A stretch of 64,000 bases of DNA from a virus. A model generated the notes under the pieces. The model was not told the origin of the DNA. It saw only the letters and a list, made by a program, of their open reading frames with translations, and made no database searches. How positions within the stretch are numbered: position 1 is the stretch's first letter; each line of letters starts with the position of its first letter. The DNA lies in IMG/VR virus record IMGVR_UViG_3300027887_000463, positions 9,371 to 73,370 of that record. One strand, 5' to 3'. Below are positions 1 to 64,000 of this stretch, one piece after another. Both the position numbers and the translations under genes were made by a program.

Positions 1-2
1 GT

Positions 3-293
3 AGTCCGGATTCGATAAGGGATAGACTACTTGTTTCGGCCAAAAGTTATAAGAACACTATAGAGTATCTACGATTCTTTATTGGAATCAAGGCAGCATT
101 ACTGGATAGAACTGACGCAAACAGTGTTAATGATTTTAATGATACTCTACGAAAACTAACAGAGTTAGAATCTCCTGGAGCGAAGAAAACCAAGATGAAG
201 ACTCCAGATGATGTTAGAAACATCATGAAAGATTTTGACCAGAGCTTTAAAAAAATAAAAGACAAGCTAAAAAACTTTAAGAGAGCTGACTGA
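3..293 (+). CDS. 3' end of a hypothetical protein, open at the left window edge
   Basis: The frame is open from the window edge to TGA at 291-293, and that stop overlaps the next ATG (TGATG). The tail reads ...RKLTELESPGAKKTKMKTPDDVRNIMKDFDQSFKKIKDKLKNFKRAD. Track ORF 47..265 (-) is its antisense shadow. Confidence 0.5.
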   Translation, partial: SPDSIRDRLLVSAKSYKNTIEYLRFFIGIKAALLDRTDANSVNDFNDTLRKLTELESPGAKKTKMKTPDDVRNIMKDFDQSFKKIKDKLKNFKRAD

Positions 294-3200
294 TGCCCGA
301 CGAGACCATAAATTATAAAGTTAATGTCGATACGAGTTCCTTAGCTGATCAACTACAACAAATAAAGAATCAGGTTGATCAGGCTATGGCGACATACACC
401 TTTTCAGCTACACTCCCCGACCCCACTCCAAGAGCTTATGCTTTTCCTTCTCAAGGTTTCACTGCCCAGATTGCTGGTATTGGGGCTGAAGCTGGAGGGC
501 TGGCATTAGATACTGGGCAAAACGTTGCTGGTGGAATGACGGGCGCGATGCAGCAAGCTCGAAGTTTCATAGATACAGCCCGCCTAGGATTTCAAAAGTT
601 CACCAACGATGTTCAGAACGTTATGTTAACAACGTCTGCTGGACTCGACTCAGTTATGCCTCGTCCGCAATTCTCTCCAGGAACAGAATATCGTCCAAAC
701 TTTTCACAAATGGGGCCCTTCCGATCAGGCTTTGAATCTCTGACTGGCTGGGGTTATAACCCAAACATGTCCATGACGCCAGGTCGTTATAGAGAATATG
801 CTCTGAACAATATGTCCGATCAGGTTGTAGAGCTTGGTAAGGGTGCTCTAGAAATGGGAGCTATGGCTACAGGTGTAGGCGGAGCAGTCGCCGGGGCTTT
901 AGGAGCAACGGGTTTGGCAGCAGCCGGATTAACGCTAGCCGTTCCAGCAGCAGCCGCTTATTTAGGGTCGGAGGCTTTTCTCGCTACTGGCGGTTATGAT
1001 GTTCGCCCAGCTTTACAGGCACGGGCTTTTGTACGAGATGCTTCATGGAGATTTCTATCCGGACGTTTCAATGATCAAGCAGCAAGTGAAATAGGAATGC
1101 AGGTAGCAACTGCAGCCCGTTCTGAGAATCTTGTCGGAATGCGAATGACTCAGGGCGAGGCGATGGGAATAGTACAACAAGCAATTGATACTGGTGGATT
1201 TGATACAGTGCGCACTGCCGATGAATTTAAACAACGGGCAAAGACGTATATCGAAAGTACTAAGTATGTTATGCAACAGCTGGGTACTACGATGAATGAA
1301 GCCGTTGGGTTTATGAAGGATTGGATGAATCAGGGGCTGGTTACCGACACCCAATCAGCGCGTACATTTAGTACTGGACAAGCAGCGATGGCATATCGTG
1401 CTGGATATACACCAAACGAACTTCATGCTTTTGGAATGCAATCGGCTGAGATGGTACGTGGCACTGGTATTATGATGGGAGCTGGATATTTATCTGGGCA
1501 AATGGCACTCTCCGGAGTTAAAGCCGGAATGACAGCAGGCGCCTTTACTCCCGAGATGATTAATCAAATGGGTGGGGCAGAAAATGCGGCAGCCACTATT
1601 AACAGAATGGGTTTTGCTTTTGGAATGAGTACTCCCGGATTAACATACTTTGCTGCACGAGATCTTATGGGCGAGGGCGCAGGAGCAATGGATCCCCGCT
1701 CAGCAATTGGTGCTGCAACAACTAGAATTCGTACACTTCAAGATTATATGAATTTCCGAGGTGGACAAGCTCGAATGTCTTCTCAAGTTGGTTCTGAAGT
1801 TCTCTTTGGAACACAGGTCGGTCAATATATGAATATGTTTAAAATGACCGGGCAGGAATTGAATGAAGATTCCTGGAGAACCTTTATGGAAGCTCAGGGA
1901 GTTGGTGGGTCGGAAGCTGATCTAATGTTCGGAAGAATCAGAGAGGCGCAACTTAATGTAGGTGCAACACGAATGCGGGATGCAATGGGAGAAGCTACAC
2001 GTCGAGCCAATCAGGGACGTCCAGATGTATTTAGTGTTGCTTTGGATAAGGTAGATCAGGTAGCGGCTGAAGTATTTCGTACCCGAGAAATTGGTCAGGC
2101 AGCCACAGATGCAGCAAACTGGATTTCGCGTACAGGAAGGGATATCTCTCGTGGCTGGCAGGCATTAACAGTTGTTGGTTATCAGGCACCTACGGAACTA
2201 GGGGAAGTAACAACTGCCCCAGCAGCAATCAGGGCTGTTATGGCCCAACGGGCAGGAGAGTTTGGTGTACGCCCCGGAATGACTCCAGAACAAATATTAG
2301 CCCTGCCACTAACTACTGGAACCACCCCAATGACACAGCAGATGGGAGCGGTAGCTGCTGGGATAAACCAAACGTTTCAGTCAGAGGAGACCGGTAAGTT
2401 CTTAGATACGAGAAGACAAGTAAATGCTGCAATCGAAGCTATGCAGGGTTCAAAATTAGCAACCGATCTTCGCACTTCTACAGCAGTTTTAGAGGGTAAA
2501 GATTTCAATGTAAATATGCAGACAGCGATACGTGAATGGGAAACATTACCCGAAGAACAAAAAAGAGTTATAGGAAATGTAGATAGATTTACTATCCTAC
2601 GAACTGGTTTAGATAAAACATCTGTACAAAGTGGTGCACGAGATATTATAAAAGGATGGGCAAGTTTTAGACCTGGTGTTGGAACTCAATCACGTTGGGA
2701 AGATATTCAAAAACGTGGAACGGCTTTGGAAGCTGCCATATCTAAAGACTATCAATATATAAAATCGAGTGCAGAGTCACACGATATGTGGGGTAATAAA
2801 ACCACTACCTATGAGTATGGCAATAGTCTTAAAGAGGGGTTAGAATTAGTAGAAGGAGTAGCTCCAGATCAATCCAGATTAATAGCGGGAGTTTCTGAGT
2901 ATAATAAATATATGCAACTGCCCGGTGGTAAAGAGGCTCTTCTTGGTTTATATGCAGATCGATATAAAGCAAAATTAGGTATAACATATCAAGAGGCACA
3001 ACAAAAGGCTGAGGCATTTATACCAGAATTAGCAAAAACAGCGGGACGAGCAGACGTTCAAACATTTATGGGTGAAGCATTGGTTTCTAAGATGCTTGGA
3101 GTACAAGACCCGGGTATGCGAGAGCAGCTTGGAAAGACATTGGGTATAAGCGGCCCTCTCACAGAAGGTAATATTATTGGAGCATTTTTTGCAGCCGAAG

Positions 3201-3505
3201 CAAAAGGTAAGTTACCAGCGCTATTGAAAGAAGTGGAAGCCCAAGTTCCATTATCAGGAGAAGTAGCAACCAAGTCTGTAACAACAAAACAACAATGGGA
3301 TATGATGGCTGCGGCAAAACAAGTAGATGTAGATTTGAAATCTGTTGCCAGAAGCATGAATATAGATCTAACAAGTTCTACACCACAAGATGTACAAAAT
3401 CAGGTAAGCAATAAACTTCTTATAACAGAATTACGAAAGCTTACAAATGTTATGGGTAATAGGAGTGGTCCGGCGCTTCCAGTATATATAACGGGCGGTC
3501 GATAA
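293..3505 (+). CDS. large tail/virion structural protein, tape-measure-like (tentative)
   Basis: 1070 aa and G/A/M-rich, with a hydrophobic Gly/Ala segment (MGAMATGVGGAVAGALGATGLAAAGLTLAVPAAAAYLG). It lies immediately upstream of baseplate-type genes, and its stop is coupled to the next start (TAATG at 3503-3507). Confidence 0.45.
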   Translation: MPDETINYKVNVDTSSLADQLQQIKNQVDQAMATYTFSATLPDPTPRAYAFPSQGFTAQIAGIGAEAGGLALDTGQNVAGGMTGAMQQARSFIDTARLGFQKFTNDVQNVMLTTSAGLDSVMPRPQFSPGTEYRPNFSQMGPFRSGFESLTGWGYNPNMSMTPGRYREYALNNMSDQVVELGKGALEMGAMATGVGGAVAGALGATGLAAAGLTLAVPAAAAYLGSEAFLATGGYDVRPALQARAFVRDASWRFLSGRFNDQAASEIGMQVATAARSENLVGMRMTQGEAMGIVQQAIDTGGFDTVRTADEFKQRAKTYIESTKYVMQQLGTTMNEAVGFMKDWMNQGLVTDTQSARTFSTGQAAMAYRAGYTPNELHAFGMQSAEMVRGTGIMMGAGYLSGQMALSGVKAGMTAGAFTPEMINQMGGAENAAATINRMGFAFGMSTPGLTYFAARDLMGEGAGAMDPRSAIGAATTRIRTLQDYMNFRGGQARMSSQVGSEVLFGTQVGQYMNMFKMTGQELNEDSWRTFMEAQGVGGSEADLMFGRIREAQLNVGATRMRDAMGEATRRANQGRPDVFSVALDKVDQVAAEVFRTREIGQAATDAANWISRTGRDISRGWQALTVVGYQAPTELGEVTTAPAAIRAVMAQRAGEFGVRPGMTPEQILALPLTTGTTPMTQQMGAVAAGINQTFQSEETGKFLDTRRQVNAAIEAMQGSKLATDLRTSTAVLEGKDFNVNMQTAIREWETLPEEQKRVIGNVDRFTILRTGLDKTSVQSGARDIIKGWASFRPGVGTQSRWEDIQKRGTALEAAISKDYQYIKSSAESHDMWGNKTTTYEYGNSLKEGLELVEGVAPDQSRLIAGVSEYNKYMQLPGGKEALLGLYADRYKAKLGITYQEAQQKAEAFIPELAKTAGRADVQTFMGEALVSKMLGVQDPGMREQLGKTLGISGPLTEGNIIGAFFAAEAKGKLPALLKEVEAQVPLSGEVATKSVTTKQQWDMMAAAKQVDVDLKSVARSMNIDLTSSTPQDVQNQVSNKLLITELRKLTNVMGNRSGPALPVYITGGR

Positions 3506-5454
3506 TGAGAACAAAAAATATAGTATGTAAAGTTTATTTAGAAGGCGTTAATGTCTCTTTCAATTCTATTCAAATTGCGGAGCAGGTAGGAGCACCTCCA
3601 AGAGCGGTTGTGAGTTTTCCCGCAGATAGTGCGGCCTTAACTCTTCTTCCTAAAACCGTTATTCATATATACTATGAAGATGATATTGGTATTGACCGGT
3701 TAATTTTTATGGGTGAGTTAGCGGGTAGCGGCATTTCATTTACTCCAGATAAACGAGCTATCAATTTAACTTTTACAGCCTTCTCTCAGAACTGGTATAC
3801 CAATGTTATCCTTCCTATGGACTTGAAGGTTCGGACTATGGCATCTAATGCTCTATATGTTCAAGTAAACCAGGCAGGGGATAAGGCTGAAGCCTCTACT
3901 CTAAAATTTACCGACTTAAAGGGTCTCGGATTTTTAGATGAAATACTATCGAAATTAGAGAATGGTGGAGACACATTGCCCACTATCATACAAAAACTAG
4001 TTAATACATTTGGTGAGGGTTTTGAGGGAGTCTACTGGCAAGCTGTGGCAAAAGCTTTTGGATTTAATAGTATGGTTGCGATTGACGGTGTAGGTAAGCC
4101 GGCTACATGGCCGATTCGAAAGATACAAGAACTGCTAATTACTGTAGCCGTTATGCAACATATCAAGGGATTAGCCCAGGGCGTTTCTGCGGGTACAGAT
4201 ATACATACATTATTTTCAACAATACTGGAATCTTGTGGCTTTTGTTATTCAGAAGTTGCGGCACCCACAGATTTAGGAAATACCCGTGCGCATATTCTAG
4301 TAAAACCAAAGACTCATTTCTTCCCGCCTATTAGACATAATGTTGTTATAGATGATGAGATAGTACAGTTGAGTTTTACTAGAGACTTTGATAGAGAGCC
4401 TACACGTTTAGTAGGACAAACAGTTCCATTCTTTCTACCCACCAACGATATAAATACAACTATTGTGAGTGTGGTAGTTCCCAATAATGTTAGATTGGCT
4501 CAAGCATTGGAGGGAGATAAACCACTTAATTCTACAGAAGTTTCGAACGATCAATTTAAAAATCTAAAAATGTTTGGCCTCTCAAGAGAAGAACAATGTC
4601 GTGGTGTTGTTTTAAGCGAACATCAAGATACTTCTTTTATTGAAAATTCTTACTTAATAGCTCTGATGAAAGATGCGGGGGAGAACAGTGATTATGATTC
4701 TCTCAGCGATGAGAAACGAAAAGAAGTCAACGGTAAATTTGGAGATTATGTTACCGGTGGCGGACAGATGAATGAGTCCGAGACTTACCACATGAATATC
4801 GCCACAACAATGTATTATGATAAACGACATCAGGCAAGAACCATACAAGTGAATTCGCCTTATAGTCCATATAGAATGGTAGATTTTCCTGGAGTTATTA
4901 TAAGTAAATACTTCCCCTCTAATGTTCCCGGTATAGTGGGTAATCTTGATTCCGTGTCCTCGGTTATTTCAGCTGATGGAGAGGCTTCGCAGACTCTAGT
5001 TTATTCTCATTGTAGATTTGTCGATGCCAATGTTTCGGGCACATCTGATTTCTATGGTTTCCTAGATGATGATATGGGTAATCCCGTTCCGTGGTATGCT
5101 GAATATGTTACCCAGGGAAACATTAACTCCTTCTATGAACAATTCACTGGACAAAAGAATTCGGCTGTTATTGCACAAGGGGGAAAGGCTGCGACAGCTG
5201 TTTATAGAGCAGTTCAAGATATAAAGGCTGAAGTTAATAAACCAGAGAACCAAAGAAATCGTGCAGAGTTTATACGAAGAAAAACTAGTCGTCCTTTAGT
5301 CACAAGACCTATGATTCAAAAATTATTTCCTAACACAAGTGTAAGAAAACTAGCTTCCGAAAAGAATAGCCCGGTCACAAGTATAACGCCGGCTCCTTAT
5401 CTAGAAGAACGTAGGAAAAGAGTATATGCTGTATTTAAAGTTAAACAGGGATAA
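3505..5454 (+). CDS. hypothetical protein (tail/baseplate module)
   Basis: 649-aa ORF whose start is coupled to the upstream stop. No motif recognised. Placement between the tape-measure-like gene and the baseplate genes suggests a hub or distal-tail protein. Confidence 0.5.
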   Translation: MRTKNIVCKVYLEGVNVSFNSIQIAEQVGAPPRAVVSFPADSAALTLLPKTVIHIYYEDDIGIDRLIFMGELAGSGISFTPDKRAINLTFTAFSQNWYTNVILPMDLKVRTMASNALYVQVNQAGDKAEASTLKFTDLKGLGFLDEILSKLENGGDTLPTIIQKLVNTFGEGFEGVYWQAVAKAFGFNSMVAIDGVGKPATWPIRKIQELLITVAVMQHIKGLAQGVSAGTDIHTLFSTILESCGFCYSEVAAPTDLGNTRAHILVKPKTHFFPPIRHNVVIDDEIVQLSFTRDFDREPTRLVGQTVPFFLPTNDINTTIVSVVVPNNVRLAQALEGDKPLNSTEVSNDQFKNLKMFGLSREEQCRGVVLSEHQDTSFIENSYLIALMKDAGENSDYDSLSDEKRKEVNGKFGDYVTGGGQMNESETYHMNIATTMYYDKRHQARTIQVNSPYSPYRMVDFPGVIISKYFPSNVPGIVGNLDSVSSVISADGEASQTLVYSHCRFVDANVSGTSDFYGFLDDDMGNPVPWYAEYVTQGNINSFYEQFTGQKNSAVIAQGGKAATAVYRAVQDIKAEVNKPENQRNRAEFIRRKTSRPLVTRPMIQKLFPNTSVRKLASEKNSPVTSITPAPYLEERRKRVYAVFKVKQG

Positions 5455-5457
5455 GAA

Positions 5458-6432
5458 ATGCCAAACACATCGATTAATGTATCAACCAACCCAATAGCTA
5501 CGGCATACTCGCCAGCATTGGCTGCTAAAGATTTACATAGGGTAGTAAATAATTCCGCCTTGATGGGATCCTATATACCAGACAATCTAGCTTTAGCAAA
5601 GCAGTATTTCCCCACAGTAGATTCGTTAGGGCTTGGAACTCTCTTGAACTTAGATAAGGGAACCATCTTTCCATTCAAAGATAACTCTCTGGCTATCACC
5701 GATATTGAGGTTCCAACTACTATCCTTGTGCTATCCAAAGGTTCTGGACAAATACAGCTACAAACAAATCGATTTATTCTTCAATCCATTTCTAAACCTA
5801 GCCAGGAAAGATTCCAGATCATAGAAACCTTTGGAGATCCGGCAGTGTATTTCTATGGGGATAGGACTAAGGTATATACCCTGCAGGGTTTACTGGTGGA
5901 TGCTGAAGATCCGATGCAAATAGATAACACCGGGACGGGTACTCCTGAACAACAAAGGGCAAAGGGAAAGTATTACTGGGCAACAGCCTTTCAAGATCTG
6001 TATGAGAATCATTTACGCGGCACAATTCTAACACAACGAGGCCAAATTGCCGCCATCTATGTAAACAATTGGTTTATAAAGGGGTATCCCGTTCAGTTAG
6101 TTATTAACAAAGAGTCGGCAAATACTCCCCAATTAGCCTCATTCCAAATGACTTGGGTTATAGAAAAAGAAACTCTTCTGTCAGCTACAAACGCTGAATG
6201 GTTATATCGAAATAATACCCTTAAAGGTGAGGCTGCCCAGGCACTGAATGGTTACTTAGATGCTCTTGTAAAGTATGATGGGGCTTATTCAGCGTGGCAA
6301 AAAGAAAGTAAAGGAGTTCCAGATGTTACTCCGCTTAGCCAGGAAAAAGATCGAGCCGCCGCAGCAGTTAAGGATGCTCTGAAAACTCTAGAAGCTGCAA
6401 TAGTAAAGGAAGCTTTGATAAATAAAAAGTAA
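5458..6432 (+). CDS. hypothetical protein (tail/baseplate module)
   Basis: 324-aa ORF starting 3 nt after the previous stop, with AGGGA upstream of the ATG. No motif recognised. Confidence 0.5.
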   Translation: MPNTSINVSTNPIATAYSPALAAKDLHRVVNNSALMGSYIPDNLALAKQYFPTVDSLGLGTLLNLDKGTIFPFKDNSLAITDIEVPTTILVLSKGSGQIQLQTNRFILQSISKPSQERFQIIETFGDPAVYFYGDRTKVYTLQGLLVDAEDPMQIDNTGTGTPEQQRAKGKYYWATAFQDLYENHLRGTILTQRGQIAAIYVNNWFIKGYPVQLVINKESANTPQLASFQMTWVIEKETLLSATNAEWLYRNNTLKGEAAQALNGYLDALVKYDGAYSAWQKESKGVPDVTPLSQEKDRAAAAVKDALKTLEAAIVKEALINKK

Positions 6433-6434
6433 TG

Positions 6435-6463
6435 TTGATTTTCGTGTATAATCTACGTATAAT
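6435..6463 (+). promoter_or_regulatory. sigma70-like promoter TTGATT-17 nt-TATAAT
   Basis: TTGATT at 6435-6440, a 17-nt spacer, then TATAAT at 6458-6463. The sigma-factor ATG (6469) lies 6 nt after the -10 element and no Shine-Dalgarno sequence lies between them. Confidence 0.5.
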
Positions 6464-6468
6464 AGACT

Positions 6469-7182
6469 ATGACTGACAAACAAGAAGAACTGAATCTGTG
6501 GAAGAAGTGGAGAAAAACGGGGGATCCTAGCTATATGAATTCCCTAATCAACTCATTAAACCCCTATCTACAGTCCCATGTAAATAAGTTTTCGGCGGTA
6601 CCAATCCCACGTACCGCTTTAGAGAGTCAAGCAAAGCTATTGGCCTTGAAAGCCCTACAGACATATGATCCAAAGAAGGGTACTCAAATCAATACGCATC
6701 TTGGACATGAACTAAAGCACTTAAATAGATACGTGATTGAGTATCAGAATGTCGGTAAGATACCAGAGAATCGTGGCATAGCTATATCTAAATTTCAAAA
6801 CATTAAGTCAAATTTGACGGAAGATCTCAGTCGAGAACCTACCGTTATAGAACTGGCAGATGCCTTGCAATGGTCCCCTGCCGAAGTCGAGCGGATGCAA
6901 AATGAACTAAGAAGTGATATACTTATCACTCAAGGAAAAGAAGAAGCCTTTTTTGATACCACATACAATCCTTCCGATCGAGACAGGGATATAGTTGAGT
7001 TTGTCTATTATCAGTCCTCCCCTGAAGAAAAGAAAGTCCTAGAATATACATTTGGGATGGGAGGAAATCCCAAATTATCGACTGGAGAAATCGCTATGCG
7101 ATTAAATAAAACTCCAGCCGAAATAGGTAGCATGCGTAAAAGATTAGCGTTAACAATAAAAGACGCGGCAAGTAATTACTAA
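6469..7182 (+). CDS. RNA polymerase sigma factor (sigma-70 family, group 3/4-like)
   Basis: Region-2-like block ESQAKLLALKALQTYDPKKGTQINTHLGHELKHLNRYV. Region-4-like HTH block SPEEKKVLEYTFGMGGNPKLSTGEIAMRLNKTPAEIGSMRKRLALTIKDA. At 237 aa the size fits a small sigma factor. Confidence 0.7.
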   Translation: MTDKQEELNLWKKWRKTGDPSYMNSLINSLNPYLQSHVNKFSAVPIPRTALESQAKLLALKALQTYDPKKGTQINTHLGHELKHLNRYVIEYQNVGKIPENRGIAISKFQNIKSNLTEDLSREPTVIELADALQWSPAEVERMQNELRSDILITQGKEEAFFDTTYNPSDRDRDIVEFVYYQSSPEEKKVLEYTFGMGGNPKLSTGEIAMRLNKTPAEIGSMRKRLALTIKDAASNY

Positions 7183-8993
7183 TGGATCCCTGTAGCATAA
7201 CAAAGAAAGCCCTCGATGCCAAAGCAGCATTGGGCATGGATTTAAGTAACCTTCAACAAAAATTTGATTTGTTAGCAAAGCAGGCTAATAAGCAAATGGA
7301 TTTGTTAGGGATACCTATTCTTAACCAACTCATGAGTAATTTCTCCCAGGTCGTAAACTCAACTCTGGCAGGAGTAGTGGGTCAAATGACAAAGCAGTTG
7401 GCTATGTCCATTAATGAGGGGCTCGATCTAGTGGCCGGCGTGCTTGCTACATTAACAATGATAGCTTCTGCAGGTACGCAAGTACAATTGCTGTTTATAT
7501 CGCAATTACGAAGAGAGCTTACGGTACGTATAATGATGTACAGATTGATGCTATATCATTATAGAAATATTCTTAGGGTATTGAAACTCTTACAGGCGCC
7601 ACGTTCTATATCATATAAAAAACTTTTAGCCGCCCTATCATATGTAAGAAAAGCTGAGGCGTTGTTTGAAAAAGCCGTAATTGCAGAGGCTACAAAGGAA
7701 GGGCTTCCGGCAAGATATAGTTATAAATCTATAAAAGGAGCGTTTCAGAATATAGATTCTGCAACTAAATTATTAACAGCTGATGCTAGTGTTGGTGGTA
7801 AAGAATTGGGATATACCCTTTCTGTTGCAATAACTGGAAGAAAGATTCCAAAGAAACGTTGGGAATATCTAGGACAAACTTTAGCAAAAGACTTATTATT
7901 CAAATCTATTGCCCAATCGTTGTCTTATATTGAATATTTGACGTGGAATTATATGCGAATAGCATCCTTAATCCCTATTCCCTTTGAAGCGGTAGATGCA
8001 ATATTTCAACCAAACAACTATACCCAACAATTTTTAACAGCAAACAATACCACCGCTCCTGGAGTTCAAACATTTAACCAGACAGATGAGGATGCTGCGT
8101 TAGAACGTTTTAGAAATGCTCTTATAAAAGAAGAAAATGAAACACTAGTAAAGACGGCTTCGGATGTTGTAGCATCCTTAGATTTATTGAAGGGGATAAT
8201 ACCGACTAATATAATTATCAATAGCTTAGTAGACACCATCATTAACTATCCAACATTTAATTCAGAATTAAAGGTGGCAACGGCAACACTCATTACATCT
8301 ATATTACCGCTTAAAGAGATAACAACAAATGTTCGTACAGGTATGGAGGATTCGTTAGCGAAGCAGGACAGCGAATTAGTATTAGCTGCCAAAGAAGGTA
8401 TCTGGACCACACAATTAAATTCAATTTTAATTCTTAAGGATGGTATTCTTCCTGCCTTAGAGGGGCAAGCCCGATTAGATCAGGATGCCTATAATTTAGA
8501 AACCTTTGTTAAATATCTAGAAGCAAACCAAGGAATATTTGTAATTGCGGATGCCGTACCAAAATTTATTGCTCAGAGCTTAGAAATTTTACGGGCACCG
8601 TTCAGTTCACGTAGTTTAGAAGAATCAGTTGTTCTGGTAACTTTTATCAACAGACAGTTGGAAAAAGCTGTGCAGGTGGATAGGGCGGTATTAGCAAAAA
8701 TGACTGGAATATCCGAGCCATTATCTCAGTTTACAGAACTCTTAAAAATGGCGTCGGAATTACCACCGCCGATGTCGACTGTAGCAAATGCTTTGAGAAC
8801 TGGACAGGCTCAGCAGGTATTAGGATTTATTACGGCACTTTCTCTTGGAACAATTGATACAATAAAAGATCTCTTCAACCCCAATTGCCCAGAGGTAAAA
8901 GTTAAAGAAGAAAAAGAGTTGTCGCTGTTTGACCAAAAACAAAAAGAAATTGATTCCTTTAATGGAATACCGGTAAGTAACTTATTTGGATAA
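7182..8993 (+). CDS. hypothetical protein (structural module, largely helical)
   Basis: 603-aa ORF with a TAATG overlap to the sigma gene. No motif recognised. Confidence 0.5.
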   Translation: MDPCSITKKALDAKAALGMDLSNLQQKFDLLAKQANKQMDLLGIPILNQLMSNFSQVVNSTLAGVVGQMTKQLAMSINEGLDLVAGVLATLTMIASAGTQVQLLFISQLRRELTVRIMMYRLMLYHYRNILRVLKLLQAPRSISYKKLLAALSYVRKAEALFEKAVIAEATKEGLPARYSYKSIKGAFQNIDSATKLLTADASVGGKELGYTLSVAITGRKIPKKRWEYLGQTLAKDLLFKSIAQSLSYIEYLTWNYMRIASLIPIPFEAVDAIFQPNNYTQQFLTANNTTAPGVQTFNQTDEDAALERFRNALIKEENETLVKTASDVVASLDLLKGIIPTNIIINSLVDTIINYPTFNSELKVATATLITSILPLKEITTNVRTGMEDSLAKQDSELVLAAKEGIWTTQLNSILILKDGILPALEGQARLDQDAYNLETFVKYLEANQGIFVIADAVPKFIAQSLEILRAPFSSRSLEESVVLVTFINRQLEKAVQVDRAVLAKMTGISEPLSQFTELLKMASELPPPMSTVANALRTGQAQQVLGFITALSLGTIDTIKDLFNPNCPEVKVKEEKELSLFDQKQKEIDSFNGIPVSNLFG

Positions 8994-9437
8994 ATGACTA
9001 TGAGATCATTACAAGTATATCAGCCTAGCTCAGAGACAGGCTTATTGGAGATGAAGTTTCCTTCATCAATCCCTTCTGAAGTCAGTGGGGTTCAAACTCT
9101 GTTACAGAACATTGCCTTATTCCTAAAGACCACCCCTGGATCTGATTCTTTTGATCCTGAACGTGGTACTATATTGGGCGATCAGGCTGCGATGGCTAAA
9201 TCGTTTACCAATATGGATCAGGTTCGGGTATCGGTATCCGATGCAGTTGACCGTACACAATTATACATACTTACACAGCAACAAAAGCAGCGGGAAGCTG
9301 GACAATATATAGGCCCGGATGCCACACTTACAAAGCTGGAAGTCAACAATATTTATCAAGGAGACGATCCTACTTCCATTTTTGTGGAAATTTTAGTATA
9401 TACAGAGGGTAACAAACAATACTTCCTAACGGTATAA
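8994..9437 (+). CDS. baseplate wedge protein, GpW/gp25-like
   Basis: 147 aa. The segment FLKTTPGSDSFDPERGTILGD resembles the GpW/gp25 signature (T.pGe...P.fGs). It lies directly upstream of a J-like gene, as in P2/T4-type baseplate operons. Confidence 0.5.
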   Translation: MTMRSLQVYQPSSETGLLEMKFPSSIPSEVSGVQTLLQNIALFLKTTPGSDSFDPERGTILGDQAAMAKSFTNMDQVRVSVSDAVDRTQLYILTQQQKQREAGQYIGPDATLTKLEVNNIYQGDDPTSIFVEILVYTEGNKQYFLTV

Positions 9438-9440
9438 AAC

Positions 9441-12404
9441 ATGACTATAAAAGAATATATAATTGATAGATTGCTCGAGTTTGACCCCACACTGGACACC
9501 AGTGATAACTCGGCATTAGTGGACTTACTAGTTAATCCTGGATCGGCTATGCTCGATCCTGTCATTGCACAACTAAACTTTCTATTAACTAATTTAGGTT
9601 TAGCTAGTCCAGAGACTATAGATGAATCTGAATTCGATTCGATTGCAGCTAACTTTCTAAAATCTAGAAAGCAAGGAGCTAAAGCTGTTGGGGTCGTAGA
9701 ACTTTTTTACAACAATCCTATCAATTTAGATATACCACAAGGAACTACCTTCACAAGTTCGACGGGAGTAGTGTTTGAAACTACACAAGCTATCCATATA
9801 CCTCTATCCAGCATGGCAGGTAACACATGGAATTTTCCTCGTTATTCGACTGGACCTATTCCGGTATCTGCTCAAGAGTTTGGAGTGATAGGTTCCATAC
9901 CTCCTAATGATATAAAGAGTACAAATCTCGTTCCCGCGCCTGCTCTTGTTACAAACCCATCAGCCTTTAGTGGAGGGGCAGATAAGGAAACCAATACAGA
10001 CTTTGCTGCACGCCTAATTGATGAGACTCTTACAGCAGCTCTAGGAAGCTCAGCGAGTATCAAAGCTAATTTAAGCCCTGCCTATCCTACAATCGAATCT
10101 GTAAAAACACGGGGAATGAATGATGTTGAGATGCTCAGGGACTTAGTATATTCGGGCATTCAAGTTTATAGTAACTATTATAACGTAGATTTCTACGGAA
10201 AAATTTCAGGGCTTAATGAACCACCATTCCCGCAAAGCATAGCCTATTGGAACGTGTTCTATGATGATCCAAATACATCAGGACTTATTCCAGATCTTCC
10301 TATCGTCACTGAGTTTACAGATCAATTTACCACCGGCCAATACGGGGGTATCTATGATCTTAACGATGCACTTAAAACAACCGTACAAACCACAATAGTT
10401 TTAGAAGATGACTTCCAGGCTCCTACGCTAGATCCGGCATGGATTCTATCGGATTCGGTTACTGGGCTGGGTATATTAAAAGATGCTAATGAATTTTTAC
10501 TAACGACCGTAAGCGGTACACAAATGCTAAGGCTGGGCAATAGATTATCACCAGATGACGCAGACGCCCAGGCATTGGTATCCATCTCTCAAGCGCAACT
10601 CTATAATATATTAAATATGTTAAAGAGCTTCAATCGTTTTGGTAAGTGGTTATGGAGAAGCAGTATATTTGATTTACAAATTAGACAGTTCCAAGCTTAT
10701 AATGACTTGATAGATTTTATTCAAGCAGATGATGATAAAGATAATAACATGTTAAGTCCGGAGGAACGTCAGGTTTGGAATATTATACGAAGTTTATCTG
10801 ATGCAGCACTTCTGGAAAAGACACATAATTTCTATCCGCTTGCTACAAGAACACTGGCTAAGCATGCTGGAGTAACTATAACAGGGAGATTTCAAACAGA
10901 CGACACTTCAACGGATGGACGTCTTTCATATGTTACCGTTCTTCGTGATCCGGACTCAATAGATCCAACTAATGGTTATGGATTTGCCTGGATGAAGAAT
11001 GATGCTAGTAATAGTATCTTTAATGTGTATCTTGTAGATAATAGTACTCTATCTAATGATCTGTTTGTAAGTACGACCACCATAGTATTACCACAAGGAG
11101 AAAACCAATTTAAAGCTGCGGCTAAGGTTGATATAAAAGCAGATAAACTCTACAGATTTAAACTGGTTATTGGCGATGATTATTCCATGTCTCTAAAGAT
11201 ATGGTTGAATGGCTCAGCCGAACCCGGTATTCCAACTCTCAGTACAGGAGCCCCGCAAAACGTTACAGCCGATGGATCTCATATCGGATTTGGTGTAATG
11301 GGAACACAAAACGGACAATGGTTCTATGATGATCTTCTGGTGGAGAACAATGCTGGGGTTCATACCGCGCTTCTGTATAGACTGAAAGCGGATCCGGCGG
11401 AGTTTCCAAATGGATCTCTAGCACGAGTTAATCATTATGGTTATGCTTACGACGGAACTACCTATGGCCTATCCGCCTTTATCAAACACTTCAATGGTTC
11501 TGTTTGGGAATGGGTTGAAATAGGTACCAATACAAGTACCAATGTTAGTGATCGAGAAGTAACCAGACTCGCATACGATTTTACTATGAATACAGATTAT
11601 CGGGATACTGATAACTTTATAGATGTATTAATCACTTCTACCGAAGCACAAACCACCGTAACTGAGGCTACATCGTACTATGTAAATTTAGAAACAGGTA
11701 TACCATCAGGAGTACATACAGGGGGATGTGCAGATATCTACATTAATGATCCAGGCTCAATCTTAGTGGCAGAGCAAACACTTAATAATGTGACTGGGAA
11801 TATTTTACTAGATACATCTAATGGCTTTATGGGACCTCTACATACTATCGTAGATGTTCAGACTGCGTTGATCGGGGATTCACTGACCGAGAATACAGAT
11901 TGGACATTAATAACGACGAATGCCGCCACCGCCTATTCGGTTCAAGAATATCCTTATCTAGCCTTTAGCCCTGATTTAGCTAACACAAAGGTAAAAATTA
12001 TTTATCGGTATTATGCATATGGGCAGGATGTACAGAATAGAGTATCCTCAGACCAATACAGATATTCAGGAGCAAGTAATTTGTCTAAGATAATGCCCCC
12101 ATGTGTGGTACGTATTAATAACCTTCGTTATAGAGGCAACCTCTCCGTAGGAGATGCGCAGCTAGCAATCGCAAATTATGTGAATACCCAACCAGAAAAG
12201 GTAACTCGTAACGAAATTATAAATGCATTATACACAGCAGGAGTTTCTTTTGTAGACCTGACTAATGTCGATATCGAAATCATACTACATAACTATAAAA
12301 GAGAAACACAAGATCCGGAACAGCTGGTTAGTGAATATATTAAACCAGATCTGTCCGCATTCTTTACCGACTCTTATGAAATGACCGGAGTTATAAAACT
12401 ATAA
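9441..12404 (+). CDS. baseplate J/gp6-like protein with extra domains
   Basis: 987 aa. The call rests on position after the W-like gene and a J-like N-terminus (IIDRLLEFDPTLDTSDNSALVDLLVNPGSAMLDPV). An internal lectin/LamG-like stretch is FKLVIGDDYSMSLKIWLNGS...GQWFYDDLLVEN. Confidence 0.4.
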   Translation: MTIKEYIIDRLLEFDPTLDTSDNSALVDLLVNPGSAMLDPVIAQLNFLLTNLGLASPETIDESEFDSIAANFLKSRKQGAKAVGVVELFYNNPINLDIPQGTTFTSSTGVVFETTQAIHIPLSSMAGNTWNFPRYSTGPIPVSAQEFGVIGSIPPNDIKSTNLVPAPALVTNPSAFSGGADKETNTDFAARLIDETLTAALGSSASIKANLSPAYPTIESVKTRGMNDVEMLRDLVYSGIQVYSNYYNVDFYGKISGLNEPPFPQSIAYWNVFYDDPNTSGLIPDLPIVTEFTDQFTTGQYGGIYDLNDALKTTVQTTIVLEDDFQAPTLDPAWILSDSVTGLGILKDANEFLLTTVSGTQMLRLGNRLSPDDADAQALVSISQAQLYNILNMLKSFNRFGKWLWRSSIFDLQIRQFQAYNDLIDFIQADDDKDNNMLSPEERQVWNIIRSLSDAALLEKTHNFYPLATRTLAKHAGVTITGRFQTDDTSTDGRLSYVTVLRDPDSIDPTNGYGFAWMKNDASNSIFNVYLVDNSTLSNDLFVSTTTIVLPQGENQFKAAAKVDIKADKLYRFKLVIGDDYSMSLKIWLNGSAEPGIPTLSTGAPQNVTADGSHIGFGVMGTQNGQWFYDDLLVENNAGVHTALLYRLKADPAEFPNGSLARVNHYGYAYDGTTYGLSAFIKHFNGSVWEWVEIGTNTSTNVSDREVTRLAYDFTMNTDYRDTDNFIDVLITSTEAQTTVTEATSYYVNLETGIPSGVHTGGCADIYINDPGSILVAEQTLNNVTGNILLDTSNGFMGPLHTIVDVQTALIGDSLTENTDWTLITTNAATAYSVQEYPYLAFSPDLANTKVKIIYRYYAYGQDVQNRVSSDQYRYSGASNLSKIMPPCVVRINNLRYRGNLSVGDAQLAIANYVNTQPEKVTRNEIINALYTAGVSFVDLTNVDIEIILHNYKRETQDPEQLVSEYIKPDLSAFFTDSYEMTGVIKL

Positions 12405-13831
12405 TGATTCCCCAGATAACACAGATATGGGATTACATAGGATCAGCGTGGAATAATTTCCAGGATAAAGAACTCGTAGAGAATTTCTGGGCTGCGCTAG
12501 CTAGTGGTAATCAATATGTTTTTAGCCATGTTTCAAATGTACAGTTCAGTCGTACAATAGACTATATGTATCCTACATTTGATTATGGTCCTGAGACTTT
12601 TATTATAGTATATTCTGGACTAACAACCGATTTAACGGTTAGTCCTATTGTAAACGGACAAGAGCAGGTATTAAATGGTGGTTTTGAAACAAATACTTCA
12701 GGCTGGATATCATATGGATCTGTCCCCTTTGTTCGATCAAATACATATGCACATACTGGAACCTGGTCAATTAAATTACCGGCTAATAATTCTTCAGCAG
12801 GTGCTAAATATAGTTTTGGAGGAAGCCAATTACCATCTTCCACGCTTACTGCGTGGTTTAAATTAGGATCTCTTCCGTCTACAGGTCAAGCCGGCTCGAT
12901 AGGACTTCTGGCGGTTGATGAAAACGATATGATAGTTGCGATGTCATTGGCAGCTGTGAATACAACTGCTTGGCAGAAGGTGACTATATATAGTCAGTTG
13001 CCAAACATTCGCGGATTAATTGTGTACAGTTTAACTGCCGTAGACGTTTATGTAGATGATGTATCGTTGCAAAGAACTGGATATTTTGAATATGCTCTTC
13101 CAGAATATACTTACTCTGTACCAACCATTACGTATAAATATACTTATAATGGGGTTGTATATACGGGAACATATACCGAGAATGTTGACTACCTCATTTC
13201 GTCGGAACTGAACTCGCTAATTTGGATAGGTACGATTATTCCCGATCGGCGATATTCAGATAAAAGAGTTTTAATAGGGACTGCCGACCACGTATATAGA
13301 ATCAATCCCGTACTAGGCGATGTGTGGTCTCGCCAATGTGGCTTCAAGATACAGACGATGTATCCTAGTTATGGTTCTTTCGGACAAGAAAAATACACAC
13401 ATCTGAAGCAATTGATTTGGTCATTAGATTTTTATCAGCAACAGGCTCCTAGTATATATACACTAAGAAATGCTTATGGAATTGCTAGGGGACTTCCTTT
13501 TGCGTATGAATCTGGAATTATGAGTTATACAACAGTAGGTGGGCTCTATAATGTAACTATAGGTGGAGATACTTTTATATTCCCCTCTGGAGTAAGGCCC
13601 GGCCCTATTGGTTATTACGACAAGTTTGAAGTACTAGCAAGTGGTTTAGAACTATATGATTATATTAGCAATCCGTCATTAATAAATACCTACACAAACC
13701 CGTATACGCGCAGATCTACTTTAATCTACGATCTTGATGCAAGTTTATCGGGAATATCCTTCTCACAGGATTTTCTGGACACTTATATGGCAAAAATTAT
13801 CCCAGAACAAATACAATATCTAACAATATAA
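12404..13831 (+). CDS. baseplate/tail-fibre protein with CBM4/9-like carbohydrate-binding motif
   Basis: 475 aa. VLNGGFETNTSGWISYGSVPFVRSNTYAHTGTWSIKL is the typical GGFE...W...G opening of CBM_4_9-type modules. ATGA overlap with the upstream gene. Confidence 0.45.
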   Translation: MIPQITQIWDYIGSAWNNFQDKELVENFWAALASGNQYVFSHVSNVQFSRTIDYMYPTFDYGPETFIIVYSGLTTDLTVSPIVNGQEQVLNGGFETNTSGWISYGSVPFVRSNTYAHTGTWSIKLPANNSSAGAKYSFGGSQLPSSTLTAWFKLGSLPSTGQAGSIGLLAVDENDMIVAMSLAAVNTTAWQKVTIYSQLPNIRGLIVYSLTAVDVYVDDVSLQRTGYFEYALPEYTYSVPTITYKYTYNGVVYTGTYTENVDYLISSELNSLIWIGTIIPDRRYSDKRVLIGTADHVYRINPVLGDVWSRQCGFKIQTMYPSYGSFGQEKYTHLKQLIWSLDFYQQQAPSIYTLRNAYGIARGLPFAYESGIMSYTTVGGLYNVTIGGDTFIFPSGVRPGPIGYYDKFEVLASGLELYDYISNPSLINTYTNPYTRRSTLIYDLDASLSGISFSQDFLDTYMAKIIPEQIQYLTI

Positions 13832-13841
13832 TGGACTAATC

Positions 13842-16331
13842 ATGGAACGAGTAATAGTAAATGAAGGTACCAAAGTCAATCTGTATGATCTCTTCGAAGA
13901 TCTGCAGGACTATTCGCAAACTAACTTTTTAAGAGTAATCGATCTGCTGATAGAGACTTATGGAGTAAATGCCGATTATCTTCAATCAGGGATACCGGCC
14001 TCGGACACTACTTTAAAAGTAACAACGAGTGCAGGAACGTATGTTAATATAGCTCCTGGAGAAGCACTTACTTCCGGATTACATTATATACGTATCTCTG
14101 CTCCCACAACTTTTTCAACCGTTGGGTTAAGCGTGGGGGATCATAAGCTTTGGCTTATGCATCAATATTCTGAGTCCGATCCTGTCGATGTTATGAGCGG
14201 CTTTGCCATAGGCTTGCTCGGAGGATCACAAAGAAATTCTCGTAAACATGATTCGTATGCTTTTGCCTGGGATATGGTTACAACGACTAGCGGGGTTCTA
14301 CTAGCAAACGTAGCCATTATAGGAGGAGCCTTAGTTGATGAAGTTGAAGATGAACGACACGCTAACATATTAAAGTTTAAAACTAATGTAATTCCAGTGG
14401 ACGTAGTGAGAAAGACAGAAACCGCCGTACAGGAAGTACAAGGTGGTTTTTGGGCAGCGTCTCTTGCAGCTGTCGGGGTTTCCTACTTAGATAAATTTAC
14501 TATCACTACAGGAACTGGTATTCACACGTTATCTGGAAATGAAGCAACTCTGTTAAAAGCTAGATCCCACGATCAGAATACTGATACATATACAACGGCT
14601 TCGAACTTTTATGTTGGCGGACCTGCCGGAACAGGATCACTTGTATTAACAATTCCAGATGAGCCCATGCTTCCTCAAAATCTACGGATAGTAGATATAT
14701 CTCCGGTTACTCTAAGCGACTACAGGGACAAAGCATATGAAGAAAGCCGAATGCCCCTTGAAGTTAAGGTGGGTTTGATTTCTCATGAGGCTGCTGTAAC
14801 TATGAAGTGGAATTGGGACGAGGTATTGATGATTGGCGCACCTGGCCCGAACACTGCTCTTATTGCCCTTAACCCTGGTCCAGATAGGGAAGTGCTGGCA
14901 GATGAATTAATCGGTTATCACTTCTGGCATCCTACTGGATATGATTATGTTATCACAGATAATGGAGCATCATATTCTGTAACAGGACAATATGCTACAC
15001 AAATAACTGTACAACCTTATGGACATTCTGTTGGTCTTGAAACACTACCACTAATTTATACAGGAACTTCGGCCAAAGCTTGGGTCCATAGTAACGCAGA
15101 TTCCTATGATATAGTTGCCATTCCGGTAACGAAGTCTGATGATGAAGTACTAGAGGAGCGTTATGAAGCAAGAATTATCTCAGCCAATGGAACTCCAATT
15201 AGTTTAAAGACTATGGAGAATTATTTCCTTGGAGAAAATATTAGAATAAATATTCGAGCAAATAACCTATCAAGACATTCGGGGTGGGCTATAATGCCCC
15301 CGGGATCATTTACTAAACCATCCCCATGGCTATCACCAGTTACTTATAGATCACCGTTACTAGTAAAGATCCCAGACATCTCTTCAGTAGGAGCATCTAT
15401 TTCTGCGGCGGGATCTTCAACTGGCTTTGTAATAAACATAAATGGATGGTCATTAGCCACAGATTTCGAATTAGTTTGGTCTGCTGATCAGAATGGTGCA
15501 GATTTCAATAACCCAAGGGCAGAACGGAGAATTACAAGCGCACGAAAAGTAGATATCACTACATCGATGACTATAAGATACTATGTAAAGGTTCGCCCAC
15601 TTATTTCTGGACAATCGGTTGCCCCCGCATTAGCGACTGATGTTATGTCTGGTTCAGGAGGACAGAAACCGGTAATCTATACCTTCGGTCCAACACAAGT
15701 TAATCTTAAAACATACTCCGGAACAATCGGTGGATATAATGTTGGACCAGAAGCCTGGAGCCTTACTAGTATGTATAGTCCTGCTGGAAGTGTTGTTGTG
15801 TCCGGCTATATTAATTCCTCATTACAGGGGGAGACTCTAACCGTAGGAGTTACAGATTATAATATTGACGATACGATGGGGAGTTATTTCCTATGTCTTA
15901 GTGATATGAATGGAAACTTTGTAAGTGCAGGACTTGCTGGACAAGCATACACAATTGGCGTATCTAAGTTTGCTAGAGAGTTGCATACATGGACTGGCCC
16001 AGGATTTGATTTTGTAATAACTGAAATTGAGGTTAATCAATTTGCTAAACCAGGATCCAATGTATATGCCACATCTCCGGTATTAAGGGTATATCCATTA
16101 GCTATGGAATCAGAATACGATAGTGTTGTTCTGAGTTCTCCAGGATCTGCCCGCTATCTACAATCAACAGATATTTTAGTTACACAGAACTGGGGAAATC
16201 GGATTGTTCGTATAGATCTCTATGATCCGAGTGGCAGTACCGATGCCAACAAGGTAGGATTTACAGGAGCAATTACATTATCCTATAGAGCAATAACTCC
16301 ATCTGATGAGTATAGTGGATTAAACCGATAA
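13842..16331 (+). CDS. hypothetical tail-fibre/baseplate structural protein
   Basis: 829-aa ORF in the fibre gene run. It is S/T/G-rich, as beta-rich fibre proteins are. No specific motif. Confidence 0.4.
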   Translation: MERVIVNEGTKVNLYDLFEDLQDYSQTNFLRVIDLLIETYGVNADYLQSGIPASDTTLKVTTSAGTYVNIAPGEALTSGLHYIRISAPTTFSTVGLSVGDHKLWLMHQYSESDPVDVMSGFAIGLLGGSQRNSRKHDSYAFAWDMVTTTSGVLLANVAIIGGALVDEVEDERHANILKFKTNVIPVDVVRKTETAVQEVQGGFWAASLAAVGVSYLDKFTITTGTGIHTLSGNEATLLKARSHDQNTDTYTTASNFYVGGPAGTGSLVLTIPDEPMLPQNLRIVDISPVTLSDYRDKAYEESRMPLEVKVGLISHEAAVTMKWNWDEVLMIGAPGPNTALIALNPGPDREVLADELIGYHFWHPTGYDYVITDNGASYSVTGQYATQITVQPYGHSVGLETLPLIYTGTSAKAWVHSNADSYDIVAIPVTKSDDEVLEERYEARIISANGTPISLKTMENYFLGENIRINIRANNLSRHSGWAIMPPGSFTKPSPWLSPVTYRSPLLVKIPDISSVGASISAAGSSTGFVININGWSLATDFELVWSADQNGADFNNPRAERRITSARKVDITTSMTIRYYVKVRPLISGQSVAPALATDVMSGSGGQKPVIYTFGPTQVNLKTYSGTIGGYNVGPEAWSLTSMYSPAGSVVVSGYINSSLQGETLTVGVTDYNIDDTMGSYFLCLSDMNGNFVSAGLAGQAYTIGVSKFARELHTWTGPGFDFVITEIEVNQFAKPGSNVYATSPVLRVYPLAMESEYDSVVLSSPGSARYLQSTDILVTQNWGNRIVRIDLYDPSGSTDANKVGFTGAITLSYRAITPSDEYSGLNR

Positions 16332-16340
16332 GGATAGAAC

Positions 16341-17564
16341 ATGTTAGATAATCTAACAATAGCACAACCTAATGTAGATAGAATAACAATTCTAAATTCA
16401 GGTATTGTTACTCTTATAGAGGATCTTTATAGAGAAGACCTTGTTCTGGGACGTAGTCGTATCAAAGCTACCTTCTCATCATTACAAGTGTCGGGACTTA
16501 TTGAGCGGCTATACTATGAGGTTTATGATGGGAATCTTGAAGCAGATAATGTTATCGAGTTTGATATGGTTCCCTCTGGAACAGAGTCTGTAGAAATTGC
16601 AGGAGTAACTTATACGTTTGTAGCATCGGGTCTATTAATTTCCCCCAATGATGTTCCGCTAAGAAACACGGCACTAGGTTGTGCCATTGCGTTGTATCGA
16701 GTTATAAACAAAAACGGAATCCCTGGAGCTGATTATGTCCTCTCAGGACAAAATGTACATCCATATGTATCTGGACTTCTTGCTGATAATCCTTTGTATC
16801 TTCAGATAAATACCTCAGGAATTATTGGAAATACCTACACGATATATAAAAATTATGATTCCACCGCACTGGGAGTTTATAGTGTTAGGTTTAGTAAAGG
16901 TAAAGACCAAGAGGTGAAAAATCCTTTATGGTTTGACTACGTGGCTTATTCTGGAACTAACGGAACCACTTATCTTTGTGATGTTCCTTCTTCAGATTAT
17001 GGTTTAACTTATTATGTTCGACTGTATTTTGCAAATTCTAGCGGACTTCAGGCACTTAATGTCTTACAAGAACCTTCTGATTATTGGCGATATACGCCGC
17101 CCTTCTTCGGCCGAACTTCTCTACCATATTATGCTGAAGTATCTGGATTAGTTGGTTCAGATCTTGTACAAGGAAAGATTCCTTCAATTCATGAGCTTGT
17201 AATAAAGTGGGATGATATGCATGTTTATTCCGGACTTAATGTAAAATTAGCATACCCGCTTACTACAGGAACCCCTACCCAATCAACGGATTCATATGAC
17301 CTGGTTGAATTAGGGCAAAAATTTTCGTATATTATATTTGTGTTCAAATCATCGGCAGGGTCTTCACCACAACGAAGCTGGCCGAGACCTACCGATGCGA
17401 ATGGCACCTGGTATTATGCCGGCAGAACAGATGATACCTCTGCTCGAGTATTTATGCCAATAGGATCCACATATTCAATTTGGGTAGGATTTGGAAACGC
17501 AGATACACTGAGAACTTCAGGCCTACCAATAGACATTGTACACCCCGACATTTACATAGAGTAA
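16341..17564 (+). CDS. hypothetical tail-fibre-associated protein
   Basis: 407-aa ORF with AAGGA upstream of the ATG. It lies immediately upstream of the giant fibre gene. Confidence 0.4.
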   Translation: MLDNLTIAQPNVDRITILNSGIVTLIEDLYREDLVLGRSRIKATFSSLQVSGLIERLYYEVYDGNLEADNVIEFDMVPSGTESVEIAGVTYTFVASGLLISPNDVPLRNTALGCAIALYRVINKNGIPGADYVLSGQNVHPYVSGLLADNPLYLQINTSGIIGNTYTIYKNYDSTALGVYSVRFSKGKDQEVKNPLWFDYVAYSGTNGTTYLCDVPSSDYGLTYYVRLYFANSSGLQALNVLQEPSDYWRYTPPFFGRTSLPYYAEVSGLVGSDLVQGKIPSIHELVIKWDDMHVYSGLNVKLAYPLTTGTPTQSTDSYDLVELGQKFSYIIFVFKSSAGSSPQRSWPRPTDANGTWYYAGRTDDTSARVFMPIGSTYSIWVGFGNADTLRTSGLPIDIVHPDIYIE

Positions 17565-17565
17565 T

Positions 17566-20500
17566 ATGGCTTCTTTCTTATTAAAGAGAACAACAGATAG
17601 CATAGCCTACGGAACCAAAGTTAAAAACGGTAGGTATGTAGTAGGTGCTTATGTTGTCTTATACAACTCCACAACTTCTACCCTTATCGGTCAAACACAG
17701 ACCGATAAATATGGCCGTTGGTACATCATCATTAATACCTCCACACCCGACCCAGGAATCTACCAAGTACGTTTCTACGGTTCCGGATTAATTTCCGCCG
17801 AACCACCTGATGGAGATTGGGAATTTGTTGAGATCGTTGATACCACAGCCGCACAACAGGGCGCTGTTACCTATCGCGGAATCTGGAAAGTTGGAACTCA
17901 GTATTACGGGAGTGCTATATACCATGAAGCTGTTAAAGCTCCTGATGGAAAATATTATTATTCTATAGCTGACAGTCTTGGGGTTCAACCGCCGAACGCT
18001 GGATCCTGGACATATTTCTCCGATCAATTTGCCTCCGTTGCAACCGACCTTCTTTTAGCACAAGATGTTGCTGTAGGAAGAACTATAACTCTTGGTACTG
18101 CTCTTGAAGATGGTGGTGCTGGTGGTATTCTACAAACTGCAGGAGTAACCGGGCTACGTTCTGGTACCGGGGGATTCTACGTTAAAGGTTCTGGACTCAG
18201 TGAACTACGTATAGGTACAGTTGATGGGGCCAACTTAGTAAGTGGCCTTCTATGGGATGGTCCTAATAATATCTTTGAAATTCGTTCCAAGAATTTCTCT
18301 ATAGATCAATATGGAAATGTTACAATCACTGGGCTAATTACTGCCACCTCTGGTCTCATAGGCGGATGGACGATTGGACCAACCTCACTCTATTCAAATA
18401 GTGGTGCTGGTGTTGGTATGTCTTCAGGCGATTGGCCCTTCTATGCCGGAGATACAAATCCCGCTAATGCTGAGTTTAGAGTAAGTAATGCTGGAGCTCT
18501 TTATGCTTCAAATGCTACTATTAGCGGTTCGATTTCTGCAAGTTCTGGGGTTATAGGCGGATGGATTATCGGACCAACATATTTATATTCAACTAATGTT
18601 GGCCTGGCCCCGTATGATTATCCCGTTTTTGCTGGAGCTGATTATAGTTCCCGTGCCTCTGCTCCTTTTAGAGTTAATACAGCTGGCTCTATATACAGCA
18701 TCTCCGGTATTATCGGAGGATGGGCTCTTGATACCAACACACTAACTGCACTTACTAACGGACAGATTCGTACAGGATCTTCTGGAACATATATAACTCT
18801 TGATAGAAATTATCTTCAAAGCTCTACTTATATATCCGGTAATCAAGGATTCAGAATAACATCTTCTACTGCAGATGCTGAGTTTAATAACATTGTAGCT
18901 CGTGGAACTTTCCGAGCATCCGTATTTGCCATTGATGAAGTAAATGCAACTGGCGGAACCATGATGGTTACCGACGCTGCTGAGGTTGTTAGTGGTCTTA
19001 CCACTCCCAACGATCTTAGTACAACTTGGTATTTATGTGCTAGAAAAACCTACACAAACCAAGCAGCCATGTTTGGTGGTCCTGGTACGGCTACGGGCTA
19101 TGTTATAAGACTTAAGTTTGCCGATCAGGCGGTTAACGGAGTTACAGATATTTGGGCTACACGCACCTCAGCTGCAGCTGTAGATGGAGGAACATATTGG
19201 AGATTTACCGTTCAGAATGCTACAGTTAATTCCCAAAATAAGAATATTTATAAAGGTACTGCTGCAGTTGGTTATGGAACTTCTACATCTAAAAAAATAA
19301 TCCTAACCAGTGATTTGGGTGGATCCGCTGTAACTCCTTATATAGATATGTTCACTACAGGATCATCGCCCTGGAATGGTGTAACCACAAATCTTCGTCT
19401 TGGAAATCTTACCGGAATTACCGATCCATCTTATGGAACACTTCCTTCTGGAACTTATGGCCTCTATGCTGATAATGCTTATCTTAAGGGAGCTATTGTA
19501 GCTGCTTCTGGTCTTATTGGTGGATGGAATATTGGAAGTAATTATCTCTACTCTACTGCTGGTAACGGTGAAGGTTTAGCTCCTCTTGATTATCCTTTCT
19601 TTGCTGGAGCACAATATGCATCACGAGCATCGGCTCCCTTTAGAGTTAATACCACAGGAGCTATATATAGTGTATCTGGAATTATTGGTGGATGGAATCT
19701 TACACCTTCACAAATATTTGCACGTTCTCTAGTTGGTAGTGGTATGGTCAGTATGTATGGATTCCAGGCAAGCTCCGATTGGTGGTATGGGGGTTTTGAA
19801 TTAAAAGATTGGGCTACTTGGAGAACCGGAAATAAAGCACGTTACCACGGTTTCTTTGGAATGTCGGATAATGGATCGCCTCCAACTAAACCCGAGATTG
19901 TATTCTATGTAGGAGCTACTACAAATACTTCTCCCCGGTCTGACGCAGCTTTTTATATTGATATGGATGGAGGCATGAGGTTTGGTGGAACTCAAACCCA
20001 GCCTGGAATGACTTGGGATCCGAACACGAATGAATTGACTCTCAGTGGAATAATCACAGCAACTCAAGGAAAGATCGGCGGTTGGAATATAGGAGCGACC
20101 TCTCTTTATGCAGGAACCGGATCGTCTACTGTTGGATTAGCATCCTCGGGAGGCTATGCTATATATGCGGGCTCTGCTACTCCAAGTGCAGCTCCTTTTA
20201 GAGTTGATCCTGCTGGAAATGTTTGGGCAACTGCAGGATTCATTGGAGGGGATGACTCCTCCACAGGATGGGAAATTACTACCGGATCAATAGCAACAAC
20301 ATTAAATGGTGGTGAAATGTTTTTATCCACCGTAAATTTAGAACGCGCATATGCATCAATTCTAGGAATCGATAATTATTTTGCTGGTCTTTGGACTTAT
20401 TATACTGGACCAATCATACCCGGATCTCATGAAGCATATAGTTCGGTAAATGCTTCTACTACATCCAATGTGCCTGTTATATTTGCTGGAGCTGATACTA

Positions 20501-23500
20501 AATATCCTGTTATCGGTACTTCTTCTATTCCTTTTTATGTTGATGCCTACGGAAATTTCTATACAAAAATCACAGAGTATTTACAAACAGCTTATGAAAC
20601 AACCTCTATTTCCGGATTAACCTTAAGCCCAACTACACCAAAGAATATGCGAATCGAGTCGCTGATACCTCGTTCTTTCAATGAGAGTGGTTCAGGAGGA
20701 GGTTTAGTTTATGAGAGCTCGACTGGAGAATATAAATCGTTTACTTATACTAGTGCAAGTGTTACTTGGGGTGGTTTTGACTTTATTTATACATTATTAA
20801 ATTGTACTAGCGATGTTGGAAATATTGTTGTTCCAGTCGGTGGACGCATATTCGCACGCCGTTCCGTTACAACTATTAACGATGGTGGAGCGTTTTCTCT
20901 TTCAACCTATGGCCCAAGAGGTGTTTATATAGGAGGTACTAATGGTAGCAGTATTCCATTATTAAGAGTTGAACAATACGATAGCGATGCGGGAACTGAT
21001 TATCAAAGCCGTGCTGTTGAAATATATCATTACTCAAAATTCCATGGAAGTACACAACCACACTATGCACAATGGATTATTGGCGGAGGTTATGGTTCAT
21101 ATAGAGGATTATCGGTTTATGCGGATTCCACGGGATGGACTCCTACTGCAAGCGGGCAAGATACTATCCGTGGAGTGGAAGCAGATACATATGCCGAAAC
21201 AACGGCTGGATCAAATTATGCGTTGGCAGGAGTGGCTCAGGGCGGAATAGTTGCAGTGGGTATATATGCATCCGCCACTGGTGGTGGGTCTTTAGGTTCG
21301 TACGCCGGTATTTTTGCTAATGCTCCTACTCGCTTTGATAAACAATTACAAATAGCTGAGATTTCTTCCCCTACAACACCTGGAACGGGTTATGGATATC
21401 TTTATGCTAAATCCGATAATCTTATTTACTGGAAGAGCGATGCCGGAATTGAATACGATCTTACTGGAGCATCCTCTGCTTCTGGAATCACTTCCATTAA
21501 CACCCTTACCTCAACCGCTCAAACACTTGTTGTAGGAACAGCGGGTACCGGATTTAATATAGTTTCCACGGGTAGTACCCACACATTTAATCTTCCATTT
21601 GCAGGCATATCCACTAGCGGAATTGTGTCGACTGGAGTTCAAACCTTTAGCGGGCAAAAAACATTTAACAATAATGTTCATATAAATGGAAATTTAGTTT
21701 TTGATGGTACCTACACAATTTATCCTCAGGATGCCACTGTTGCAAATGATTTAACAATAATGGGTGGGGTGGGCTCCGGCTCCGGTGCGAGTGGTGGAAT
21801 ACTTTATTTAATGGGTGGTGAGGGTAATGGTATAGGCGACACCGGTATTGTGTCGATGGCCTATAACGGAACTAGTCTCGGAGGCGTTGTTATTGGTAGT
21901 AATGTGCTTACTGCCGGATATTTACTTGACGTATATGGTGATATACGTGGCTATAATATAAATGCAATAACAGCACTTAAACTTAATGGCGCTGATATTA
22001 ATACAGCAGGAACTCTTTCCAATGTTGCATATCTGAATCAAGCAAATCGGTTTACTGCGCGACAAGGCATATTCTCCGTAGCCCCACAACTTGTAGTTTC
22101 TGGATTGACTAACAGTGAGATTGAGGTACGTTCTACTTCTGGCGGCCCGGCGTCTATAAGCTTTTATAATGGAACAGATTTTTGGCAATTTGGTCATGCC
22201 ACTACGGTTGGATATTATCTATTTCAATATAATTCATCGACCAAGATGTCAATTAACTCGGCCGGACAAATGACTATAAACCGGATAGGTACTCCCACAC
22301 CTTTAGCAACTCTTGATGTTAACGGAAATGCCTACATAGCCACAGGACTTGATGTTCCCGAGGGTCCGGTTCACATAGGCGCCGCTGTAGGAGCTTTCAC
22401 CGCATCAGGAATAACCTTCGACAAGGCTAATCAATCACAGCTAGTTAATGTGTGGGGTATCGATGCTGCCAACTCGACAACATCAAATCCTGGATATTGG
22501 GGAATTTATTCGGTAGATGCTAATGGAAACGCCTCTCAATCATATGATATTCGCGCAACACATGACATTGCAATTAAATATGATACCGATAATACACATT
22601 CAGGAACATTTAAAGTATGGCGAGGAAATACTCTTGGTGGAGGAACCGGAGTATTTACACTTGATGCTACAGGACAAGCAACTTTAGTAAGTGGATTAAC
22701 CTTAGGTACATATTTACAACTTCCAGAAATCTCTGCTCCAACAACCCCATCCTCTGGATTCGGATTGCTCTATGCCAAATCAGATAGCAAGCTCTGGTTT
22801 AAGAGTGATACGGGGCAAGAATATAATCTTACTGCATCTGGGGTAACAGGACCAGCAGGTTCTAATTCATATGTTCAGTATAACGATAATGGTATTTTTG
22901 GAGGAACATCTAATTTCGAATGGGTAAACGCTAGTAACTCGTTGCTCATCACGGGTTCAATGCAAATTAGTAAGGCTACCTCAGGAACAATTTGGGCATT
23001 GAATAGCTTTACAAATGGTTTAGGACGAGTGTTGGAATTAGAAAATTCGTATGCAACAGTGGCGATAGAAGGTGGGCCGCGACAATATTTTCGAGCTACT
23101 CTTACAGGCGAAGGAGGAAACGAAAGCTTTGATCTTTCGGCTATCGCAGGAATTGTTGAAAATGGAGATGCTTTTGATACATATCAAGGTGCTCTGGCCT
23201 TCTATTATTTTGGAGGAGAGGGGACTGCTGTAACTGAAGGAGCACGTCTTGGATCTGATGGTATGTTTAATATGTGGAAAAATGCCAGTGTCTCCGGACT
23301 CATACGAATAAAAGAAATAAATGCTCCAACTACCCCTCCATCAACATATGGTTATTTATATGCAGGAACAGATAGCAAGTTATACTGGGCAAATGATCTT
23401 GGTACTACATACGATCTTACTGCCTCCGGAACTAGTGGTGGAGGTATTTCCTCTGTCGGTTCTCCCGCGGCAACCCAAGTAGCATATTGGGCTTCATCAA

Positions 23501-26500
23501 CAGCCCTAAGCGGTCATATAGGCTTTACTTATCTTCCCGGAACAAGTGCTCTGTCCGTAAGCGGTCTTATTGCTCTTGGATCCATTCCATCTTCAACAGG
23601 TATTCTGAGAATTCCAAATAACAATTCCATAGGATGGAGAAATGCTGCCAATTCAGGTGATTATACACTAGCTCTAAACAGTTCTAATTTATTTGCCTTC
23701 TCAAATAGTTTAACTGTTACGGGGGGTACTACAATTTCTACTACCCACACAGTTACTCAATCTACAATTACCGGCAATACTCCCGCATTCGATGGTTCGG
23801 CAACATGGAATAACTCCGCCGTGACTTTCCGGGGTATTGAGTTTGCAATAACAACGGGAGGTGCGGGGTATCAAACTACTTCTACACTTCTTCGGTTAAG
23901 AACAGATTCAGGCGATCGATTCTATGTCCAAGCCAATGGAGCAACACTTATTGGTTTGGCCGGGTCAGATTTAACAATTAACAATTCAACCGTCTATGCT
24001 ACTGGAGCAACCGTTTATACTGGCGATAACCTGCATGTGGGTGTATCAGATGGTCAAGCGGGGATAACTTTTCATGGAGCAAGCTCTGCAAATAAATGGG
24101 GTTTTTATAAACTTACCAGTACCTATGACTTTGTACTTTATAATTATACAAGTACTAGAAACGTCTTAAGATTTGCCGAAGCAGCAGGAAATCTAACTAC
24201 CCTATACGCCAACATGGTGATTGAGGGTACAACCGGATTCAACGCTAATGGCGAAACTGCACAGCTAAGTATTGGCGATACTAACCATTATGCTAAAGCA
24301 GTGTATGGTTCTGGACTTGCTTATGTAACCGCTACAAATGAAGACTTTACATACTTTGCTGGATCCACCTTCATATATCGTTTAGGTGGAACAGGTCTTC
24401 TCACTATTAAAGAATTAACAGCTCCTACAACAACAGCTTTGTCAGGATATGGATATCTCTATGCCAATACTGCTGATGGAAAATTGTATTGGAAAGATGA
24501 TGCTGGTACAGTATATGATCTAACTCTGGGAAGTTCGCTTCCTGCTGACAATATAACAGGATTAGGCGCTTCGAATCGAGTAGCTTATTTTACTGGAAAT
24601 TATACCATTTCTGGAAATAATAATTTCACTTACAACGGAAGTACCATTTCTGTAAGCGGTCTACTCGATTATAATTATACTACGGCTGATACTCATTGGA
24701 ATTTGGGAACACGTGCTCTTACTCTTCATGGTACGGGCGGGGCCGATGTTGGTTATACACAAATCGCAATGTATGGCGATTCAACTGGTGAGCGTCCAGG
24801 ATTCGTTATGGGCAGATTGGGGCCTGAATTTTACATTAATGTTGTTAACACAACTAACAGAGTCTTTTCAAACTCCTTCGCTGGACTAACTACGATGATC
24901 AGTGTTAGCGGCCTGGCCCTTGGTACACAGTCTGGTAATGCGGACCTAATGGTATTTGGACAAAAAGTAGGTATCAATAGAACTCCAACCGCGTATGCAT
25001 TGGAAGTAGATGGGGATATTAATCTAGAGGCGGGCCATATACTGCGCTATGCGGGAACAGATGCATTTGCTGGATATACTCCTACTTCTAGAACACTAAC
25101 GCTTACTCCTGGAGCGGGAATTGGCATTGCTCCTGGAGGAGCACAAGATCTTTCAGCTAATCGATCTTGGACAGTAACAGTATCTGGTACAATCGGGGCG
25201 ACTGCAACATGGAATGGTCAGGTTATATCTTCAACATATCTTGATGCAAATATAGCTTATAAAAATGCTAGCGCTAATATAACAGCCGATTGGATTTTTG
25301 ATGGCTCAACTTATCAGGGTATAACTGTTGGAGGGGAATCAGAAAACGGTGTTGTTAGATTTAAAACCGTAGGATCATATGGAACACTAACGTCTCTTGA
25401 CCTAGCTTCAGATTATACCTGGTATCTTCCAAATGCAAGCGGAGTTATTGCTCTCACTAAGGATCTTAACGCTTATTCTCCAGCAACTAGAACACTTACA
25501 TTAGTTCCGGGAGGAGGGGTTGGAATAACTCCTGGAGGAGCACAAGATCTTTCAGCTAATCGATCTTGGACCTTAACTGCGTCTGGAATAACTGTACTTC
25601 AAGGAGGTACGGGGGCCACAACACTAACTGGATGGGTCTATGGCAACGGCAGTAGTGCCATGACCGCCACAACAACCCCAACATTTGGGGCGGGAAGTAC
25701 TTGGAATGGTAACGCTATCTCGAGTACATATCTTGATGCTAATATAGCTTATAAGAATGCTGCCAATACATTCTCTCTGTCCCAAACAATTTCTGCAGAT
25801 CTTATTTTCTCCGGAGCCAATCGTACTATTTACTCGCTCGATGCTGCTACGGCAAGTGCGCTATATATAAGAGCAGGCTCATCATCAACTTCAGGCGGTG
25901 CTGGTGCTAATCTCTTTGTATGCGGCGGCCCAGGTAATGGGGCTGGAACTGATGGTAATGTTCTTCTTGCTTGGGATGGAGGCAGTATAGGTGCCGTAGC
26001 CATTGGACAAGGAACTGTTACAGCCACTTATTTACTGGACGTAGCTGGTTCTATCCGATCAAGTTCAAGTATTAATGCCGTAACATCATTCTTATTAAAT
26101 GGCGCTAGTCTTAATACGGGTGGAACTTTATCCAATGTTGCTTATAAAGATGCCACCAACCTCTTTACAGGAGCAATGAATGGCTTTTCTCAGACAGTAT
26201 CTGTTAGCGGACTATTAGATTATAACTATACAGCAGCAGACACTCGATGGAATCTTGGAACACGTGCTGTAGTTATAATAGGTACAGGTGGTTCAGATGT
26301 TGGTTATAATCAATTACAATTATTAGGAGGGTCAACTGGAGAGCGTCCGGGCCTTTCTATAGGACGTGCCGTAGGAGAATTAGGTATTTCTATAGCTAAT
26401 CAAACTAATAGAATCTTCTTAAACAGTGCTGCAGGTATTGCAACATTCTTTGATACTACCGGTATTCTCCTTGGTACGCAATCTGGAAATGCTGATCTGG

Positions 26501-27291
26501 CAATCGTTGGACAAAAAGTTGGTATTAATAAAACTCCAGTGACATATGCTCTTGAGGTCGATGGCGATGTAGACTTGGATAGTACTCACGTATATAGATT
26601 GGCTGGGGCGGATATTAATACGGCTGGCACATTAACTAATGTAGCGTATGAAAATCAGGCAAATACCTTTACTCAAAATAATCTATTCAATGGAACGGTT
26701 AATACCTTCTCCAGCAACGTTGTAGTCAGCGGAACATTGACAGCAAGAGCTACCAAGAATTATTTTGGTACCGCAAATTCTACTATATCCGTTAATGGTA
26801 TGTCGGTATATGGGTCTGGAAATACACGTGTAGTTGTTGAAGCTACGTCTGGTAATGCTGAAATTAATTTAGTACAAAGCACCAATACCTGGGCTATTTA
26901 TACTGGAGCAGGTTCTCTATTCTTCTACAATGGAGGAAATAGGGTTGAAATAGATACCTCTGGAAATGCTATCTTTGCCGGAGATGTTACAGCAAATGGT
27001 TCTCCATCCGATATGGTGTTGAAGATGAACATCAAGGATATGAAGCCTGCTCTGGATAAGATTCTGTCTATGCGACCCGTTGAATTTGACTGGAATCCAG
27101 AAAAGATTGAACGAAGAAAAGGACATGATGTGGGTCTTATTGCCCAAGAGGTTGAGAAGATTGCTCCAGAGTTGGTAACAACTGGGCAGGATGGTATCAA
27201 GAGAATTCATTACGATAAGGCAATACCACTTCTTATCGCAGCTATAAAAGAACTAAAGGATAGGTTAGACAATGTCGGTAGAGCTGAATAA
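17566..27291 (+). CDS. giant tail fibre protein with C-terminal S74 intramolecular-chaperone domain
   Basis: 3241 aa. The C-terminus SDMVLKMNIKDMKPALDKILSMRPVEFDWNPEKIERRKGHDVGLIAQEVEKIAPELVTTGQDGIKRIHYDKAIPLLIAAIKELKDRL matches the Peptidase_S74 (endosialidase-type chaperone) pattern. The upstream part consists of many fibre-type repeats. Confidence 0.8.
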   Translation: MASFLLKRTTDSIAYGTKVKNGRYVVGAYVVLYNSTTSTLIGQTQTDKYGRWYIIINTSTPDPGIYQVRFYGSGLISAEPPDGDWEFVEIVDTTAAQQGAVTYRGIWKVGTQYYGSAIYHEAVKAPDGKYYYSIADSLGVQPPNAGSWTYFSDQFASVATDLLLAQDVAVGRTITLGTALEDGGAGGILQTAGVTGLRSGTGGFYVKGSGLSELRIGTVDGANLVSGLLWDGPNNIFEIRSKNFSIDQYGNVTITGLITATSGLIGGWTIGPTSLYSNSGAGVGMSSGDWPFYAGDTNPANAEFRVSNAGALYASNATISGSISASSGVIGGWIIGPTYLYSTNVGLAPYDYPVFAGADYSSRASAPFRVNTAGSIYSISGIIGGWALDTNTLTALTNGQIRTGSSGTYITLDRNYLQSSTYISGNQGFRITSSTADAEFNNIVARGTFRASVFAIDEVNATGGTMMVTDAAEVVSGLTTPNDLSTTWYLCARKTYTNQAAMFGGPGTATGYVIRLKFADQAVNGVTDIWATRTSAAAVDGGTYWRFTVQNATVNSQNKNIYKGTAAVGYGTSTSKKIILTSDLGGSAVTPYIDMFTTGSSPWNGVTTNLRLGNLTGITDPSYGTLPSGTYGLYADNAYLKGAIVAASGLIGGWNIGSNYLYSTAGNGEGLAPLDYPFFAGAQYASRASAPFRVNTTGAIYSVSGIIGGWNLTPSQIFARSLVGSGMVSMYGFQASSDWWYGGFELKDWATWRTGNKARYHGFFGMSDNGSPPTKPEIVFYVGATTNTSPRSDAAFYIDMDGGMRFGGTQTQPGMTWDPNTNELTLSGIITATQGKIGGWNIGATSLYAGTGSSTVGLASSGGYAIYAGSATPSAAPFRVDPAGNVWATAGFIGGDDSSTGWEITTGSIATTLNGGEMFLSTVNLERAYASILGIDNYFAGLWTYYTGPIIPGSHEAYSSVNASTTSNVPVIFAGADTKYPVIGTSSIPFYVDAYGNFYTKITEYLQTAYETTSISGLTLSPTTPKNMRIESLIPRSFNESGSGGGLVYESSTGEYKSFTYTSASVTWGGFDFIYTLLNCTSDVGNIVVPVGGRIFARRSVTTINDGGAFSLSTYGPRGVYIGGTNGSSIPLLRVEQYDSDAGTDYQSRAVEIYHYSKFHGSTQPHYAQWIIGGGYGSYRGLSVYADSTGWTPTASGQDTIRGVEADTYAETTAGSNYALAGVAQGGIVAVGIYASATGGGSLGSYAGIFANAPTRFDKQLQIAEISSPTTPGTGYGYLYAKSDNLIYWKSDAGIEYDLTGASSASGITSINTLTSTAQTLVVGTAGTGFNIVSTGSTHTFNLPFAGISTSGIVSTGVQTFSGQKTFNNNVHINGNLVFDGTYTIYPQDATVANDLTIMGGVGSGSGASGGILYLMGGEGNGIGDTGIVSMAYNGTSLGGVVIGSNVLTAGYLLDVYGDIRGYNINAITALKLNGADINTAGTLSNVAYLNQANRFTARQGIFSVAPQLVVSGLTNSEIEVRSTSGGPASISFYNGTDFWQFGHATTVGYYLFQYNSSTKMSINSAGQMTINRIGTPTPLATLDVNGNAYIATGLDVPEGPVHIGAAVGAFTASGITFDKANQSQLVNVWGIDAANSTTSNPGYWGIYSVDANGNASQSYDIRATHDIAIKYDTDNTHSGTFKVWRGNTLGGGTGVFTLDATGQATLVSGLTLGTYLQLPEISAPTTPSSGFGLLYAKSDSKLWFKSDTGQEYNLTASGVTGPAGSNSYVQYNDNGIFGGTSNFEWVNASNSLLITGSMQISKATSGTIWALNSFTNGLGRVLELENSYATVAIEGGPRQYFRATLTGEGGNESFDLSAIAGIVENGDAFDTYQGALAFYYFGGEGTAVTEGARLGSDGMFNMWKNASVSGLIRIKEINAPTTPPSTYGYLYAGTDSKLYWANDLGTTYDLTASGTSGGGISSVGSPAATQVAYWASSTALSGHIGFTYLPGTSALSVSGLIALGSIPSSTGILRIPNNNSIGWRNAANSGDYTLALNSSNLFAFSNSLTVTGGTTISTTHTVTQSTITGNTPAFDGSATWNNSAVTFRGIEFAITTGGAGYQTTSTLLRLRTDSGDRFYVQANGATLIGLAGSDLTINNSTVYATGATVYTGDNLHVGVSDGQAGITFHGASSANKWGFYKLTSTYDFVLYNYTSTRNVLRFAEAAGNLTTLYANMVIEGTTGFNANGETAQLSIGDTNHYAKAVYGSGLAYVTATNEDFTYFAGSTFIYRLGGTGLLTIKELTAPTTTALSGYGYLYANTADGKLYWKDDAGTVYDLTLGSSLPADNITGLGASNRVAYFTGNYTISGNNNFTYNGSTISVSGLLDYNYTTADTHWNLGTRALTLHGTGGADVGYTQIAMYGDSTGERPGFVMGRLGPEFYINVVNTTNRVFSNSFAGLTTMISVSGLALGTQSGNADLMVFGQKVGINRTPTAYALEVDGDINLEAGHILRYAGTDAFAGYTPTSRTLTLTPGAGIGIAPGGAQDLSANRSWTVTVSGTIGATATWNGQVISSTYLDANIAYKNASANITADWIFDGSTYQGITVGGESENGVVRFKTVGSYGTLTSLDLASDYTWYLPNASGVIALTKDLNAYSPATRTLTLVPGGGVGITPGGAQDLSANRSWTLTASGITVLQGGTGATTLTGWVYGNGSSAMTATTTPTFGAGSTWNGNAISSTYLDANIAYKNAANTFSLSQTISADLIFSGANRTIYSLDAATASALYIRAGSSSTSGGAGANLFVCGGPGNGAGTDGNVLLAWDGGSIGAVAIGQGTVTATYLLDVAGSIRSSSSINAVTSFLLNGASLNTGGTLSNVAYKDATNLFTGAMNGFSQTVSVSGLLDYNYTAADTRWNLGTRAVVIIGTGGSDVGYNQLQLLGGSTGERPGLSIGRAVGELGISIANQTNRIFLNSAAGIATFFDTTGILLGTQSGNADLAIVGQKVGINKTPVTYALEVDGDVDLDSTHVYRLAGADINTAGTLTNVAYENQANTFTQNNLFNGTVNTFSSNVVVSGTLTARATKNYFGTANSTISVNGMSVYGSGNTRVVVEATSGNAEINLVQSTNTWAIYTGAGSLFFYNGGNRVEIDTSGNAIFAGDVTANGSPSDMVLKMNIKDMKPALDKILSMRPVEFDWNPEKIERRKGHDVGLIAQEVEKIAPELVTTGQDGIKRIHYDKAIPLLIAAIKELKDRLDNVGRAE
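18345..20260 (+). repeat. degenerate intragenic repeats (SGxIGGW...LYS / APFRVN..G.IY) in the fibre gene; coordinates approximate
   Basis: Copies seen in the translation are SGLIGGWTIGPTSLYS, SGVIGGWIIGPTYLYS, SGIIGGWALDTNTL, SGLIGGWNIGSNYLYS, SGIIGGWNLTPSQIF and QGKIGGWNIGATSLYA. They are interleaved with APFRVNTAGSIYS, APFRVNTTGAIYS and APFRVDPAGNVWA. Confidence 0.7.
21355..24525 (+). repeat. four dispersed copies of a ~36-aa motif within the fibre gene; coordinates approximate
   Basis: The four copies are EISSPTTPGTGYGYLYAKSDNLIYWKSDAGIEYDLT, EISAPTTPSSGFGLLYAKSDSKLWFKSDTGQEYNLT, EINAPTTPPSTYGYLYAGTDSKLYWANDLGTTYDLT and ELTAPTTTALSGYGYLYANTADGKLYWKDDAGTVYDLT. Confidence 0.75.
25132..25570 (+). 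repeat. 40-bp perfect direct repeat marking a larger segmental duplication inside the fibre gene
   Basis: cctggaggagcacaagatctttcagctaatcgatcttgga occurs at 25132-25171 and again at 25531-25570. Larger diverged duplicated blocks are ~24650-25060 vs ~26197-26610 (VSVSGLLDYNYT...ALEVDGD) and ~21750-22060 vs ~25860-26170 (...YLLDV.G.IR...GTLSNVAY). Confidence 0.85.
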
Positions 27292-27820
27292 TAACTTTGA
27301 TTCGAGTACTAAGGAAGGTATCCGTATGACATCGGACGTAGAGTTCTTTAGAGATTCCGCGAATGTCCTCAGAACTCCCGATAATCTTACAATAGATCTG
27401 GATATCTATCAAGATGATGTTGTGTATCCATATGTATCATATAGTTTTGTTACAGGACTAACTACAATTACTATTAAAGTTAGAAGATTTGATGCCGCTG
27501 ATTCGGCAAATAACTATCATCACGTTCATTGGTGGATTAGTAGTTCTTCGTATGGAGCGCCTGCCACATTGCCAAACTATGGTTCAGGTCATACATTAGC
27601 ATTGACCTCGGGAACACGAACGTCGGGAACTGCACTTCCCATTACTTTAAATACAACGAATACCGGGCTACAAACACACATTACTACAAGCAACGAAATT
27701 ATTACTCTAACAATAACCGCTACCGATGGTGGGACTGGAAATCAAGCTACAGGTTATATTATGACAGAAGTACAGGGCGTATTATACTCGACTTTATTCT
27801 ATTATGACGACTCCGTATAA
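27272..27820 (+). CDS. fibre-associated paralog family protein, copy 1
   Basis: 182 aa. It shares EG(I/L)(Q/R)(M/I)TSDVE(F/L)(F/Y)R..ANV..TPD...I..DIYQDDVVYPY, H.HWW.S.S..G.P and a C-terminal EVQG..Y block with the ORFs at 28223 and 28729. It overlaps the fibre gene end by 20 nt. Confidence 0.6.
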   Translation: MSVELNNNFDSSTKEGIRMTSDVEFFRDSANVLRTPDNLTIDLDIYQDDVVYPYVSYSFVTGLTTITIKVRRFDAADSANNYHHVHWWISSSSYGAPATLPNYGSGHTLALTSGTRTSGTALPITLNTTNTGLQTHITTSNEIITLTITATDGGTGNQATGYIMTEVQGVLYSTLFYYDDSV

Positions 27821-28232
27821 AAATATATTAGAAAAGCTTCAACAAGACGGCATACGCTTTGCCCTTACCGGAAGCTATATCATTCGCGATCTCGTTGAAG
27901 GACCACGAAAGGATCTGGATATTGTAGTTCATCCAGACGACGAAGAGAAGCTTGTTCAAACTGGGCTGGGAATACACGCTGTTTATGAGAGCCCAGAAAA
28001 ACTTTCCGGCCTTTTTCAAGTCAGGAAACAGTACATCATAGCTACAGAAGATGGTCCCTTAGATTGTATTATTCAGCTGTATGAGGGCTTTACATATACA
28101 GATGAAGCGGAGTTTGATATAGATCCGGATACGGGGTTTCCCTGTATGAGGCGCATGAGATTATATGATCTCTATATAACAAGATCTAAGGGTAAGAAGT
28201 TTAAAGATAGGGCTAAATTGATATGTCCGTAA
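27804..28232 (+). CDS. minimal nucleotidyltransferase-fold protein (tentative)
   Basis: 142 aa. LTGSYIIRDLVEGPRKDLDIVV fits the pol-beta-type NTase signature G-S-x(12)-D-x-D, with a downstream acidic residue (LDCII). It interrupts the paralog array. Confidence 0.4.
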   Translation: MTTPYKNILEKLQQDGIRFALTGSYIIRDLVEGPRKDLDIVVHPDDEEKLVQTGLGIHAVYESPEKLSGLFQVRKQYIIATEDGPLDCIIQLYEGFTYTDEAEFDIDPDTGFPCMRRMRLYDLYITRSKGKKFKDRAKLICP

Positions 28233-28741
28233 TACTGTCAAATGACCTGGGAGGAAGCACGTTAGAAGGCATTCAGATGACTTCTGATGTTGAGTTGTAT
28301 AGAAGCACCGCCAATGTGGGAAGAACCCCGGATAATTTTTCCATTGCCACCGATATCTATCAAGATGATGTCGTGTATCCCTATCTAACAGTCGGGGGAA
28401 GTGATAGCACACGAACTATCACCATCAAATGTCGAAAATTTAATGGTTCCGACTCTGCCAACAATAGAATGGTTGTTCACTGGTGGACAAGTACAAGTGC
28501 GTATGGAACTCCGGGATTTCTGGCGGGAGACCTTGGCTTCACCCCAAGTTTAACAGCAGGTACAAGCCTTACAACTCTCAGTTTATCAGCATTGAATACA
28601 ACGCTTACTGATTCAAACGAAACTATTACAGTATCTATAACAAGCTCAAACAATGATAATCAACAAACCTTTTATTTTATGGCTGAGGTACAGGGCATTG
28701 TCTATGGAACAAGCACAACTATTTTTATTTGGGTAGCCTAA
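28223..28741 (+). CDS. fibre-associated paralog family protein, copy 2
   Basis: 172 aa. Paralog of 27272 and 28729, with the same conserved N-terminal half and the AEVQGIVYGTS tail. Confidence 0.6.
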   Translation: MSVILSNDLGGSTLEGIQMTSDVELYRSTANVGRTPDNFSIATDIYQDDVVYPYLTVGGSDSTRTITIKCRKFNGSDSANNRMVVHWWTSTSAYGTPGFLAGDLGFTPSLTAGTSLTTLSLSALNTTLTDSNETITVSITSSNNDNQQTFYFMAEVQGIVYGTSTTIFIWVA

Positions 28742-29265
28742 TGTCACTTATACTATCAAATAATCTTGGGGGAAGTACGCTGGAAGGACTACAAATCACC
28801 TCTGATGTGGAGTTCTATCGAAGCGCGGCTAATGTCCTTCATACTCCAGACAGTCTATCCATTGACTCCGATATATATCAGGACGATGTTGTATATCCAT
28901 ATCTTCTTGTCGGGGGTACACAGCAATCCAGAACTTTCACTATTAAAGTTAGAAAGTTTGATGGAAATGATAGTGCTAATACAAGACACCAGGTCCACTG
29001 GTGGACTAGTACCTCGTCCTGGGGTGCTCCAAGTATTCTTACAGGAGGTTCTGGTATTTCAATAGCCATTACCACCGGAACAAATCATGGAACGGTAAGT
29101 GGAAGTGCTTTGAATACATCCTGGACCGATAGTAATGAAACGATTGTCATTACCGTAACTACATCGAATACTTCAGGCTCCTCAACATTGTATTTCCATG
29201 CTGAGGTTCAGGGAATAGCCTATCAAACGAGTGGAACCGTATATACAGTAGCATCGAGCGCTTAA
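28729..29265 (+). CDS. fibre-associated paralog family protein, copy 3
   Basis: 178 aa. Paralog of 27272 and 28223. It overlaps copy 2 by 13 nt. Confidence 0.6.
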   Translation: MGSLMSLILSNNLGGSTLEGLQITSDVEFYRSAANVLHTPDSLSIDSDIYQDDVVYPYLLVGGTQQSRTFTIKVRKFDGNDSANTRHQVHWWTSTSSWGAPSILTGGSGISIAITTGTNHGTVSGSALNTSWTDSNETIVITVTTSNTSGSSTLYFHAEVQGIAYQTSGTVYTVASSA

Positions 29266-29266
29266 T

Positions 29267-30187
29267 ATGAAAATATATCTTCAACATATAACACCACATT
29301 GGATGAGCGGGGTAGTAACTCACAAACAGGATCTTCATGACGTTCTCGGAAGACGTGGCCATCAAATGGTTCACTCTATTGAGGAGCCGCACGACATAGC
29401 GTTTATTTACAATAACAAACCATCGAACATGGCCCCATCGCTCTTCCATCTTCACAACTATAATATACGGTCATATTATGAACAGCTGAAACCATATAAC
29501 TATTATAGTGTGAATAGCCAGTTTCAGAAACAACATTTCTATCTCATGGATGGGTTTGATCCTGACAAGGTATTCGTTCTTCCCAACTTTGTGGATGAAC
29601 GTAAATATACCCCCACGCATTGTACACAAAGGGAGAATAGTATTGTCCTCCTTGGCCGCGTACAGGAAGAGAACTTTGATCGTATTCGTACCTCGATCAT
29701 GGCTATGCAGTATCTCCCCGACTATACTCTTGATATTGTAGGTTGGGTGTTCGATTCAGGAAGAGACTTTGTGAACAACCTTATCACGGAGACGGGTGTG
29801 AAGAACGTCCGGGTCCTGGGCGAGTTGAGGGATATGGAGAAAATCGAGTGTATATGCTCCCATCAAATAGGGATAGGTGTGGGCAGGGCTATGATGGAGA
29901 TGACGCTCCTGGGGCTTCCTGTGCTCGTTTACGGGCACTCCTGGGGAGGTTGGATGACTCCTGAGCTTATCAATAAGCTTAGATTTGACAACTTTTCGAC
30001 TCGATCCCTGGCTAAAATTCCAGACACGGAAATGGTGGAGAGAATACTCACCTCCATAAAAGATCCCCGAGGCCTCAATAGGGCAGTAGCGTTTGAGGAG
30101 TTTGGCCTTATGAACAACGTCTGGAAATATGAAAAGGCATTTGAGGAAGTGCGGAAATTAATAGGAGGAAACGATGGCATTCAATAA
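29267..30187 (+). CDS. glycosyltransferase, GT-B (group 1)-like (tentative)
   Basis: 306 aa. The stretch LLGRVQEENFDRI...YTLDIVGWVFDSG...VRVLGEL...GIGVGRAMMEMTLLGLPVLVY resembles the C-terminal half of group-1 glycosyltransferases. Nt 29740-29960 is visibly GC-richer than the flanks. Confidence 0.4.
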   Translation: MKIYLQHITPHWMSGVVTHKQDLHDVLGRRGHQMVHSIEEPHDIAFIYNNKPSNMAPSLFHLHNYNIRSYYEQLKPYNYYSVNSQFQKQHFYLMDGFDPDKVFVLPNFVDERKYTPTHCTQRENSIVLLGRVQEENFDRIRTSIMAMQYLPDYTLDIVGWVFDSGRDFVNNLITETGVKNVRVLGELRDMEKIECICSHQIGIGVGRAMMEMTLLGLPVLVYGHSWGGWMTPELINKLRFDNFSTRSLAKIPDTEMVERILTSIKDPRGLNRAVAFEEFGLMNNVWKYEKAFEEVRKLIGGNDGIQ

Positions 30188-30419
30188 AGAAAGCGCCCTT
30201 ATCCCGTCCGGAATCGGCGCATTTACGGTGAGTATTGTAACGCAAAACGGGGTGGATCCGGCCGAAGTAACAGGACACATTGAAATTCTTGGCGGAGACG
30301 GTAATGTTATGCGCACTCTCCACCTGGGGCTAATACCCCATCTTACGGGTGGTCAAATCTCCACAATACAGACGTTTATGGACAATTTGCGGAGTAAGGC
30401 CATAAACGAGATACTTTAG
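30174..30419 (+). CDS. hypothetical protein
   Basis: 81-aa ORF with a strong SD (AGGAGGAAACGATG). It is GC-richer than its surroundings. Confidence 0.5.
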   Translation: MAFNKESALIPSGIGAFTVSIVTQNGVDPAEVTGHIEILGGDGNVMRTLHLGLIPHLTGGQISTIQTFMDNLRSKAINEIL

Positions 30420-30422
30420 TGC

Positions 30423-30451
30423 TTGATACTTTTATATTTTTTTAGTATAAT
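30423..30451 (+). promoter_or_regulatory. sigma70-like promoter TTGATA-17 nt-TATAAT
   Basis: TTGATA at 30423-30428, a 17-nt spacer, then a consensus TATAAT at 30446-30451. It sits in a 61-nt AT-rich gap upstream of the ORF at 30481. Confidence 0.55.
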
Positions 30452-30480
30452 AAGATACCAATTAACCAATACAGGTAACC

Positions 30481-30870
30481 ATGAAATACTTTCAAATTTT
30501 AGAGGTCAAAAATGCGCTCACTGAATTAGGCAAAGAGCGTCTTCCAATTGCATATGAAGTAGCAAAGAACATTCGTCTATGTAATAAGGTCATTGAAGAA
30601 ACAGCTGAATTATCAAGAGAAATGTTTGAAAAATTTGCGGATAAGGATAAGGATGGCAAGCCAGTTCAGGTGCCAGATGAAAACAATCAGGGTCAGATGA
30701 CCATGAAGATTACAGATCCAGCAAATCTACTTTCATATCAAGAGGAAATCGGAAAGATCTTAAACGCAGATCATGATATGGAATTTGTCAAGATTCCCAA
30801 GGTTCGTATTCAAAGTGAAAAATTAACGGCAACAACCATCGTACCGTTAATTGATATTGTTATCGAATAA
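30481..30870 (+). CDS. hypothetical protein
   Basis: 129-aa ORF downstream of the promoter at 30423. No motif recognised. Confidence 0.55.
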   Translation: MKYFQILEVKNALTELGKERLPIAYEVAKNIRLCNKVIEETAELSREMFEKFADKDKDGKPVQVPDENNQGQMTMKITDPANLLSYQEEIGKILNADHDMEFVKIPKVRIQSEKLTATTIVPLIDIVIE

Positions 30871-30881
30871 GGGTAATTGAA

Positions 30882-31649
30882 ATGGTAAAGGGAAAGAAAA
30901 GAGCAGGTAAGCGAACATCGCCCCCAGTAGGTTTTGGATGTGACGAAGTTGAACAATACCTGGATAGAGCTATTGAAGAAGTTAAAAAAGAAATATTGCC
31001 TAAAATCACTGCGATCGACCAGCGGGATAAAGAACAGTATGAAAATGCCAGAGACTATCTAACCAAATCTTTCGAGAGTTTAGTAGAACGCAATGCCAAA
31101 GTAGAGCATACAATTACTCATGTAGGCAAAGAGTTAGAAGAAATTTATGAGGATCGAAAGAAGATGGTCGCAGAATTAACTGATATGTTCCATAATTTAA
31201 CTGGTGTTCTGCATAAACATATTACAGATGAGACCGCAGAATTTAAGGAGATTAGTGTTAGACAAGAAGCCATGAAGGATACTATAACTACTGTTCAGGA
31301 TACACTTAATACTGTATCCGCAAATGGTAACAAGGGTCTTCATGCTTCCTTAAAAGATTTGTATAATAAGAATAACGAAGTTCATACAGAAATTGTGGGA
31401 TTAAAAGATGATATCAAATCCTTTAGAGATCTGGTACAACCAGAACTTGATCGTAAGGCTTGGTGGATCTCCACAAAGAAAATGATGAAAACTTCTGCGC
31501 TATTTAAGATGTTAACAACCAAGGGTGGGATAGTTATTTTTATTTTTATCGGATGGCTATTAGCTAACATTATTCTTCATCCATTCGGTATTAATTTAGG
31601 ACTAGCAACACTCTTAAATCTATTAGGGTATGCGGTAGGGCCACAGTAA
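30882..31649 (+). CDS. coiled-coil protein with C-terminal membrane anchor
   Basis: 255 aa. It has a long K/E-rich helical region followed by hydrophobic GGIVIFIFIGWLLANIILHPFGINLGLATLLNLLGYAV. Confidence 0.5.
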   Translation: MVKGKKRAGKRTSPPVGFGCDEVEQYLDRAIEEVKKEILPKITAIDQRDKEQYENARDYLTKSFESLVERNAKVEHTITHVGKELEEIYEDRKKMVAELTDMFHNLTGVLHKHITDETAEFKEISVRQEAMKDTITTVQDTLNTVSANGNKGLHASLKDLYNKNNEVHTEIVGLKDDIKSFRDLVQPELDRKAWWISTKKMMKTSALFKMLTTKGGIVIFIFIGWLLANIILHPFGINLGLATLLNLLGYAVGPQ

Positions 31650-31659
31650 GGTATAAACT

Positions 31660-32043
31660 ATGAGCAAGGTTGGACAATGGATTGGTACACAGTGGACCTG
31701 GTTTAAATTGATCTTTGCAGATGACGACGAGCGTGCTTCTGTACACGATGCTCCGACCATGAAGAATTTTATCTTGTTTATTCTTCTAATATTATTCTGT
31801 ATAGCATACATAAAAGTTATTTACTTAACAGAATTTACTGTAAAGGCTGATATAAAAGATCCTAATAAAACAACAGTAGTAGTACAAGTTCCAGACATCC
31901 CCTCAGGATGGTCTACCGTTTTCATGGTTGGCTTGGGAGCTATGGCTGCCTTATCAGGAGCCAAGAAGATAGCCGAATTTAAATACACTGCCACCAATGG
32001 AGCCGGGGATGGAATGCCAGATGAAAAAACTAAAACACCGTAA
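31660..32043 (+). CDS. small membrane protein
   Basis: 127 aa with hydrophobic segments FILFILLILFCIAYIKVIYL and WSTVFMVGLGAMAALSGA. Confidence 0.5.
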   Translation: MSKVGQWIGTQWTWFKLIFADDDERASVHDAPTMKNFILFILLILFCIAYIKVIYLTEFTVKADIKDPNKTTVVVQVPDIPSGWSTVFMVGLGAMAALSGAKKIAEFKYTATNGAGDGMPDEKTKTP

Positions 32044-32117
32044 AAGGTATAATGCCGAAAGCCTAAAGCGGGTAAATTTAAGTCAATAGAATAACAAACT
32101 GTTTAAAGGAAGGAACA

Positions 32118-33179
32118 ATGAAAAAGTTTGCAGGGATATCATATGACGTCACAGATCTTTTATCCGATGGGAGAATAGAGTATCTCGTTTCTCTTACGAA
32201 GAATGATCCTGATGACCTAATTAAGAATGCCCACATCCCATCAAAGGATGAAGTTGAAGCCATGCCATCCGAGGACTTCGCGGTAGTTCTCTATCATGGT
32301 CAAACGGGATTCTTGAAAAAATTCGCATGCCATGATAAGTATGTTACAAAACTTAACCTAAAGATTCTTCAAGACACACACCAGCATTACCCCGACGAGA
32401 TTTCAAAGACCGCCGCATTCTATTTAGCGAAAGCTGCAAAGCACTTTCGTCTAGAAGTACCGGAAGGTTTAAGGAAGCTCGCTGAAGGTAAACACGTTAC
32501 AAATATTGTAGATCTTGATGAAATCGACCGCACACAATGGCACAAAAAACATGCCTCTCAAATCAAGATTGCTGAACCAAAAGAGTTCGCTCTCCCAGAC
32601 TCGAGAAAATACCCCATCGATACAGATACTCTTACCAAAACTGCTGTCCAATACTTTGAGAAAAATGCTATGAAGTTGTCTCCAAAAGACGCCATGACAT
32701 ATGCACTCAATGTGAAGAAAGCGGCTAAGAGGTTTAGTATTGATACTGAGGGCACTCGTATTGAGAAGTATGCTTCTCTGACGGCATCACGTTTTAATGA
32801 TGATTATAGAGAACATATTCGTTCAAGAAAAATATGGGTTACCGAAGATAACCGAGAAGTTTATGATGAATTAGCACAACGTGCAGAAGAACTGGGCGTT
32901 ATAAAAACTGCCGAAGTTCTTGAGCAAGTCGATAGAAAGTTCGGAGTATTTCATGAATGGGGACATGATGTTGTTGATCCCTATTTGTCAGTTCTCGGAA
33001 TTAAGAAAGAAGCCGCATGTTCACATAAAGGAAAGAAGATTAAAGCCTCTATGCTGAAGAAAGCTGCTGAAGGAATTGTGGATCCTACTACTCTTAGAGA
33101 GTTAGAAGGGCCTGAAGCGATCGATATATTCGAATCGCTACCAACACCTATTAAAGACAAGATTGCCAAAAATATATAA
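32118..33179 (+). CDS. hypothetical protein
   Basis: 353-aa ORF with SD AAGGAAGG upstream of the ATG. No motif recognised. Confidence 0.55.
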   Translation: MKKFAGISYDVTDLLSDGRIEYLVSLTKNDPDDLIKNAHIPSKDEVEAMPSEDFAVVLYHGQTGFLKKFACHDKYVTKLNLKILQDTHQHYPDEISKTAAFYLAKAAKHFRLEVPEGLRKLAEGKHVTNIVDLDEIDRTQWHKKHASQIKIAEPKEFALPDSRKYPIDTDTLTKTAVQYFEKNAMKLSPKDAMTYALNVKKAAKRFSIDTEGTRIEKYASLTASRFNDDYREHIRSRKIWVTEDNREVYDELAQRAEELGVIKTAEVLEQVDRKFGVFHEWGHDVVDPYLSVLGIKKEAACSHKGKKIKASMLKKAAEGIVDPTTLRELEGPEAIDIFESLPTPIKDKIAKNI

Positions 33180-33685
33180 TGCTGAATCCAGAACTTAAAG
33201 CTCTTATAACGAGCCAAGAAGATATCCTCGAACCAGAAACAATTAGACAGTTCGAACCTGACATGAGCGAAGAGGACGTCAATCAAGTATTGGCGTTAGC
33301 TACTCTTCATAAGTCTCGTGTATTTTGGGAAAACTATAACTCCTTCGAGGATATTGTACAAGCACTCAACGGGATGGTTCCAAATCCCACAGTGCTTCAA
33401 GGTACAACACCAGAACAAATTTGGTATGCTCTGGAGATTGCGCATGAGTTACTCCCCGAACGTGAATTCGCTCCTGAAGTATTGAAATACATTGAGTTCA
33501 TGTTTAATGAGAATGGAGTATTTATTTATCCGTCATATCTCCCGATCGATAACCCTTATTTTTCTAGGGCTGTTTACCTTGCTGAGAATGGTCCGTTTCC
33601 CCTCGGAGAAACTACTGAGGAGATACAAGCCGCTCAATACTTAGCTATACAAGAATATCTAAAGGCCAAGAACCAGGAGAAGTAA
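33179..33685 (+). CDS. hypothetical protein
   Basis: 168-aa ORF with a TAATG overlap to the upstream gene. Confidence 0.55.
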   Translation: MLNPELKALITSQEDILEPETIRQFEPDMSEEDVNQVLALATLHKSRVFWENYNSFEDIVQALNGMVPNPTVLQGTTPEQIWYALEIAHELLPEREFAPEVLKYIEFMFNENGVFIYPSYLPIDNPYFSRAVYLAENGPFPLGETTEEIQAAQYLAIQEYLKAKNQEK

Positions 33686-33686
33686 A

Positions 33687-35675
33687 ATGCCATCCTTACC
33701 ATATGACGGTACTGCTATAACAGCATCAGATGCTACCATAGCTACCTACTCAAGATTACAATACCCAAATCCGTTTTTCGATCTTTCAAGACATTACTTT
33801 CCGAAGACCGTTAAAACGCTTTTCAAGTATTGTCGTATCTTTTTCTATCAGAATGAGTTCATTCATAATGTTATTACAAAGTTAGCAGAGTATCCAGTCA
33901 CCGATTTTCTCTATGAAGGTCTGGACGATAAAGAGGTTCGTAATAACTATAAAGAACTCATCGATCATCATCTCAATTTAAAATCATTCCTTATTGAAGT
34001 CGGATTAGACTACTTTACATACGGTAACTGTATTGTTTCTGCCAATATGAAATTCAAACGGTTTCTACAGTGCCCCGCGTGTAATGAAATGCAGCCGGCA
34101 GAAAATGTAACATTTAAATGGGTTAACTATACCTTCCAGGGCAAATGCGAAAAATGCGGTGCCCAGAGTGTTACGTTTAAAATGGTTGATAAGTATCTTA
34201 AAAGCCCAAGATTCCTTAAATTCATTCGTTGGGCACCAGAAAACATCAACATAGATTATGATGATCTTACAGGAGAAGCACGTTACTTCTATACAATGAA
34301 TGATAAAACGAACAAAGCTATTCGTGAAGGAAAGCCTGAAATTCTTGTTCGCGTTCCGAAGATATTCATTGATGCTATAAAGAGCAATAAGAAAATTGAA
34401 CTGGATCCACACAATCTTTTCCATCTAAAGAGACCCACCCTGGCAGAAGAAGATCAGGGTTGGGGTAAACCGCTTCTACTTCCCACCATGAAGATGCTGT
34501 GGTATATGCAGACACTTCGTAGAGGAAACGAAGCTATCGTAGCAGACCATTTAATCCCTAATAGGGCAGTATTCCCATCAGCACAAGGTAACTTAGACCC
34601 ATTCACACAGTTGAACATGGGACAGTGGCGTTCCAATGTAGAGGATCAGATTCTTAAGTGGAGGCGTGATCCTAATGCCATTGGCATATTCCCTATTCCA
34701 ATTGGTTATCAATCACTTGGTGGAGATGCTCGTGTTCTAATGGTAACACCCGAACTAAAGTACCTAGAAGAATCTATTATCAATGCACTCGGCGTGCCTA
34801 TCGAATTTATCAAAGGTGGTTCGACATGGACTAGCTCTTCGGTATCCCTGCGTATTGTAGAAAATCACTTCCTTACCTACAGAGAAGAGCTTGATAAATT
34901 CATCAATTATTTTATTGTACCAAAGATAAGATACTTCTTAGGATATCCGCCTGTGGTCCTCAGATTAAAGAAATTTAAGATGATGGATGATGCACAGACC
35001 AAGGAAATTCTACTTCAAATGGCTCAGTTAGGCAAGATATCTGATACAACGCTACATGCAGAACTAGGCCTGGATTCGCAAGAAGAGATGCAGAATAAGC
35101 GTCAAGAAGCAAAGGTTCAAACAGATGTACAAACACAATTAATGCTAGCCCAAGCCGATGCCCAGGGCAAGGCTGCTGTACAAGGCGCTCGCTATCAAAT
35201 GCGTGCCCAGTATGAAGCGATGGAAGAAAATGCCCGGCTTAAAGAACATAAATTCTCGGCAGAATTGGTTCAAGAATTACAGCTTACAGATGTGGACCCC
35301 TCAGACTTCCTAGAGAAGCAGTCTATAATGATGGATGGTCTGGAGCCGGAGAAGCAACAGCAACTTCTTATGATCTATCAAACTAAGGCTCCTATCGCTT
35401 TTGGATTCTTAATGAAACGTTTACAGGGGCTTGCAGGAGTAGATCCAGCCGCTGTTGCTCAGCAACAGATGGAAATGGAAGGTATGAAACAGCAAGATAA
35501 GATGCAACAGAAACAACATGACCGTGATATGGAAAGATCTAAGGTCGATGAAAAGAAAGCTAAATCTGACCATGAACGCAAGGTAGAAGGTGCCGCTGTT
35601 GATATGGCAAAGAAAGAACATGCTGCTCAGTTACAAAAAGATAATCCAAAAGAGGAAAAGAAGGAGAAGAAATAA
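33687..35675 (+). CDS. portal-like protein (tentative) with inserted zinc ribbon
   Basis: 662 aa. INALGVPIEFIKGG resembles the portal motif (a.GvP.ellg). It also has a long Q/K/E-rich C-terminal tail. CPACNEMQ...CEKCG forms a CxxC...CxxC ribbon. No terminase or major capsid gene lies adjacent in the window. Confidence 0.4.
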   Translation: MPSLPYDGTAITASDATIATYSRLQYPNPFFDLSRHYFPKTVKTLFKYCRIFFYQNEFIHNVITKLAEYPVTDFLYEGLDDKEVRNNYKELIDHHLNLKSFLIEVGLDYFTYGNCIVSANMKFKRFLQCPACNEMQPAENVTFKWVNYTFQGKCEKCGAQSVTFKMVDKYLKSPRFLKFIRWAPENINIDYDDLTGEARYFYTMNDKTNKAIREGKPEILVRVPKIFIDAIKSNKKIELDPHNLFHLKRPTLAEEDQGWGKPLLLPTMKMLWYMQTLRRGNEAIVADHLIPNRAVFPSAQGNLDPFTQLNMGQWRSNVEDQILKWRRDPNAIGIFPIPIGYQSLGGDARVLMVTPELKYLEESIINALGVPIEFIKGGSTWTSSSVSLRIVENHFLTYREELDKFINYFIVPKIRYFLGYPPVVLRLKKFKMMDDAQTKEILLQMAQLGKISDTTLHAELGLDSQEEMQNKRQEAKVQTDVQTQLMLAQADAQGKAAVQGARYQMRAQYEAMEENARLKEHKFSAELVQELQLTDVDPSDFLEKQSIMMDGLEPEKQQQLLMIYQTKAPIAFGFLMKRLQGLAGVDPAAVAQQQMEMEGMKQQDKMQQKQHDRDMERSKVDEKKAKSDHERKVEGAAVDMAKKEHAAQLQKDNPKEEKKEKK

Positions 35676-35878
35676 TGGAAAAATATGGGGTATTAAAAGA
35701 GATTGAAGTACAAGGGGTACGCTTCTCCGTTCCTCTGAACGCAACTGAAGAAGAGATAGTAAAAGAAGCTTCTCGTCATGGAGTAGAGATGGAGAAAATA
35801 GCATACTGGAAGGAGATTACCGATGGAGGAGAGAAAAGTAGCCACGTTCGATCTGAGCAACATCCAGGAGAAAACTGA
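35675..35878 (+). CDS. hypothetical small protein
   Basis: 67-aa ORF with a TAATG overlap to the upstream gene. Its last ~18 codons overlap the alternative ORF at 35823. Confidence 0.4.
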   Translation: MEKYGVLKEIEVQGVRFSVPLNATEEEIVKEASRHGVEMEKIAYWKEITDGGEKSSHVRSEQHPGEN

Positions 35879-35984
35879 GTATGAACGGATCCTCAATAAG
35901 TATTCGATCATCAAAGAAGAGTTCGGATATATGAGAGATGGGACACCTAAGGTGACTGTCTGGTATGTTGTGGAAGATGAGTAA
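35823..35984 (+). CDS. candidate 53-aa ORF, below the track cutoff
   Basis: AAGGAG-7 nt-ATG at 35823. Product MEERKVATFDLSNIQEKTEYERILNKYSIIKEEFGYMRDGTPKVTVWYVVEDE. It ends 6 nt before the terminator hairpin. Confidence 0.3.
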   Translation: MEERKVATFDLSNIQEKTEYERILNKYSIIKEEFGYMRDGTPKVTVWYVVEDE

Positions 35985-35990
35985 TAAAAA

Positions 35991-36010
35991 AGGGCCTGAT
36001 TTCAGGCCCT
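35991..36010. terminator. bidirectional rho-independent terminator between convergent blocks
   Basis: AGGGCCTG-ATTT-CAGGCCCT hairpin flanked by an A-run on the 5' side and TTTCTTTTT on the 3' side. The + strand and - strand gene blocks converge here. Confidence 0.7.
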
Positions 36011-36016
36011 TTCTTT

Positions 36017-36394
36017 TTAGGAGATTGGTTTTTTATTATTTGGCAGATAATGAATAACCGTTGAGAGATATAGAACTATAGGAATTACATACCAGAACCA
36101 CATTAATGAGGATGTGTATATTATAAACAATAAAGCATAGCTCGCTATTCGAGCGCTAATAAGATGTAATAAACTAGTTAGACCCACCTCAGGCAACATT
36201 GTATATTGTAGAAGAAGCTGTCCAACAAAAGAATCATATTCAAATTCCTTCTCACCAATCAATTTTTTAAATAGTACGATAGCTATAACTAGTTCCGTTA
36301 CTATGCCAGTAATACATGCGGTTAGAAGATCCAGACGTATTACATAAGCTACAAGAGCTAATATGCCACTATATGGAATCCGTATCTTAAGCAT
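36017..36394 (-). CDS. multi-pass membrane protein
   Basis: 125 aa with several hydrophobic helices (ILALVAYVIRLDLL..., ASYALLFIIYTSSLMWFWYVIPIVLYL). It overlaps the upstream glycosyltransferase stop. Confidence 0.5.
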   Translation of the reverse strand: MLKIRIPYSGILALVAYVIRLDLLTACITGIVTELVIAIVLFKKLIGEKEFEYDSFVGQLLLQYTMLPEVGLTSLLHLISARIASYALLFIIYTSSLMWFWYVIPIVLYLSTVIHYLPNNKKPIS

Positions 36395-37685
36395 ACTCCT
36401 TCAGCCATCCAACCATTTTCTCGCGCTTATCTTCCCATAGAAAGTTTTTATAGACACGATCAATGGCCGCCTCATTGGCGACTCGTTTTTTACCGTTGGC
36501 CACCCACTTTTGATATTCTTTTTCGAGTGCTTCGACAAATAGTCTGGTGTCTACTAGTGGTCGCATATGACCATTATCCATAGCGATATTAATGTGGGCA
36601 CGATTAGGAATAATGTGTCCTGTATCTCCAAGCATTTCCGGAATAGCAGAATTCTTGGGAGCTATAGATGTAGTTCCTACTGCAGCTGACTCAATGAGAG
36701 AAAGGCCTACTCCTTCTCCAAGCGTTGTACTTAGATTCACATCAGCGATATTATAAAGAATATTGAGCTCTTCATCTGTAATAGGATTAGCATAAACATT
36801 GCCAGCAAAAGCAGCAATGACCTTATTAACATCAGAATTCTCAAACCCGGCATTCATCATATGTGCTTGTAGGATATTTGCTCTGCCAGGACCCATCATA
36901 CGCTCTTGTGTATTACAGTGAAGATATAACATAACATCTTCGTGCCCCGGATGTTCCTCAATAGCATCGGAGGTTGGACAATCATTAAGATCACAATGAG
37001 GTCTACTTGCTAGATAGGTATTTCCGCACTTACATACTTTATATCCTTTGGAGAATAGGGCCCATGCCCGTAAAGCACCTGGTAGGTGTTTACGTGGTTG
37101 GAATCTATTGTTAGAGATTGCTAGGAATTTTTCATCCCATCCCTTATCTTTCCTTAATTGATATGTAGCTGCGGCAGGAAGCGGGAAAAATACATCTGTA
37201 TTTACTCCATGATATAAATGATCAATATGAACTTTTTCTAGTTCCGGAATAGCTTCTTTAATAACACGAACGCCCCATTCAGTGTAAGTAATTAGCTTAT
37301 TGAGTTGGAGTAACGTATTGCCCCAAGTTCTAGATACCGGGGTACCGTCGATAGGAAAATAAGCTACGATAGGAACCTTATCGTTCCACTTTTTGATAGT
37401 AGGAAGAATAAAATCGATGTTGAAAACATCTTGGAAGAGAAGGATAACATCTGGATTCCAGTCAGGTAGTACTCGATGCATGCGGTCGAGTCCTAGAAGA
37501 TCTTGGAGATCAACAGGATAGATAAAATACTTCGATGTATCATATCTATGGATACCGTAATAGTTAACACCAAGGATGGCTACTTCGAAGTCTTTGTGGA
37601 GATCTCTAAAAAGGTTTTCGGCAACTATACCGAAGCCCGTTTTTACAGTTGGTGAGTCGCACCAGATCAGTAATCTTTTTTTCAC
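36387..37685 (-). CDS. glycosyltransferase family 1 (GT-B)
   Basis: 432 aa. LSTTLGEGVGLSLIESAAVGTTSIAPKNSAIPEMLGD matches the E-G-F/V-G-L...E-A/S-x-A-x-G motif of group-1 glycosyltransferases. GTG start. Confidence 0.6.
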   Translation of the reverse strand: MKKRLLIWCDSPTVKTGFGIVAENLFRDLHKDFEVAILGVNYYGIHRYDTSKYFIYPVDLQDLLGLDRMHRVLPDWNPDVILLFQDVFNIDFILPTIKKWNDKVPIVAYFPIDGTPVSRTWGNTLLQLNKLITYTEWGVRVIKEAIPELEKVHIDHLYHGVNTDVFFPLPAAATYQLRKDKGWDEKFLAISNNRFQPRKHLPGALRAWALFSKGYKVCKCGNTYLASRPHCDLNDCPTSDAIEEHPGHEDVMLYLHCNTQERMMGPGRANILQAHMMNAGFENSDVNKVIAAFAGNVYANPITDEELNILYNIADVNLSTTLGEGVGLSLIESAAVGTTSIAPKNSAIPEMLGDTGHIIPNRAHINIAMDNGHMRPLVDTRLFVEALEKEYQKWVANGKKRVANEAAIDRVYKNFLWEDKREKMVGWLKEYA

Positions 37686-37718
37686 ACGTGTGTATTGGTT
37701 AGTGATTTTGACACCCTT

Positions 37719-37747
37719 AGTATACGAAAAAAATCTGACAAAATCAA
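37719..37747 (-). promoter_or_regulatory. sigma70-like promoter TTGATT-17 nt-TATACT (- strand)
   Basis: The reverse complement reads TTGATT (37747-37742), a 17-nt spacer, then TATACT (37724-37719). This is 33 nt upstream of the glycosyltransferase start. Confidence 0.45.
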
Positions 37748-37820
37748 GTTTTGGCCCGGAAAAAGTCGATTTGGCAACATTTAATTTCCGATTTTTTTAG
37801 GCCTATTTAGCGCCCTTAAG

Positions 37821-37853
37821 GTAAAAAAAATAAAAGGGGGATTTCTCCCCCTT
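37821..37853 (-). terminator. rho-independent terminator of the lipoprotein gene
   Basis: On the - strand, hairpin AAGGGGGA-GAAA-TCCCCCTT (plus-strand coordinates 37834-37853) is followed by TTTTATTTTTTTT. Confidence 0.7.
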
Positions 37854-37855
37854 AT

Positions 37856-38206
37856 CTATTGCCACGAAGTTGACACAGACACGACACACGTATCGATTGG
37901 CTGATCTCGGCGCCATTGGATCATATCCTCTTCACCTGGCCAAAGGTCCTCACCTTCGAGGGTAACGGTTGTATCTGCATAGCCAAGAAAGAAGGTTACC
38001 CGAACATTTGGGGCTACGGCATCTCCGACGTTCTTATATCGAACGTAGCAACCCCAGTTCAGACCATCCTGGAACACCTCACCCGAATTCCACGTCCCGT
38101 CGTCAGTGATCAGCAGAATGGGGCCGAGTTCATCGGAAGCTTCCGTACCGAGATCAGAACAACCGACCACGAACAGAGCGAGCACAAACAACACGACGTA
38201 TTTCAT
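37856..38206 (-). CDS. lipoprotein (moron-like)
   Basis: 116 aa. The signal peptide with lipobox is MKYVVLFVLALFVVG-C. The gene is visibly GC-richer than its neighbours and has its own promoter-like region and terminator. Confidence 0.7.
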   Translation of the reverse strand: MKYVVLFVLALFVVGCSDLGTEASDELGPILLITDDGTWNSGEVFQDGLNWGCYVRYKNVGDAVAPNVRVTFFLGYADTTVTLEGEDLWPGEEDMIQWRRDQPIDTCVVSVSTSWQ

Positions 38207-38219
38207 TGTTTCCCCTTTT

Positions 38220-38327
38220 CTAGTAGTTTCTGTATCTCCACCACCAACCGGTGAATTTGTCCCACTTATCGAACAGCCACCACCAGAGCCTTAACATACG
38301 AATTTGAATGAACCAAGGGAATTGCAT
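38220..38327 (-). CDS. candidate 35-aa Trp-rich peptide, below the track cutoff
   Basis: AGGAG-4 nt-ATG. Product MQFPWFIQIRMLRLWWWLFDKWDKFTGWWWRYRNY, with 9 Trp in 35 residues. It ends 13 nt upstream of the lipoprotein ATG. Confidence 0.3.
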   Translation of the reverse strand: MQFPWFIQIRMLRLWWWLFDKWDKFTGWWWRYRNY

Positions 38328-38390
38328 AGGTCTCCTATTGGTTGGTCATTATCTTATACCATATTGAGAGGGTAAAAAAATGCAAGACGA

Positions 38391-46265: not shown

Positions 46266-46294
46266 TTGACTTTTAATTGCTTTTTTCGTATCAT
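46266..46294 (+). promoter_or_regulatory. sigma70-like promoter TTGACT-17 nt-TATCAT of the RNAP gene
   Basis: TTGACT at 46266-46271, a 17-nt spacer, TATCAT at 46289-46294, then AAAAAGGTG and the ATG at 46314. The track ORF start (TTG at 46266) is the -35 element itself. Confidence 0.6.
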
Positions 46295-46313
46295 AGACAA
46301 AAAGGTGTACTAC

Positions 46314-49300
46314 ATGGTAAATAAGCTAGATCCAGGTCTCCAGTCTAAGAACATCCAAGAAGCTATAGCAAATGTGATTAAATCACAGTTTCCTATTCAG
46401 GGTCGATATCAAACCTTGGAGCTTGTTGGGCCCCTAACAATTCAAGATGATTTAGATGATCAAGATTTTCCTGCTCAGCGTGAAGCCAAGCTCAGCGGAA
46501 GATCCTGGCAAGTTCCTGTGTACGGAACTTTCCGCCTCACTGATAATAAAACTGGAAATGTTATTGATGAAGCTAAGGATATAAAGGTCGCCAATATTCC
46601 TAAGCTTACGGATCGTTTCTCCATGCTCATCGAAGGTAATGAATATACTACGATGAATCAATTTCGTCTCAAGCCAGGAATTTATACTCGTAAAAAAGCT
46701 AACGACGAAATGGAGTCTCAATTTAATCTTGCCGTAGGTTATAACTTCAAAATGATGATGGATCCGGCAGATGGTATCTTCTATTTATATATTGGAAACC
46801 AGAAGTTCCACCTGTATACCCTGCTTCGTGCTTTTGGCGCCTCAGAAAACGAGATGATTAAATCCTGGGGCAATGCTCTGTTTGATAAAAACAAAAATGC
46901 TGGCCTCAACGAAGAGGGAAAAGAAATACCTCTGATGTGGGAGAAGTTGAAGAGACAAAAACTTCCATACGAAGAAGCTCTCAATGCTTTAAAGGATTAT
47001 TTCGATAAGACCAGAATTGATGTTGATACCACAGAAATTACCCTTGGTCGTGGAGTAGATCGTGTTACTCCAGATGCATTACTTCTTACTTCATCTAAAC
47101 TCTTACGTGTTCTACGTGGAGACGAGCCAGAAGATGAGCGCGATAGCCTAGTCTTCAAAGATCTCTATACCGTCGATGATCTTGTTCAAAAACATATCGA
47201 GAAGCGTGCTCCGAATATTCAAAAGAATCTTTTAGCCAGAACAGACCATAAGCAATCAATAAGAGAAATCATCTCACCAGATACTTATACCAAAGATATT
47301 AAGTCTTTTTTCACGCAAGGTGACTTAAGTAACCCATCCCCACAGACTAACCCCGTCGAGATGTTGGGCGAGTGGCGGAAGACTACTATCACAGGCACGG
47401 GTGGTATTCAGAGTTCACATGCCATCACCTTCAAAACTCGTGACATTCACCCAACACACTTGGGTTTTGTTGATCCTCTTAATACTCCAGAGTCGGGTAA
47501 AGTAGGTGTAACCCTTCCTCTAGCTATGCATGTTGAGAAACATGGAAAAGATATTAAGACACGATTGGTTACTCCAGAAGGAAAAGATATATTTGCCACA
47601 CCAGTAGAATTCTACAAAATGAAGGTCGGATTTCCAGATCAGCATGTTGAGGGTAAAGCTAAAGGCACCATGATTAAGGCGATGTATCGTGGGCAATCTG
47701 TGGTTCTTCCTGCCAAAGATATTGATGCATATATTCTTGACCCAACAAGTATGTTTGCTTGGACAACTAACCTTGTTCCATTCTTAGGACATAACTCGGG
47801 TAACCGCGCCCTCGTGGCCGCTAAAATGGTAACTCAAAGTGTCCCATTGAAAGCTCCAGAAACTCCTCTGGTAAAAGTTGTTGGACAAACCGGAGAAACG
47901 CTTGATTCAGTATTAGGCACGTTCTTAAAACCTAAGGTTCCTAAAGGATTTGGAACAGCCACTGTAATGAAGATCGATGATGACTACATTCATATAAGAA
48001 ATGAAAAGGGCGATCGTCATAAAGTTGGTTTATACAAAGACTTCCCGCTAAATCAAGAATCTTTTATTAATTCACGAGTTCTAGTTGATATCGGGCAGAA
48101 AGTCAAGGAGGGTGAACCTCTAGCGGATACTAACTTTTCAGACAAGAGTGGAAACTTTGCTCCTGGTGTAAATGTCAATGTTGCATATATGCCTTGGCAT
48201 GGATATAACTACGAGGACGGTATTGTTGTTACAGATTCTCTTTCCAAACGTTTTACATCAACTGTAATGTTGAAAAAGAATCTGCAGGTAGGGAAGGATA
48301 GTATTCTAGACCTAAAGAAATTTGTTTCATATTATCCTAAAGAATTGACGGTTGCCAACATTGAGAAAATGGATGATACAGGAGTAATAAAGGAGGGCGT
48401 TCGTATTGAGCCCGGTGAAACACTTATTGCTCATCTAAGCAAAATGGATCTAACGGATACACAAAAGATCCTAAAAAATATGAATCGTGTATTATCCAAT
48501 CCTTATCGTAATCAATCTCTTACCTGGGATGGAGAAAATCCAGGTGTTGTAACCCACGTTAGAAAAGTAGGAAATACTTATCAAATTCATGTGAAGGAAG
48601 AGCAACCACTCAAGGTTGGGGATAAGCTAGCCGCTCGGTATGGGGATAAAGGTATTGTTACGAAGATCATTTCAGATTCCGAAGCACCCCATACCAAAGA
48701 TGGAAATCGTATAGATATGATGGTTAATATTCATGGTGTAGTAGGCCGTATGAATATGGGGCAGCTACTTGAAGCAGCTGCTGGTCGAATCGCTATGAAG
48801 ACAGGCAAGCCTTTCTTAGTAAAGAACTTTGCTGACCGAGATTATCTATCTGATATTATGGCTGAAATGAAGAAGTTAAAACTTGAACCTAATGAGACGC
48901 TTCTGGATGGAGCAACGGGTAAGCCATTTGAAAAACCAGTCTTCTGGGGCAATAAGCATTATCTAAAGCTGATGCATGTAGTTGATCATAAGTACAAAGC
49001 TCGTGGAATCCCCGGATCTTATGATGCAAATGAGCAACCCGTCCATGGCGAGGTCGGAGGACAATCAGTTGATCCTCTACAGATGTATTCGTATCTTGCG
49101 CACGGTGCACGAGAGAATCTATATGAATTTACCGCGGTGAAAGGTCAGAAGAATGACGAGTATTGGCGTGCGCTACAGCTCGGTCTTCCGCCTCCTCCAC
49201 CCCAAAGAAACTTTGTCTTTGATAAGTTCATTAATTATATCAAGGCAGCTGGGGTTAATGTTGAGAAGAATGGAACTCGGTTTAAACTATTCCCAGCCAC

Positions 49301-52300
49301 CTCAGATGATATGTTAAAATGGTCTGCTGGCGAGCTTACAGATCCTGGTCATATGTTACGTGGAAAAGATCTTAGTGAAATTAAGGGTGGTTTATACGAC
49401 CCGAAATTAACGGGAGGGCTGCGAGGTACTAACTGGACCCACTTCAAACTAGAAGAGCCGATCCCCAATCCATTATATGAAAATGCAGTTAAGTCAATCT
49501 TAGGGCTAAATACACCTGCATTTGAACGTATCATCAATGAAGATGATAAAGATTCAAAGATGAAAGGTAACCAGCGTATAGCCAAAATGCTTTCGGATAT
49601 TGATATAGATGAAGAATTAGCCAAAGCTAAGGACGCCCTAAAGACAGCTGGACCTACACAAGTTAACACTTTGAACAAAAGGATTCGTTTCCTATCAGTG
49701 TTGAAGGAGCGTAATTTACGTCCTGAAAAAGCATATATGATGGAATTGATACCAGTACTTCCTCCAATTTATAGGCCAGTTTATCCATTACCTTCCGGAG
49801 ATACACAGAATTCTCCAATTAATTATCACTATCGTGACGTAGCTGTGTTGAATCAGTCTATAAAAGATATAAAAGCACAAGGTCATTTGATAGATGAGTT
49901 GGAACAGAACAGAAAGAATAGATCTGACTTATACAAATCTGTAAAAGCTTTAATGGGATTAGCAGAGCCCATCACCTTTACTACTCGTCAATATGAAGGA
50001 CTTCTTGGAACTCTTGCCGGAGATTCTCCAAAGCAAGGATTCATTCAGAACAAGTCCTGGTCGAAACGTCAAGATTTATCGGCTCGGTCCACGATCACAG
50101 TGGAACCTTCGCTCGGTATCGATCAAGTTGGATTGCCTGACGTCATGTTGAAAGATCTCTTTAAACCGTTTGTTATGAGAGAAATTGTACGCCAAGGTTA
50201 CAAACCAACTGAAGCCTTAGAACAGATAAAAACCTGGACTCCTGTAGCGGAACAAGCTCTGAATAATGCTATTAAACAGCGGCCCGTTATGCTTAACCGG
50301 GCACCATCTCTTCATAAGCATTCAGTACAGGCATTCTGGCCACAGAGATTTGAAGGACAAAGTATTCGTGTAAGTCCATTGACAGCAAAAGGATTTAACT
50401 TTGACTTTGATGGCGACACCATGTCAGTACACGTTCCTGTGTCTGAAAAAGCTGTGGAAGAAGCTAAAGGCATGCTGCCAACAAAGAATCTCTACAAAGC
50501 CGGCGATCGTCAGCATATGATTAATATTGAACAGGATTACCAGCTTGGTCTTTATTATTTATCACAGCTCGGAGCAGATACTGGAAAACGATTTTCTTCT
50601 ATTAGCAAGGCAATAAAGGAAGTTAAGGATCGTAATACTACCTTTACTTTAGATGGTAAAAAGATGAGTATCGGACAATGGGAAATTAACGACCCACTTC
50701 CTGATGCTTTGAAAGATTATACGCGACTCATGGATTCAAAAGCCGTCAAAGGTTTAGTAGATACATTATTTATGAAATATCCCGGTTATCTTGGAACTGT
50801 TATTGATACCTGGAAGGAGCTCGGAAGAAACTACGCAGTTCAAAGAGGTAGTACCGTGTCCATTACAGATATGGTCGTTGATCGCAGTTACAGGGATAAG
50901 ATCTTAAAAGATTATGAAGCTAAAATTAAGCCTGGTATGGATAAATATGAAGTCTCAAAGATCTATGGTGATGCTAAAGCTGAGATGGAAGAGGCTCAAG
51001 AAAAGCTTCTAAAGGGGAAGAACAACTTTTATGATATGTTACAAGCTGGAAGTACTTCGAAGAAGGGTCAGGTTACACAGATCCTTTCCATGCCGGGCAT
51101 TATGATGGACGTTCACGGAGAGCCAATTCCACATCCTGTAAAGAAATCTTGGTCAGAAGGTCTTGATACATTTGATTATTGGAACCAGTCTTATGGTGCC
51201 CGTAAAGGTGTTGTGGATCGTTCCGTTAATACTCAAGATTCTGGAGCTTTAAATAAAGAACTTCTATTTACTACTAAGAGTTTATTAGTTATTGAAGAAG
51301 ATTGTGGAACTCCAGAGGGTATTATATTAGATACTGATTCCAAAGAAGTTATGGATCGATTTCTTTCAAGTGATGTTCCGGGCGTTGGTAAGAGAAATGA
51401 TCTTGTTACAAATGAGCGTATGTTAAAAGCGAAAACAAAGAAAATAGAAAAACTTCCAGTACGATCATCTCTCACCTGTGAAGCTGAGGGCGGAGTTTGT
51501 CAGAAATGTTATGGCCTTATGGCAAACGGACAACTTGCTCGTATAGGAGAAAATGTAGGAGTTATTGACTCTGAGGCTGTTACTGAACGTTCTACTCAAT
51601 TACAAATGCAGACTTTCCATACTGGGGGTGTTGCAGGCGGAGGGGCAGCAGTAACATTAGGGTTCCCTAGATTGGAAGAGCTCTTGTATGTTCCACAGAA
51701 GATTCGAGACGCAGCGGTTCTTTCGCGAGAAGATGGTATTGTTACTCAAATTACAGAGAATCCAGCAGGAGGAAAAAATCTCTTCATTGGTCGTAGTGAG
51801 TACTATATTCCAAGAGAGAGACGTCTAGACGTTTCCGTCGGCTCTCGAGTAAAACGTGGTGATCGTTTAACAGATGGTTCCATTAAGCCACAGGAATTGT
51901 CGGAATTAAAAGAGCATCTTACAGCCCAGCAATATATAGCAGATGAAATCAATAAGATTTATGAGAATAAATTTGCAAGGAAAACTTTTGAAACCGTTTT
52001 ACGTGGTGTAGCAAATAATGCCGAAATAACAAATATTCCTGAAGAAGTAGAAGCAAGTGCTAATTTTATGCGGGGCGATACAGTACCGATAACTCGTGTA
52101 AAGAAATTAAATAGAGAGCTACTTGCTGAAGGAAAACCACAGATAGAATATAAGCCATTCTTTAAATCTATCTCTGTACTCCCATTACATAGTGACGATT
52201 GGCTAAGTAGATTAACAACAAACAGATTAAAACAAACTATCCAAGAGGCAGCTTCTATGGGTATGGAGAGCGATGTTAAGGGCACAGACCCGATGTCTGC

Positions 52301-52361
52301 TTATCTATATGGACTTGATTTTGGAAAAGATGTTGATCCAACAAAGAAGAAATTCTATTAA
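46314..52361 (+). CDS. fused beta-beta' multisubunit-type DNA-dependent RNA polymerase (single chain)
   Basis: The beta blocks come first: RDIHPTHLGFVDPLNTPESGKVG, LVPFLGHNSGNRALVAAKM, MPWHGYNYEDGIVV, RYGDKGIVTKI...GRMNMGQLLE and KLMHVVDHKYKARG. The beta' blocks follow: VLPPIYRPV, KRQDLSARSTITV, NRAPSLHKHSVQAF, NFDFDGDTMSVHVP, YGARKGVVDRSVNTQDSGALNKEL and TQLQMQTFHTGG. Confidence 0.9.
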   Translation: MVNKLDPGLQSKNIQEAIANVIKSQFPIQGRYQTLELVGPLTIQDDLDDQDFPAQREAKLSGRSWQVPVYGTFRLTDNKTGNVIDEAKDIKVANIPKLTDRFSMLIEGNEYTTMNQFRLKPGIYTRKKANDEMESQFNLAVGYNFKMMMDPADGIFYLYIGNQKFHLYTLLRAFGASENEMIKSWGNALFDKNKNAGLNEEGKEIPLMWEKLKRQKLPYEEALNALKDYFDKTRIDVDTTEITLGRGVDRVTPDALLLTSSKLLRVLRGDEPEDERDSLVFKDLYTVDDLVQKHIEKRAPNIQKNLLARTDHKQSIREIISPDTYTKDIKSFFTQGDLSNPSPQTNPVEMLGEWRKTTITGTGGIQSSHAITFKTRDIHPTHLGFVDPLNTPESGKVGVTLPLAMHVEKHGKDIKTRLVTPEGKDIFATPVEFYKMKVGFPDQHVEGKAKGTMIKAMYRGQSVVLPAKDIDAYILDPTSMFAWTTNLVPFLGHNSGNRALVAAKMVTQSVPLKAPETPLVKVVGQTGETLDSVLGTFLKPKVPKGFGTATVMKIDDDYIHIRNEKGDRHKVGLYKDFPLNQESFINSRVLVDIGQKVKEGEPLADTNFSDKSGNFAPGVNVNVAYMPWHGYNYEDGIVVTDSLSKRFTSTVMLKKNLQVGKDSILDLKKFVSYYPKELTVANIEKMDDTGVIKEGVRIEPGETLIAHLSKMDLTDTQKILKNMNRVLSNPYRNQSLTWDGENPGVVTHVRKVGNTYQIHVKEEQPLKVGDKLAARYGDKGIVTKIISDSEAPHTKDGNRIDMMVNIHGVVGRMNMGQLLEAAAGRIAMKTGKPFLVKNFADRDYLSDIMAEMKKLKLEPNETLLDGATGKPFEKPVFWGNKHYLKLMHVVDHKYKARGIPGSYDANEQPVHGEVGGQSVDPLQMYSYLAHGARENLYEFTAVKGQKNDEYWRALQLGLPPPPPQRNFVFDKFINYIKAAGVNVEKNGTRFKLFPATSDDMLKWSAGELTDPGHMLRGKDLSEIKGGLYDPKLTGGLRGTNWTHFKLEEPIPNPLYENAVKSILGLNTPAFERIINEDDKDSKMKGNQRIAKMLSDIDIDEELAKAKDALKTAGPTQVNTLNKRIRFLSVLKERNLRPEKAYMMELIPVLPPIYRPVYPLPSGDTQNSPINYHYRDVAVLNQSIKDIKAQGHLIDELEQNRKNRSDLYKSVKALMGLAEPITFTTRQYEGLLGTLAGDSPKQGFIQNKSWSKRQDLSARSTITVEPSLGIDQVGLPDVMLKDLFKPFVMREIVRQGYKPTEALEQIKTWTPVAEQALNNAIKQRPVMLNRAPSLHKHSVQAFWPQRFEGQSIRVSPLTAKGFNFDFDGDTMSVHVPVSEKAVEEAKGMLPTKNLYKAGDRQHMINIEQDYQLGLYYLSQLGADTGKRFSSISKAIKEVKDRNTTFTLDGKKMSIGQWEINDPLPDALKDYTRLMDSKAVKGLVDTLFMKYPGYLGTVIDTWKELGRNYAVQRGSTVSITDMVVDRSYRDKILKDYEAKIKPGMDKYEVSKIYGDAKAEMEEAQEKLLKGKNNFYDMLQAGSTSKKGQVTQILSMPGIMMDVHGEPIPHPVKKSWSEGLDTFDYWNQSYGARKGVVDRSVNTQDSGALNKELLFTTKSLLVIEEDCGTPEGIILDTDSKEVMDRFLSSDVPGVGKRNDLVTNERMLKAKTKKIEKLPVRSSLTCEAEGGVCQKCYGLMANGQLARIGENVGVIDSEAVTERSTQLQMQTFHTGGVAGGGAAVTLGFPRLEELLYVPQKIRDAAVLSREDGIVTQITENPAGGKNLFIGRSEYYIPRERRLDVSVGSRVKRGDRLTDGSIKPQELSELKEHLTAQQYIADEINKIYENKFARKTFETVLRGVANNAEITNIPEEVEASANFMRGDTVPITRVKKLNRELLAEGKPQIEYKPFFKSISVLPLHSDDWLSRLTTNRLKQTIQEAASMGMESDVKGTDPMSAYLYGLDFGKDVDPTKKKFY

Positions 52362-52372
52362 GGTAAAAAAAT

Positions 52373-52398
52373 AAAAGGGGAGTTTCGGCTCCCCTTTT
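52373..52398. terminator. bidirectional rho-independent terminator
   Basis: AAAAGGGGAG-TTTCGG-CTCCCCTTTT forms a 10-bp stem with A/T runs on both sides. It lies between the RNAP stop (52361) and the convergent - strand gene (52405). Confidence 0.75.
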
Positions 52399-52404
52399 AC
52401 TTTA

Positions 52405-52770
52405 CTACTCCAGCGGCTCGCCCATCCCAAATGATCCTACCCACAGCCTTTCTCCTCCACCAAAAGACATCTCGAAGCAATCCGAGTGTACCTTCTTTAG
52501 AAGAGCCGACATCTCCCAGCCGTATACAAGAATAAGATGCTTCACGTGCTTCATCGCATCTGCACTTGTTTTACCCGCAATTACATCTTCTACGGTGACT
52601 GTGAAATAGTCTGCCTGGGCTGCTTCATTGGGAATCGTAGCAAACGCCTCAAGATCAGGATTCGTAATTAGAATCTGACCTTTGGATGGAGAAACTGTAT
52701 AAATCTCTCCATAAGGCGTTCTACTATACATGCCCAGCGGCTGATTATTGAAATCAACTAAATAGATCAT
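52405..52770 (-). CDS. hypothetical protein
   Basis: 121-aa ORF with an ATGA overlap to the upstream gene. Confidence 0.5.
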   Translation of the reverse strand: MIYLVDFNNQPLGMYSRTPYGEIYTVSPSKGQILITNPDLEAFATIPNEAAQADYFTVTVEDVIAGKTSADAMKHVKHLILVYGWEMSALLKKVHSDCFEMSFGGGERLWVGSFGMGEPLE

Positions 52771-53732
52771 TCTCCGAGTTTCACTGCACTCCAGATGGTT
52801 TCGAAGGAAAGGGCTGTTCCCTTCTTCGGACCAATTGTCTGAACCTTGAGGTTCTTCCAGCTGGCATCACCATCTGCTTTACGTTCCTGTGTGTTGAGTT
52901 CCTTTACGTTAGGATACGTATAGGGCTCAAGCTGTTCATTGTAAAGATTGGAGTTTACAATTGTGACATAGTGCTTCACGGAATTATAAACTTTTCTCAT
53001 TAACACAACACGAACAGCACCAGGATTGGTCTGGAAGTATAGCTGGGCGATAAGATCATCGCTTCCATAGCGATCTGACTCGATGAGGATCAAAGCAGAA
53101 AGATCGTTATGAAAAATCACATCATACTTGAGATTTGGATAGTTTCGTTCGACTGCTTCCATTTCTCCAATATGTGTATGCCAGTAGTCTTCCTGATCTG
53201 TCAGATAATGCCAGCAGGATTCGGTCCTTGGCTTTCCAGGAAGATCCTTAAATGGAAAAGGAAATTCATTGAGAAAGTTATTCAAAAGCCTTGGACGTTG
53301 CTGTTTAACGAAGGTGTACTTGTCCGCAGTCCACTCCGAAAGCTCCCCAATCAATGCGGAAAGCTTGGTGCCAGAAATCAGCACGTCTTGACGAGTTTCT
53401 GATTCCAGCAAAACTGCAGCCAGAGAATCGTCGGGAGTGATGTCATAAATCGGACGATACAACACGGGCGGTTCCCATTTGGGGTTGTGAGTCATAAATG
53501 AGAACGCCTGGCCAGCGATTGACATCAAACTGGCACGCTCTTCCGGCTTGTGCAATCTCTGCACACCGAAAGTTACTGCCTTGAGCGTGGGATAGAAACG
53601 AAATTGAGGAAACCCATCCTTTGTCAAGGTTCCGGCATTCGTAATATTCAGCCCGATAATGGCAGTATTTGGAGCGACCTGTATATTGGTCAACTCGCTG
53701 TTATCCTTGGCATTGAGAAATATAACTTTCAT
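52767..53732 (-). CDS. hypothetical protein
   Basis: 321-aa ORF with SD AAGGAG upstream of the ATG. Confidence 0.55.
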   Translation of the reverse strand: MKVIFLNAKDNSELTNIQVAPNTAIIGLNITNAGTLTKDGFPQFRFYPTLKAVTFGVQRLHKPEERASLMSIAGQAFSFMTHNPKWEPPVLYRPIYDITPDDSLAAVLLESETRQDVLISGTKLSALIGELSEWTADKYTFVKQQRPRLLNNFLNEFPFPFKDLPGKPRTESCWHYLTDQEDYWHTHIGEMEAVERNYPNLKYDVIFHNDLSALILIESDRYGSDDLIAQLYFQTNPGAVRVVLMRKVYNSVKHYVTIVNSNLYNEQLEPYTYPNVKELNTQERKADGDASWKNLKVQTIGPKKGTALSFETIWSAVKLGE

Positions 53733-53767
53733 GTGAGAAAGCTCCTTTGTAAGATTTATGAAAAGCT

Positions 53768-53789
53768 ATGGCGGGAATAGTCCCGCCAT
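53768..53789 (-). terminator. terminator-like hairpin after the Clp gene
   Basis: ATGGCGGGA-ATAG-TCCCGCCAT forms a 9-bp stem. On the - strand it is followed by AGCTTTTC, a weak U-tract. Confidence 0.45.
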
Positions 53790-53791
53790 TA

Positions 53792-55960
53792 TTATTTGTT
53801 CACAACGACAACCTTTCCGTCGACCAGTTGAACTTCAAATGACCTTGCATCTGGATTCTCCAGAAGAAGATCTGCCATCTTTGATTCAACTTCCTTTTCA
53901 ATCAATCGACGCATTGGTCGAGCACCATATTCCGTAGAGTAGCCCTTTTCCAAGAACCAGTCTTCGGCTTCTGGTGTAAAGCTCATCGTAAACCGTTCGT
54001 TGATATCGTTTACCATAAGCTTCATGATCTGTCTCATACTGTCCTTATCGAGACGATTAAAGGTAACAATCTCGTCAAGGCGGTTGAGAAACTCCGGCTT
54101 GAAAAAGCTCTTCAACGCCGCCTTAAGATTCTTCTTCATATCATCATCTGCTGATGTTTCAGAGAATCCAAGGTTACGTTTTCCGGCGCTCTCAACACCG
54201 ATGTTTGACGTGATAATGATAATAGTATTTTTGAAACTGACAACCCTCCCTTGAGAATCAGTCAGAATACCATCATCAAAAATCTGAAGAAGCACATTGA
54301 ATACATCCGGATGCGCTTTCTCTATCTCATCAAACAATACAACTGAATACGGCTTCTTACGAACTTTCTCTGTAAGCTTTCCACCGCTATCATCGTATCC
54401 GATGTATCCCGGAGGAGCTCCGATAAGCGAAGAGATGGTGAACCGATCAAAGAATTCACTCATATCCAAACGAATCATTGCCTGTTCCGAATCAAACAGA
54501 TATCTAGCCAACTGTCTGGCCATCTCTGTTTTTCCAACCCCAGTAGGTCCAATGAAGAGGAAGGTGCTTGGGCGTTTATCGCTTTTGACACCGGTGCGTT
54601 TCCGTTTAATTGAGTTGGATACAGCTTGAATAGCATCTGGCTGTCCAACCAATCTTCCAGAAAGATCGGTATCAATGTGCTTTAACTTTTCCCGTTCCGA
54701 CTTATTGAGATTGGTGATAGGAACACCGGTTGTCTTCGAAACTACTCCTCGAATGATATCATTGTCGACCTGGACTGTGCCAGCGAGTTTTGCGACTGCC
54801 GCAGCTTCATCCAAAACGTCAATGGCTTTATCAGGAAGGAAACGATCCTGAATATAGCGTTCGGTGAGTTCAATAATGGTTGGAATAGCTTCCTGTGGAA
54901 TTTCCACCCCGTGATAAAGTTCATAGACATATTTGATTTGGCCGAGAATCTGTGCGGTTTCCTCCAGGGTTGGTTGCTCAATCATCACCTTCTGAAATCT
55001 CCGCTCCAACGCTCCATCCTTCTCGACATGCTTGCGAAATTCATTGGCAGTAGTTGCGCCAATGCATTTAATGTATCCACGTGATAGTGCCGGCTTGATG
55101 ATGTTTGCAGCATCACCAGTTCCCTCAGTACCTCCCGTACCCATAAGGGAATGCATCTCATCGATAAACAGAATGATATCAGGATTCTTCATCAGTTCCT
55201 TGATAATCATCTGCATCCTCTGCTCGAATTGTCCCCTGTACTGCGTTCCCGCAATAATGGAGTTGATGTCAAGTGAAAGGATTCTTTTGTTGAGAAGCAT
55301 TTTGGGAACATTACCCGCAGCGACGCGCATTGCCAGACCTTCGACAATAGCGGTCTTTCCCACGCCTGGCTCACCGATCAACGCAGGGTTGTTCTTCTTC
55401 CTGCGTGCTAGGATCTCGATGACACGTGAGATTTCGGATTCGCGTCCGATGACCGGATCTAACTTATTCTCCTGAGCCAGAATCGTCAGATCCATCGAAA
55501 AAGCATTTAGTGCCGGAGTGTTTTGTGAACTTGTCCGATCACTTGATACCTTTTTCTTTGGTTCTCCGACTTCAGTGTAGCCAACTTCATTGAGCATCTT
55601 GGACGCTACACTGTCTGGTGTACGATAGAGACTGTGAACTAAAGCATCTGCTTCTATTGTTCCGGTTATCGATATGAACTTGGCGAAGTTCAGAATATAA
55701 CGCATCGAATTCGAAACTTTCGGAAGAGGGTTCGTTACTGCAATATCCCTCTGTATTACACGGAATCGATCCGACAAGAGTGTACGAAGTTTACCAATGT
55801 TTGCCCCATTCTTGTTTAAAAGCGTAAGGCCTTCGTTATCACCTTGCTCCACGATTGCAAAAAGTAAGACTTCACTGGAAATTGTATCTTGGTTAAGCTC
55901 CGTCGCTTTCTTTCGAGCTAATCCAAAGATTTCCTCTGTCTTTGTTGAATACTGATTCAT
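53792..55960 (-). CDS. ClpA/ClpC-type two-ring AAA+ unfoldase
   Basis: It has a Clp_N-like N-domain. NBD1 carries GEPGVGKTAIVEGLA and ILFIDEMHSLMG. NBD2 carries FIGPTGVGKTEMARQLA, VVLFDEIEKAHPDVFNVLLQIFDDG and GARPMRRLIE. There is no long ClpB-type middle domain. I set the start at the ATG at 55960 (AAAAGGAG-6 nt-ATG), not the track start at 56017. Confidence 0.85.
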   Translation of the reverse strand: MNQYSTKTEEIFGLARKKATELNQDTISSEVLLFAIVEQGDNEGLTLLNKNGANIGKLRTLLSDRFRVIQRDIAVTNPLPKVSNSMRYILNFAKFISITGTIEADALVHSLYRTPDSVASKMLNEVGYTEVGEPKKKVSSDRTSSQNTPALNAFSMDLTILAQENKLDPVIGRESEISRVIEILARRKKNNPALIGEPGVGKTAIVEGLAMRVAAGNVPKMLLNKRILSLDINSIIAGTQYRGQFEQRMQMIIKELMKNPDIILFIDEMHSLMGTGGTEGTGDAANIIKPALSRGYIKCIGATTANEFRKHVEKDGALERRFQKVMIEQPTLEETAQILGQIKYVYELYHGVEIPQEAIPTIIELTERYIQDRFLPDKAIDVLDEAAAVAKLAGTVQVDNDIIRGVVSKTTGVPITNLNKSEREKLKHIDTDLSGRLVGQPDAIQAVSNSIKRKRTGVKSDKRPSTFLFIGPTGVGKTEMARQLARYLFDSEQAMIRLDMSEFFDRFTISSLIGAPPGYIGYDDSGGKLTEKVRKKPYSVVLFDEIEKAHPDVFNVLLQIFDDGILTDSQGRVVSFKNTIIIITSNIGVESAGKRNLGFSETSADDDMKKNLKAALKSFFKPEFLNRLDEIVTFNRLDKDSMRQIMKLMVNDINERFTMSFTPEAEDWFLEKGYSTEYGARPMRRLIEKEVESKMADLLLENPDARSFEVQLVDGKVVVVNK

Positions 55961-56361
55961 AGTACTCCTTTTGTGAATAAAATTTGGAAGGCTGCGATCC
56001 GCAATCCTTGATAACATACCGTCCGATTATTAGGCCATCGGGGCCTATTATCATTCCTACTATTCCATACTGCTACCTGATCACGAAACGTAACCCTGGA
56101 ATGGGAAATGCATTCCGCGATTGGGATGACAACCTTCCCTTGAAAGGGATAACCTGGCCAGGACTAGAGCTTCTCCACAGCCCCTTTGCTAGGGTAGGGC
56201 CGTGTGTCTGAAAAGTACAGATACCCCTCCCCAGGTCCTTTGCCTGGGCGTTAGGGCTCATCAAAAGTCGAAGCGACTTTCTATAGCTTGATAGCTTCTT
56301 CAAACCAAATTGGCCGAAGAATCCTCATGCGCCCACCTCTACTCGTAGCCAAGCTCCCTAA
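55961..56361 (-). other. long GC-enriched, hairpin-rich intergenic leader (candidate structured RNA)
   Basis: About 400 nt without a credible ORF in an otherwise gap-free genome. Several 6-bp-stem hairpins are present (for example TAGGCC-ATCGG-GGCCTA at 56031-56047, GGAATG..CATTCC ~56098-56116 and CCCAGG..CCTGGG ~56230-56248). Confidence 0.3.
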
Positions 56362-56529
56362 TTACTTCTTATCCTCAAGCTTCTTCAGAATCTTCATCCG
56401 CTCTTTTGTTGCGCCCGAGTCTTTTCCCAGTTTTCCGTCCAGACGATTCAGTCGGTCTGAAAGGGTCAACTTCTCGTACAATTCCTGGCGGACCTTCGCT
56501 TCTTCCTGCTTCTGTTTCCGGCTTTTCAT
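56362..56529 (-). CDS. candidate 55-aa coiled-coil protein in an alternative frame of the phosphatase tail
   Basis: GAGGT-8 nt-ATG at 56529. Product MKSRKQKQEEAKVRQELYEKLTLSDRLNRLDGKLGKDSGATKERMKILKKLEDKK. It looks more protein-like than the overlapping phosphatase tail (…PETEAGRSEGPPGIVREVDPFRPTESSGRK…). Confidence 0.35.
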   Translation of the reverse strand: MKSRKQKQEEAKVRQELYEKLTLSDRLNRLDGKLGKDSGATKERMKILKKLEDKK

Positions 56530-57226
56530 ATGATATTACCTCGACTTGATTTCCGTCTAGTTTAACAACTTGTTTTGTGAATTGAAGGCAGTCGATATCC
56601 CAATTGGAACCTTTTTGTTTTATCTTTGTGACCGGTGTATGGCCAAAGATCTGGGTTAATCCTTCCACGGGATTGAAGTCAACAGCAAAGTCAGACCAAA
56701 ATATACCTGCGTTTTGATCCACTCCCCCACGACTCATTCCAATGTTATATACTAACCCATCATCTACAGATCTCCAGGATTCTTGTAAAAAGAATTCAAT
56801 CAAATCAATGAAATCTTCTCTCTCATAGAGATCGGGGGTAGTTTCGAATGCCTCTCGAAGAAGCTGTGAATTAAGCCCTGCGTGTGTGATGAGTACCTTA
56901 TTTTCCTTATCCAGAATAAAAGGTTTCATCAGTTTCCACATACGGCTTTTTAATGCTATGATTTTTGCGTCGAAACTTGATGCATATCCCGAACACCGCA
57001 TACGCCTCATGAGATACGATAGCTCATGATTACCAAAAACACATTCAGTGGTTCCTCGTTCAATATCATTTAGAACCAACTCTAGAAGCTTGAACTGTTC
57101 TGTTCGTGAAAAGTAAAAGGAATCGAGCAGATCTCCAGTTAAAATCAGCTTCTCTTTTGTTGAACTCTTTACTTCGTGATAGAAGTTGATCTCACCATGG
57201 AGATCTCCGATTACGATTGCTTTCAT
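56375..57226 (-). CDS. calcineurin-like metallophosphoesterase (lambda Ser/Thr phosphatase type)
   Basis: Motifs IGDLHGE, TGDLLDS, FGNHE, ITHAGL and IFGHTP occur in the canonical order. The last ~48 codons may not be genuine (see the ORF at 56362). Confidence 0.75.
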   Translation of the reverse strand: MKAIVIGDLHGEINFYHEVKSSTKEKLILTGDLLDSFYFSRTEQFKLLELVLNDIERGTTECVFGNHELSYLMRRMRCSGYASSFDAKIIALKSRMWKLMKPFILDKENKVLITHAGLNSQLLREAFETTPDLYEREDFIDLIEFFLQESWRSVDDGLVYNIGMSRGGVDQNAGIFWSDFAVDFNPVEGLTQIFGHTPVTKIKQKGSNWDIDCLQFTKQVVKLDGNQVEVISYEKPETEAGRSEGPPGIVREVDPFRPTESSGRKTGKRLGRNKRADEDSEEA

Positions 57227-57711
57227 CGATTAAAATAATCCTCGTTGTGCCACTCTGGTGGTTTTCTGTTTGTCCATCTTTTGTCTATGTGCTTTTTTCC
57301 ATAAAAATAATACTTTCTATAAGCCCAAATGGTGTTGCCAAATTTATATTCATCTGGCATACATTTTGGAGGAGAGGAAAATCCTATAATCGGTATATCT
57401 TTTGGAAGGCGCTGAAGAAGCCACATAGGCTCGCTTGTTTTATGATGCTTACCATATCTGTGGTTGTATTCGGATAATAGCCACTGCCCATACTCCAGCA
57501 ACCACTGGTAATTTTGGCCAGAAGTTCGCGCCCATATGGCACACGGATGATTTTTATGTGTCGGTTGGTACATCCCCCGTTTCCACGAACCCAGTTCAGA
57601 ATGTGCAGTGCTGAGCAGCTGTGCAGTCTCTAAAATCATCTTTACTACATGCTTATCACACAGCATTGCTGCACATGTTTTAGGATCTCGTGCAAGGTAG
57701 AAAATGTTCAT
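57223..57711 (-). CDS. conserved hypothetical protein (MNIFYL..DP...AA....DKHVVKM.LE.AQ.L family)
   Basis: 162-aa ORF. I recall the N-terminal pattern as recurrent in phage and giant-virus proteins, but I cannot assign a function. Confidence 0.5.
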   Translation of the reverse strand: MNIFYLARDPKTCAAMLCDKHVVKMILETAQLLSTAHSELGSWKRGMYQPTHKNHPCAIWARTSGQNYQWLLEYGQWLLSEYNHRYGKHHKTSEPMWLLQRLPKDIPIIGFSSPPKCMPDEYKFGNTIWAYRKYYFYGKKHIDKRWTNRKPPEWHNEDYFNR

Positions 57712-57718
57712 CTAATTC

Positions 57719-58036
57719 TTATACCTTAAATGGGCCATCTCCATTGTTGGCATCTCCCTCAAACATCTCTCCAGAGAACTCTTCTCCGGGAGCGGCGCCC
57801 TGCATTTCCGGACTTACTTCGGCAGCCTTAAGCTCGGCTTCGATGAATTTCTGCATATCTCCGCCCAGTTTTCCTTCGGGATCCTTTTCTGTTAGAATCG
57901 AGCAGAAAGCATCGACAATTTCTGCAGGAATAATTGGAGGACATAGAACCATTGGAGAGGCTTCTAAGGCAGCTTCGGGGTTACCCCACGCAACCATACG
58001 AACATCCCCATCTGTTACAACAAAATATTTATCCAT
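57719..58036 (-). CDS. hypothetical acidic protein
   Basis: 105-aa ORF, rich in D/E. It lies directly downstream of the terminator hairpin at 58045. Confidence 0.5.
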   Translation of the reverse strand: MDKYFVVTDGDVRMVAWGNPEAALEASPMVLCPPIIPAEIVDAFCSILTEKDPEGKLGGDMQKFIEAELKAAEVSPEMQGAAPGEEFSGEMFEGDANNGDGPFKV

Positions 58037-58044
58037 GTAAATAA

Positions 58045-58066
58045 AAGGGCACGGTTAGGTGCCCTT
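58045..58066 (-). terminator. rho-independent terminator overlapping the Pnkp-like stop codon
   Basis: AAGGGCAC-GGTTAG-GTGCCCTT. On the - strand it is followed by TTTTATTTAC. The TAA stop (58055-58057) sits in the loop. Confidence 0.6.
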
Positions 58067-60223
58067 CTCCTTGTAATACATATTTCTCAATGTGATGATA
58101 TCTCGTGATAGCTCTTCTTCAGTTCTGGTTTTGAGCCAGGCATAGAAGTAGTTGGCTTCGGGCGTAACCAATCCCGAGAGATTCACCTGTCGTCTTGCAC
58201 GAACAGCATCCTTCACTACACGCATATGTTTCCAGAAGTTGTAGTAAGGGAGCTTAAGCTTCATCATAAAGCCATTGGAATCCTCAAAGACAAATCCCTC
58301 GATATCCGAGGTAGTTGCCGTTTCACATTCCTTATAGAATTGAAGAAGCTCTTCCTTCGAGTTCAGAGTCTTATACAATTGCTTCGAGCGATGTGGCATA
58401 TTCAGTGAATGGGCAAATGCCAGCATCTCCTGATATGGCAACTTCTCGTAGTCAAGTGTTCTCCGCACTGCATCCAGAAGAACTAATCCCTGTCTGTCGG
58501 GATATGCAATGATATGAGGATCGGTATCTTGATCAACTACTTCGAAGACAAGAGTGACGTTGTGTCCCTTGAGAATTGCTTTGAGATAATCCGGATCTAC
58601 GTTTGTGGTTAATGCCCACACACGCTTGAAGATGTCCGGATAGATTCCCTCAACAGAACTCTTGGAAAGGAAGAGAACCTGATCGGAAGCAGTATCATAA
58701 CCGACCATACCCAGGAATCCATTATACTTCTCGTACACATGGACAGGATATTGAAGGTTAACCGTTTCAATCTTAGTCTCATCTCTTTCGTTCACATTGA
58801 AAAACTTATTATATGAACGAGCCACAATTTCATTTGTCACCGTATTGACGAACAGTCCTCTGGCTTTTACTGTCATTCCATCCCAAATCTTCTTGTAGAA
58901 CGCACCACGGTTGAAGTTAAACGAGGAGATATCTCCGAACTTGCGCTCATTGATGTGTCTGCTCTTCCTTAAATCCTCCACGAACGAGGAAGGACCGAGA
59001 GTGGTTTCCACTTTTATATTTTTTGGACGAAATACAGTATTCGGAATCTCCCATGTCTTGATCTCCAAAGAATCACGATAGAGAGTAACAGCCCGAAGAT
59101 TTCCTCCGAACTCAATGTTACCCTGCAGATTATAATACTTTGGGTTGATCTTTATAGGCGATTCCGTAACGTTTCTATGGCCAGATATCTGGATGGCATC
59201 CGGCGGAGAATTCTTCTCCCACGATTCAGCAACCTCCAGCATATCTTCATAGCGTCCCACACCTTTGATAAATTGTTCGGTAGCAATTGTGATGAGGTCT
59301 TCAGGGAGCTTAGAGATGCCTCCGTGGGTTACCAGAACGAGCTGATTTCCCAAACGGAAATATGCAACCTGAGCAAACTTCCTACACAACTGCCGTACGG
59401 ATCCCTTATCCAAAGCTGCGGACTCGAGTTCTCTTTTGGTTTGGAAAAGGAATTCATTGGAACGAATCTTTTCCTCTTCCTGGTTGGCCCAGTATCTCAA
59501 CCACCGCTCGTGATTCCCCTCCAGAAGAAGTATATTAGGCTTTTCATAATTCTCGATAAGCCAACGTACCACCTCGGTATTCTGAATCCCACGATCGATA
59601 AAATCACCAACAAAGATGTAATAGTGATTTTCGTGATAGCCAACTGCATCGAACCACACTTTCAGCGGTTCATAACATCCGTGAATATCTCCGATAATGT
59701 GCACCTGTTCATATTCAAATGCAAGCGGTGCATAATCAAAGACGCCCATATAGTCAGCCGGCTTGACAACCTGGACATAACCAGGAACCGGTTGACTCTT
59801 TAGTCGAGCTTCGATATTATCGAGCACAAATTCCGGAACCCACTTATATTCCGGACGGGTCTTATTCTGAAGTTTGCATTGTTCCAGAGGAACATCGGAG
59901 AAGTCGATACAATAGATACGGTATCGATACTCTCCTGCCAACTTCTTATACTTGGCAAAATCGCTGGCCTTGGAGTGAGTAGCATCAATGAACACCAGTT
60001 CTCCGCGTTCCATGCGAGTTTCCAACATTTCGAATAGAAGTCCCCAAACCTTTCGGTCATTCTCCGGGCTAATCGCGTACACTCCCTTAGGAGTAAGTAC
60101 CGGCGCCTGGAGTTGGAGACGAATGTCATCAGCGCACAATGTGTAAGGGCGCAGGCCTTCCTGTTCGAGCCAGGTAGACTTTCCGCATCCGACATTACCG
60201 CGGAGAAGATAGAGGTGTCTCAT
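58055..60223 (-). CDS. polynucleotide kinase-phosphatase with C-terminal ligase-like domain (Pnkp-like RNA repair enzyme)
   Basis: The N-terminal P-loop is RGNVGCGKST. The central metallophosphatase has IGDIHGC, VGDFIDRG, EGNHE, VTHGGI and SGHRN. The C-terminal part carries the nucleotidyltransferase motif I-like YEKYNGFLG. This order matches bacterial Pnkp. Confidence 0.65.
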   Translation of the reverse strand: MRHLYLLRGNVGCGKSTWLEQEGLRPYTLCADDIRLQLQAPVLTPKGVYAISPENDRKVWGLLFEMLETRMERGELVFIDATHSKASDFAKYKKLAGEYRYRIYCIDFSDVPLEQCKLQNKTRPEYKWVPEFVLDNIEARLKSQPVPGYVQVVKPADYMGVFDYAPLAFEYEQVHIIGDIHGCYEPLKVWFDAVGYHENHYYIFVGDFIDRGIQNTEVVRWLIENYEKPNILLLEGNHERWLRYWANQEEEKIRSNEFLFQTKRELESAALDKGSVRQLCRKFAQVAYFRLGNQLVLVTHGGISKLPEDLITIATEQFIKGVGRYEDMLEVAESWEKNSPPDAIQISGHRNVTESPIKINPKYYNLQGNIEFGGNLRAVTLYRDSLEIKTWEIPNTVFRPKNIKVETTLGPSSFVEDLRKSRHINERKFGDISSFNFNRGAFYKKIWDGMTVKARGLFVNTVTNEIVARSYNKFFNVNERDETKIETVNLQYPVHVYEKYNGFLGMVGYDTASDQVLFLSKSSVEGIYPDIFKRVWALTTNVDPDYLKAILKGHNVTLVFEVVDQDTDPHIIAYPDRQGLVLLDAVRRTLDYEKLPYQEMLAFAHSLNMPHRSKQLYKTLNSKEELLQFYKECETATTSDIEGFVFEDSNGFMMKLKLPYYNFWKHMRVVKDAVRARRQVNLSGLVTPEANYFYAWLKTRTEEELSRDIITLRNMYYKEKGT

Positions 60224-60690
60224 TATGACTTCCTTAACATAGTTAAGATTTGATTTCCTTCTCGTTTTGGAGTATCCATTGCGAAATGGGTTAGTTCTGC
60301 TTTTATTTTTTCGAGTAATTCAAATCCCTGTTCGGGACGAGTTATTTCTCGACCATGAAAGCGAACTATCAAACGAATAGGATGTCCCTTTTCGAGTAGT
60401 TCATTGATATGCCGAGCTTTTGTTTGAAGATCATGGTCGGCAATATTAATATTGAATCGAAACTCTTTTAGATCTGGCGCAGGTTTCGTCTTATGCGCTT
60501 TTTTCTGTTGATACTGAAACTTCTCAAAGTCTTGAATCTTGCAGACACCGCGCCCAACTTCTACAAGATCCAAACTCCTTGTATGTGCTAATTTTATAGC
60601 CTCGGTCGTAGCTAGAGTTCCGAGATTATTTCCGTTCTCGTCAATAACAAGAACGGGAGTGTCCGTGATCTGATTATTTACACGGTTCAA
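60223..60690 (-). CDS. infC: translation initiation factor IF-3 homolog
   Basis: 155 aa and collinear with bacterial IF3. The N-domain reads VLVIDENGNNLGTLATTEAIKLAHTRSLDLVEV...VCKIQDFEKFQYQQKK. After a basic linker the C-domain reads KEFRFNINIADHDLQTKARHINELLEKGHPIRLIVRFHGRE. Confidence 0.8.
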   Translation of the reverse strand: MNRVNNQITDTPVLVIDENGNNLGTLATTEAIKLAHTRSLDLVEVGRGVCKIQDFEKFQYQQKKAHKTKPAPDLKEFRFNINIADHDLQTKARHINELLEKGHPIRLIVRFHGREITRPEQGFELLEKIKAELTHFAMDTPKREGNQILTMLRKS

Positions 60691-61051
60691 GTTCGATCTT
60701 CTCCAATGATTGGATATTTGTGTATGCGTAAAAGGTACCTAGTTTGGTACCCGTATCTTTGAAACATAGTTTAATCTTTACACTATGCGCAGATTCATAG
60801 AACGGCATTGTATACCCCAGTAACTCTAGCTGAGTTCCCGCAGGTAGAAGCAGTTGTCCGTTTCTAGGTATTCCGTATTGACCTCTGTGTACATTGGGAT
60901 CTGGAGTGAACATATTTCCAGCAAAAGTACTCACTCGCTTCTGTGCGTAACTTGTGGAGAGTTCTATTGAGACCAACTGGTCTTTTATTACAATAAACTC
61001 TCGCTTACCCTCAAAAAAATTGAATCTCATTTTAAAGACCAATCTAACCAT
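60674..61051 (-). CDS. hypothetical protein
   Basis: 125-aa ORF that overlaps both neighbours. Confidence 0.5.
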   Translation of the reverse strand: MVRLVFKMRFNFFEGKREFIVIKDQLVSIELSTSYAQKRVSTFAGNMFTPDPNVHRGQYGIPRNGQLLLPAGTQLELLGYTMPFYESAHSVKIKLCFKDTGTKLGTFYAYTNIQSLEKIELEPCK

Positions 61052-62025
61052 TTCGGATTACGTACATACCAGTTGACTGTTTTGCTGAGACATTCTTCAA
61101 ATTCCATTGGAATCTTCCAGCCCATATTTTCCATCTTGGTTCCGTCCAGAGCATAGCGTAAGTCATGTCCTGGCCTCGATGAATGAAAGTCAACTAGTTC
61201 GTATTTTAGTTCTTTCCCAAGGATGACGGCAATATCATGTGCCATATCCAAGTTACTAACCTCTTTTTCTCCTACAATATTAAACTTATCACCATTGTCT
61301 GTATGAGAGTTCAGAAGAAAGTGAATAGCTGATGCAACATTTCTTGCATGGATATAAAATCGTGAGCCAGATTTTGTTCGTTCTGGATTAGAGTGTATTT
61401 CAATAGTTCGTCCAGCAAGAATATCAATAATACATTTGGGTATGAATTTTTCTGGGTGTTGTCGTTCTCCAAAAACATTCATTGTGTGGGTGATGATGAT
61501 GGGAAGTTTGTAGGTATTTTCATACGCTATACAAAGCTCTTCTCCGCCCGCTTTAGTAGCTGCATAAGGATTTTTTGCATTGTAGCGATCCCATTCCTTA
61601 AAAGCTATACCTTCGGGTGCCGGTCCAAAAACCTCATCTGTAGAAAAGTAAATCATTTTCTCTAGATGCCGTAGATTTCGAGCAAACTCTAAAATCTCTA
61701 AGGTCCCCACTACGTTTGAATAAACAAAGCGTCGTGGTTCGGTTATTGAGTTATCTACGTGTGTCTCTGCACCCAGATGTAGAATGTAATTTACATCGCC
61801 GATTTCATTGAGTAGCCCCTCATTTATGGGCTTCGTAAAATCCGCAGTAAAGGTAGTTACACGCTTATCATCATACACGTTAATATCGCGTAACCGATTG
61901 AATCCATGTGAAGCATATGTTAATTTATCGAATACGACTATGCTCCAGTCAGTATTTTTCAGAAAATGTTCTACGATGTGGTGCCCGATGAAACCAGCAC
62001 CACCCGTAATTAAGATTATTGGCAT
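61027..62025 (-). CDS. NAD-dependent sugar-nucleotide dehydratase/epimerase (dTDP-glucose 4,6-dehydratase-like SDR)
   Basis: ILITGGAGFIGHH (Rossmann GxxGxxG), DKLTYASH, HLGAETHVDNSI, FSTDEVFG and YAATKAGGE (the YxxxK catalytic motif) occur in RmlB-like order. Confidence 0.7.
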   Translation of the reverse strand: MPIILITGGAGFIGHHIVEHFLKNTDWSIVVFDKLTYASHGFNRLRDINVYDDKRVTTFTADFTKPINEGLLNEIGDVNYILHLGAETHVDNSITEPRRFVYSNVVGTLEILEFARNLRHLEKMIYFSTDEVFGPAPEGIAFKEWDRYNAKNPYAATKAGGEELCIAYENTYKLPIIITHTMNVFGERQHPEKFIPKCIIDILAGRTIEIHSNPERTKSGSRFYIHARNVASAIHFLLNSHTDNGDKFNIVGEKEVSNLDMAHDIAVILGKELKYELVDFHSSRPGHDLRYALDGTKMENMGWKIPMEFEECLSKTVNWYVRNPKWLDWSLK

Positions 62026-62369
62026 AGATTAAGAAGAAGGCCCTGTTCGTCTTCATCCGCATTGCGGCATATAGCGCCTTCAAAAACCCTCATGTTAAAA
62101 GTTTTGGGACGAACATTTAATTCCGGTCTCGGCCCATTGTAATCGAATCGTTCAAGGAGAGCTGCGAGATTTATACGAATCTGCATACGCACTGCCAGAC
62201 GTTTCGTAGCACGAGCTTCTCCCTCTAAATATATACGGTATTTACTCAACGTCTTGTGGCGTTGCATTTCACTCATAAGCCTCACTTCATCCGCAATATG
62301 GTTAAAATAAGGCTGTAAAATTTCATTGACCACCTTGACTGATGGTTCAATGGCAGGCAACTTTGTCAT
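62016..62369 (-). CDS. hypothetical protein
   Basis: 117-aa ORF that overlaps the downstream SDR gene by 10 nt. Confidence 0.5.
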   Translation of the reverse strand: MTKLPAIEPSVKVVNEILQPYFNHIADEVRLMSEMQRHKTLSKYRIYLEGEARATKRLAVRMQIRINLAALLERFDYNGPRPELNVRPKTFNMRVFEGAICRNADEDEQGLLLNLCQ

Positions 62370-62407
62370 AGAAATTCTCCTTTGTTACTTTCTTATACCA
62401 TGAAAGT

Positions 62408-62437
62408 AAAAAAAATGAGGGGGAGTTTATCTCCCCC
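62408..62437 (-). terminator. rho-independent terminator of the SPFH gene
   Basis: On the - strand, hairpin GGGGGAG-ATAAA-CTCCCCC (plus-strand coordinates 62419-62437) is followed by TCATTTTTTTT. Confidence 0.65.
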
Positions 62438-62443
62438 ACATTA

Positions 62444-63637
62444 CTACTTCTTTGGAATTGAAAGGTCGAGTGCCAAATCCTTGGCGGTCTTGACTGAGAG
62501 CATATCAATCAAAGCCGTTGCGGAATTATAGCTACCCTTACCAGCACCGCTTCCCTCAAAAATCACATCAGGAACCCACTTCTGTTTGCCAATGTTTTCG
62601 GCAAAAGCAGTCATGACCGCCTGATAGGTTTCCAACTTCTGGGTCAAGGCACCATCAGCAATAATGATCTTACGCTTGTATTCAGCATCAGCTTCAGCTT
62701 CGAGAATTCTCTTCTGCTTATACTGACCGGCTGTTTTGGTTTCAAGCGTAGCAACTTCCAGCTTCTGCTGGGCTTCTGTTACCATCTTGGCCTTGATTAC
62801 TTCCTGTTCCCATTTGGCTTTTGCGGCTTCTGCACGACCATTCTGTTCCGCGGTAATCGCTTGCTGTTCAGCTTCGCGAGCCTTTGCGGAGGCAGTTTGA
62901 ATCTGCATAATTGCCTGTTGCTGAGCCTGGATCTGCTTCTCAACGTTTTCGTCGTAGCCAACGTTATTGATCGAAAGGTTGAAAGTCTTTACTCCAAAAA
63001 CTGCAAGAGGAGATTCATCCTGCCGTTCAAAGGTGCCATCCTTACCTTTCAATACGTCAACAACCGTGAGAGTACGTGGAGAACCAGATAGAGGATCCTT
63101 ATCTTGAACCTGATATGAACGGGTCTTATAAACCCCATTCTCGATCTGGTCTTCGATAAAACGGATTAACTCATTCCGGCGTTCAGCATAAGACTCTTTT
63201 GACGACATAAGAGGGCCAGTCATATAGACTGATTTCTCTACGATCGTTCGTACGAGTTGCTGCTCAATGGCCTGCTGGCTTCCATACTTGGTATGAAGCA
63301 TAACCAAATGCTGTTCATCCACAGGCATTTCCCACGCAATTGATCCAGAGACACTGCCATGACCACCATCATTGAATCGAACTGAGATGGCCTGATTCAT
63401 TTCTGTTCCCTGATCATCTTTTTCTGAGAACCAGAATTGGGATCGCTTTTGATACTTGGTGACTTTGCCGAAACCCTGCCACTTGAAATTTCCAGGAGTC
63501 ATGTGCCAGGTGAGATCTCCCGAAAGAGACTGAACCACCATGATCTCGTCGGCGTCGTTACTTTCGAAAATGTTGAAACTTGCAAAGATCAGAACGATCG
63601 CAAGAATGGCAACGGCTCCGAGGCCGAAGATCTTGCG
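62444..63637 (-). CDS. SPFH/band-7 (prohibitin-like) membrane protein; 5' end unresolved or truncated at the junction
   Basis: An N-terminal TM helix ([23 protein letters not shown]) is followed by an SPFH-like core and a long A/E/Q/K coiled coil. No start codon lies upstream of the TM helix before the sequence turns into GC-rich foreign DNA. The track's 518-aa ORF is a read-through artefact. Confidence 0.6.
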
Positions 63638-63670
63638 ACCCGCGTCGAGCTCGGCGGGCGGCGGTTCCTG

Positions 63671-64000
63671 CGCCGTTCCGGCCGCGGCGCGTTCGTCACA
63701 CGCCTTGCCGACGGCCGGCCGCTCGGCGTGATCAACGCGATGGGCCGGGTCTTCATGCCGCCGGTCGACAATCCGTTCGAGGCGGTCGCCGCCGCCGTCG
63801 ATCGCCTGTCGCGCGAATCCCGCGTCATCGTCGTCGACATGCACGCGGAAGCCACGGCCGAGAAGATCGCGATGGGCTGGCACCTCGATGGCCGCGCGGC
63901 CGCGCTGGTCGGCACGCACACCCACGTGCAGACCGCCGACGCCCGCATCCTTCCAGGCGGCACGGCGTACATCACCGATGTCGGCATGACCGGGCCGCAC
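63671..64000 (+). CDS. internal fragment of a YmdB-like metallophosphoesterase (2',3'-cyclic-nucleotide phosphodiesterase family), bacterial, truncated at both ends
   Basis: The + frame reads ...[18 protein letters not shown]...[57 protein letters not shown]. This matches the YmdB signature DFHAEATSEK...[24 protein letters not shown]. The DNA is very GC-rich, unlike the rest of the window. Confidence 0.7.

Follow-up and report, generated by a model that had tools for sequence, protein, structure and literature searches.

Phage members of the sigma-70 family that reprogram the host core polymerase include SPO1 gp28 and gp33/34, T4 gp55, and the sigma factors of jumbo phages that lack a polymerase of their own; the protein described below resembles them as a likely driver of transcription from phage-specific promoters. 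T4 gp55, which comprises region 2 only, typifies the minimal late sigma factors that act with gp33 and the sliding clamp. The T7 and N4 polymerases have a single subunit and use no sigma factor. The sigma factors of the polymerase-less jumbo phages form group 2 of Iyer et al. 2021 (PMC7824862). Jumbo phages of the phiKZ and AR9 types have beta/beta′ homologs, which form virion and non-virion enzymes, and a dedicated specificity subunit, and early transcription by a packaged enzyme is possible in the window phage as well; the phiKZ/AR9-like enzymes consist of four to five highly divergent polypeptides, and gp68 and gp226 have no sequence similarity to sigma factors (PMC7824862, PMC7598289, PMC13282480). 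According to current reviews, large phages encode either a very divergent multisubunit polymerase without a sigma factor or sigma factors by which the host polymerase is taken over (PMC7824862, PMC7598289, PMC13282480).

In Salmonella phage Arash, gp10 is annotated as "RNA polymerase sigma factor RpoS," and the polymerase, which lies behind the portal gene, is split into gp206 (beta and the N-terminal part of beta′) and gp216. All three proteins were reported in purified virions, gp10 with 100% coverage and 467 spectra; that paper, in which the word "promoter" is absent, discusses the virion polymerase only as possibly needed for early transcription and does not address whether it pairs with the sigma factor (PMC10585845). 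The same virion list contains ribonucleotide reductase, ligases, and helicases (PMC10585845), so that carry-over of abundant nonstructural proteins is possible. Here, we compare these systems with a 64,000-nt stretch of viral DNA (positions 9,371 to 73,370 of IMGVR_UViG_3300027887_000463; from here on, the window); virion association was measured for Arash only. The window encodes a homolog of Arash gp10 (29% identity, 97% coverage) and a homolog of the Arash polymerase, and the two phages share the motif GGTATAAG. The window belongs to a large clade that appears to consist of environmental myophages of roughly 150 to 270 kb with their own bacterial-type beta/beta′ polymerase. It is abundant and almost unstudied, its cultured relatives are Arash and the Vibrio D69 group, and it combines a bacterial-type beta-beta′ polymerase with a canonical sigma factor, a pairing that the reviews say does not occur.

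The plus-strand open reading frame (ORF) at 6469 to 7182 encodes a protein of 237 amino acids with the domains sigma2, sigma3, and sigma4. Because an in-frame TAG lies two codons 5′ of the ATG at 6469, this ATG is the sole possible start that keeps the conserved N-terminus; other start codons were considered and rejected, as the stop codon blocks those upstream and the next ATG would drop conserved residues. The protein was assigned to PHROG 351, and 104 homologs were found; an identical gene is present in SRR407549. A nucleotide search with positions 5000 to 9000 against cultured phages gave zero matches, and relatives were reached via proteins instead. The first-pass annotation had called the protein a sigma-70-family factor with recognizable regions 2 and 4 and had proposed a hidden Markov model search with Sigma70_r2/r4 as a check. 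In Pfam, it is Sigma70_r3 (PF04539) that matched significantly, with an E value of 8.8e-8 in the window protein (above the gathering score) and matches in 41 of 41 family members (best, 1.1e-10). The region 4 model (PF04545) gave a weak match to the window protein (0.051, under the gathering score) and matched 17 of 41 family members at an E value of ≤0.1 (best, 2e-5), while Sigma70_r2 (PF04542) was not reported in the window protein at E values up to 10 or in any of the 41 family members at E values up to 0.1. The proposed check thus failed for region 2 and was marginal for region 4, and the sigma factor call is carried by the profile and structure evidence, by which both regions are recognizable. 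A family profile aligned with RpoS, RpoD, and SigA over regions 2 to 4 with a whole-protein E value of 1e-10; profile positions 15 to 100 correspond to RpoS residues 87 to 170, i.e., region 2, and the alignment with RpoS extends through region 4.2. The NCBIfam models for FliA, SigB/F/G, and RpoH align starting at residues 3 to 23. The AlphaFold2 model has a pLDDT of 84 (~90 in the helical N-terminal domain) with confident helices at 168 to 236, and the best 50 Foldseek matches listed are all sigma factors, with ~220 to 280 columns aligned. These data support that the ORF encodes a divergent but complete three-domain sigma-70-family factor in which the sigma4 domain is probably present but divergent. 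With three domains including a significant region 3 and a C-terminal helix-turn-helix domain, the protein does not match the T4 gp55 type.

The residues by which sigma-70 recognizes its promoters are not retained. In region 2.3, TYATWWIRQ of RpoS pairs with THvGnELKH of the family, and the window protein has T76-H77 and H80-E81 at these positions. At the sigma-70 positions recognizing the −10 element, Y is replaced by H77, which is invariant, and WW by H80/E81; the −10-melting aromatic residues (Y430, W433, and W434 in E. coli sigma-70 numbering) are accordingly absent. The region 4.2 helix is unconserved in the family, and the residues at the −35-reading positions of sigma-70 differ. Group 3 sigma factors likewise lack the WW pair, and the loss of the aromatic residues therefore does not exclude membership in the sigma-70 family.

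The plus-strand gene at 46314 to 52361 encodes the fused beta-beta′ bacterial-type RNA polymerase (2015 amino acids) that had also been annotated at first pass, and the Pfam match to Rpb2_6 (1e-59) together with the Rpb1 domains bears out this annotation. The protein is colinear with bacterial beta′ residues 174 to 515, a segment in which the clamp helices and the DFDGD site are both present. Compared to the phiKZ/AR9-like enzymes, it is one chain and bacterial-like, and it is accompanied by a canonical sigma-70-family protein. Conversely, the family of the window sigma factor differs from the SPO1, T4, and jumbo phage sigma factors in that it also encodes bacterial-type beta/beta′. Of 118 IMG/VR stretches retrieved, at least 81 encode a relative of this polymerase. 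Polymerase loci were collected using the relaxed pattern D-x-DGDTM; a strict back-translated FDFDGDTM found only the closest relative, and searches with the single protein or a three-sequence alignment found few. The polymerase co-occurs with the sigma factor, down to 29% identity, in all complete genomes and long contigs that were inspected, as checked on some of the contigs among the matches listed; contigs with both include IMGVR 3300032516_000011, 3300007510_001324, and 3300031772_000052. Moreover, the cultured phages with the best polymerase matches, i.e., Vibrio D69, D148, and D181, and Arash, are those with the sigma factor. We infer from these observations that the sigma factor is the presumed partner, as a subunit, of the phage polymerase. 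Literature searches returned no description of a phage that combines a fused bacterial-type polymerase with a sigma factor, which is absence of evidence only. If the partnership is true, this would be the first viral multisubunit polymerase using a canonical sigma-70-family factor and a minimal self-contained bacterial-type transcription system that bears on the evolution of sigma-core recognition.

As described in the first-pass annotation, the sigma gene lies among baseplate-region genes and is preceded by the sole sizeable intergenic gap of its operon. A conserved gene for a 324-aa structural protein (5458 to 6432, plus strand) lies upstream; its homologs are found directly upstream in most related loci and, in Arash, within the structural protein gp6. 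Downstream are a gene for a 603-aa protein (7182 to 8993, plus strand), the ATG of which overlaps the sigma stop codon (TAATG), a gp25-like baseplate gene (8994 to 9437, plus strand), and the gene for the Baseplate_J wedge subunit (9441 to 12404, plus strand). No terminator was found between the sigma gene and the gene for the 603-aa protein, and the two are probably cotranscribed and translationally coupled. The block 649aa-324aa-sigma-x-gp25-BaseplateJ is retained down to ~40% sigma identity and partly to Arash (29%), and sigma is the best conserved gene within this syntenic block. The order sigma, gp25-like, Baseplate_J is the same in the relatives and in Arash, where gp10 likewise has structural genes on either side and closely precedes the gp25-like and Baseplate_J homologs. 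Judged from this synteny, the place of the sigma gene just upstream of the baseplate wedge genes appears to be ancient and fixed. In most relatives, the sigma gene is coupled to its neighbors, leaving no gap; in all relatives other than the promoter-bearing loci described below, it starts ≤3 nt from the upstream stop codon. In the window, a gap of 36 nt follows the end of the upstream gene at 6432, while all remaining junctions of the plus-strand operon from 293 to 30419 are ≤11 nt. No ORF of ≥50 aa was found on the opposite strand across the gap, and tRNA and Rfam scans of the whole 64-kb window gave nothing. In a separate repeat search near the reverse transcriptase gene for the template/variable pair of a diversity-generating retroelement, we observed only the internal repeats of the tail-fiber gene.

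The 36-nt gap contains the sequence TTGATT-17-TATAAT, in agreement with the first-pass annotation. The −35 hexamer (6435 to 6440, plus strand) begins 2 nt past the stop codon of the upstream gene, and the −10 hexamer (6458 to 6463, plus strand) follows after a 17-nt spacer; the element matches the consensus at 10 of 12 positions and, with 5 additional nt, exactly fills the gap. These 5 nt (AGACT) separate the −10 hexamer from the ATG, so that the A is the sixth base past the hexamer, a small correction to the earlier description of a −10 element ending 6 nt before the ATG. A second TATAAT lies inside the spacer (6447 to 6452, plus strand) with no −35 element at a usable distance, and −10-like hexamers also occur within the spacers of the related loci L003, L014, and L040. 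Together with L014, L003, L010, L023, L042, and L040, the window makes up seven distinct loci from two clades with TTGAYT-16/17-TATAWT before the sigma gene. Among these loci, the spacer sequences are unrelated, whereas both hexamers and their spacing from the ATG are kept. The gap is 30 to 43 nt wide in the promoter-bearing lineages, its presence coincides perfectly with that of the promoter among the related loci, and the −35 hexamers of L014 and L040 include the TGA stop codon of the upstream gene. These data strongly suggest a promoter before the sigma gene. Most relatives lack the gap, so that the promoter is no general feature of the family and is inessential to sigma function. Based on the TAATG overlap and the lack of a terminator, the promoter would also feed the downstream baseplate genes; because its transcripts continue into these genes, it need not serve sigma.

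Leaderless mRNAs are made where a −10 element lies 6 to 7 nt before the start codon, as for lambda cI transcribed from PRM and for many genes of Actinobacteria and Deinococcus. The window sigma gene resembles this class in having a −10 element at such a distance (5 to 7 nt in the window and its relatives) from an obligatory AUG, no Shine-Dalgarno (SD) sequence, and an unstructured 5′ end; it differs in that its transcription start is predicted from geometry and in that the gene lies inside a long structural operon. The −10 hexamer ends 5 nt before the ATG in the window and L014; this distance grows to 6 nt in L003, L010, and L042 and to 7 nt in L023, and it reaches 13 nt in L040. Apart from L040, the A of the ATG is thus the sixth to eighth base after the −10 hexamer, and the start codon is ATG in 7 of 7 promoter-bearing loci. 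With this spacing, transcription should start at or beside the A of the AUG. The product would be a leaderless mRNA that can do without an SD sequence and whose predicted 5′ end is A6469 in the start codon (6469 to 6471, plus strand), preceded by a T. No SD sequence was found before the sigma gene (anti-SD duplex, +0.5 kcal/mol; window median, −4.0 kcal/mol), and isolated genes of the window do carry AAGGAG. The first 45 nt of the sigma gene are nearly unstructured (−1.3 kcal/mol; window median, −5.3 kcal/mol). Using the criterion of a match of ≥5/6 to TATAAT in which the A of position 2 and the T of position 6 are fixed, we found that sigma is the sole called gene of the window with such a hexamer ending 5 to 7 nt before the start; within 4 to 8 nt there is one other (AATAAT, ending 8 nt before the start). 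Thus, the suggestion in the first-pass annotation that the sigma mRNA is leaderless gains good support from the geometry and its conservation. Two observations count against the leaderless reading: at position 6, the A of the ATG is slightly below the optimum of 7, and the alternative start G6471 would abolish the AUG. In addition, the same ORF would be present on the leadered polycistronic mRNA of the structural operon.

The pattern TTGAYW-N17-TATMMT has exactly four matches in the 64 kb, i.e., 6435 (plus), 30423 (plus), 37747 to 37719 (minus), and 46266 (plus), compared to 0.45 expected, and 0 of 100 shuffles reached four. Since the pattern was set after the sites had been seen, the independent evidence is their location and orientation: all four are intergenic (~3% of the window is noncoding) and co-oriented with the next gene. 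The three sites other than that of sigma correspond to the similar elements that had been noted before the genes at 30481, 37685, and 46314. TTGATA-17-TATAAT (30423 to 30451, plus strand) precedes the operon starting at 30481, which includes the portal gene (33687 to 35675). TTGATT-17-TATACT (37719 to 37747, minus strand) precedes a glycosyltransferase gene (36387 to 37685). TTGACT-17-TATCAT (46266 to 46294, plus strand) lies 19 nt before the ATG of the polymerase gene, the short leader containing an AAGGTG SD sequence; hence, sigma and polymerase each have their own promoter in the window. At the position of the polymerase promoter, the relatives L078 and L079 have TTGACT-17-TATTAT and a perfect TTGACA-17-TATAAT, respectively. 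The four sites share noncanonical traits, i.e., T at the sixth −35 position, a run of T residues, and CG or AG directly ahead of the −10 hexamer. AACCAATA was not significantly enriched window-wide (7 versus 3.6), and the fact that it clusters in leaders is no more than suggestive.

Arash and the window also share a second conserved motif, GGTATAAG, which resembles a −10 element without a −35 element. In the window, the 9-mer TGGTATAAG precedes three units. One copy (62392 to 62400, minus strand) lies 22 nt ahead of the leading gene in the operon encoding an initiation factor 3 (IF3) homolog, a second intergenic copy (38353 to 38361, minus strand) is co-oriented with minus-strand genes, and the third (46248 to 46256, minus strand; CTTATACCA on the plus strand) lies 10 nt upstream of the −35 hexamer of the polymerase promoter, pointing away from the polymerase gene. 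The motif occurs at the same place and in the same orientation in 15 of the 30 related polymerase loci listed, which span 32 to 68% GC (~1.6 expected); given this constancy, it is probably kept across very different hosts. In Arash, GGTATAA is the most enriched intergenic 7-mer (9 of 31 gaps). In the 60 kb of Arash examined, 13 of the 14 GGTATAA sites listed are co-oriented with the next gene and one is inside a coding region, and the motif precedes at least 12 genes. With one mismatch allowed, TGGTATAAK was not enriched window-wide (44 versus 37 expected), and only the exact motif in intergenic DNA is therefore informative. Within ≤400 nt upstream of sigma, a GGTATAAG-like element was found in Arash alone among 51 distinct loci; Arash has no sigma-70-type promoter before sigma, and the GGTATAAG copy lies 4 nt ahead of the ATG of gp9, a small gene preceding sigma. 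We also considered that the GGTATAAG/CTTATACC element at the polymerase gene could be the promoter of a conserved divergent neighbor, a reading that gained no support, as the neighbors are unconserved beyond the 85% relative; neighbor orientation as judged by ORF calls is noisy in GC-rich contigs. The clade thus has a simple conserved candidate promoter, and GGTATAAG is a better candidate for the phage sigma factor's own promoter than the −35/−10 class. As to the hint in the first-pass annotation at a phage-controlled transcription and translation program, the sigma-70-type sites are real, but they are probably not the phage sigma factor's own target.

The explanation that we favor overall, and that we regard as somewhat probable, is that a host-read leaderless promoter makes sigma, which then joins the phage polymerase and reads GGTATAAG. 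In the window's lineage and one other clade, a coupled junction would have turned into a spacer filled by a housekeeping-type promoter. Host RNA polymerase with its primary sigma factor would read this promoter, as is probable from its sequence, and the three alike before the polymerase gene, the head/portal operon, and the glycosyltransferase gene, and sigma and the baseplate genes behind it would gain an expression route independent of operon read-through. Sigma would then join the phage polymerase, and the holoenzyme would read GGTATAAG before the IF3-containing operon and other nonstructural units; by analogy with Arash, virions may carry some of this holoenzyme. Its central element, i.e., that sigma is the dedicated initiation subunit of the fused beta-beta′ polymerase and that the holoenzyme reads GGTATAAG, is tentative when taken for itself, and we put it below even chances. 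The holoenzyme may be at least partly packaged, with sigma synthesis in this lineage primed by host polymerase via the leaderless-mRNA promoter. The GGTATAAG element beside the polymerase points away from the gene, which counts against the favored explanation. The two promoter classes are compatible with a T7-like scheme, in which the polymerase gene of the phage is expressed from a host-type promoter as in the window, as well as with an N4-like scheme, in which early genes could be transcribed by an injected polymerase and late genes by the host sigma-70 enzyme.

Several alternatives bear on how the sigma promoter and the sigma factor are used. That the −35/−10 match is an inactive chance product of AT-rich intergenic DNA is highly improbable: many matches of 9 to 10 of 12 consensus positions exist in coding DNA and the pattern was defined after the fact, but a gap of 36 nt is expected to hold only ~1e-4 matches, seven diverged loci with unrelated spacers keep the hexamers and their geometry, all four matches fall co-oriented into the 3% of noncoding DNA, and coding DNA at positions 1 to 20000 contains fewer promoter-like matches than expected (35 versus 54.9 ± 8.2). 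An active promoter could serve mainly to boost the downstream baseplate genes from within the operon, its closeness to the ATG being a by-product and sigma being made mainly via re-initiation. The lack of a terminator after sigma, the overlap of its stop codon with the next start, the expression of sigma by coupling alone in most relatives, and the exact fit of the promoter to the spacer, with L014 and L040 even using the upstream stop codon within the −35 hexamer, are in line with this possibility. We nevertheless consider it decidedly unlikely, as a promoter for downstream genes only could sit anywhere, whereas the start codon is always ATG and falls in the 6- to 8-nt start window in 6 of 7 sequences; moreover, a 36-nt gap without an SD sequence is a poor context for re-initiation on a polycistronic mRNA, and Arash, too, has an internal promoter-like element directly before gp9-sigma.

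The remaining alternatives concern the partner and the target of the phage sigma factor. Every characterized phage sigma-70-family factor works with host core enzyme, reviews give phage multisubunit polymerases no sigma homologs, and the top structural matches of the window protein are ordinary bacterial sigma factors. It could, therefore, be a classical phage sigma factor that redirects host core in the manner of SPO1 gp28 or of the sigma factors of polymerase-less jumbo phages, its co-occurrence with the phage polymerase being incidental. This is rather unlikely, although to be taken seriously, given that sigma and polymerase occur together in every complete genome or long contig examined and are both in Arash virions (PMC10585845), that the phage polymerase is of bacterial type with the clamp helices kept, and that a cognate-looking promoter is constant over phages of 32 to 68% GC. 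If sigma does pair with the phage polymerase, the holoenzyme might instead read the sigma-70-type promoters, making sigma positively autoregulated and these promoters a late/virion class, with GGTATAAG read by something else. In support of such autoregulation, the class precedes sigma and the baseplate genes, the portal operon, and the polymerase gene, i.e., structural, virion, or late-type genes that would suit a late class read by a phage holoenzyme; the sites share the TTGAYT hexamer, the T-run, and the CG/AG beyond the housekeeping consensus; a protein with sigma2 and sigma4 is expected to use −35/−10 elements ~17 nt apart; and Arash has its promoter-like element within the structural operon. 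However, that element is GGTATAAG and no −35/−10 pair, and GGTATAAG is the motif conserved family-wide, as a conserved sigma factor would need. The −35/−10 type is found only in AT-rich lineages and fits the universal bacterial consensus (perfectly in L079), and sigma lacks the sigma-70 residues reading TATAAT and TTGACA. We therefore consider autoregulation unlikely and retain host reading of the sigma-70-type class, with GGTATAAG as the target of the phage sigma factor, as the favored explanation.

The IF3 homolog that had been annotated in the window is also genuine (60223 to 60690, minus strand; IF3_N, 8e-19; IF3_C, 7e-21). Its gene is the fourth in a tightly packed operon from 62369 to 60223, which lies behind a GGTATAAG site. 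IF3 is known to disfavor leaderless mRNAs. With the IF3 gene in a presumably GGTATAAG-driven operon, rising IF3 could repress the leaderless sigma mRNA; a link of this kind, which the first-pass annotation had raised, is purely conjectural, and that rising phage IF3 shuts off sigma translation and so closes a negative feedback loop strikes us as very unlikely. More narrowly, the comparison yields a textbook-quality example of selection for a leaderless start, in which a promoter exactly fills the spacer, puts the AUG at the predicted transcription start, and is kept in two clades, and this example sits in a phage that also carries IF3.

The candidate sigma gene (6469..7182, + strand) encodes a 237-aa protein, and we placed its start at ATG 6469 because an in-frame TAG lies two codons 5' of this ATG and because the N-terminal residues K4, E7, W11, and W14 are kept among homologues. 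The first-pass annotation described sigma regions 2 and 4 as recognizable. Using Pfam, we found Sigma70_r3 (8.8e-8, exceeding the gathering score), Sigma70_r4 at 0.051 only, and no match to Sigma70_r2; among 41 family members, r3 was detected in 41, r4 in 17 (best 2e-5), and r2 in 0. Because of these counts, the sigma call is shaky if judged literally by r2 and r4 HMM hits, as had been proposed, and it is by profile and fold that regions 2 to 4 are recovered. PHROG 351 ('RNA polymerase sigma factor') matches the protein at 7e-10, full-length NCBIfam models for FliA/WhiG, SigB/F/G, the C-terminal part of RpoD, and RpoH align from its N-terminus, and the RpoS, RpoD, and SigA chains align with the family profile over regions 2 to 4.2 (E ~1e-10). 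AlphaFold2 predicts an all-helical fold (pLDDT 84) in which residues 152-168 form a disordered linker, and sigma factors (SigD, SigB, SigA, RpoS, and sigma-32; ~220-280 columns aligned) make up the best 50 Foldseek matches listed from the PDB library. Based on profile alignment and predicted fold, this protein is a divergent three-domain sigma factor most like group 3 and, as such, a new member of a known family. H77 is invariant in the family. Housekeeping-type promoter specificity is unlikely for the predicted sigma, because the tryptophan pair of region 2.3 is missing (RpoS 'TYATWWIRQ' aligns to 'THLGHELKH') and the region 4.2 recognition helix is not conserved either.

The upstream gene stops at 6432, and the 36-nt gap to the sigma gene reads TG-TTGATT-(17 nt)-TATAAT-AGACT-ATG. 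As proposed, this is the only sizeable gap in the + strand operon 293-30419, in which all remaining junctions are ≤11 nt. The TTGATT-17-TATAAT promoter and the lack of a Shine-Dalgarno sequence also stood, while the distance from the −10 element to the ATG is 5 nt (AGACT) rather than 6 nt. The anti-Shine-Dalgarno duplex energy before the sigma gene is +0.5 kcal/mol versus a window median of −4.0, and isolated window genes have AAGGAG 6-9 nt ahead of the start. The first 45 nt of the sigma mRNA are predicted to be nearly unstructured (−1.3 kcal/mol versus a median of −5.3; less structure in only 5 of 54 genes), and sigma is the only window gene with a −10 match of ≥5/6 ending 5-7 nt before the start codon. 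The sigma stop overlaps the next start as TAATG, and no terminator follows the sigma gene. Bacterial polymerase starts at about the 6th-8th base after the −10 element, and the A of the ATG occupies this position in six of seven promoter-bearing loci, all seven of which start with ATG, in line with the leaderless geometry originally suggested. The predicted promoter and leaderless geometry are thus well supported by sequence comparison, and we infer that transcription starts at the sigma AUG. The leaderless promoter is an already known device.

The seven loci come from a comparison of sigma loci. We detected 104 sigma homologues in metagenomes, on contigs reaching 215 kb, gathered 72 sigma loci from viral and metagenome collections, and compared 51 distinct upstream sequences. 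In most of these, the sigma ATG lies −8 to +3 nt from the upstream stop, a predicted arrangement of translational coupling. A spacer of 30-43 nt is present in 7/51, and a promoter fills it in 7/7: TTGATT-17-TATAAT-5-ATG in the window and L014, TTGATT-17-TATAAT-6-ATG in L003, TTGACT-17-TATATT-6-ATG in L010, TTGATT-17-TATATT-7-ATG in L023, TTGACT-16-TATATT-6-ATG in L042, and TTGAAT-17-TATACT-13-ATG in L040. The spacers are otherwise unrelated in sequence. In L014 and L040, the promoter fills the spacer to the last base, because the −35 hexamer takes in the TGA stop of the preceding gene (T-TGA-TT and T-TGA-AT, respectively). In the sigma protein tree, the promoter-bearing loci belong to two clades, {window, L014, L003} and {L010, L023, L042, L040}, and the promoter-less L016 and L026 are sisters beside them; therefore, the promoter was either gained twice or kept by selection and lost several times. 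The sigma-gene promoter is lineage-specific and probably of host type.

The sigma gene neighbors genes for a gp25-like baseplate protein (8994-9437) and a Baseplate_J wedge subunit (9441-12404). The block of a 649-aa gene, a 324-aa gene, sigma, a variable gene, gp25-like, and Baseplate_J is kept in relatives down to ~40% sigma identity and is still recognizable in Salmonella phage Arash (29% sigma identity) as gp6, gp10 (sigma), gp12, and gp13. The cultured Vibrio phages D69, D148, and D181 encode the sigma homologue on the + strand ~11 kb into the genome, amid unannotated genes, and the block neighbors are unmatched except for a homologue of the 324-aa gene ~4 kb upstream of sigma. Sigma is the best conserved gene in the block (84% identity versus 44-68% for its neighbors in L003; 64% versus 23-43% in L005). 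In purified Arash virions, gp10 was reported with 100% coverage and 467 spectra, together with the gp206 and gp216 polymerase subunits (PMC10585845); since metabolic enzymes are also on that list, carry-over is possible. The Arash polymerase gene lies downstream of the portal gene in one operon. The simplest reading is that sigma is made with the structural proteins and perhaps packaged with them. Further along the window, 17566-27291 (+) encodes a 3241-aa protein with several diverged internal repeats (70-150 nt), identified as a tail fibre by its terminal Peptidase_S74 intramolecular chaperone domain.

The fused RNA polymerase listed by the first-pass annotation is present at 46314-52361 as one 2015-aa chain, a bacterial-type beta-beta' fusion (Rpb2_6 at 1e-59, along with several Rpb1 domains). 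Residues 174-515 of E. coli beta' align colinearly with its beta' part, including the DFDGD site and the clamp helices, on which sigma2 docks in bacteria. Among cultured phages, the best polymerase matches come from precisely the set that carries the sigma homologue, and both genes could be located together on three metagenomic contigs. The polymerase clade is large: of 118 viral stretches sampled for the motif D-x-DGDTM, at least 81 code for this polymerase, and in many of them a single unbroken alignment covers almost the full length of the fused protein. The enzyme has a different organization in the cultured phages: Arash gp206 (OQ632216 130093-134670) covers beta and N-terminal beta', up to a point near residue 1396 of the fusion, and in D181 and D148 (~144100-152030) the match is split into three parts, with a homing endonuclease annotated between them. 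According to three reviews, the multisubunit polymerases of phages have no sigma homologues, and sigma-bearing phages have no polymerase (PMC7824862, PMC7598289, PMC13282480). Our limited literature search found no description of a phage with both a bacterial-type polymerase and a sigma factor, which is absence of evidence; as far as we found, a system that combines a phage polymerase of bacterial type, a canonical sigma-family factor, and a simple conserved promoter is an undescribed variant.

The window contains four matches to the pattern TTGAYW-N17-TATMMT versus 0.45 expected, and 0 of 100 shuffles reached four. Because the pattern was written after the sites were seen, the independent evidence is their location and orientation: all lie in the ~3% non-coding part of the window, each directed at the next gene, namely, the sigma gene (+), the 30481 operon with a portal homologue (+), the glycosyltransferase gene ending at 37685 (−), and the fused polymerase gene (+). 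The similar elements noted earlier before 30481, 46314, and 37685 are thus borne out. In L079, a related locus, TTGACA-17-TATAAT, the perfect bacterial consensus, precedes the polymerase gene. Generic sigma-70-like promoter matches are depleted in the mostly coding window 1-20000 (35 versus 54.9 ± 8.2 in shuffles), as are terminator-like sites (8 versus 14.1 ± 4.0), which suggests selection against spurious signals.

A second promoter class is represented by GGTATAAG, a −10-like, promoter-like motif that, by sequence, is common to the window phage and Arash. Its form TGGTATAAG occurs in three window intergenic regions, all on the − strand (38353-38361, 46248-46256, and 62392-62400); those at 38353 and 62392 lie between a terminator and the next same-strand gene. 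In the first 50 kb of Arash, GGTATAA is the most enriched intergenic 7-mer (9/31 gaps), and 13/14 GGTATAA[G/A/T] sites in 60 kb examined are directed at the next gene, while 29245 is inside a coding region; they typically lie 25-40 nt 5' of the ATG, often with GTA ~6 nt downstream. Arash GGTATAAG sites are at 11588+, 20676-, 32944-, 34985-, 36102-, 37874-, 42622-, 44550-, 46639-, and 48780- in L203 and at 431-, 614-, and 892- in L201, both Arash loci; the motif is not mentioned in the Arash paper (PMC10585845). At 11588-11602, GGTATAAG-AAAT-ATG lies in a 13-nt gap before gp9, a small structural-operon gene directly upstream of sigma gp10, and because of this element an internal near-leaderless promoter just before sigma recurs in three lineages, its type differing. 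Among 30 non-redundant polymerase loci spanning 32-68% GC, the form CTTATACC (≤1 mismatch, ≤150 nt 5' of the polymerase ATG) was found in 15 (9 exact) versus ~1.6 expected. It lies on the polymerase coding strand, often lengthened to CATAGTTCTTATACC, 7-111 nt from the ATG (e.g., L078, L079, L111, L199, L152, and L091), with the opposite orientation in only one locus. The divergent neighbors are not conserved, and some upstream neighbors look co-directional; here, CTTATACC may act as a back-to-back promoter, an operator, or otherwise.

The −35/−10 class could be the phage's late class, given that it precedes virion-type genes and that its sites have extra features in common (the sixth hexamer position is T, a T-run is present, and the −10 is preceded by CG or AG). 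Yet it matches the universal bacterial consensus, and GGTATAAG is the family-constant motif, an opposition that argues for host enzyme on the former and phage holoenzyme on the latter. Because GGTATAAG is constant at 29% sigma identity and across hosts that must be very different, it behaves as expected for the cognate promoter of the phage sigma; housekeeping sigmas tolerate a G poorly at the last −10 position. We therefore have moderate confidence that the sigma-gene promoter would be read by the host enzyme, and we propose GGTATAAG as the promoter of the phage holoenzyme.

With this assignment, host polymerase would bind 6435-6463 and initiate at A6469, and the 5'-terminal AUG would be translated without a Shine-Dalgarno sequence, yielding sigma and, through coupling, the baseplate proteins encoded behind it. 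The fused polymerase gene would be driven by the same −35/−10 class, and sigma and phage polymerase would form a holoenzyme reading GGTATAAG promoters, one of which precedes the tightly packed operon 62369 to 60223 with an IF3 homologue as its fourth gene. Late in infection, sigma would also be encoded on read-through operon mRNA and may be packaged. The scheme could match T7, with the host enzyme first, or N4, with an injected enzyme first and the host enzyme late. The IF3 homologue, noted before, is at 60223-60690 (−) with both IF3 domains, and the first start candidate in its ORF is TTG; bacterial infC has an unusual AUU start for autoregulation. Since the phage IF3 lies behind a phage-type promoter and IF3 disfavours leaderless mRNAs, feedback on sigma translation would be conceivable; this IF3 link and, more broadly, a phage transcription/translation 'programme' are inference only.

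AACCAATA lies 7-9 nt before start codons without a Shine-Dalgarno sequence at 30464-30471(+), 37693-37700(−), 38336-38343(−), and 38788-38795(−), two of these starts being GTG. Window-wide, its seven copies (versus 3.6 expected) are not a significant excess, and 4/7 fall within leaders; the element could serve in alternative ribosome binding or in binding a regulator. Following TGGTATAAG at 46256, the stretch 46091-46256 (−) contains ~130-150 nt in which no ORF is convincing (the first ATG opens just 7 codons) and which has no Rfam match, and ends in a hairpin with a T-run (~46091-46117) just before the SD/ATG of gene 45377-46060; a small RNA or a leader/attenuator may lie here. A 294-aa reverse transcriptase is encoded at 40479-41363 (−) (RVT_1 4e-23), and the adjoining ~1.3 kb (41364-42662) contains only small ORFs and a 347-nt gap. 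A diversity-generating retroelement is unsupported, as a template/variable repeat pair was not found there, and a retron-like or other element is possible. Auxiliary genes at 42663-45380 (−), 53792-56017 (−), and 58055-60223 (−) encode a MoxR AAA+ ATPase with a VWA partner, a ClpB-like double AAA+ protein, and a Pnkp-type kinase-phosphatase-RNA-ligase fusion, the last of which suggests RNA repair.

Follow-up and report, generated by a model that had tools for sequence, protein, structure and literature searches.

Three paralogs ending in an Ig-like domain follow a giant tail-fibre gene in an uncultivated phage

The fibre block and its paralogs

The window analysed here is a stretch of 64,000 nt from an uncultivated metagenomic phage (record IMGVR_UViG_3300027887_000463, positions 9,371–73,370). 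The genes at the locus are as follows.

17566..27291, + strand: giant tail-fibre gene, 3,241 aa, with Peptidase_S74 at the C-terminus; located after the baseplate J/wedge genes
27272..27820, + strand: paralog c1 ("long type"), 182 aa, with the N-terminal peptide, LYR unit and DIYQDD linker, and Ig-like tip
27804..28232, + strand: 142-aa ORF, possible Pol-beta-type nucleotidyltransferase, lineage-restricted (G23-S24, D37, D39, D87)
28223..28741, + strand: paralog c2 ("short type"), 172 aa, with the same three-part architecture as c1
28741..29265, + strand: paralog c3 ("short type"), 174 aa, the copy used for the structure model
29267..30187, + strand: putative GT-B/GT4-like glycosyltransferase, 306 aa, with sub-threshold family matches
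30174..30419, + strand: 81-aa ORF, the final gene of the coupled block

The earlier note on this DNA had placed three paralogs directly behind a fibre-like gene, and this is borne out: the coordinates of the paralogs and of the 142-aa ORF are all correct, the paralogs share 49–62% pairwise identity, and the upstream gene encodes a fibre with an S74 domain. The Pfam Peptidase_S74 match covers residues 3148–3205 of the fibre (E 1e-13), and this intramolecular chaperone domain is expected to be cleaved off once the fibre is folded. Internal repeats are present in the 3,241-aa fibre, and a search of it for the modules of the paralogs found neither of them.

The last 20 nt of the fibre gene overlap c1, the 142-aa ORF overlaps both of its neighbours, as had been noticed before (17 nt with c1 and 10 nt with c2), and the ATG of c3 shares one base with the stop codon of c2; no internal signals above background are found between the fibre gene and c3. 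The start of c3 was assigned to the ATG at 28741 and not to the TTG at 28729, since all homologues begin with MS(I/V/L)ILS and the gene callers chose the ATG. The glycosyltransferase-like gene begins 1 nt past c3 and is part of the same overlapping block, the 81-aa ORF overlaps it by 14 nt, and the best promoter-like site (30423–30451) lies 3' of the 81-aa ORF. With overlapping genes and a position behind both the S74-terminated fibre and the baseplate J/wedge genes, the paralogs belong to the fibre cluster; they would be co-expressed with the fibre in one late block, which includes the 142-aa ORF and the GT-B-like gene. In respect to the latter, its matches to Pfam Glyco_transf_4 (E 4.9e-4) and NCBIfam Agl16 (E 6.7e-5) are both sub-threshold. 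It directly follows the array also in two relatives, with 79% (L013) and 74% (L011) amino acid identity, and in L013 it is followed by a homologue of the 81-aa ORF.

The similarity of the three copies is far past chance (local HMM E-values of 1e-37 to 1e-59, mean column identity 70%), and the motifs quoted earlier for the conserved N-terminal half and the tail (TSDVE, ANV, TPD, DIYQDDVVYPY, HWW.S.S..G.P, and EVQG..Y) are identical in all of them. Each paralog consists of three parts: (i) a family-specific N-terminal peptide of ~20 residues, MSxILSNNLGGSTxEGIQ, (ii) a single shaft-repeat unit, TNLYRSAANxLKTDD, followed by the linker DIYQDD(V/I)VYPY, and (iii) an Ig-like beta-sandwich of ~120 residues and eight strands, modelled for c3 with AlphaFold pLDDT above 90. 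In the same model (a monomer) the N-terminal ~50 residues are of low confidence, with pLDDT about 50. The closest compact structural matches of the c3 sandwich are domains of invasin and intimin. The tip of c1 carries an additional insertion of ~8 aa (ALPITLNTTNTGLQ); c1 clusters with L011a and L012b, and its orthologue in L009 (P0008) shows 66% identity. The c2 orthologue P0003 shows 88% identity.

The pS values between the paralogs are 0.71–0.86, and the N-terminal third is conserved at the protein level; the duplicates are thus old, since the synonymous sites are saturated. For codons 1–55 dN is 0.12–0.25, whereas for codons 96 to the end it is 0.42–0.79 in the same pairs (2–4 times higher), and the highest column entropy is found for residues 91–128, 134–156, and 159–170. 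The two profiles agree in a conserved proximal and a faster-evolving distal part, as the earlier note had described for the middle and C-terminal segments. No differences in the array are observed among five samples. No TR/VR-like repeat, as expected for the target of a diversity-generating retroelement (DGR), is found in the 64 kb, and the sole reverse transcriptase in the window (40479–41363) is of the retron type (PADLOC RT_III-A, 3.9e-73, with QGxxxSP and NAxxH motifs). In the case of invertible switching, inverted repeats that are 14 nt or longer and have a plausible geometry are found neither in 27200–29300 nor window-wide, and c1, c2, and c3 are all on one strand.

The C-terminal domain in other phages

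An exhaustive profile search with the sandwich gives about 145 clusters, counted at 50% identity. Each protein has one copy of the domain, and in 142 of these 145 members at most 5 aa separate the end of the domain from the C-terminus. The carriers span 91–3,496 aa; the long ones match PHROG families of tail fibres, tail spikes, and virion structural proteins, as well as the Pfam families Collagen and Phage tail repeat. For roughly two thirds of the members, the domain forms the C-terminus of a longer polypeptide, to which it is covalently joined; several of these proteins are fibre-like. About a third of the members are shorter than 200 aa, a group that may include truncated gene calls. The domain is common to otherwise unrelated jumbo-phage contigs (the c2 tip is 41% identical to that of P0009, from an unrelated 327-kb phage contig), so it behaves as a C-terminal fibre module exchanged between phages. 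The domain is an uncurated family, with neither a Pfam nor an annotated PHROG entry.

The linkage of the LYR unit to the tip also recurs. P0028 (962 aa), P0103, and P0064 end in this arrangement with the exact 25-aa spacing, and P0080, P0089, and P0038 carry it at the C-terminus with near-identical spacing. The linker DIYQDDIVYPY occurs in such fused ends of long fibres, and entire repeat proteins consist of LYR units. Since some long fibres end in the same repeat-linker-tip module, the paralogs are probably detached fibre ends serving as alternative host-binding tips.

We consider the paralogs to be probably separately encoded distal fibre modules (mini-fibres or tips) and candidate alternative host-binding tips. 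Tips or adhesins with an Ig-like fold, one of the options raised in the earlier note, are thus the favoured ones, given the predicted sandwich and its terminal position in nearly all members. The module, which elsewhere is fused to fibres of up to about 3,500 aa, would here have been detached and triplicated behind an S74-ended fibre. The conserved N-terminal third would dock all the copies at the same type of virion site, on the fibre or the baseplate, while the second sandwich half, which evolves faster, would touch host surface structures; the phage may then display two or three binding specificities at once, with broader or more stable adsorption. We infer incorporation into the virion in an oligomeric state and binding to the host; trimerisation of the paralogs, together with their docking, is a conjecture.

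The location of the paralogs directly 3' of the fibre gene, with translational coupling, is the classical Tfa-type position, and assembly factors had been proposed as well. That the paralogs are fibre assembly chaperones (similar to Tfa of lambda and Mu or gp38/gp57 of T4) and not adhesins is nevertheless quite improbable: the fibre already has its own intramolecular chaperone in S74, the covalent attachment of the domain in most family members does not fit a chaperone acting in trans, similarity to Tfa or gp38 families is absent in Pfam and PHROGs, and the folding of one fibre does not need three diverged copies.

The fold itself is a generic Ig-like sandwich, and accessory Ig-like decorations are frequent on the structural proteins of tailed phages. 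In addition, one family member (in L003) sits among replication and nucleotide-metabolism genes, away from tail genes. Both features would suit non-essential, Hoc-like decoration or weak carbohydrate-adherence proteins placed on the capsid, tail, or fibre shaft, with no role in host range. We regard this possibility as unlikely, since the domain is terminal and single and comes after a fibre-shaft repeat, whereas Ig domains with a decorating role frequently lie internally or in tandem; the array is in the fibre block and not in the head module; and it is the distal half of the domain that diversifies faster, as a ligand-contacting surface would.

If the paralogs are indeed distal fibre modules, a widespread C-terminal fibre-tip domain is defined, which could help the annotation of receptor-binding proteins in metagenomic and jumbo phages. 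The locus would also be a clean natural case of one distal module present both fused to long fibres and free and duplicated, which bears on the evolution of multivalent host recognition and on the engineering of swappable tips.

The 142-aa gene within the array

The array had been described as interrupted by the 142-aa gene, which is misleading, as the gene has long been part of the module. Four diverged lineages carry it inside their array; in each case the copy before it is of the long type or unseen, and the copy after it is of the short type. Relatives of its product are limited to one cluster among 5.8 billion proteins and the L009 and L013 homologues. The gene is under purifying selection (pN 0.22 vs pS 0.83, pN/pS about 0.27), its GC and GC3 match those of its neighbours, and no promoter or terminator of its own is found above background. 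The protein would be a conserved accessory of the fibre block.

A mobile origin had been suggested, and the small size of the protein and its minimal-nucleotidyltransferase-like motif do recall MNT antitoxins; morons, moreover, are often located near tail-fibre genes. That an MNT-type antitoxin or a defence/anti-defence moron was inserted in the array is very improbable. An HEPN partner (Rx4-6H) or other toxin is absent, both neighbours being Ig-like tip paralogs, and the PADLOC models are silent on the 142-aa gene and on the block. The residence in four lineages with consistent flanking copies, the overlaps, which point to coupled translation, and the neighbour-like composition also argue against it.

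In respect to the proposed nucleotidyltransferase, the G-S-x12-D-x-D signature is present, and a later carboxylate strand follows it (FALTG23S24-x12-D37LD39IV ... PLD87CII). The loose form of the motif is common by chance: 9% of shuffled versions of the 142-aa protein contain it, and background proteins have about 0.14 occurrences for every 142 aa. Of 20,000 shuffles, 6 match a strict context-aware motif, the pattern of which was defined post hoc, and of 206 background proteins none does. At 60–68% overall identity, the window protein, P0018, and L009 all keep G23, S24, D37, D39, and D87, and D87 is present in the L013 homologue too.

The family assignment, the other part of that proposal, did not hold up at curated thresholds. 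NTP_transf_2 (PF01909) scores 13.1 bits (GA 21, E 0.13), and PF10706 (ANT(2'')-like) scores 13.0 and 16.7 bits (GA 21, E 0.12 and 0.008); for each of the three full-length homologues the top Pfam match is a Pol-beta nucleotidyltransferase family over residues 6–66. Searches of PDB sequences, NCBIfam, and PADLOC gave no match. The hhalign comparisons with ANT(2'')-Ia and Cca are non-significant, and the register in which G23S24, D37, and D39 correspond to G7G8, D21, and D23 of Cca is obtained at 1.7% probability only. The AlphaFold model, from a two-sequence alignment, has pLDDT 33.7.

Taken on its sequence, the 142-aa protein is probably a small Pol-beta-fold nucleotidyltransferase, predicted to have an intact carboxylate triad; the likeness is only suggestive, and we describe the protein as a conserved ORFan that is weakly nucleotidyltransferase-like. 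The sub-threshold family matches, the non-significant profile comparisons, the empty PDB search, the poor model, the chance frequency of the loose motif, and an in-frame TAA in the L009 version of the gene would fit a non-enzymatic, lineage-specific structural or assembly protein with a fortuitous or relic motif. This explanation is possible yet somewhat doubtful, as it has to account for the recurrent Pol-beta matches to the same region, the rarity of the context-aware motif, and the invariance of the five residues.

A bolder arrangement, which we consider a long shot, would have the tips docked non-covalently on the S74-cleaved fibre through the common N-terminal peptide and shaft unit, with the co-translated 142-aa nucleotidyltransferase-fold enzyme and the adjacent GT-B enzyme covalently modifying the fibre or the tips, which are rich in serine and threonine, by nucleotidylylation and/or glycosylation. 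Any such enzymatic activity is one that we infer. If true, this would be a pathway for virion modification that serves the adsorption apparatus specifically, and to our knowledge such a pathway is undescribed for phage fibres. If the paralogs are distal fibre modules, the nucleotidyltransferase-like and glycosyltransferase-like genes locked in the block would be candidate modification enzymes of this apparatus.

Comparison with known systems

The kind of locus is already known, namely that of multiple receptor-binding proteins (RBPs), and is not a new type of system; at present the locus is an informative annotation result. For the 142-aa protein, the known counterpart is the Pol-beta minimal nucleotidyltransferases, which its N-terminal 66 residues match below threshold, with the hG[GS]-x12-DhDh motif and a later hDhhh strand. 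It differs from them in its scores (13–17 bits against a GA of 21), in a C-terminal half unlike ANT(2'')-Ia, in having no HEPN partner, and in having only a handful of relatives, all inside the fibre module.

In the case of the fibre and its tips, T5 pb1 (the L-shaped fibre) and the K1F endosialidase have a C-terminal self-cleaving S74 domain (PF13884), which is shared with the upstream fibre only; the paralogs themselves are without it, and we know of no downstream tip-paralog family described for T5 or K1F. The bacterial Ig-like (Big) domains of invasin and intimin are also among the closest known systems. In the T2/T6-type gp38, located on the tip of gp37, and in the fibre ends of Mu, P1, and P2, the host-specific tip likewise comes from a small separate protein or an alternative C-terminal fibre segment, with its coding region right behind the main fibre gene. 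The paralogs differ from these in that they are not similar to gp38 in sequence or fold (Pfam, PHROGs), and no invertible segment or inverted repeats of the Mu/P1/P2 kind accompany them, all copies being unswitched on one strand.

The multi-RBP ("branched") adsorption systems, such as CBA120 TSP1-4, G7C gp63.1/gp66, phi92, and K1-5/SP6, display their RBPs together, resulting in wider host recognition. They resemble the present locus in the tandem RBP genes located by the tail genes and in the conserved N-terminal attachment and divergent distal part. The RBPs of these phages are big tailspikes that carry enzymatic beta-helix domains together with adaptor domains like those of T4 gp10, whereas here the proteins are mutual paralogs of only 172–182 aa, in which one shaft repeat is combined with an Ig-like tip and the attachment is presumed from the conserved N-terminal part.

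Organization of the fibre and tip block

The four open reading frames that the earlier note had placed directly after the giant fibre gene are confirmed at their positions, and belong to a longer block of overlapping or abutting genes.

Genes of the fibre and tip block (window positions)
17566-27291 (+), giant fibre gene, 3,241 aa
27272-27820, paralog c1, 182 aa
27804-28232, 142-aa ORF
28223-28741, paralog c2, 172 aa
28741-29265, paralog c3, 174 aa
29267-30187 (+), GT-B-like (glycosyltransferase-like) gene, 306 aa
30174-30419, 81-aa gene

The overlaps are 20, 17, 10, 1 and 14 nt, with one 1-nt gap. Promoter-like and terminator-like sites within the block show no excess over the shuffled expectation, and the top promoter-like site (11/12 matches) lies just 3' of it, at 30423-30451. 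From the fibre to the 81-aa gene the block is a single translationally coupled late module. The ATG at 28741 was taken as the c3 start, since all homologues begin with MS(I/V/L)ILS (a purely mechanical call, the TTG at 28729, adds four codons too many). The pairwise identity of c1, c2 and c3 is 49-62% (mean column identity 70%), and the motifs by which they had been recognized as paralogs are invariant across all three. The label "fibre", previously given to the 3,241-aa ORF, is justified by its terminal Peptidase_S74 intramolecular chaperone domain (Pfam, E 1e-13, aa 3148-3205) and by its place after a baseplate J/wedge module.

Within the giant fibre, the unit 'PTTP..G(Y/F)G(Y/L)LYAKSD.KLYWKSD.G.EYDLT' occurs four times (DNA copies at 21365, 22733, 23321 and 24422), and several large stretches are duplicated internally, e.g. 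24649-24800 / 26200-26351 (72%) and 24918 / 26469. These repeats suggest growth through segmental duplication.

The window lies within a 132,641-bp JGI metagenome contig. No relative of it was found among GenBank phages, by DNA or by protein, or in IMG/VR, and a scan of JGI metagenomes returned a single fragment (L010). Near-identical copies (99.96-100%) are present in four other samples, with zero differences in the array. The phage is of the contractile-tail type and encodes its own sigma factor and a fused RNAP beta/beta' gene, together with a MoxR/vWA pair, a ClpB-like gene, a Pnkp/RNA-ligase gene and a retron-type reverse transcriptase (RT).

Further genes of the phage (window positions)
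6469-7182 (+), sigma-70-like factor (Sigma70_r3 E 9e-8; PHROG sigma factor E 7e-10)
42663-45380 (-), MoxR AAA+ (bpMoxR E 1e-46) and vWA-domain gene pair
46266-52361 (+), fused RNAP, a single 2,031-aa ORF with TTG start; beta domains Rpb2_3 and Rpb2_6 at aa 359-928, beta' domains Rpb1_1, 2, 4 and 5 at aa 1112-1913
53792-56017 (-), double-AAA+ protein, ClpB/Hsp104-like
58055-60223 (-), AAA_33, Metallophos and RNA_lig_T4_1 fusion (kinase-phosphoesterase-RNA ligase), a Pnkp/Rnl-type RNA repair enzyme

Architecture and relatives of the paralogs

Each paralog consists of an N-terminal peptide of ~20 residues, one shaft-repeat unit with a DIYQDD linker, and a C-terminal sandwich, referred to as the tip domain. 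None of the three matches any curated family searched (Pfam, PHROGs, NCBIfam, PADLOC). In the AlphaFold2 model of c3, built on a 24-sequence alignment, residues ~50-170 are confident (pLDDT mostly above 90) and residues 1-50 have pLDDT of about 50. The predicted fold is a beta-sandwich of eight strands, for which Foldseek retrieves generic Ig-like domains from the PDB and uncharacterized Caudovirales proteins from BFVD (best E 1.7e-6); the model thus favors the Ig-like fold proposed for checking in the earlier note. The N-terminal third is a single unit of the repeat "(D)TNLYRSAAN(T/V)L(K/R)TDDSL.V.G" (LYR repeat), which matches no Pfam family. Elsewhere this repeat makes up entire proteins (P0101, with 12 units), and it also occurs in P0119, P0155 and the collagen-containing P0141. 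Neither paralog module is found elsewhere in the window, the inside of the giant fibre included.

A word-indexed search returned only 17-19 relatives, while an exhaustive search with a profile, over 1.84 billion representatives, gave 145 clusters at E <= 1e-3, 83 of them at <= 1e-10. By local re-scoring, in which proteins with at least 70% of the domain were counted (n=145), there is at most one copy per protein, and in 142 of the 145 the domain ends <=5 residues from the C-terminus. The carriers range from 91 to 3,496 aa (50 under 200 aa, 55 of 200-400, 23 of 400-1,000, and 17 of 1,000 or more). Among the long ones, P0038 matches Pfam Collagen and many PHROG tail-fibre families, P0040 PHROG tail spike and virion structural protein, P0035 PHROG tail protein, and P0048 Pfam Phage tail repeat. 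The mid-sized relatives (190-380 aa) carry "NTA(I/V)G" adhesin-like repeats followed by a "LDVNGNTIITGSLTVTG" neck before the tip domain.

Several long proteins end as the window paralogs do, with an LYR unit, ~25 residues containing "DIYQDD(I/V)VYPY", and the tip. The C-terminal region of P0028 (962 aa) contains "DTNLYRSTANVLKTDDNLEVALDIYQDDIVYPYITIAGSTSTRTITTKCRKFDDNDSANN", the 25-residue spacing from LYR unit to tip is identical in P0103 and P0064, and P0080, P0089 and P0038 end in nearly the same arrangement. Since long proteins share this ending, each paralog most likely corresponds to the last ~155 residues of a fibre, detached and placed behind its own peptide of ~20 residues.

The 327-kb and 138-kb phage contigs with distant members of the family (L001 and L003, respectively) show no synteny with the window and have only the tip domain in common with it. 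The c2 and P0009 tips share 41% identity, about the level between c2 and its own paralog c1. Judged by these comparisons, the tip is a module that transfers between unrelated phages. Both contigs are of jumbo phages. The tip-domain gene of L001 (10001-10711) is preceded by genes of 831, 1,890 (DUF5122) and 302 aa; that of L003 (10001-10885) has queuosine/nucleotide-metabolism genes on one side and a family-B DNA polymerase on the other, a neighborhood that does not consist of tail genes. L010 (1-2969), from a different metagenomic phage, carries a tip gene resembling c2 (identity 76% across 97 aa), followed by unrelated ORFs of 198 aa (lipoprotein-like), 165 aa and 333 aa, the last two of which gave no match with any tool. 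L010 has no GT-like gene there, and shows that the tip gene exists outside the tip/GT context too.

Divergence of the array and its resident genes

Comparison with close relatives on short contigs distinguishes a long type (182 aa, with an insertion of ~8 aa; c1, P0008, L011a and L012b) and a short type (170-174 aa; c2, c3, P0002, P0003, P0006 and P0007). The sequences cluster by type across lineages, and the duplication is therefore older than the split of these phages.

Gene order in the window and on related contigs
Window: fibre - long - 142-aa - short - short - GT
ERZ925370 (L009): fibre - long - 142-aa...
ERZ925370 (L011): long - short - GT
SRR24579364 (L012): fibre - short - long...
SRR24579364 (L013): ...142-aa - short - GT - 81 aa
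JGI 3300075153: ...142-aa - short (P0003) - next copy

The composition appears to differ between lineages (one long and two short copies in the window, two long and one short inferred for ERZ925370), which makes a heterotrimer with one chain from each of the three copies unlikely.

The pS values are saturated in every comparison (0.65-0.85), so omega is not estimable and dN/dS as a measure of positive selection is uninterpretable; pN is far under pS throughout. In respect to per-site divergence, dN is 2-4 times higher for codons 96-end than for codons 1-55 (0.49 vs 0.125 for c2/c3, 0.42 vs 0.12 for c1/P0008), in agreement with the divergence of the middle and C-terminal segments noticed earlier. 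Variable positions cluster in the latter half of the sandwich (residues 91-128, 134-156 and 159-170); conservation covers strands one to three together with the FDGNDSANN loop and the HWW strand. Because the N-terminal third is conserved at the protein level despite saturated synonymous sites, its conservation points to selection, not gene conversion. No DNA repeats or inverted repeats were found within the array, consistent with no gene conversion; with the saturation between copies, this leads us to reject an invertible segment or recent gene conversion.

Diversification by a DGR, a possibility raised by the phage RT, is likewise rejected. The RT (40479-41363, -, 294 aa; Pfam RVT_1 E 4e-23) is of the retron type (PADLOC RT_III-A E 3.9e-73; motifs NAQKH, LPQGAPTSP, YADD and ITGVIV), no template/variable repeat pair occurs anywhere in the 64 kb, all of whose repeat families lie inside the fibre, and the array is invariant among the five samples. 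Rfam recognizes no msr/msd RNA in 39500-42700. The RT neighbors (38391-40551, -) are adjacent unannotated ORFs of 154 and 294 aa and an HNH-like 129-aa ORF (38391-38780).

The 142-aa ORF is, by its substitution pattern (pN 0.22, pS 0.83 against the L009 homologue), a genuine gene, with GC and GC3 like those of its neighbors. It is found in the array of four lineages (the window, P0018 with 95% identity, L009 with about 68%, and a C-terminal fragment in L013 with about 62%), and is therefore a resident of the module, not a recent insertion. This residency, with no HEPN partner and no match to a defence model (Pfam, PADLOC), speaks against the mobile antitoxin-like gene suggested before. The L009 homologue has an in-frame TAA at codon 47 (L009 1118-1126; GAA in the window, 27942-27944), the ORF being otherwise intact and conserved; this is either recent inactivation (pseudogenization) or a read/sequencing error.

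The evidence that this protein is a nucleotidyltransferase (NTase) is no more than suggestive. For every homologue, the best-scoring Pfam family belongs to the Pol-beta clan and covers residues ~6-66, with all scores below gathering thresholds (NTP_transf_2 E 0.13; PF10706 E 0.12 and 0.008). G23, S24, D37, D39 and D87 are invariant. The loose motif cited for the NTase call is present in 9% of shuffles; a context-aware motif with the third carboxylate strand, a pattern designed post hoc, was matched by 6 of 20,000 shuffles and by 0 of 206 background proteins. Alignment by hhalign to ANT(2'')-Ia (whose sequence is a 100% match to annotated aadB) and to the E. coli Cca N-terminus is non-significant (probabilities 0.2% and 1.7%, respectively); the latter places G23S24/D37/D39 in register with the catalytic G7G8/D21/D23 of Cca. 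Searches of PDB sequences, NCBIfam and PADLOC gave no match, and the AlphaFold model (pLDDT 33.7) is unusable for fold assignment. The protein rather probably has an NTase fold; as a conserved ORFan with NTase-like features it is a minor oddity. The one paper that connects NTases with fibre exchange deals with CCA-adding enzymes of T7-like phages, encoded outside the fibre module (PMC7693777).

The GT-B-like gene directly 3' of the array has sub-threshold matches only (Glyco_transf_4 E 4.9e-4, Agl16 E 6.7e-5). L011 and L013 have it in the same place behind the array, at 74-79% aa identity. A second GT-B-type gene is located at 36387-37685 (-; Glycos_transf_1 E 3.6e-7), so that two such genes flank the late module, the first belonging to the fibre/tip block. 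Both may be virion- or receptor-glycosylation enzymes. Modification of the serine/threonine-rich tips or fibre by the GT-B-like and NTase-like genes is speculation.

Proposed role and comparison with known systems

What is shown of the paralogs is their architecture and modularity, the context of their genes and the pattern of selection; we infer that c1, c2 and c3 are incorporated into the virion as short mini-fibres or tips, probably trimeric. The conserved N-terminal third would dock each of them to a common type of virion site, and the Ig-like sandwich would bind host surface structures as ligands through its variable distal half. The particle would thereby carry two or three parallel binding specificities. 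The paralogs would work alongside the giant fibre, the mature tip of which would be exposed after cleavage of the S74 chaperone.

The tip-domain family is uncurated, and the finding is useful for annotation and for the study of the modularity of receptor-binding proteins (RBPs); the kind of array, with multiple RBPs or separate adhesins, is already known. CBA120, G7C and phi92 have multi-RBP systems, and gp38 of T2 is a separately encoded fibre adhesin. The array, as read from its sequence, would be functionally similar to both, but it differs from all of them in that its units are very small, mutually paralogous, Ig-like at the tip by prediction, and equivalent to long-fibre ends that have become detached.

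Follow-up and report, generated by a model that had tools for sequence, protein, structure and literature searches.

Phage-encoded relatives of the bacterial RNA polymerase (RNAP) subunits beta and beta' have been described in several forms. The multimeric-RNAP-encoding Caudovirales (mReC) carry split beta and beta' (Weinheimer and Aylward, 2020; PMC7481178), and crAss-like, YonO-type, and P23-45 RNAPs lack recognizable sequence similarity to COG0085/COG0086 (PMC7481178). In purified virions of Salmonella phage Arash, gp206 (beta-beta'N) ranks first by spectral count, and both gp216 and the sigma factor gp10 are abundant, although the authors warn that such preparations may be contaminated by abundant intracellular proteins (PMC10585845). 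Enzymes related to the one analyzed here have been published. However, no fusion is reported for mReC and sigma is never mentioned (PMC7481178), and in both that paper and the Arash study (gp206/gp216; PMC10585845) the fusion goes unremarked and a link between sigma and the enzyme is absent. The GenBank labels on proteins of Arash and the related Vibrio phages read just "RNA polymerase subunit beta" or "hypothetical protein".

The window, a 64,000-nucleotide stretch of IMG/VR record IMGVR_UViG_3300027887_000463, encodes an authentic RNAP in which beta and beta' form one chain; its active site is intact, and it lacks the beta' N-terminal Zn-ribbon (Table 1). The ORF listing and translation give a single open frame from 46266 to 52361 (+) with no interruption. 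Starting at ATG 46314, the product has 2,015 aa, matching database copy P0001 in length and start. Pfam domains of both halves are matched in the order Rpb2_3 and Rpb2_6 (beta), then Rpb1_1, _2, _4 and _5 (beta'). The uninterrupted fusion proposed in the original prediction is thus borne out. Because P0001, identical to the window ORF, is present in at least three independent assemblies, and hundreds of diverged homologues retain one frame, a frameshift and an assembly error are excluded. Moreover, some family members carry inteins at catalytic motifs and some have TGA recoded as Trp yet remain single-frame, evidence that translation of the gene yields a single chain and is under selection.

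Table 1. Features of the window that bear on the fused RNAP and its sigma factor (aa numbering of the 2,015-aa protein unless E. coli is named)
Feature	Position	Strand	Remarks
Sigma70-like site TTGATT-17-TATAAT	6435..6463	+	5' of sigma gene; conserved in L087, L093
Phage sigma70-family factor, 237 aa, regions 2-4	6469..7182	+	Putative initiation factor of fused RNAP
Portal protein gene	33687..35675	+	phrog_16240; ancestral upstream neighbor of RNAP gene
Conserved TCTTATACCA box	46247..46256	+	Upstream of RNAP gene; candidate family-wide cis element
Sigma70-like promoter-like site TTGACT-17-TATCAT	46266..46294	+	10/12; 20 nt before ATG; candidate
Shine-Dalgarno-like AAGGTG	46302..46307	+	Read from sequence, 5' of ATG 46314
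Fused beta-beta' RNAP gene	46314..52361	+	2,015 aa plus stop; Rpb2 then Rpb1 domains
Beta moiety, aa 1-988	46314..49277	+	Complete bacterial-type beta without lineage-specific insertions
Rifampicin-pocket region	47313..47396	+	Aligned to E. coli beta 507-534; D516->P, H526->E, S531->T
Beta/beta' joint, aa 981-994	49254..49295	+	Last beta strand, 2-residue turn G987-T988, first beta' strand
Beta' moiety, aa 989-2015	49278..52358	+	~370 bits to B. subtilis beta'
Excision site of beta' N-terminal Zn-ribbon, 32 residues	49413..49418	+	Between G1034/G1035; E. coli beta' 64-95
Catalytic Mg-binding motif N1362-F-D-F-D-G-D1368	50397..50417	+	Translation, E. coli alignment
Second, retained Zn-binding site C1664, C1722, C1729, C1732	51303..51509	+	Aligned to E. 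coli C814, C888, C895, C898
GC-rich hairpin, A-run and T-run flanks	52368..52403	.	Between convergent genes; terminator-like in both directions

Each half resembles its bacterial counterpart. A cyanobacterial beta aligns with the protein across aa 57-982, and the beta moiety keeps the equivalents of E. coli K1065 and K1073 together with the flap-tip helix. The AF2 model of beta (pLDDT 86.7) gives Foldseek TM-scores of 0.76-0.80 against bacterial beta, and the model of beta' plus the joint (aa 930-2015; pLDDT 87.5, pTM 0.80) gives 0.76-0.82 against bacterial beta'. As modeled, then, both moieties are predicted to fold as complete bacterial subunits (TM 0.76-0.82). In the alignment to E. coli, the final beta residues (aa ~972-988, FINYIKAAGVNVEKNGT) abut the first conserved beta' block (RFKLFPATSDDMLKW..., from aa 989), which places an essentially linker-free joint at nt ~49,275, within the interval of 49,270-49,310 originally proposed. 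The joint strands (E52-57 and E60-65 of the aa 930-2015 model) are adjacent at high pLDDT.

All catalytic elements are intact, in agreement with the initial reading of NFDFDGD and the trigger-loop/bridge region. Alignment A1 shows no variation at D1364, D1366, G1367, or D1368, the bridge helix and a short trigger loop are retained, and the sigma-docking elements, namely the clamp coiled-coil and flap-tip helix, are conserved. The cysteines of the retained Zn site are invariant or nearly so in A1. The suspected lack of the beta' N-terminal Cys4 element proves to be a clean 32-aa deletion common to all family members aligned, and in 77 of 77 family sequences the stretch matching E. coli beta' 1-125 is free of Cys. 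Both the fusion and the Zn-ribbon loss are ancestral to the phage clade. Judging from the pocket substitutions, the fused enzyme is probably rifampicin resistant. The term "miniaturized" stems mainly from the choice of E. coli beta and beta' as reference and is overstated, because the large gaps match insertions peculiar to the E. coli lineage (beta i4, i9, and i11; beta' SI3), which account for most of the shortfall. The moieties (988 and 1,027 aa) are only ~8-18% below the compact cellular enzymes sampled (beta, 1,075-1,131 aa; beta', 1,192-1,256 aa), and the whole protein is ~10-15% smaller than the most compact ones.

The expectation that phage RNAPs are split rather than fused holds for the phiKZ and AR9 types. 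However, crAss-like and YonO enzymes are single-chain, and the fusion seen here is widespread: clustering of its carriers at 50% identity gives more than 150 clusters, and in IMG/VR it occurs at no fewer than 528 loci. A neighbor-joining tree separates the phage clade from 15 cellular rpoBC enzymes, including those of H. pylori and H. anseris, in 50/50 bootstraps and by a long branch. NCBIfam scores fall far under the cut-offs for rpoB, rpoC, and fused rpoBC, and the beta' halves within the family score at least 550 bits vs. ~370 for cellular beta'. The fused protein is the characteristic, hallmark enzyme of a large but virtually undescribed lineage of tailed phages with big genomes (contigs up to ~230 kb), which includes the cultured phages Arash and Vibrio D69.

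The original prediction also described an isolated transcription unit. The fused gene is indeed the sole + strand gene within 36017-64000, preceded by the predicted promoter and followed by a hairpin with A and T runs, a predicted bidirectional terminator. The promoter-like site is intergenic, well placed, and kept in five of seven close relatives (L004, L005, L006, L010, L014); across 45900-52900, the count of such sites is not above that of shuffled controls. The isolation itself, however, is derived and specific to the subclade of the window. In 56 of 80 related IMG/VR loci, as well as in Arash and D69, the RNAP gene follows a portal gene of the same orientation, often at a distance of only 0.2-2.5 kb, whereas ~10 kb of opposite-strand genes is inserted between the two in the window. 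The neighbors of the fused gene here are non-structural (for example, MoxR/VWA and ClpB-like), and the window also encodes portal, baseplate, and other phage genes. The position of the RNAP gene apart from the structural module, with a sigma70-like promoter, fits host-driven early expression and a non-virion role equally. The TCTTATACCA box is invariant across eight relatives and, with at most one mismatch, lies within 140 nt before the RNAP ATG at 47 of 80 loci vs. ~1 expected. A conserved TCTTATACC box precedes the RNAP gene, and Arash/D69-type phages carry a TCTTATACC/TGGTATAAGA box too.

The reported sigma factor is real. Its Sigma70_r3 match exceeds the Pfam cut-off, and its profile matches RpoS/RpoD regions 2-4. 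The gene lies inside the structural module, and its product is an orthologue of Arash gp10 (29% identity, 233 aa, E 9e-32). It shares nine contigs of matching size and four IMG/VR contigs with the fused RNAP; in one IMG/VR pair, identity to the window is 35% for the RNAP and 30% for sigma.

The best overall explanation, with a probability of about 0.7, is an alpha/omega-less, sigma-dependent single-chain RNAP core that is probably virion-associated. The gene would encode the whole catalytic core of a bacterial-type multisubunit RNAP in a single polypeptide, with the beta C-terminal strand joined directly to the beta' N-terminal strand, its neighbor in the clamp of the AF2 model. The protein is very probably an active DNA-dependent RNAP, which would transcribe phage genes without the host core enzyme and be insensitive to rifampicin. 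Promoter-specific initiation is likely mediated by the co-encoded 237-aa sigma factor; if sigma supplies promoter specificity, the holoenzyme would consist of two polypeptides. There is an even chance that the covalent tether stands in for the alpha-dimer and omega assembly scaffold, so that neither would be required. Equally balanced is the proposal, already suggested for Arash, that core and sigma would be packaged in the virion and injected with the DNA to start early transcription. Together, the fused enzyme and sigma may be the simplest sigma-dependent cellular-type RNAP known.

A core that is not self-sufficient, requiring host alpha (and omega) or an unrecognized phage subunit while the phage sigma mainly reprograms host RNAP, is less probable. 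Precedents exist, as phage sigmas usually redirect host RNAP, most acting on the host core, and work by Severinov and colleagues in 1997 reportedly found that E. coli beta and beta', when fused artificially, remain able to assemble with alpha. Alpha-docking surfaces may persist because the beta and beta' folds are complete, and host alpha could be recruited. Since the window represents 64 kb of a genome of probably 150-230 kb, the remainder could also encode an accessory subunit, whether alpha-like, omega-like, or novel. Against this, and as first noted, Pfam scans detected no alpha or omega domain in 45 window ORFs, which include all non-overlapping ones of at least 100 aa except 17566-27291 (3,241 aa), 60674-61051, 62016-62369, and 62444-64000. 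The protein also lacks the C-terminal tail of beta' (E. coli 1378-1405 in the alignment), which is part of the omega contact. Moreover, the sigma-RNAP pair is co-inherited down to ~30% identity and co-packaged in Arash, and phiKZ/AR9 multisubunit RNAPs function without alpha/omega (PMC7598289, PMC13282480).

It is similarly doubtful that the enzyme is never packaged but is expressed by host RNAP after infection and, with the phage sigma, drives middle/late transcription. Such a role would fit the host-like -35/-10 sites conserved ahead of both genes (RNAP and sigma) in the window and in close relatives, the non-structural surroundings of the window gene, and the warning of the Arash authors that abundant enzymes may co-purify with virions (PMC10585845). 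However, gp206 tops the purified-virion list, with sigma at 100% coverage (PMC10585845), the portal and RNAP genes are linked throughout the family, the sigma gene sits amid structural genes, and a single RNAP set is seen instead of the separate virion and non-virion sets of phiKZ-type phages. An artefact, with two adjacent genes merged by an assembly or frameshift error or a bacterial contig contributing a cellular rpoBC fusion, might be suspected because some homologues are deposited in bacterial MAG bins (e.g., "Bacteroidales," "Brocadiales," and "Acidimicrobiaceae"). This reading is extremely improbable and is rejected in view of the repeat assemblies, the single-frame family, the phage genes of the window, the low equivalog scores, and the long branch.

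The sigma-dependent single-chain core favored here can be set against known systems. The crAss-like gp66, YonO, and TMP-fused P23-45 RNAPs likewise carry both double-psi beta-barrels on one polypeptide, and the crAss-like and P23-45 enzymes are virion-delivered, but the crAss-like and YonO enzymes are far more divergent, and all three lack the bacterial-type domain complement and sigma. The phiKZ/AR9 jumbo-phage RNAPs are also phage-encoded beta/beta' relatives without alpha/omega, one set being virion-packaged; they differ in comprising 4-5 polypeptides, lacking a sigma70-family factor, and using unrelated promoters, and they are highly divergent, with PHROG E-values of 1e-8 to 1e-31 vs. 1e-82 to 1e-121 for the closest families. 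The cellular rpoB-rpoC fusions of Helicobacter (PRK09603) and Wolbachia (PRK14844) share the order of beta then beta' in one chain. As anticipated, they are full-size (~2,840-2,900 aa vs. 2,015 aa), and they operate in alpha2-omega-containing holoenzymes, whereas the window protein lacks the Zn-ribbon, sits on a separate long branch, and reaches scores of 540 (cut-off, 5,372) and 471 (cut-off, 4,632) for these fusions.

The window protein probably belongs to the mReC clade, as compared by its published description. Members of that clade, drawn from IMG/VR and metagenomes (PMC7481178), are large, uncultivated tailed phages, some from metagenomes that also yield loci of the fused family. Their bacterial-like beta/beta' readily align with COG0085/COG0086 and form branches of their own outside the cellular RNAPs, and the class b proteins (beta, ~1,000 aa; beta', ~900-975 aa) approximate the total size of the window protein. 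However, every published entry consists of separate beta and beta' proteins, with two sets on some contigs. Arash and Vibrio D69/D148/D181 differ in having ~30% identity to the window protein and a beta' that is interrupted past the catalytic domain, yielding a beta-beta'N protein of 1,525 aa and a beta'C protein of ~606 aa, whose genes lie 0.6-4.8 kb apart, with a homing endonuclease between them in D148/D181. Nonetheless, these phages fall in the same clade in 50/50 bootstraps vs. cellular enzymes, and the Arash/D69 group shares with the window the aligned beta/beta' joint, the Zn-ribbon excision, a portal gene directly upstream, and, in the Arash group, an orthologous sigma within the structural module.

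The fused beta-beta' RNA polymerase (fused RNAP) is encoded in one open frame, and ORF listing and translation give 2,015 aa from the ATG at 46314, six bases 3' of an AAGGTG Shine-Dalgarno-like sequence. Pfam places Rpb2_3 (aa 343-406) and Rpb2_6 (aa 580-912) on the beta side, followed by Rpb1_1, _2, _4 and _5 between aa 1096 and 1897 on the beta' side. The best matches among solved structures, by sequence search, are B. subtilis 6wvj_D for beta' (~370 bits) and cyanobacterial 8syi_C for beta (~286 bits, aligned over aa 57-982). In a family alignment anchored on E. coli rpoB and rpoC, aa 972-988 lie opposite the final beta residues and aa ~989 opposite beta' residue ~17, so that the joint falls at nt ~49,275, without a linker. 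These results bear out the original prediction of a single uninterrupted beta-then-beta' ORF joined with almost no linker near 49,270-49,310. A missed stop or frameshift at the joint is ruled out, as at least three separate assemblies yielded the identical protein and many homologues are single-frame. The fused RNAP is a real and well-conserved feature, neither an artefact nor rare, and is not confined to the present contig.

The catalytic core is conserved throughout. The Mg-binding motif in the beta' double-psi beta-barrel (N1362-FDFDGD-1368) is invariant in the family alignment, and the beta barrel keeps its catalytic lysines (GDK...R.G.KG, aligned to E. coli K1065/K1073). Also conserved are the bridge helix, a short trigger loop, the clamp coiled-coil, the flap-tip helix and the second Zn site (C1664, C1722, C1729, C1732); the clamp coiled-coil and flap-tip helix are the main sigma-docking elements of bacterial RNAP. 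Confident AlphaFold models built on family alignments (aa 1-999, pLDDT 86.7, pTM 0.80; aa 930-2015, pLDDT 87.5, pTM 0.80) superpose on solved bacterial beta and beta' with TM 0.76-0.82 (Foldseek). As modelled, both folds are complete, with lobes, flap, clamp, bridge helix, trigger loop and second Zn site. The model sets the final strand of beta (aa 981-986) beside the opening strand of beta' (aa 989-994), with a two-residue turn, G987-T988, between them.

Alignment gaps of at least eight residues fall at E. coli beta ~230-419, 935-1046 and 1126-1189 and at beta' 946-1183, the positions that established RNAP literature assigns to E. coli lineage-specific insertions (the beta i4 region, i9 and i11; beta' SI3 and its neighbourhood). 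The earlier label 'miniaturised' is therefore overstated, although the enzyme is compact: its moieties measure 988 aa (beta) and 1,027 aa (beta'), against 1,075-1,131 and 1,192-1,256 aa in the compact cellular enzymes sampled. Judged by alignment, three losses are genuinely unusual: the beta' Zn-ribbon, ~30 beta N-terminal residues and the beta' C-terminal tail (E. coli 1378-1405). The Zn-ribbon (E. coli 64-95) is cleanly excised, leaving a 32-residue gap between G1034 and G1035, and all 77 family sequences lack Cys in the stretch that aligns with E. coli beta' 1-125, in agreement with the predicted absence of the N-terminal Cys4 element. The rifampicin pocket carries the equivalents of D516P, H526E and S531T, substitutions that point to probable resistance.

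The family is large. A search of 5.8 billion proteins returned more than 100 full-length homologues of ~2,005-2,080 aa (35-85% identity, contigs of up to 228 kb), and IMG/VR holds at least 528 related loci, the best 80 of which are nearly all full-length single-frame matches. When the beta' half was searched with HMMER, the top 150 representatives of 50% clusters all scored at least 550 bits, and nearly all are proteins of 2,000 aa or more whose beta' part starts around residue ~1000. Near-identical DNA was absent from the phage collection, and a genome-contig scan yielded neither prophage copies in cultured bacteria nor a reliable host clue. Two relatives lie on contigs deposited in bacterial MAGs, a fused-type RNAP in 'Bacteroidales' (L096, DAOQAF010000001.1, 204 kb) and an RNAP with the Arash-type layout described below in 'Acidimicrobiaceae' (L097, CAYVOK010000008.1, 131 kb); both are probably mis-binned phage genomes. 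'Brocadiales' and 'Paceibacterota' are among the names borne by other homologues.

Many of the longer homologues contain intein or homing-endonuclease domains. Insertions in four related loci (L012, L014, L061 and L096) interrupt conserved motifs, the catalytic NxDFDGD among them, and are read as inteins because such a location is typical of inteins. In these loci and in many database homologues of 2,300-3,500 aa, three sites are repeatedly occupied by intein or homing-endonuclease insertions (~aa 773-807, NxDFDGD at ~aa 1370, and ~aa 1751-1767). A split RNAP was considered for IMG/VR relatives L008, L009, L011 and L041 (~45% identity), whose ORFs appear broken, and was rejected: the 1-11 in-frame stops are all TGA, with no TAA or TAG, and most stand at conserved Trp. 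On this codon pattern, one subclade of the phage lineage is recoded TGA=Trp (code-4-like).

Features of the window discussed in the text
Feature	Coordinates	Strand	Remarks
ORF of 324 aa	5458-6432	+	directly 5' of sigma gene
Sigma70-family gene	6469-7182	+	237 aa, regions 2-4; inside structural module
Module of baseplate genes, sigma, 3,241-aa ORF and portal	293-35675	+	gene annotation of window
Giant 3,241-aa ORF	17566-27291	+	structural module; many internal diverged direct repeats, 45-152 nt
Portal gene	33687-35675	+	end of + strand module
Non-coding gaps beside reverse transcriptase gene	39714-40086, 42043-42662		long
Reverse transcriptase	40479-41363	-	293 aa, compact; RVT_1 E 4e-23
Box TCTTATACC(A)	46247-46256	+	upstream of RNAP gene; invariant in eight relatives
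Fused RNAP frame	46266-52361	+	single open frame
AAA+, RNA-repair and glycosylase genes	42663-45380, 53792-56017, 58055-60223, 57223-57711	-	flanking RNAP gene
IF-3 homologue	60223-60690	-	IF3_N and IF3_C domains; phage-encoded

The window derives from a large tailed phage. In 56/80 loci (the best 80 of at least 528 in IMG/VR), and in the cultured phages Arash and D69, the RNAP gene is preceded on its own strand by the portal gene, often at a distance of 0.2-2.5 kb. Only in the window's subclade (L004-L016) does a minus-strand insertion of ~10 kb, with genes for a glycosyltransferase, a reverse transcriptase, VWA, MoxR and a 227-aa ORF, separate the two, and this insertion gives the RNAP gene its appearance of a lone + strand gene. 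The proposed isolated transcription unit thus describes the present arrangement but does not extend to the family at large. The 3,241-aa ORF is probably a fibre or decoration protein.

The genes flanking the RNAP gene include a MoxR AAA+/VWA pair (syntenic with the RNAP gene within the window's subclade), a ClpB-like double AAA+ ATPase, a Pnkp-type kinase-phosphatase-RNA ligase and a DenV-like pyrimidine-dimer glycosylase; an IF-3 homologue is encoded as well. The reverse transcriptase gene occurs near the RNAP gene in 14 related loci. Its membership of a diversity-generating retroelement is unsupported: no template/variable repeat pair was found in the window, where all repeats lie inside the giant ORF. 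Neither tRNA nor Rfam elements were found in the window, including the ~200-nt leader at 46100-46260.

The sigma factor that had been noted alongside the RNAP is also borne out. Sigma70_r3 scores 32.6 against a Pfam cut-off of 25.3, and a profile alignment over positions 9-231 matches RpoS 85-323 and RpoD 371-596, with regions 2, 3 and 4 in order; the ORF lies under the cut-offs of all NCBIfam sigma subfamilies. It is an end-to-end orthologue of Arash gp10, the sigma factor of that phage (E 9e-32). The homologue lists of sigma and fused RNAP share nine matching 'longest contig' sizes, and both genes occur on four IMG/VR contigs, including one distant pair with 35% (RNAP) and 30% (sigma) identity to the window. 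In line with the original prediction of no alpha or omega homologue visible in the window, Pfam detected no RNA_pol_A, RNA_pol_L or Rpb6 domain among 45 window ORFs, a set without the 3,241-aa ORF and three ORFs at 60674-64000, in a window that is part of the genome. A small conserved ORF between portal and RNAP was rejected as an omega-like subunit; only Arash and D69 have it, and the window has nothing comparable. The 324-aa ORF apparently co-transcribed with sigma gave no Pfam or PHROG match as an alpha subunit; by size and position it is a candidate for an alpha-like or sigma-associated role.

Two kinds of putative expression signal precede the RNAP gene. The predicted TTGACT-17-TATCAT promoter-like site is present, intergenic and kept in 5/7 close relatives. 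Across the window, this and only two other intergenic sites match the sigma70 consensus at 10/12 positions or more; all three are on the + strand with 17-bp spacers, and they precede the RNAP gene, the sigma gene (where the site is kept in two relatives) and the gene starting at 30481. The second signal is the conserved box, found with at most one mismatch within 140 nt 5' of the RNAP start in 47/80 loci (the best 80 of at least 528) against ~1 expected. Its 9-mer core has 66 exact copies in 1.8 Mb of family loci (83 loci), and TCTTATACC lies on the RNAP-coding strand in 63 of them. Distant relatives show the order portal, hairpin, box, ~33 nt with GGAGG, and RNAP ATG, with no sigma70-like promoter; in that setting the box resembles a promoter or operator belonging to the RNAP gene itself. 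Further copies lie immediately 5' of minus-strand genes, including window positions 62391-62400 and 38352-38361, where they read in gene direction as the reverse complement TGGTATAAGA, which is extended -10-like, in the layout terminator-box-RBS-ATG. The strict strand bias of the box is hard to square with the two orientations of the genes downstream of its copies. A mere minus-strand extended -10 promoter was dropped as an explanation, given the unchanged strand orientation immediately 5' of RNAP in distant relatives that lack a divergent gene. Candidate functions for the box are a promoter or operator particular to the family, or a DNA site that acts in a strand-specific way.

The window thus encodes a complete, conserved, single-chain catalytic core of bacterial type that forms its own lineage. 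One tentative reading, to which we assign a probability of roughly 0.35, is a self-sufficient two-polypeptide machine: the beta-beta' core and the 237-aa sigma, without alpha, omega or Zn-ribbon, would travel in the capsid, be injected together with the genome and recognise a family promoter built around the TCTTATACC/TGGTATAAGA box. In the main reading, which is likelier, the fused RNAP is an active, host-independent enzyme, probably insensitive to rifampicin. Initiation would probably rely on the co-inherited phage sigma, although that factor may instead act on the host core. Tethering of beta to beta' would take the place of the alpha2/omega assembly platform, for which the phiKZ/AR9 enzymes, described in reviews as lacking alpha and omega, provide a precedent. 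Alternatively, the fused RNAP may depend on host alpha.

Delivery in the virion belongs to both readings. In purified Arash virions, gp206 (beta-beta'N) tops the spectral counts, and gp216 (beta'C) and gp10 are abundant (PMC10585845). Because of these proteomic data, the portal synteny and the position of sigma inside the structural module, the fused RNAP is probably packaged and injected. It may nevertheless have a non-virion role. By analogy with the virion RNAPs of N4, crAss-like phages and P23-45, each of them one polypeptide, a speculative further benefit of a single chain may be easier refolding after ejection.

If the two-polypeptide machine is real, it represents a minimal sigma-dependent RNAP of cellular type and a counter-example to the textbook dichotomy between phages with multisubunit RNAPs, which are sigma-less, and sigma-encoding phages, which are RNAP-less. 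Should the two-protein holoenzyme work alone, an old assembly question would be answered, in that a beta-beta' tether can replace the alpha2/omega scaffold, and biochemistry, structural work and synthetic biology would gain a compact, probably rifampicin-insensitive, sigma-programmable two-gene RNAP. Its interest for transcription and phage biologists stems from the contradiction of a repeated generalisation and the offer of a minimal testable system. The cultured phages Arash (Salmonella) and D69, D148 and D181 (Vibrio) open the questions of virion delivery and promoters to direct testing.

Compared with cellular enzymes, the fused RNAP falls far below the curated NCBIfam cut-offs of the rpoC and rpoB equivalogs (rpoC_TIGR, 511 vs 963; PRK00405, 370 vs 896) and of the two fused rpoBC ones, PRK09603 (540 vs 5,372) and PRK14844 (471 vs 4,632). 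An NJ tree (1,906 columns) set 13 fused members and three Arash-type enzymes against 15 cellular rpoBC, fused Helicobacter among them. The phage sequences stand apart from the cellular ones in 50/50 bootstraps; monophyly is found in 50/50 for the Arash type and in only 10/50 for the fused set alone. The nearest cultured relatives, at ~29-31% identity, are Arash, D69, D148 and D181, which encode a 1,525-aa beta-beta'N and a separate ~606-aa beta'C, whereas the window phage has one chain. Rhizobium phage RHph_Y65 was rejected as a close cultured relative, since it carries nothing beyond a stand-alone 1,127-aa beta'-like gene, located in a replication module. The joint and the Zn-ribbon deletion are exactly alike in the Arash-type and fused enzymes, so both features are ancestral and the beta' break 3' of the catalytic domain is a separate event, accompanied in D148 and D181 by a homing endonuclease.

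The split mReC enzymes were defined from 97 contigs (Weinheimer and Aylward, 2020; PMC7481178), and each table row examined in that paper gives beta and beta' as separate proteins, in two size classes, in contrast to the single ORF of the window phage. The text mentions neither a fusion in mReC nor sigma, and its pipeline needed one beta and one beta' protein per contig, so that fused ORFs would presumably have been dropped. A T4 gp23-type major capsid protein (PF07068) and a PF03237 terminase are traits of the mReC lineage; in the 64-kb window neither a capsid nor a terminase gene was recognised. Another mReC trait is a phage contig whose beta and beta' cluster apart from all cellular RNAPs; for the fused RNAP, a candidate relative of mReC, the phage context is clear and the 50/50 bootstraps concern 15 cellular rpoBC in a tree without mReC sequences. 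According to reviews from 2020, 2021 and 2026, phage multisubunit RNAPs are split and lack sigma, and jumbo phages that encode sigma lack RNAPs; the present lineage, abundant with hundreds of 50%-identity clusters, breaks both rules. No description of a fused, sigma-associated phage beta-beta' was found in open-access papers and bioRxiv. The fully fused, sigma-paired form is new; phage-encoded bacterial-like RNAPs of the mReC and Arash types are already known, and the fused RNAP is not categorically new. Enzymes of the phiKZ/AR9 type divide beta and beta' into at least two polypeptides each and have no sigma70-family factor, whereas the window phage has one polypeptide and a sigma. A natural series for RNAP domain economy and evolution comprises the split mReC enzymes, the Arash type with its beta-beta'N plus beta'C, and the full fusion, in which inteins and TGA recoding may each be present or absent.

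Follow-up and report, generated by a model that had tools for sequence, protein, structure and literature searches.

Transcribed in the sense (minus-strand) direction, the 401-nt gap in front of a phage clp gene yields an RNA segment that is conserved and highly structured. The segment is made up of two modules, both self-contained and each with a closing helix of about 20 bp. The RNA is a real, new and narrowly distributed motif. Its helices evolve by compensatory change, and the junction strands and one hairpin (P3) of the first module are held constant in sequence. The element lies within a 64,000-nt stretch of viral DNA (IMG/VR record IMGVR_UViG_3300027887_000463, positions 9,371 to 73,370), hereafter the window (W), to which all coordinates refer unless another contig is named. 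Genes around the gap are on the minus strand, which is the sense strand for the gap, and all features of the element described below are on that strand.

Locus, composition and folding of the intergenic region

The gap (55961..56361) runs from the stop codon of the upstream ORF (TAA, UAA in the transcript, at 56362..56364, 2 nt before the first helix) to the clp start codon (ATG at 55960..55958, with AAAAGGAG directly before it). A preliminary description of this DNA had marked the same interval as an unexplained GC-enriched, hairpin-rich non-coding region ending at a strong Shine-Dalgarno (SD) sequence. Its boundaries proved exact and the SD is present at the clp end (AAGGAG, 55965..55970); the GC enrichment was borne out but is modest, at 0.489 for the gap against 0.419 for the window and 0.444 and 0.424 for the flanking genes (0.52 for domain 1 alone). 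The downstream gene (53792..55960, minus strand) encodes a 722-aa, two-ring AAA+ ClpC/ClpB-like protein with Pfam matches to AAA_2, AAA, AAA_lid_9, ClpB_D2-small and Clp_N, and its homologues are P0001-P0008.

Folding of the gap is markedly asymmetric between strands. The minus strand reached a minimum free energy of -150 kcal/mol (z = -4.61), which none of 100 dinucleotide shuffles equalled, compared with z = -1.42 for the plus strand, where 10 of 100 shuffles were as good. The hairpin richness seen earlier is thus above chance on one strand only, and in the relatives, too, the sense strand folds more stably than the antisense strand. As for coding potential, a six-frame comparison of the full-length regions of W and two related lineages (L001 and L087) revealed no shared peptide, and the longest stop-free stretch on the L001 sense strand was 28 codons. 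The ORFs of 75 aa (plus strand) and 76 aa (minus strand), previously dismissed as noise, have no frame that is kept among the three lineages. A short coding gene had been named as one finding that would speak against a non-coding element; conservation of a small ORF was looked for in the relatives and none was found.

The preliminary reading of a structured non-coding RNA, be it a 5' leader or riboregulator or an ncRNA of its own, is therefore supported by three results, namely the lack of Rfam matches, compensatory changes in relatives and the lack of a conserved small ORF. The comparison with related phages that it had proposed as a check gave a clear outcome, in that relatives keep the region with many compensatory pair changes and the synonymous sites of clp are saturated. 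Beyond what had been noted before, the region divides into two separable modules, each with a long closing helix.

Searches for known RNA families

The earlier remark that the region matched no familiar RNA family held up against Rfam and Infernal, which, in five settings applied to the window, gave no credible family for the gap. Rfam 15 (4227 models) returned no matches at gathering thresholds over the whole window. At E <= 1 on the whole window there were only chance-level matches, and at E <= 10 on 1.6 kb and on 236 nt (domain 1) only chance-level lncRNA and sRNA matches; neither the lysine riboswitch (RF00168) nor any other Rfam riboswitch was listed in the 236-nt search at E <= 10. Across five related loci, Rfam found nothing at the homologous site in L001 and L087 and no credible family, and the sub-threshold YrlA-like match of L088 is located elsewhere in that contig. 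ARAGORN found no tRNA or tmRNA genes in the window, and a GGUUCGA-type T-arm is absent from the gap sequence.

Several local likenesses were considered and rejected. A hammerhead core (CUGAYGAG after P3) was rejected by eye, as it lacks GAAA and the geometry of stems II and III, and L001 does not have the motif. A K-turn in the internal loop of P1 was likewise rejected by eye for want of tandem G-A pairs, and a resemblance to RNase P CR-I (GAAAGUC) is accounted for by the P3 stem. An anti-SD was also considered, since pyrimidines at the 3' end of P1 can pair with AAAGGAG, but this involves only the outermost part of a 21-bp helix.

Compensatory evolution and anatomy of domain 1

Domain 1 (56141..56361) is a 221-nt module, a multi-helix junction closed by the helix P1, as defined by covariance modelling and pairing (sense-strand z = -3.8). 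A covariance model built from the single W sequence matched L001:3763-3967 (44 bits, E 5e-12), L087:3642-3822 (34 bits, E 6e-9) and a truncated copy at L227:1665-1776 (38 bits). Pairs were counted in alignments fitted to the model, which hold three to four lineages, one of them truncated, and are too few for R-scape-type statistics: in the four-sequence alignment 95% of cells were paired, against at most 55% when the 3' partners were slid by 1-3 columns, and 14 pairs had changed on both sides, compared with 5.4 ± 1.8 after shuffling (none of 500 shuffles gave as many). RNAalifold recovered P1, P2 and P3, with 13 compensated pairs, from the three-sequence model-fitted alignment.

In the adjacent clp genes, four-fold degenerate sites are 32-40% identical, which is near saturation. 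Because neutral sites have diverged this far, the conserved blocks GGUGG, AGUCG.U.CGACU and AGCUYUA must be under purifying selection. The domain 1 model in W holds seven G-U pairs. Along with z-scores that differ between strands, both in the window and in relatives, they argue that the structure is one of RNA rather than DNA.

The 5' strand of P1 (AGGGAGCUUGGCUACGAGUAGAG, 56337..56359) begins 2 nt past the upstream stop codon and pairs with its 3' strand (CUCUAGUCCUGGCCAGGUUAUCCCU, 56145..56169) to form 21 pairs in four segments in W. Compensatory double changes affect 8 of the 21 pairs, 96.8% of cells are paired across three lineages, and P1 also forms when each sequence is folded singly. 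After P1 the order of elements is GGUGGGCGC, P2, UAUAG, P3, UGAUGAGCC, P4, P5 and UGGAGAAG, followed by the return into P1; all helices but the variable P4 are conserved (P1, P2, P3 and P5). The first junction strand (GGUGGGCGC, 56329..56337; consensus GGUGGRYGC) is nearly invariant in four lineages. P2 (56286..56330) is a hairpin of variable length whose sequence differs in each lineage and whose pairing is kept, with 5 double-changed pairs. P3 (56264..56280), in contrast to P2, is conserved in sequence: the hairpin AAAGUCG-CUU-CGACUUU, followed by UGAYGAG, has a stem that is identical in W, L001 and L227 and shows one compensatory A-U to G-C change in L087, and its loop varies. P5 (56178..56202) has an 11-nt loop with ACC...AGCAA and is kept in W and L001; an equivalent in L087 was located by eye only. 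The last junction strand (UGGAGAAG, 56170..56177) is purine-rich and conserved in the alignments, reading GUGGAGAAG in W, GUGAGGAAG in L001 and CGUGAGAG in L087. The P5 loop (ACC) and the junction (GGU) form a candidate pseudoknot, of which both sides are invariant and hence beyond covariation testing.

Domain 2, linker and translation start

Domain 2 (55985..56142) is a 158-nt module with a composite closing helix of 19 bp, again defined by covariance modelling and pairing. Inside it are a short hairpin (GGAA..UUCC), a second one (GGUUACG-UUU-CGUGAUC) with CAGG after it, and an arm that varies. The stability of the module is one-sided (sense-strand z = -3.7, antisense-strand z = -0.8). Its single-sequence covariance model matched L087:3821-3971 (36 bits, E 2.5e-6) and found no match in L001 or L088-L091. 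Between W and L087, in a model-fitted alignment, 91.8% of cells were paired, against at most 48% when slid, and seven pairs showed double changes.

A single-stranded linker, (U)UUCAAG (56139..56144), joins the two domains and occurs in W, L087 and L001. Domain 2 is cleanly missing from L001, which keeps domain 1, the linker and the spacer. This spacer (55961..55984) comprises 24 A/U-rich nucleotides including the SD, and AAAAGGAGUACUAUG within it is identical among W, L001 and L087; it is predicted to be mostly unpaired in L087 and L001 and partly paired in W. A weak hairpin is predicted over the translation start (55947..55967), formed by GAGUACU and codons 3-5 (AGUAUUC), with the AUG in a 7-nt loop. 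Its predicted pairing probability is high in W, L087 and L001 (-4.3 to -6.6 kcal/mol), and L088 has an analogous start-site hairpin of different sequence. This hairpin alone has the predicted make-up of an RNA thermometer, a weak stem that holds part of the SD with the AUG in its loop. Alternative pairing from domain 1 or domain 2 to the SD was not found; only the local start hairpin engages part of it.

Distribution among related phages

Few homologues of this phage-type Clp were found (P0001-P0008), and a blastn search against INPHARED phages returned no similar DNA. P0001 is identical to the Clp of the window and was read on 5 contigs, and P0002 (82% identical) was read on 9 contigs, including the 103.7-kb IMG/VR contig L001. 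The others are P0003 (83% identical, on L087), P0004 (65%, on L088) and P0005-P0008 (55%). All copies within one lineage have identical gaps, and gap size differs between lineages (240 nt in L001, 360 nt in L087, 241 nt in L088). A fourth lineage, L227, was found through a small protein encoded upstream and carries the 5' half of the element before the contig ends. Domain 1 is therefore known in W and three further lineages (L001, L087 and L227), and domain 2 in W and L087.

A wider clade (L089-L091, L222 and L224) takes in the phages with 55%-identical Clp and two relatives from IMG/VR that were located by way of the RNA polymerase gene. Its clp genes either overlap or directly adjoin the gene before them, and no RNA of this kind precedes them. 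Since these clp genes do without it, clp does not need the RNA. At the same position L088 has a different RNA, also structured and stable on the sense strand; the gap regions of L088 and L089-L091 are sense-strand-stable (z from -2.0 to -4.3) and have no detectable homology to the RNA of the window.

Wider searches extended this distribution no further. Scans for the conserved hairpin and junction motif in IMG/VR, JGI metagenomes and GTDB (one genome per species) returned the known lineages and chance matches in GC-rich coding DNA. A motif scan for domain 2 returned 108 IMG/VR stretches, and model R2 confirmed none of the 100 that were scanned. Models R1 and R2 found nothing new in 79 other viral Clp loci and four wider-clade loci, and a search with the N-terminal 135 aa of Clp for further short contigs returned nothing.

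Other structured gaps in the same genome

Genes of this phage had been described as uniformly tightly packed apart from the clp gap, which is not quite right, as the genome has several further long gaps. Two of them (41364..41709 and 42043..42662) are structured at least as strongly as 55961..56361. The former belongs to a retron in the window (40479..41709), whose reverse transcriptase (RT, 40479..41363) matches NCBIfam retron_St85_RT with 236.2 bits (cutoff 235) and PADLOC retron RT models at about 1e-70. The 346-nt RNA that precedes the RT is closed by a 17-bp inverted repeat (z = -9). Upstream of this RNA follow, in this order, a conserved 110-aa ORF, the 620-nt structured region at 42043..42662 (z = -6.8) and a RavA/ViaA-like AAA+/VWA pair. 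The RavA/ViaA pair is syntenic in L222-L225, and an RT homologue was seen only in L225 and the 110-aa ORF only in L223. Given the clp-gap element, the retron ncRNA and the 620-nt region, this phage group is unusually rich in large structured RNAs.

Transcription context and proposed role

In each of the four lineages P1 starts 2-4 nt beyond the stop codon of the upstream gene. That gene is not constant: L001 and L087 have a 94-aa gene in this place, W and L227 a 55-aa ORF (or the tail of a phosphatase). The downstream neighbour is clp in the three lineages whose downstream flank is covered, and in W three genes have been inserted upstream of the RNA and none between the RNA and clp. A terminator scan of the gap found none on the sense strand, and a promoter scan found only 9/12 matches that were judged weak and not conserved; terminator hairpins occur elsewhere, at 58039..58072 after the RNA ligase gene and at 52369..52402 after the clp module. 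The close start after the stop codon and the lack of a conserved promoter or terminator together indicate that the element is transcribed within a polycistronic mRNA.

Our leading reading, which we hold tentatively, is that the RNA acts in cis as a factor-binding intercistronic leader or processing element for clp. The closing helices may be processing or insulating stems, potential targets of an RNase III-type enzyme specific for double strands, and would separate the clp cistron from an upstream message that varies. Processing would leave a folded, nuclease-resistant end beside the open A/U-rich ribosome-binding region. The invariant junction and P3 could be a docking site for a factor, more probably a protein than a metabolite, and the docked factor might set the stability or translation of clp mRNA. 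Domain 2 would then be an optional add-on module, and the start-site hairpin, with part of the SD held and the AUG in its loop, a putative second and local layer of control. Because neither SD-linked pairing nor an expression platform was found, we infer the regulatory role rather than see it. Other points also weigh against a leader: a role in processing or stabilisation alone needs no conserved multi-helix junction, clp genes of the wider clade manage without the RNA, the models found nothing near 79 other viral Clp loci, domain 2 is dispensable in L001, and the fixed position beside clp could reflect no more than synteny among closely related phages.

Alternative explanations

The main rival to a cis-acting leader is that one or more stable RNAs are cut from the operon transcript and act in trans, as an RNP scaffold or decoy in, for example, RNA repair or counter-defence, and that the closing helices protect the RNA ends; we regard this as possible, if doubtful. 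The modules are self-contained, with paired 5' and 3' ends, and separable (domain 2 is absent in L001), the conserved junction and hairpin sequences suggest specific recognition, and no expression platform reaches the SD. The surroundings fit as well, with a kinase-phosphatase-Rnl1 RNA ligase fusion nearby (58055..60223, Pfam), a tRNA and a sub-threshold YrlA-like element in L088, and further large structured RNAs in the same phage. Yet the element has no promoter or terminator of its own and fills the space wall-to-wall between stop codon and SD; it is single-copy and so far found only directly upstream of clp where the downstream flank is covered. Nor does it have a tRNA-like module or an Rfam Y RNA match, Pfam scans of nearby genes and several other window ORFs gave no Ro/TROVE match, and the protein of about 100 aa encoded just upstream, for which only five homologues were found, looks acidic in the alignment and is an unlikely RNA binder. 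A further proposal, that domain 1 (with or without domain 2) is the founder of a new phage RNA class with a binding or catalytic core, such as a switch that resembles a riboswitch or senses a protein, or else a small RNP, and that it controls AAA+ unfoldase synthesis or acts in counter-defence, seems to us unlikely. Still less probable is a ligand-sensing riboswitch with domain 1 as its aptamer, controlling clp translation or mRNA decay. In its favour, domain 1 is built like a large aptamer, with about 200 nt, peripheral helices that vary and a 4-5-way junction, closed by P1, whose purine-rich strands are invariant. It also stands immediately before a gene of the same orientation, and its strands beside P1 (AGAGGUGG...GC and GUGGAGAAG) are ones that we take to resemble those of the lysine riboswitch. 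No Rfam riboswitch model matched at E <= 10, however, even in the 236-nt search; a ligand at the junction could hardly control the outer end of a 21-bp P1; neither a terminator nor an anti-SD alternative was found in the gap; and an entire second domain lies between domain 1 and the SD in W and L087. The occurrence in four phage lineages amounts to no broad metabolic regulon, and an AAA+ unfoldase downstream offers no obvious metabolite logic.

The remaining readings set the RNA structure aside or give it another partner. Conservation could reflect a DNA-level element (operator, origin or packaging site), with the 7-3-7 palindrome AAAGTCG-nnn-CGACTTT, for instance, as a repressor site. The P3 stem is indeed a sequence-conserved perfect palindrome, and its lone change, in L087, is symmetric, as a dimeric DNA-binding protein could also explain; but the strong strand asymmetry of stability, the seven G-U pairs of domain 1 in W (A-C mismatches on the opposite strand), the failure to find iteron-type repeats and the lack of a DNA-level rationale for a P1 whose strands pair over some 190 nt and show 8 compensatory changes make this very unlikely. 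We give almost no weight to a second retron-type (msr-msd-like) template RNA for the phage's own retron RT (40479..41363), despite the long terminal inverted repeats that close domain 1 (P1, 21 bp) and a G after the 5' arm (UAGAG-G) that is invariant in four lineages. That RT, the only one found, is 14.6 kb distant and already has an ncRNA immediately upstream of it (41364..41709), the 3' half of domain 1 is branched (P4 and P5) with no long msd-type hairpin, and the domain 1 covariance model has no similarity to the RT-adjacent RNA. Just as implausible is a short protein-coding gene or a meaningless spacer: ORFs of 75 and 76 aa are present, but conservation is seen in none of the frames, indel lengths do not follow multiples of three, and conserved blocks and compensating helices persist despite saturated neutral sites.

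Significance

RNA folds that are both conserved and complex turn up so seldom that any further example may well bring a new ligand, protein partner or chemistry, and phage genomes have been little mined for them. The clp-gap element is well defined, with exact boundaries, two modules, a secondary structure backed by compensation and a set of invariant nucleotides; its value is limited by its occurrence in four uncultured lineages only. To our knowledge, the control of ClpC-like unfoldases in phages is not well described.

Comparison with known systems

Like the lysine riboswitch (RF00168; about 180-220 nt), domain 1 as modelled has a P1-closed 4-5-way junction with conserved purine-rich junction strands and variable helices and lies 5' of a gene. 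It differs in its 21-bp P1, the lack of an expression platform, its restriction to a few phages and the lack of a covariance model match at E <= 10. With retron msr-msd RNAs it shares long terminal inverted repeats and a G right after the 5' arm, but no RT lies next to it, a long msd hairpin is lacking, and the covariance model shows no similarity in sequence or structure. ROOL, GOLLD and raiA are large 'ornate' RNAs of unknown function, often phage-carried (PMC12286853). They are likewise complex, covarying and phage-borne; unlike the RNA of the window, all three are widespread and have Rfam models, none of which matches here, and ROOL and GOLLD are larger.

YrlA and YrlB (RF02553; rsr-rtcBA operon) are also structured RNAs with paired ends, arranged as a tandem pair in an operon near RNA-repair genes. 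In contrast to them, the RNA of the window has no tRNA-like T-arm/D-arm module, no match to the YrlA or Y_RNA models and no nearby Ro/TROVE match among the ORFs scanned. The T4 stable RNAs, tRNAs and YrlA/YrlB are precedents for stable RNAs cut from an operon transcript.

The early and late mRNAs of phage T7 and the lambda N leader carry RNase III sites, which are processing sites between cistrons. These, too, are intergenic in a polycistronic phage transcript and consist of irregular helices of about two helical turns. Their presumed role is to keep cistrons apart, protect RNA ends and release the ribosome-binding site downstream. The predicted closing helices of the window RNA (P1 with 21 pairs, domain 2 with 19) have this form, being intercistronic, irregular and about 20 bp long. 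The T7 sites are single hairpins of about 50-60 nt, whereas here the helices close 160-220-nt multi-helix domains with invariant junctions. The defining features of RNase III sites and of Y-like RNAs that could be tested here were not found together, so the RNA is placed in neither family. In functional terms its closest counterparts are RNase III sites between phage cistrons or Y-like RNAs embedded in operons.

A retron beside a RavA/ViaA-like gene pair

The phage encodes a retron at window 40479..41709 (-), comprising a reverse transcriptase (RT) gene and an adjoining non-coding RNA. The 294-aa RT (40479..41363, -) scored 236.2 against the NCBIfam model retron_St85_RT, above its cutoff of 235, and the PADLOC retron RT models matched it at about 1e-70. 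Directly upstream of the RT lies a non-coding RNA of 346 nt (41364..41709, -), with a closing 17-bp inverted repeat (GGCUCCGUUUCCUAUGG / CAUAGGGAACGGGGCUU) whose 5' arm is followed by a G. The folding-energy z-score of this RNA against shuffled sequences was -9, and it had no match in Rfam.

Immediately upstream of the retron region is a gene pair (42663..45380, -) encoding a RavA-like MoxR AAA+ protein (384 aa) and a ViaA-like VWA protein (519 aa). This pair is syntenic across the wider-clade loci L222-L225, among which an RT homologue adjoining the pair was detected only in the distant relative L225, where its neighbour is the ViaA-like gene. A 620-nt non-coding stretch (42043..42662, -) separates the ViaA-like gene from a conserved 110-aa ORF (41710..42042, -; 63% identical in L223, the corresponding locus of the L001 phage). 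This stretch has a predicted fold of -228 kcal/mol (z = -6.8) that includes a very long GC-rich closed domain, and it too had no match in Rfam. Because only its two ends are conserved in L223, the part between them may represent a structured insertion.

Surroundings of the clp-upstream element and structured RNAs in relatives

Upstream of the 401-nt structured gap that precedes clp (55961..56361, -), a 55-aa K/E-rich ORF (56362..56529, -) overlaps, in a different frame, the last ~50 codons of a 283-aa metallophosphatase ORF (56375..57226, -), and the C-terminal tail of the metallophosphatase looks like out-of-frame translation. Either ORF may be the genuine one here, and a frameshift is another possibility.

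Structured RNAs were also observed in related phages. A relative with a 65% identical Clp (L088) carries a Y-RNA-like (YrlA) match and, ~130 nt downstream of it, a tRNA of 67 bits (L088:1573-1694 and L088:1827-1898 for the two features). The YrlA-like match, in which T-arm and D-arm are permuted, scored 30.8 bits (E 0.009), below the gathering score of 69. A different conserved structured RNA is common to phages with 55% Clp identity (L089:1604-1860, L090:1600-1850 and L091:1-260; GGGAAGUCUGGAC ... GUCCACAGCCCAA ...). Its sense strand in L089 gave z = -3.9 and it had no match in Rfam; it is not detectably homologous to the 55961..56361 element. Just downstream of it is a strong sigma-70-like promoter (TTGACA-17-TATACT), which drives the DUF5906-clp operon in these phages.

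Terminator-like elements and other gene content

Four mutually similar elements, each an A-tract, GC-hairpin and T-tract (AAATAAAAGGGG...CCCCTTTT), occur at the ends of gene blocks (37813..37861, 52355..52402, 58039..58072 and 62398..62428) and are probably bidirectional intrinsic terminators. The element at 58039..58072 stops 3 nt short of the ATG of a 105-aa gene.

The gene content is unusual at three further positions, which hold a 2031-aa ORF (46266..52361, +), a phage IF3 (60223..60690, -) and a 722-aa kinase-phosphatase-Rnl1 RNA ligase fusion (58055..60223, -). In related phages, homologues of the 2031-aa ORF have matches to Rpb2 as well as Rpb1 domains, identifying it as a fused beta-beta' RNA polymerase. 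Lastly, a 3241-aa ORF (17566..27291, +) contains many internal, diverged direct repeats of 45-152 nt, a pattern typical of repetitive fibres or adhesins.
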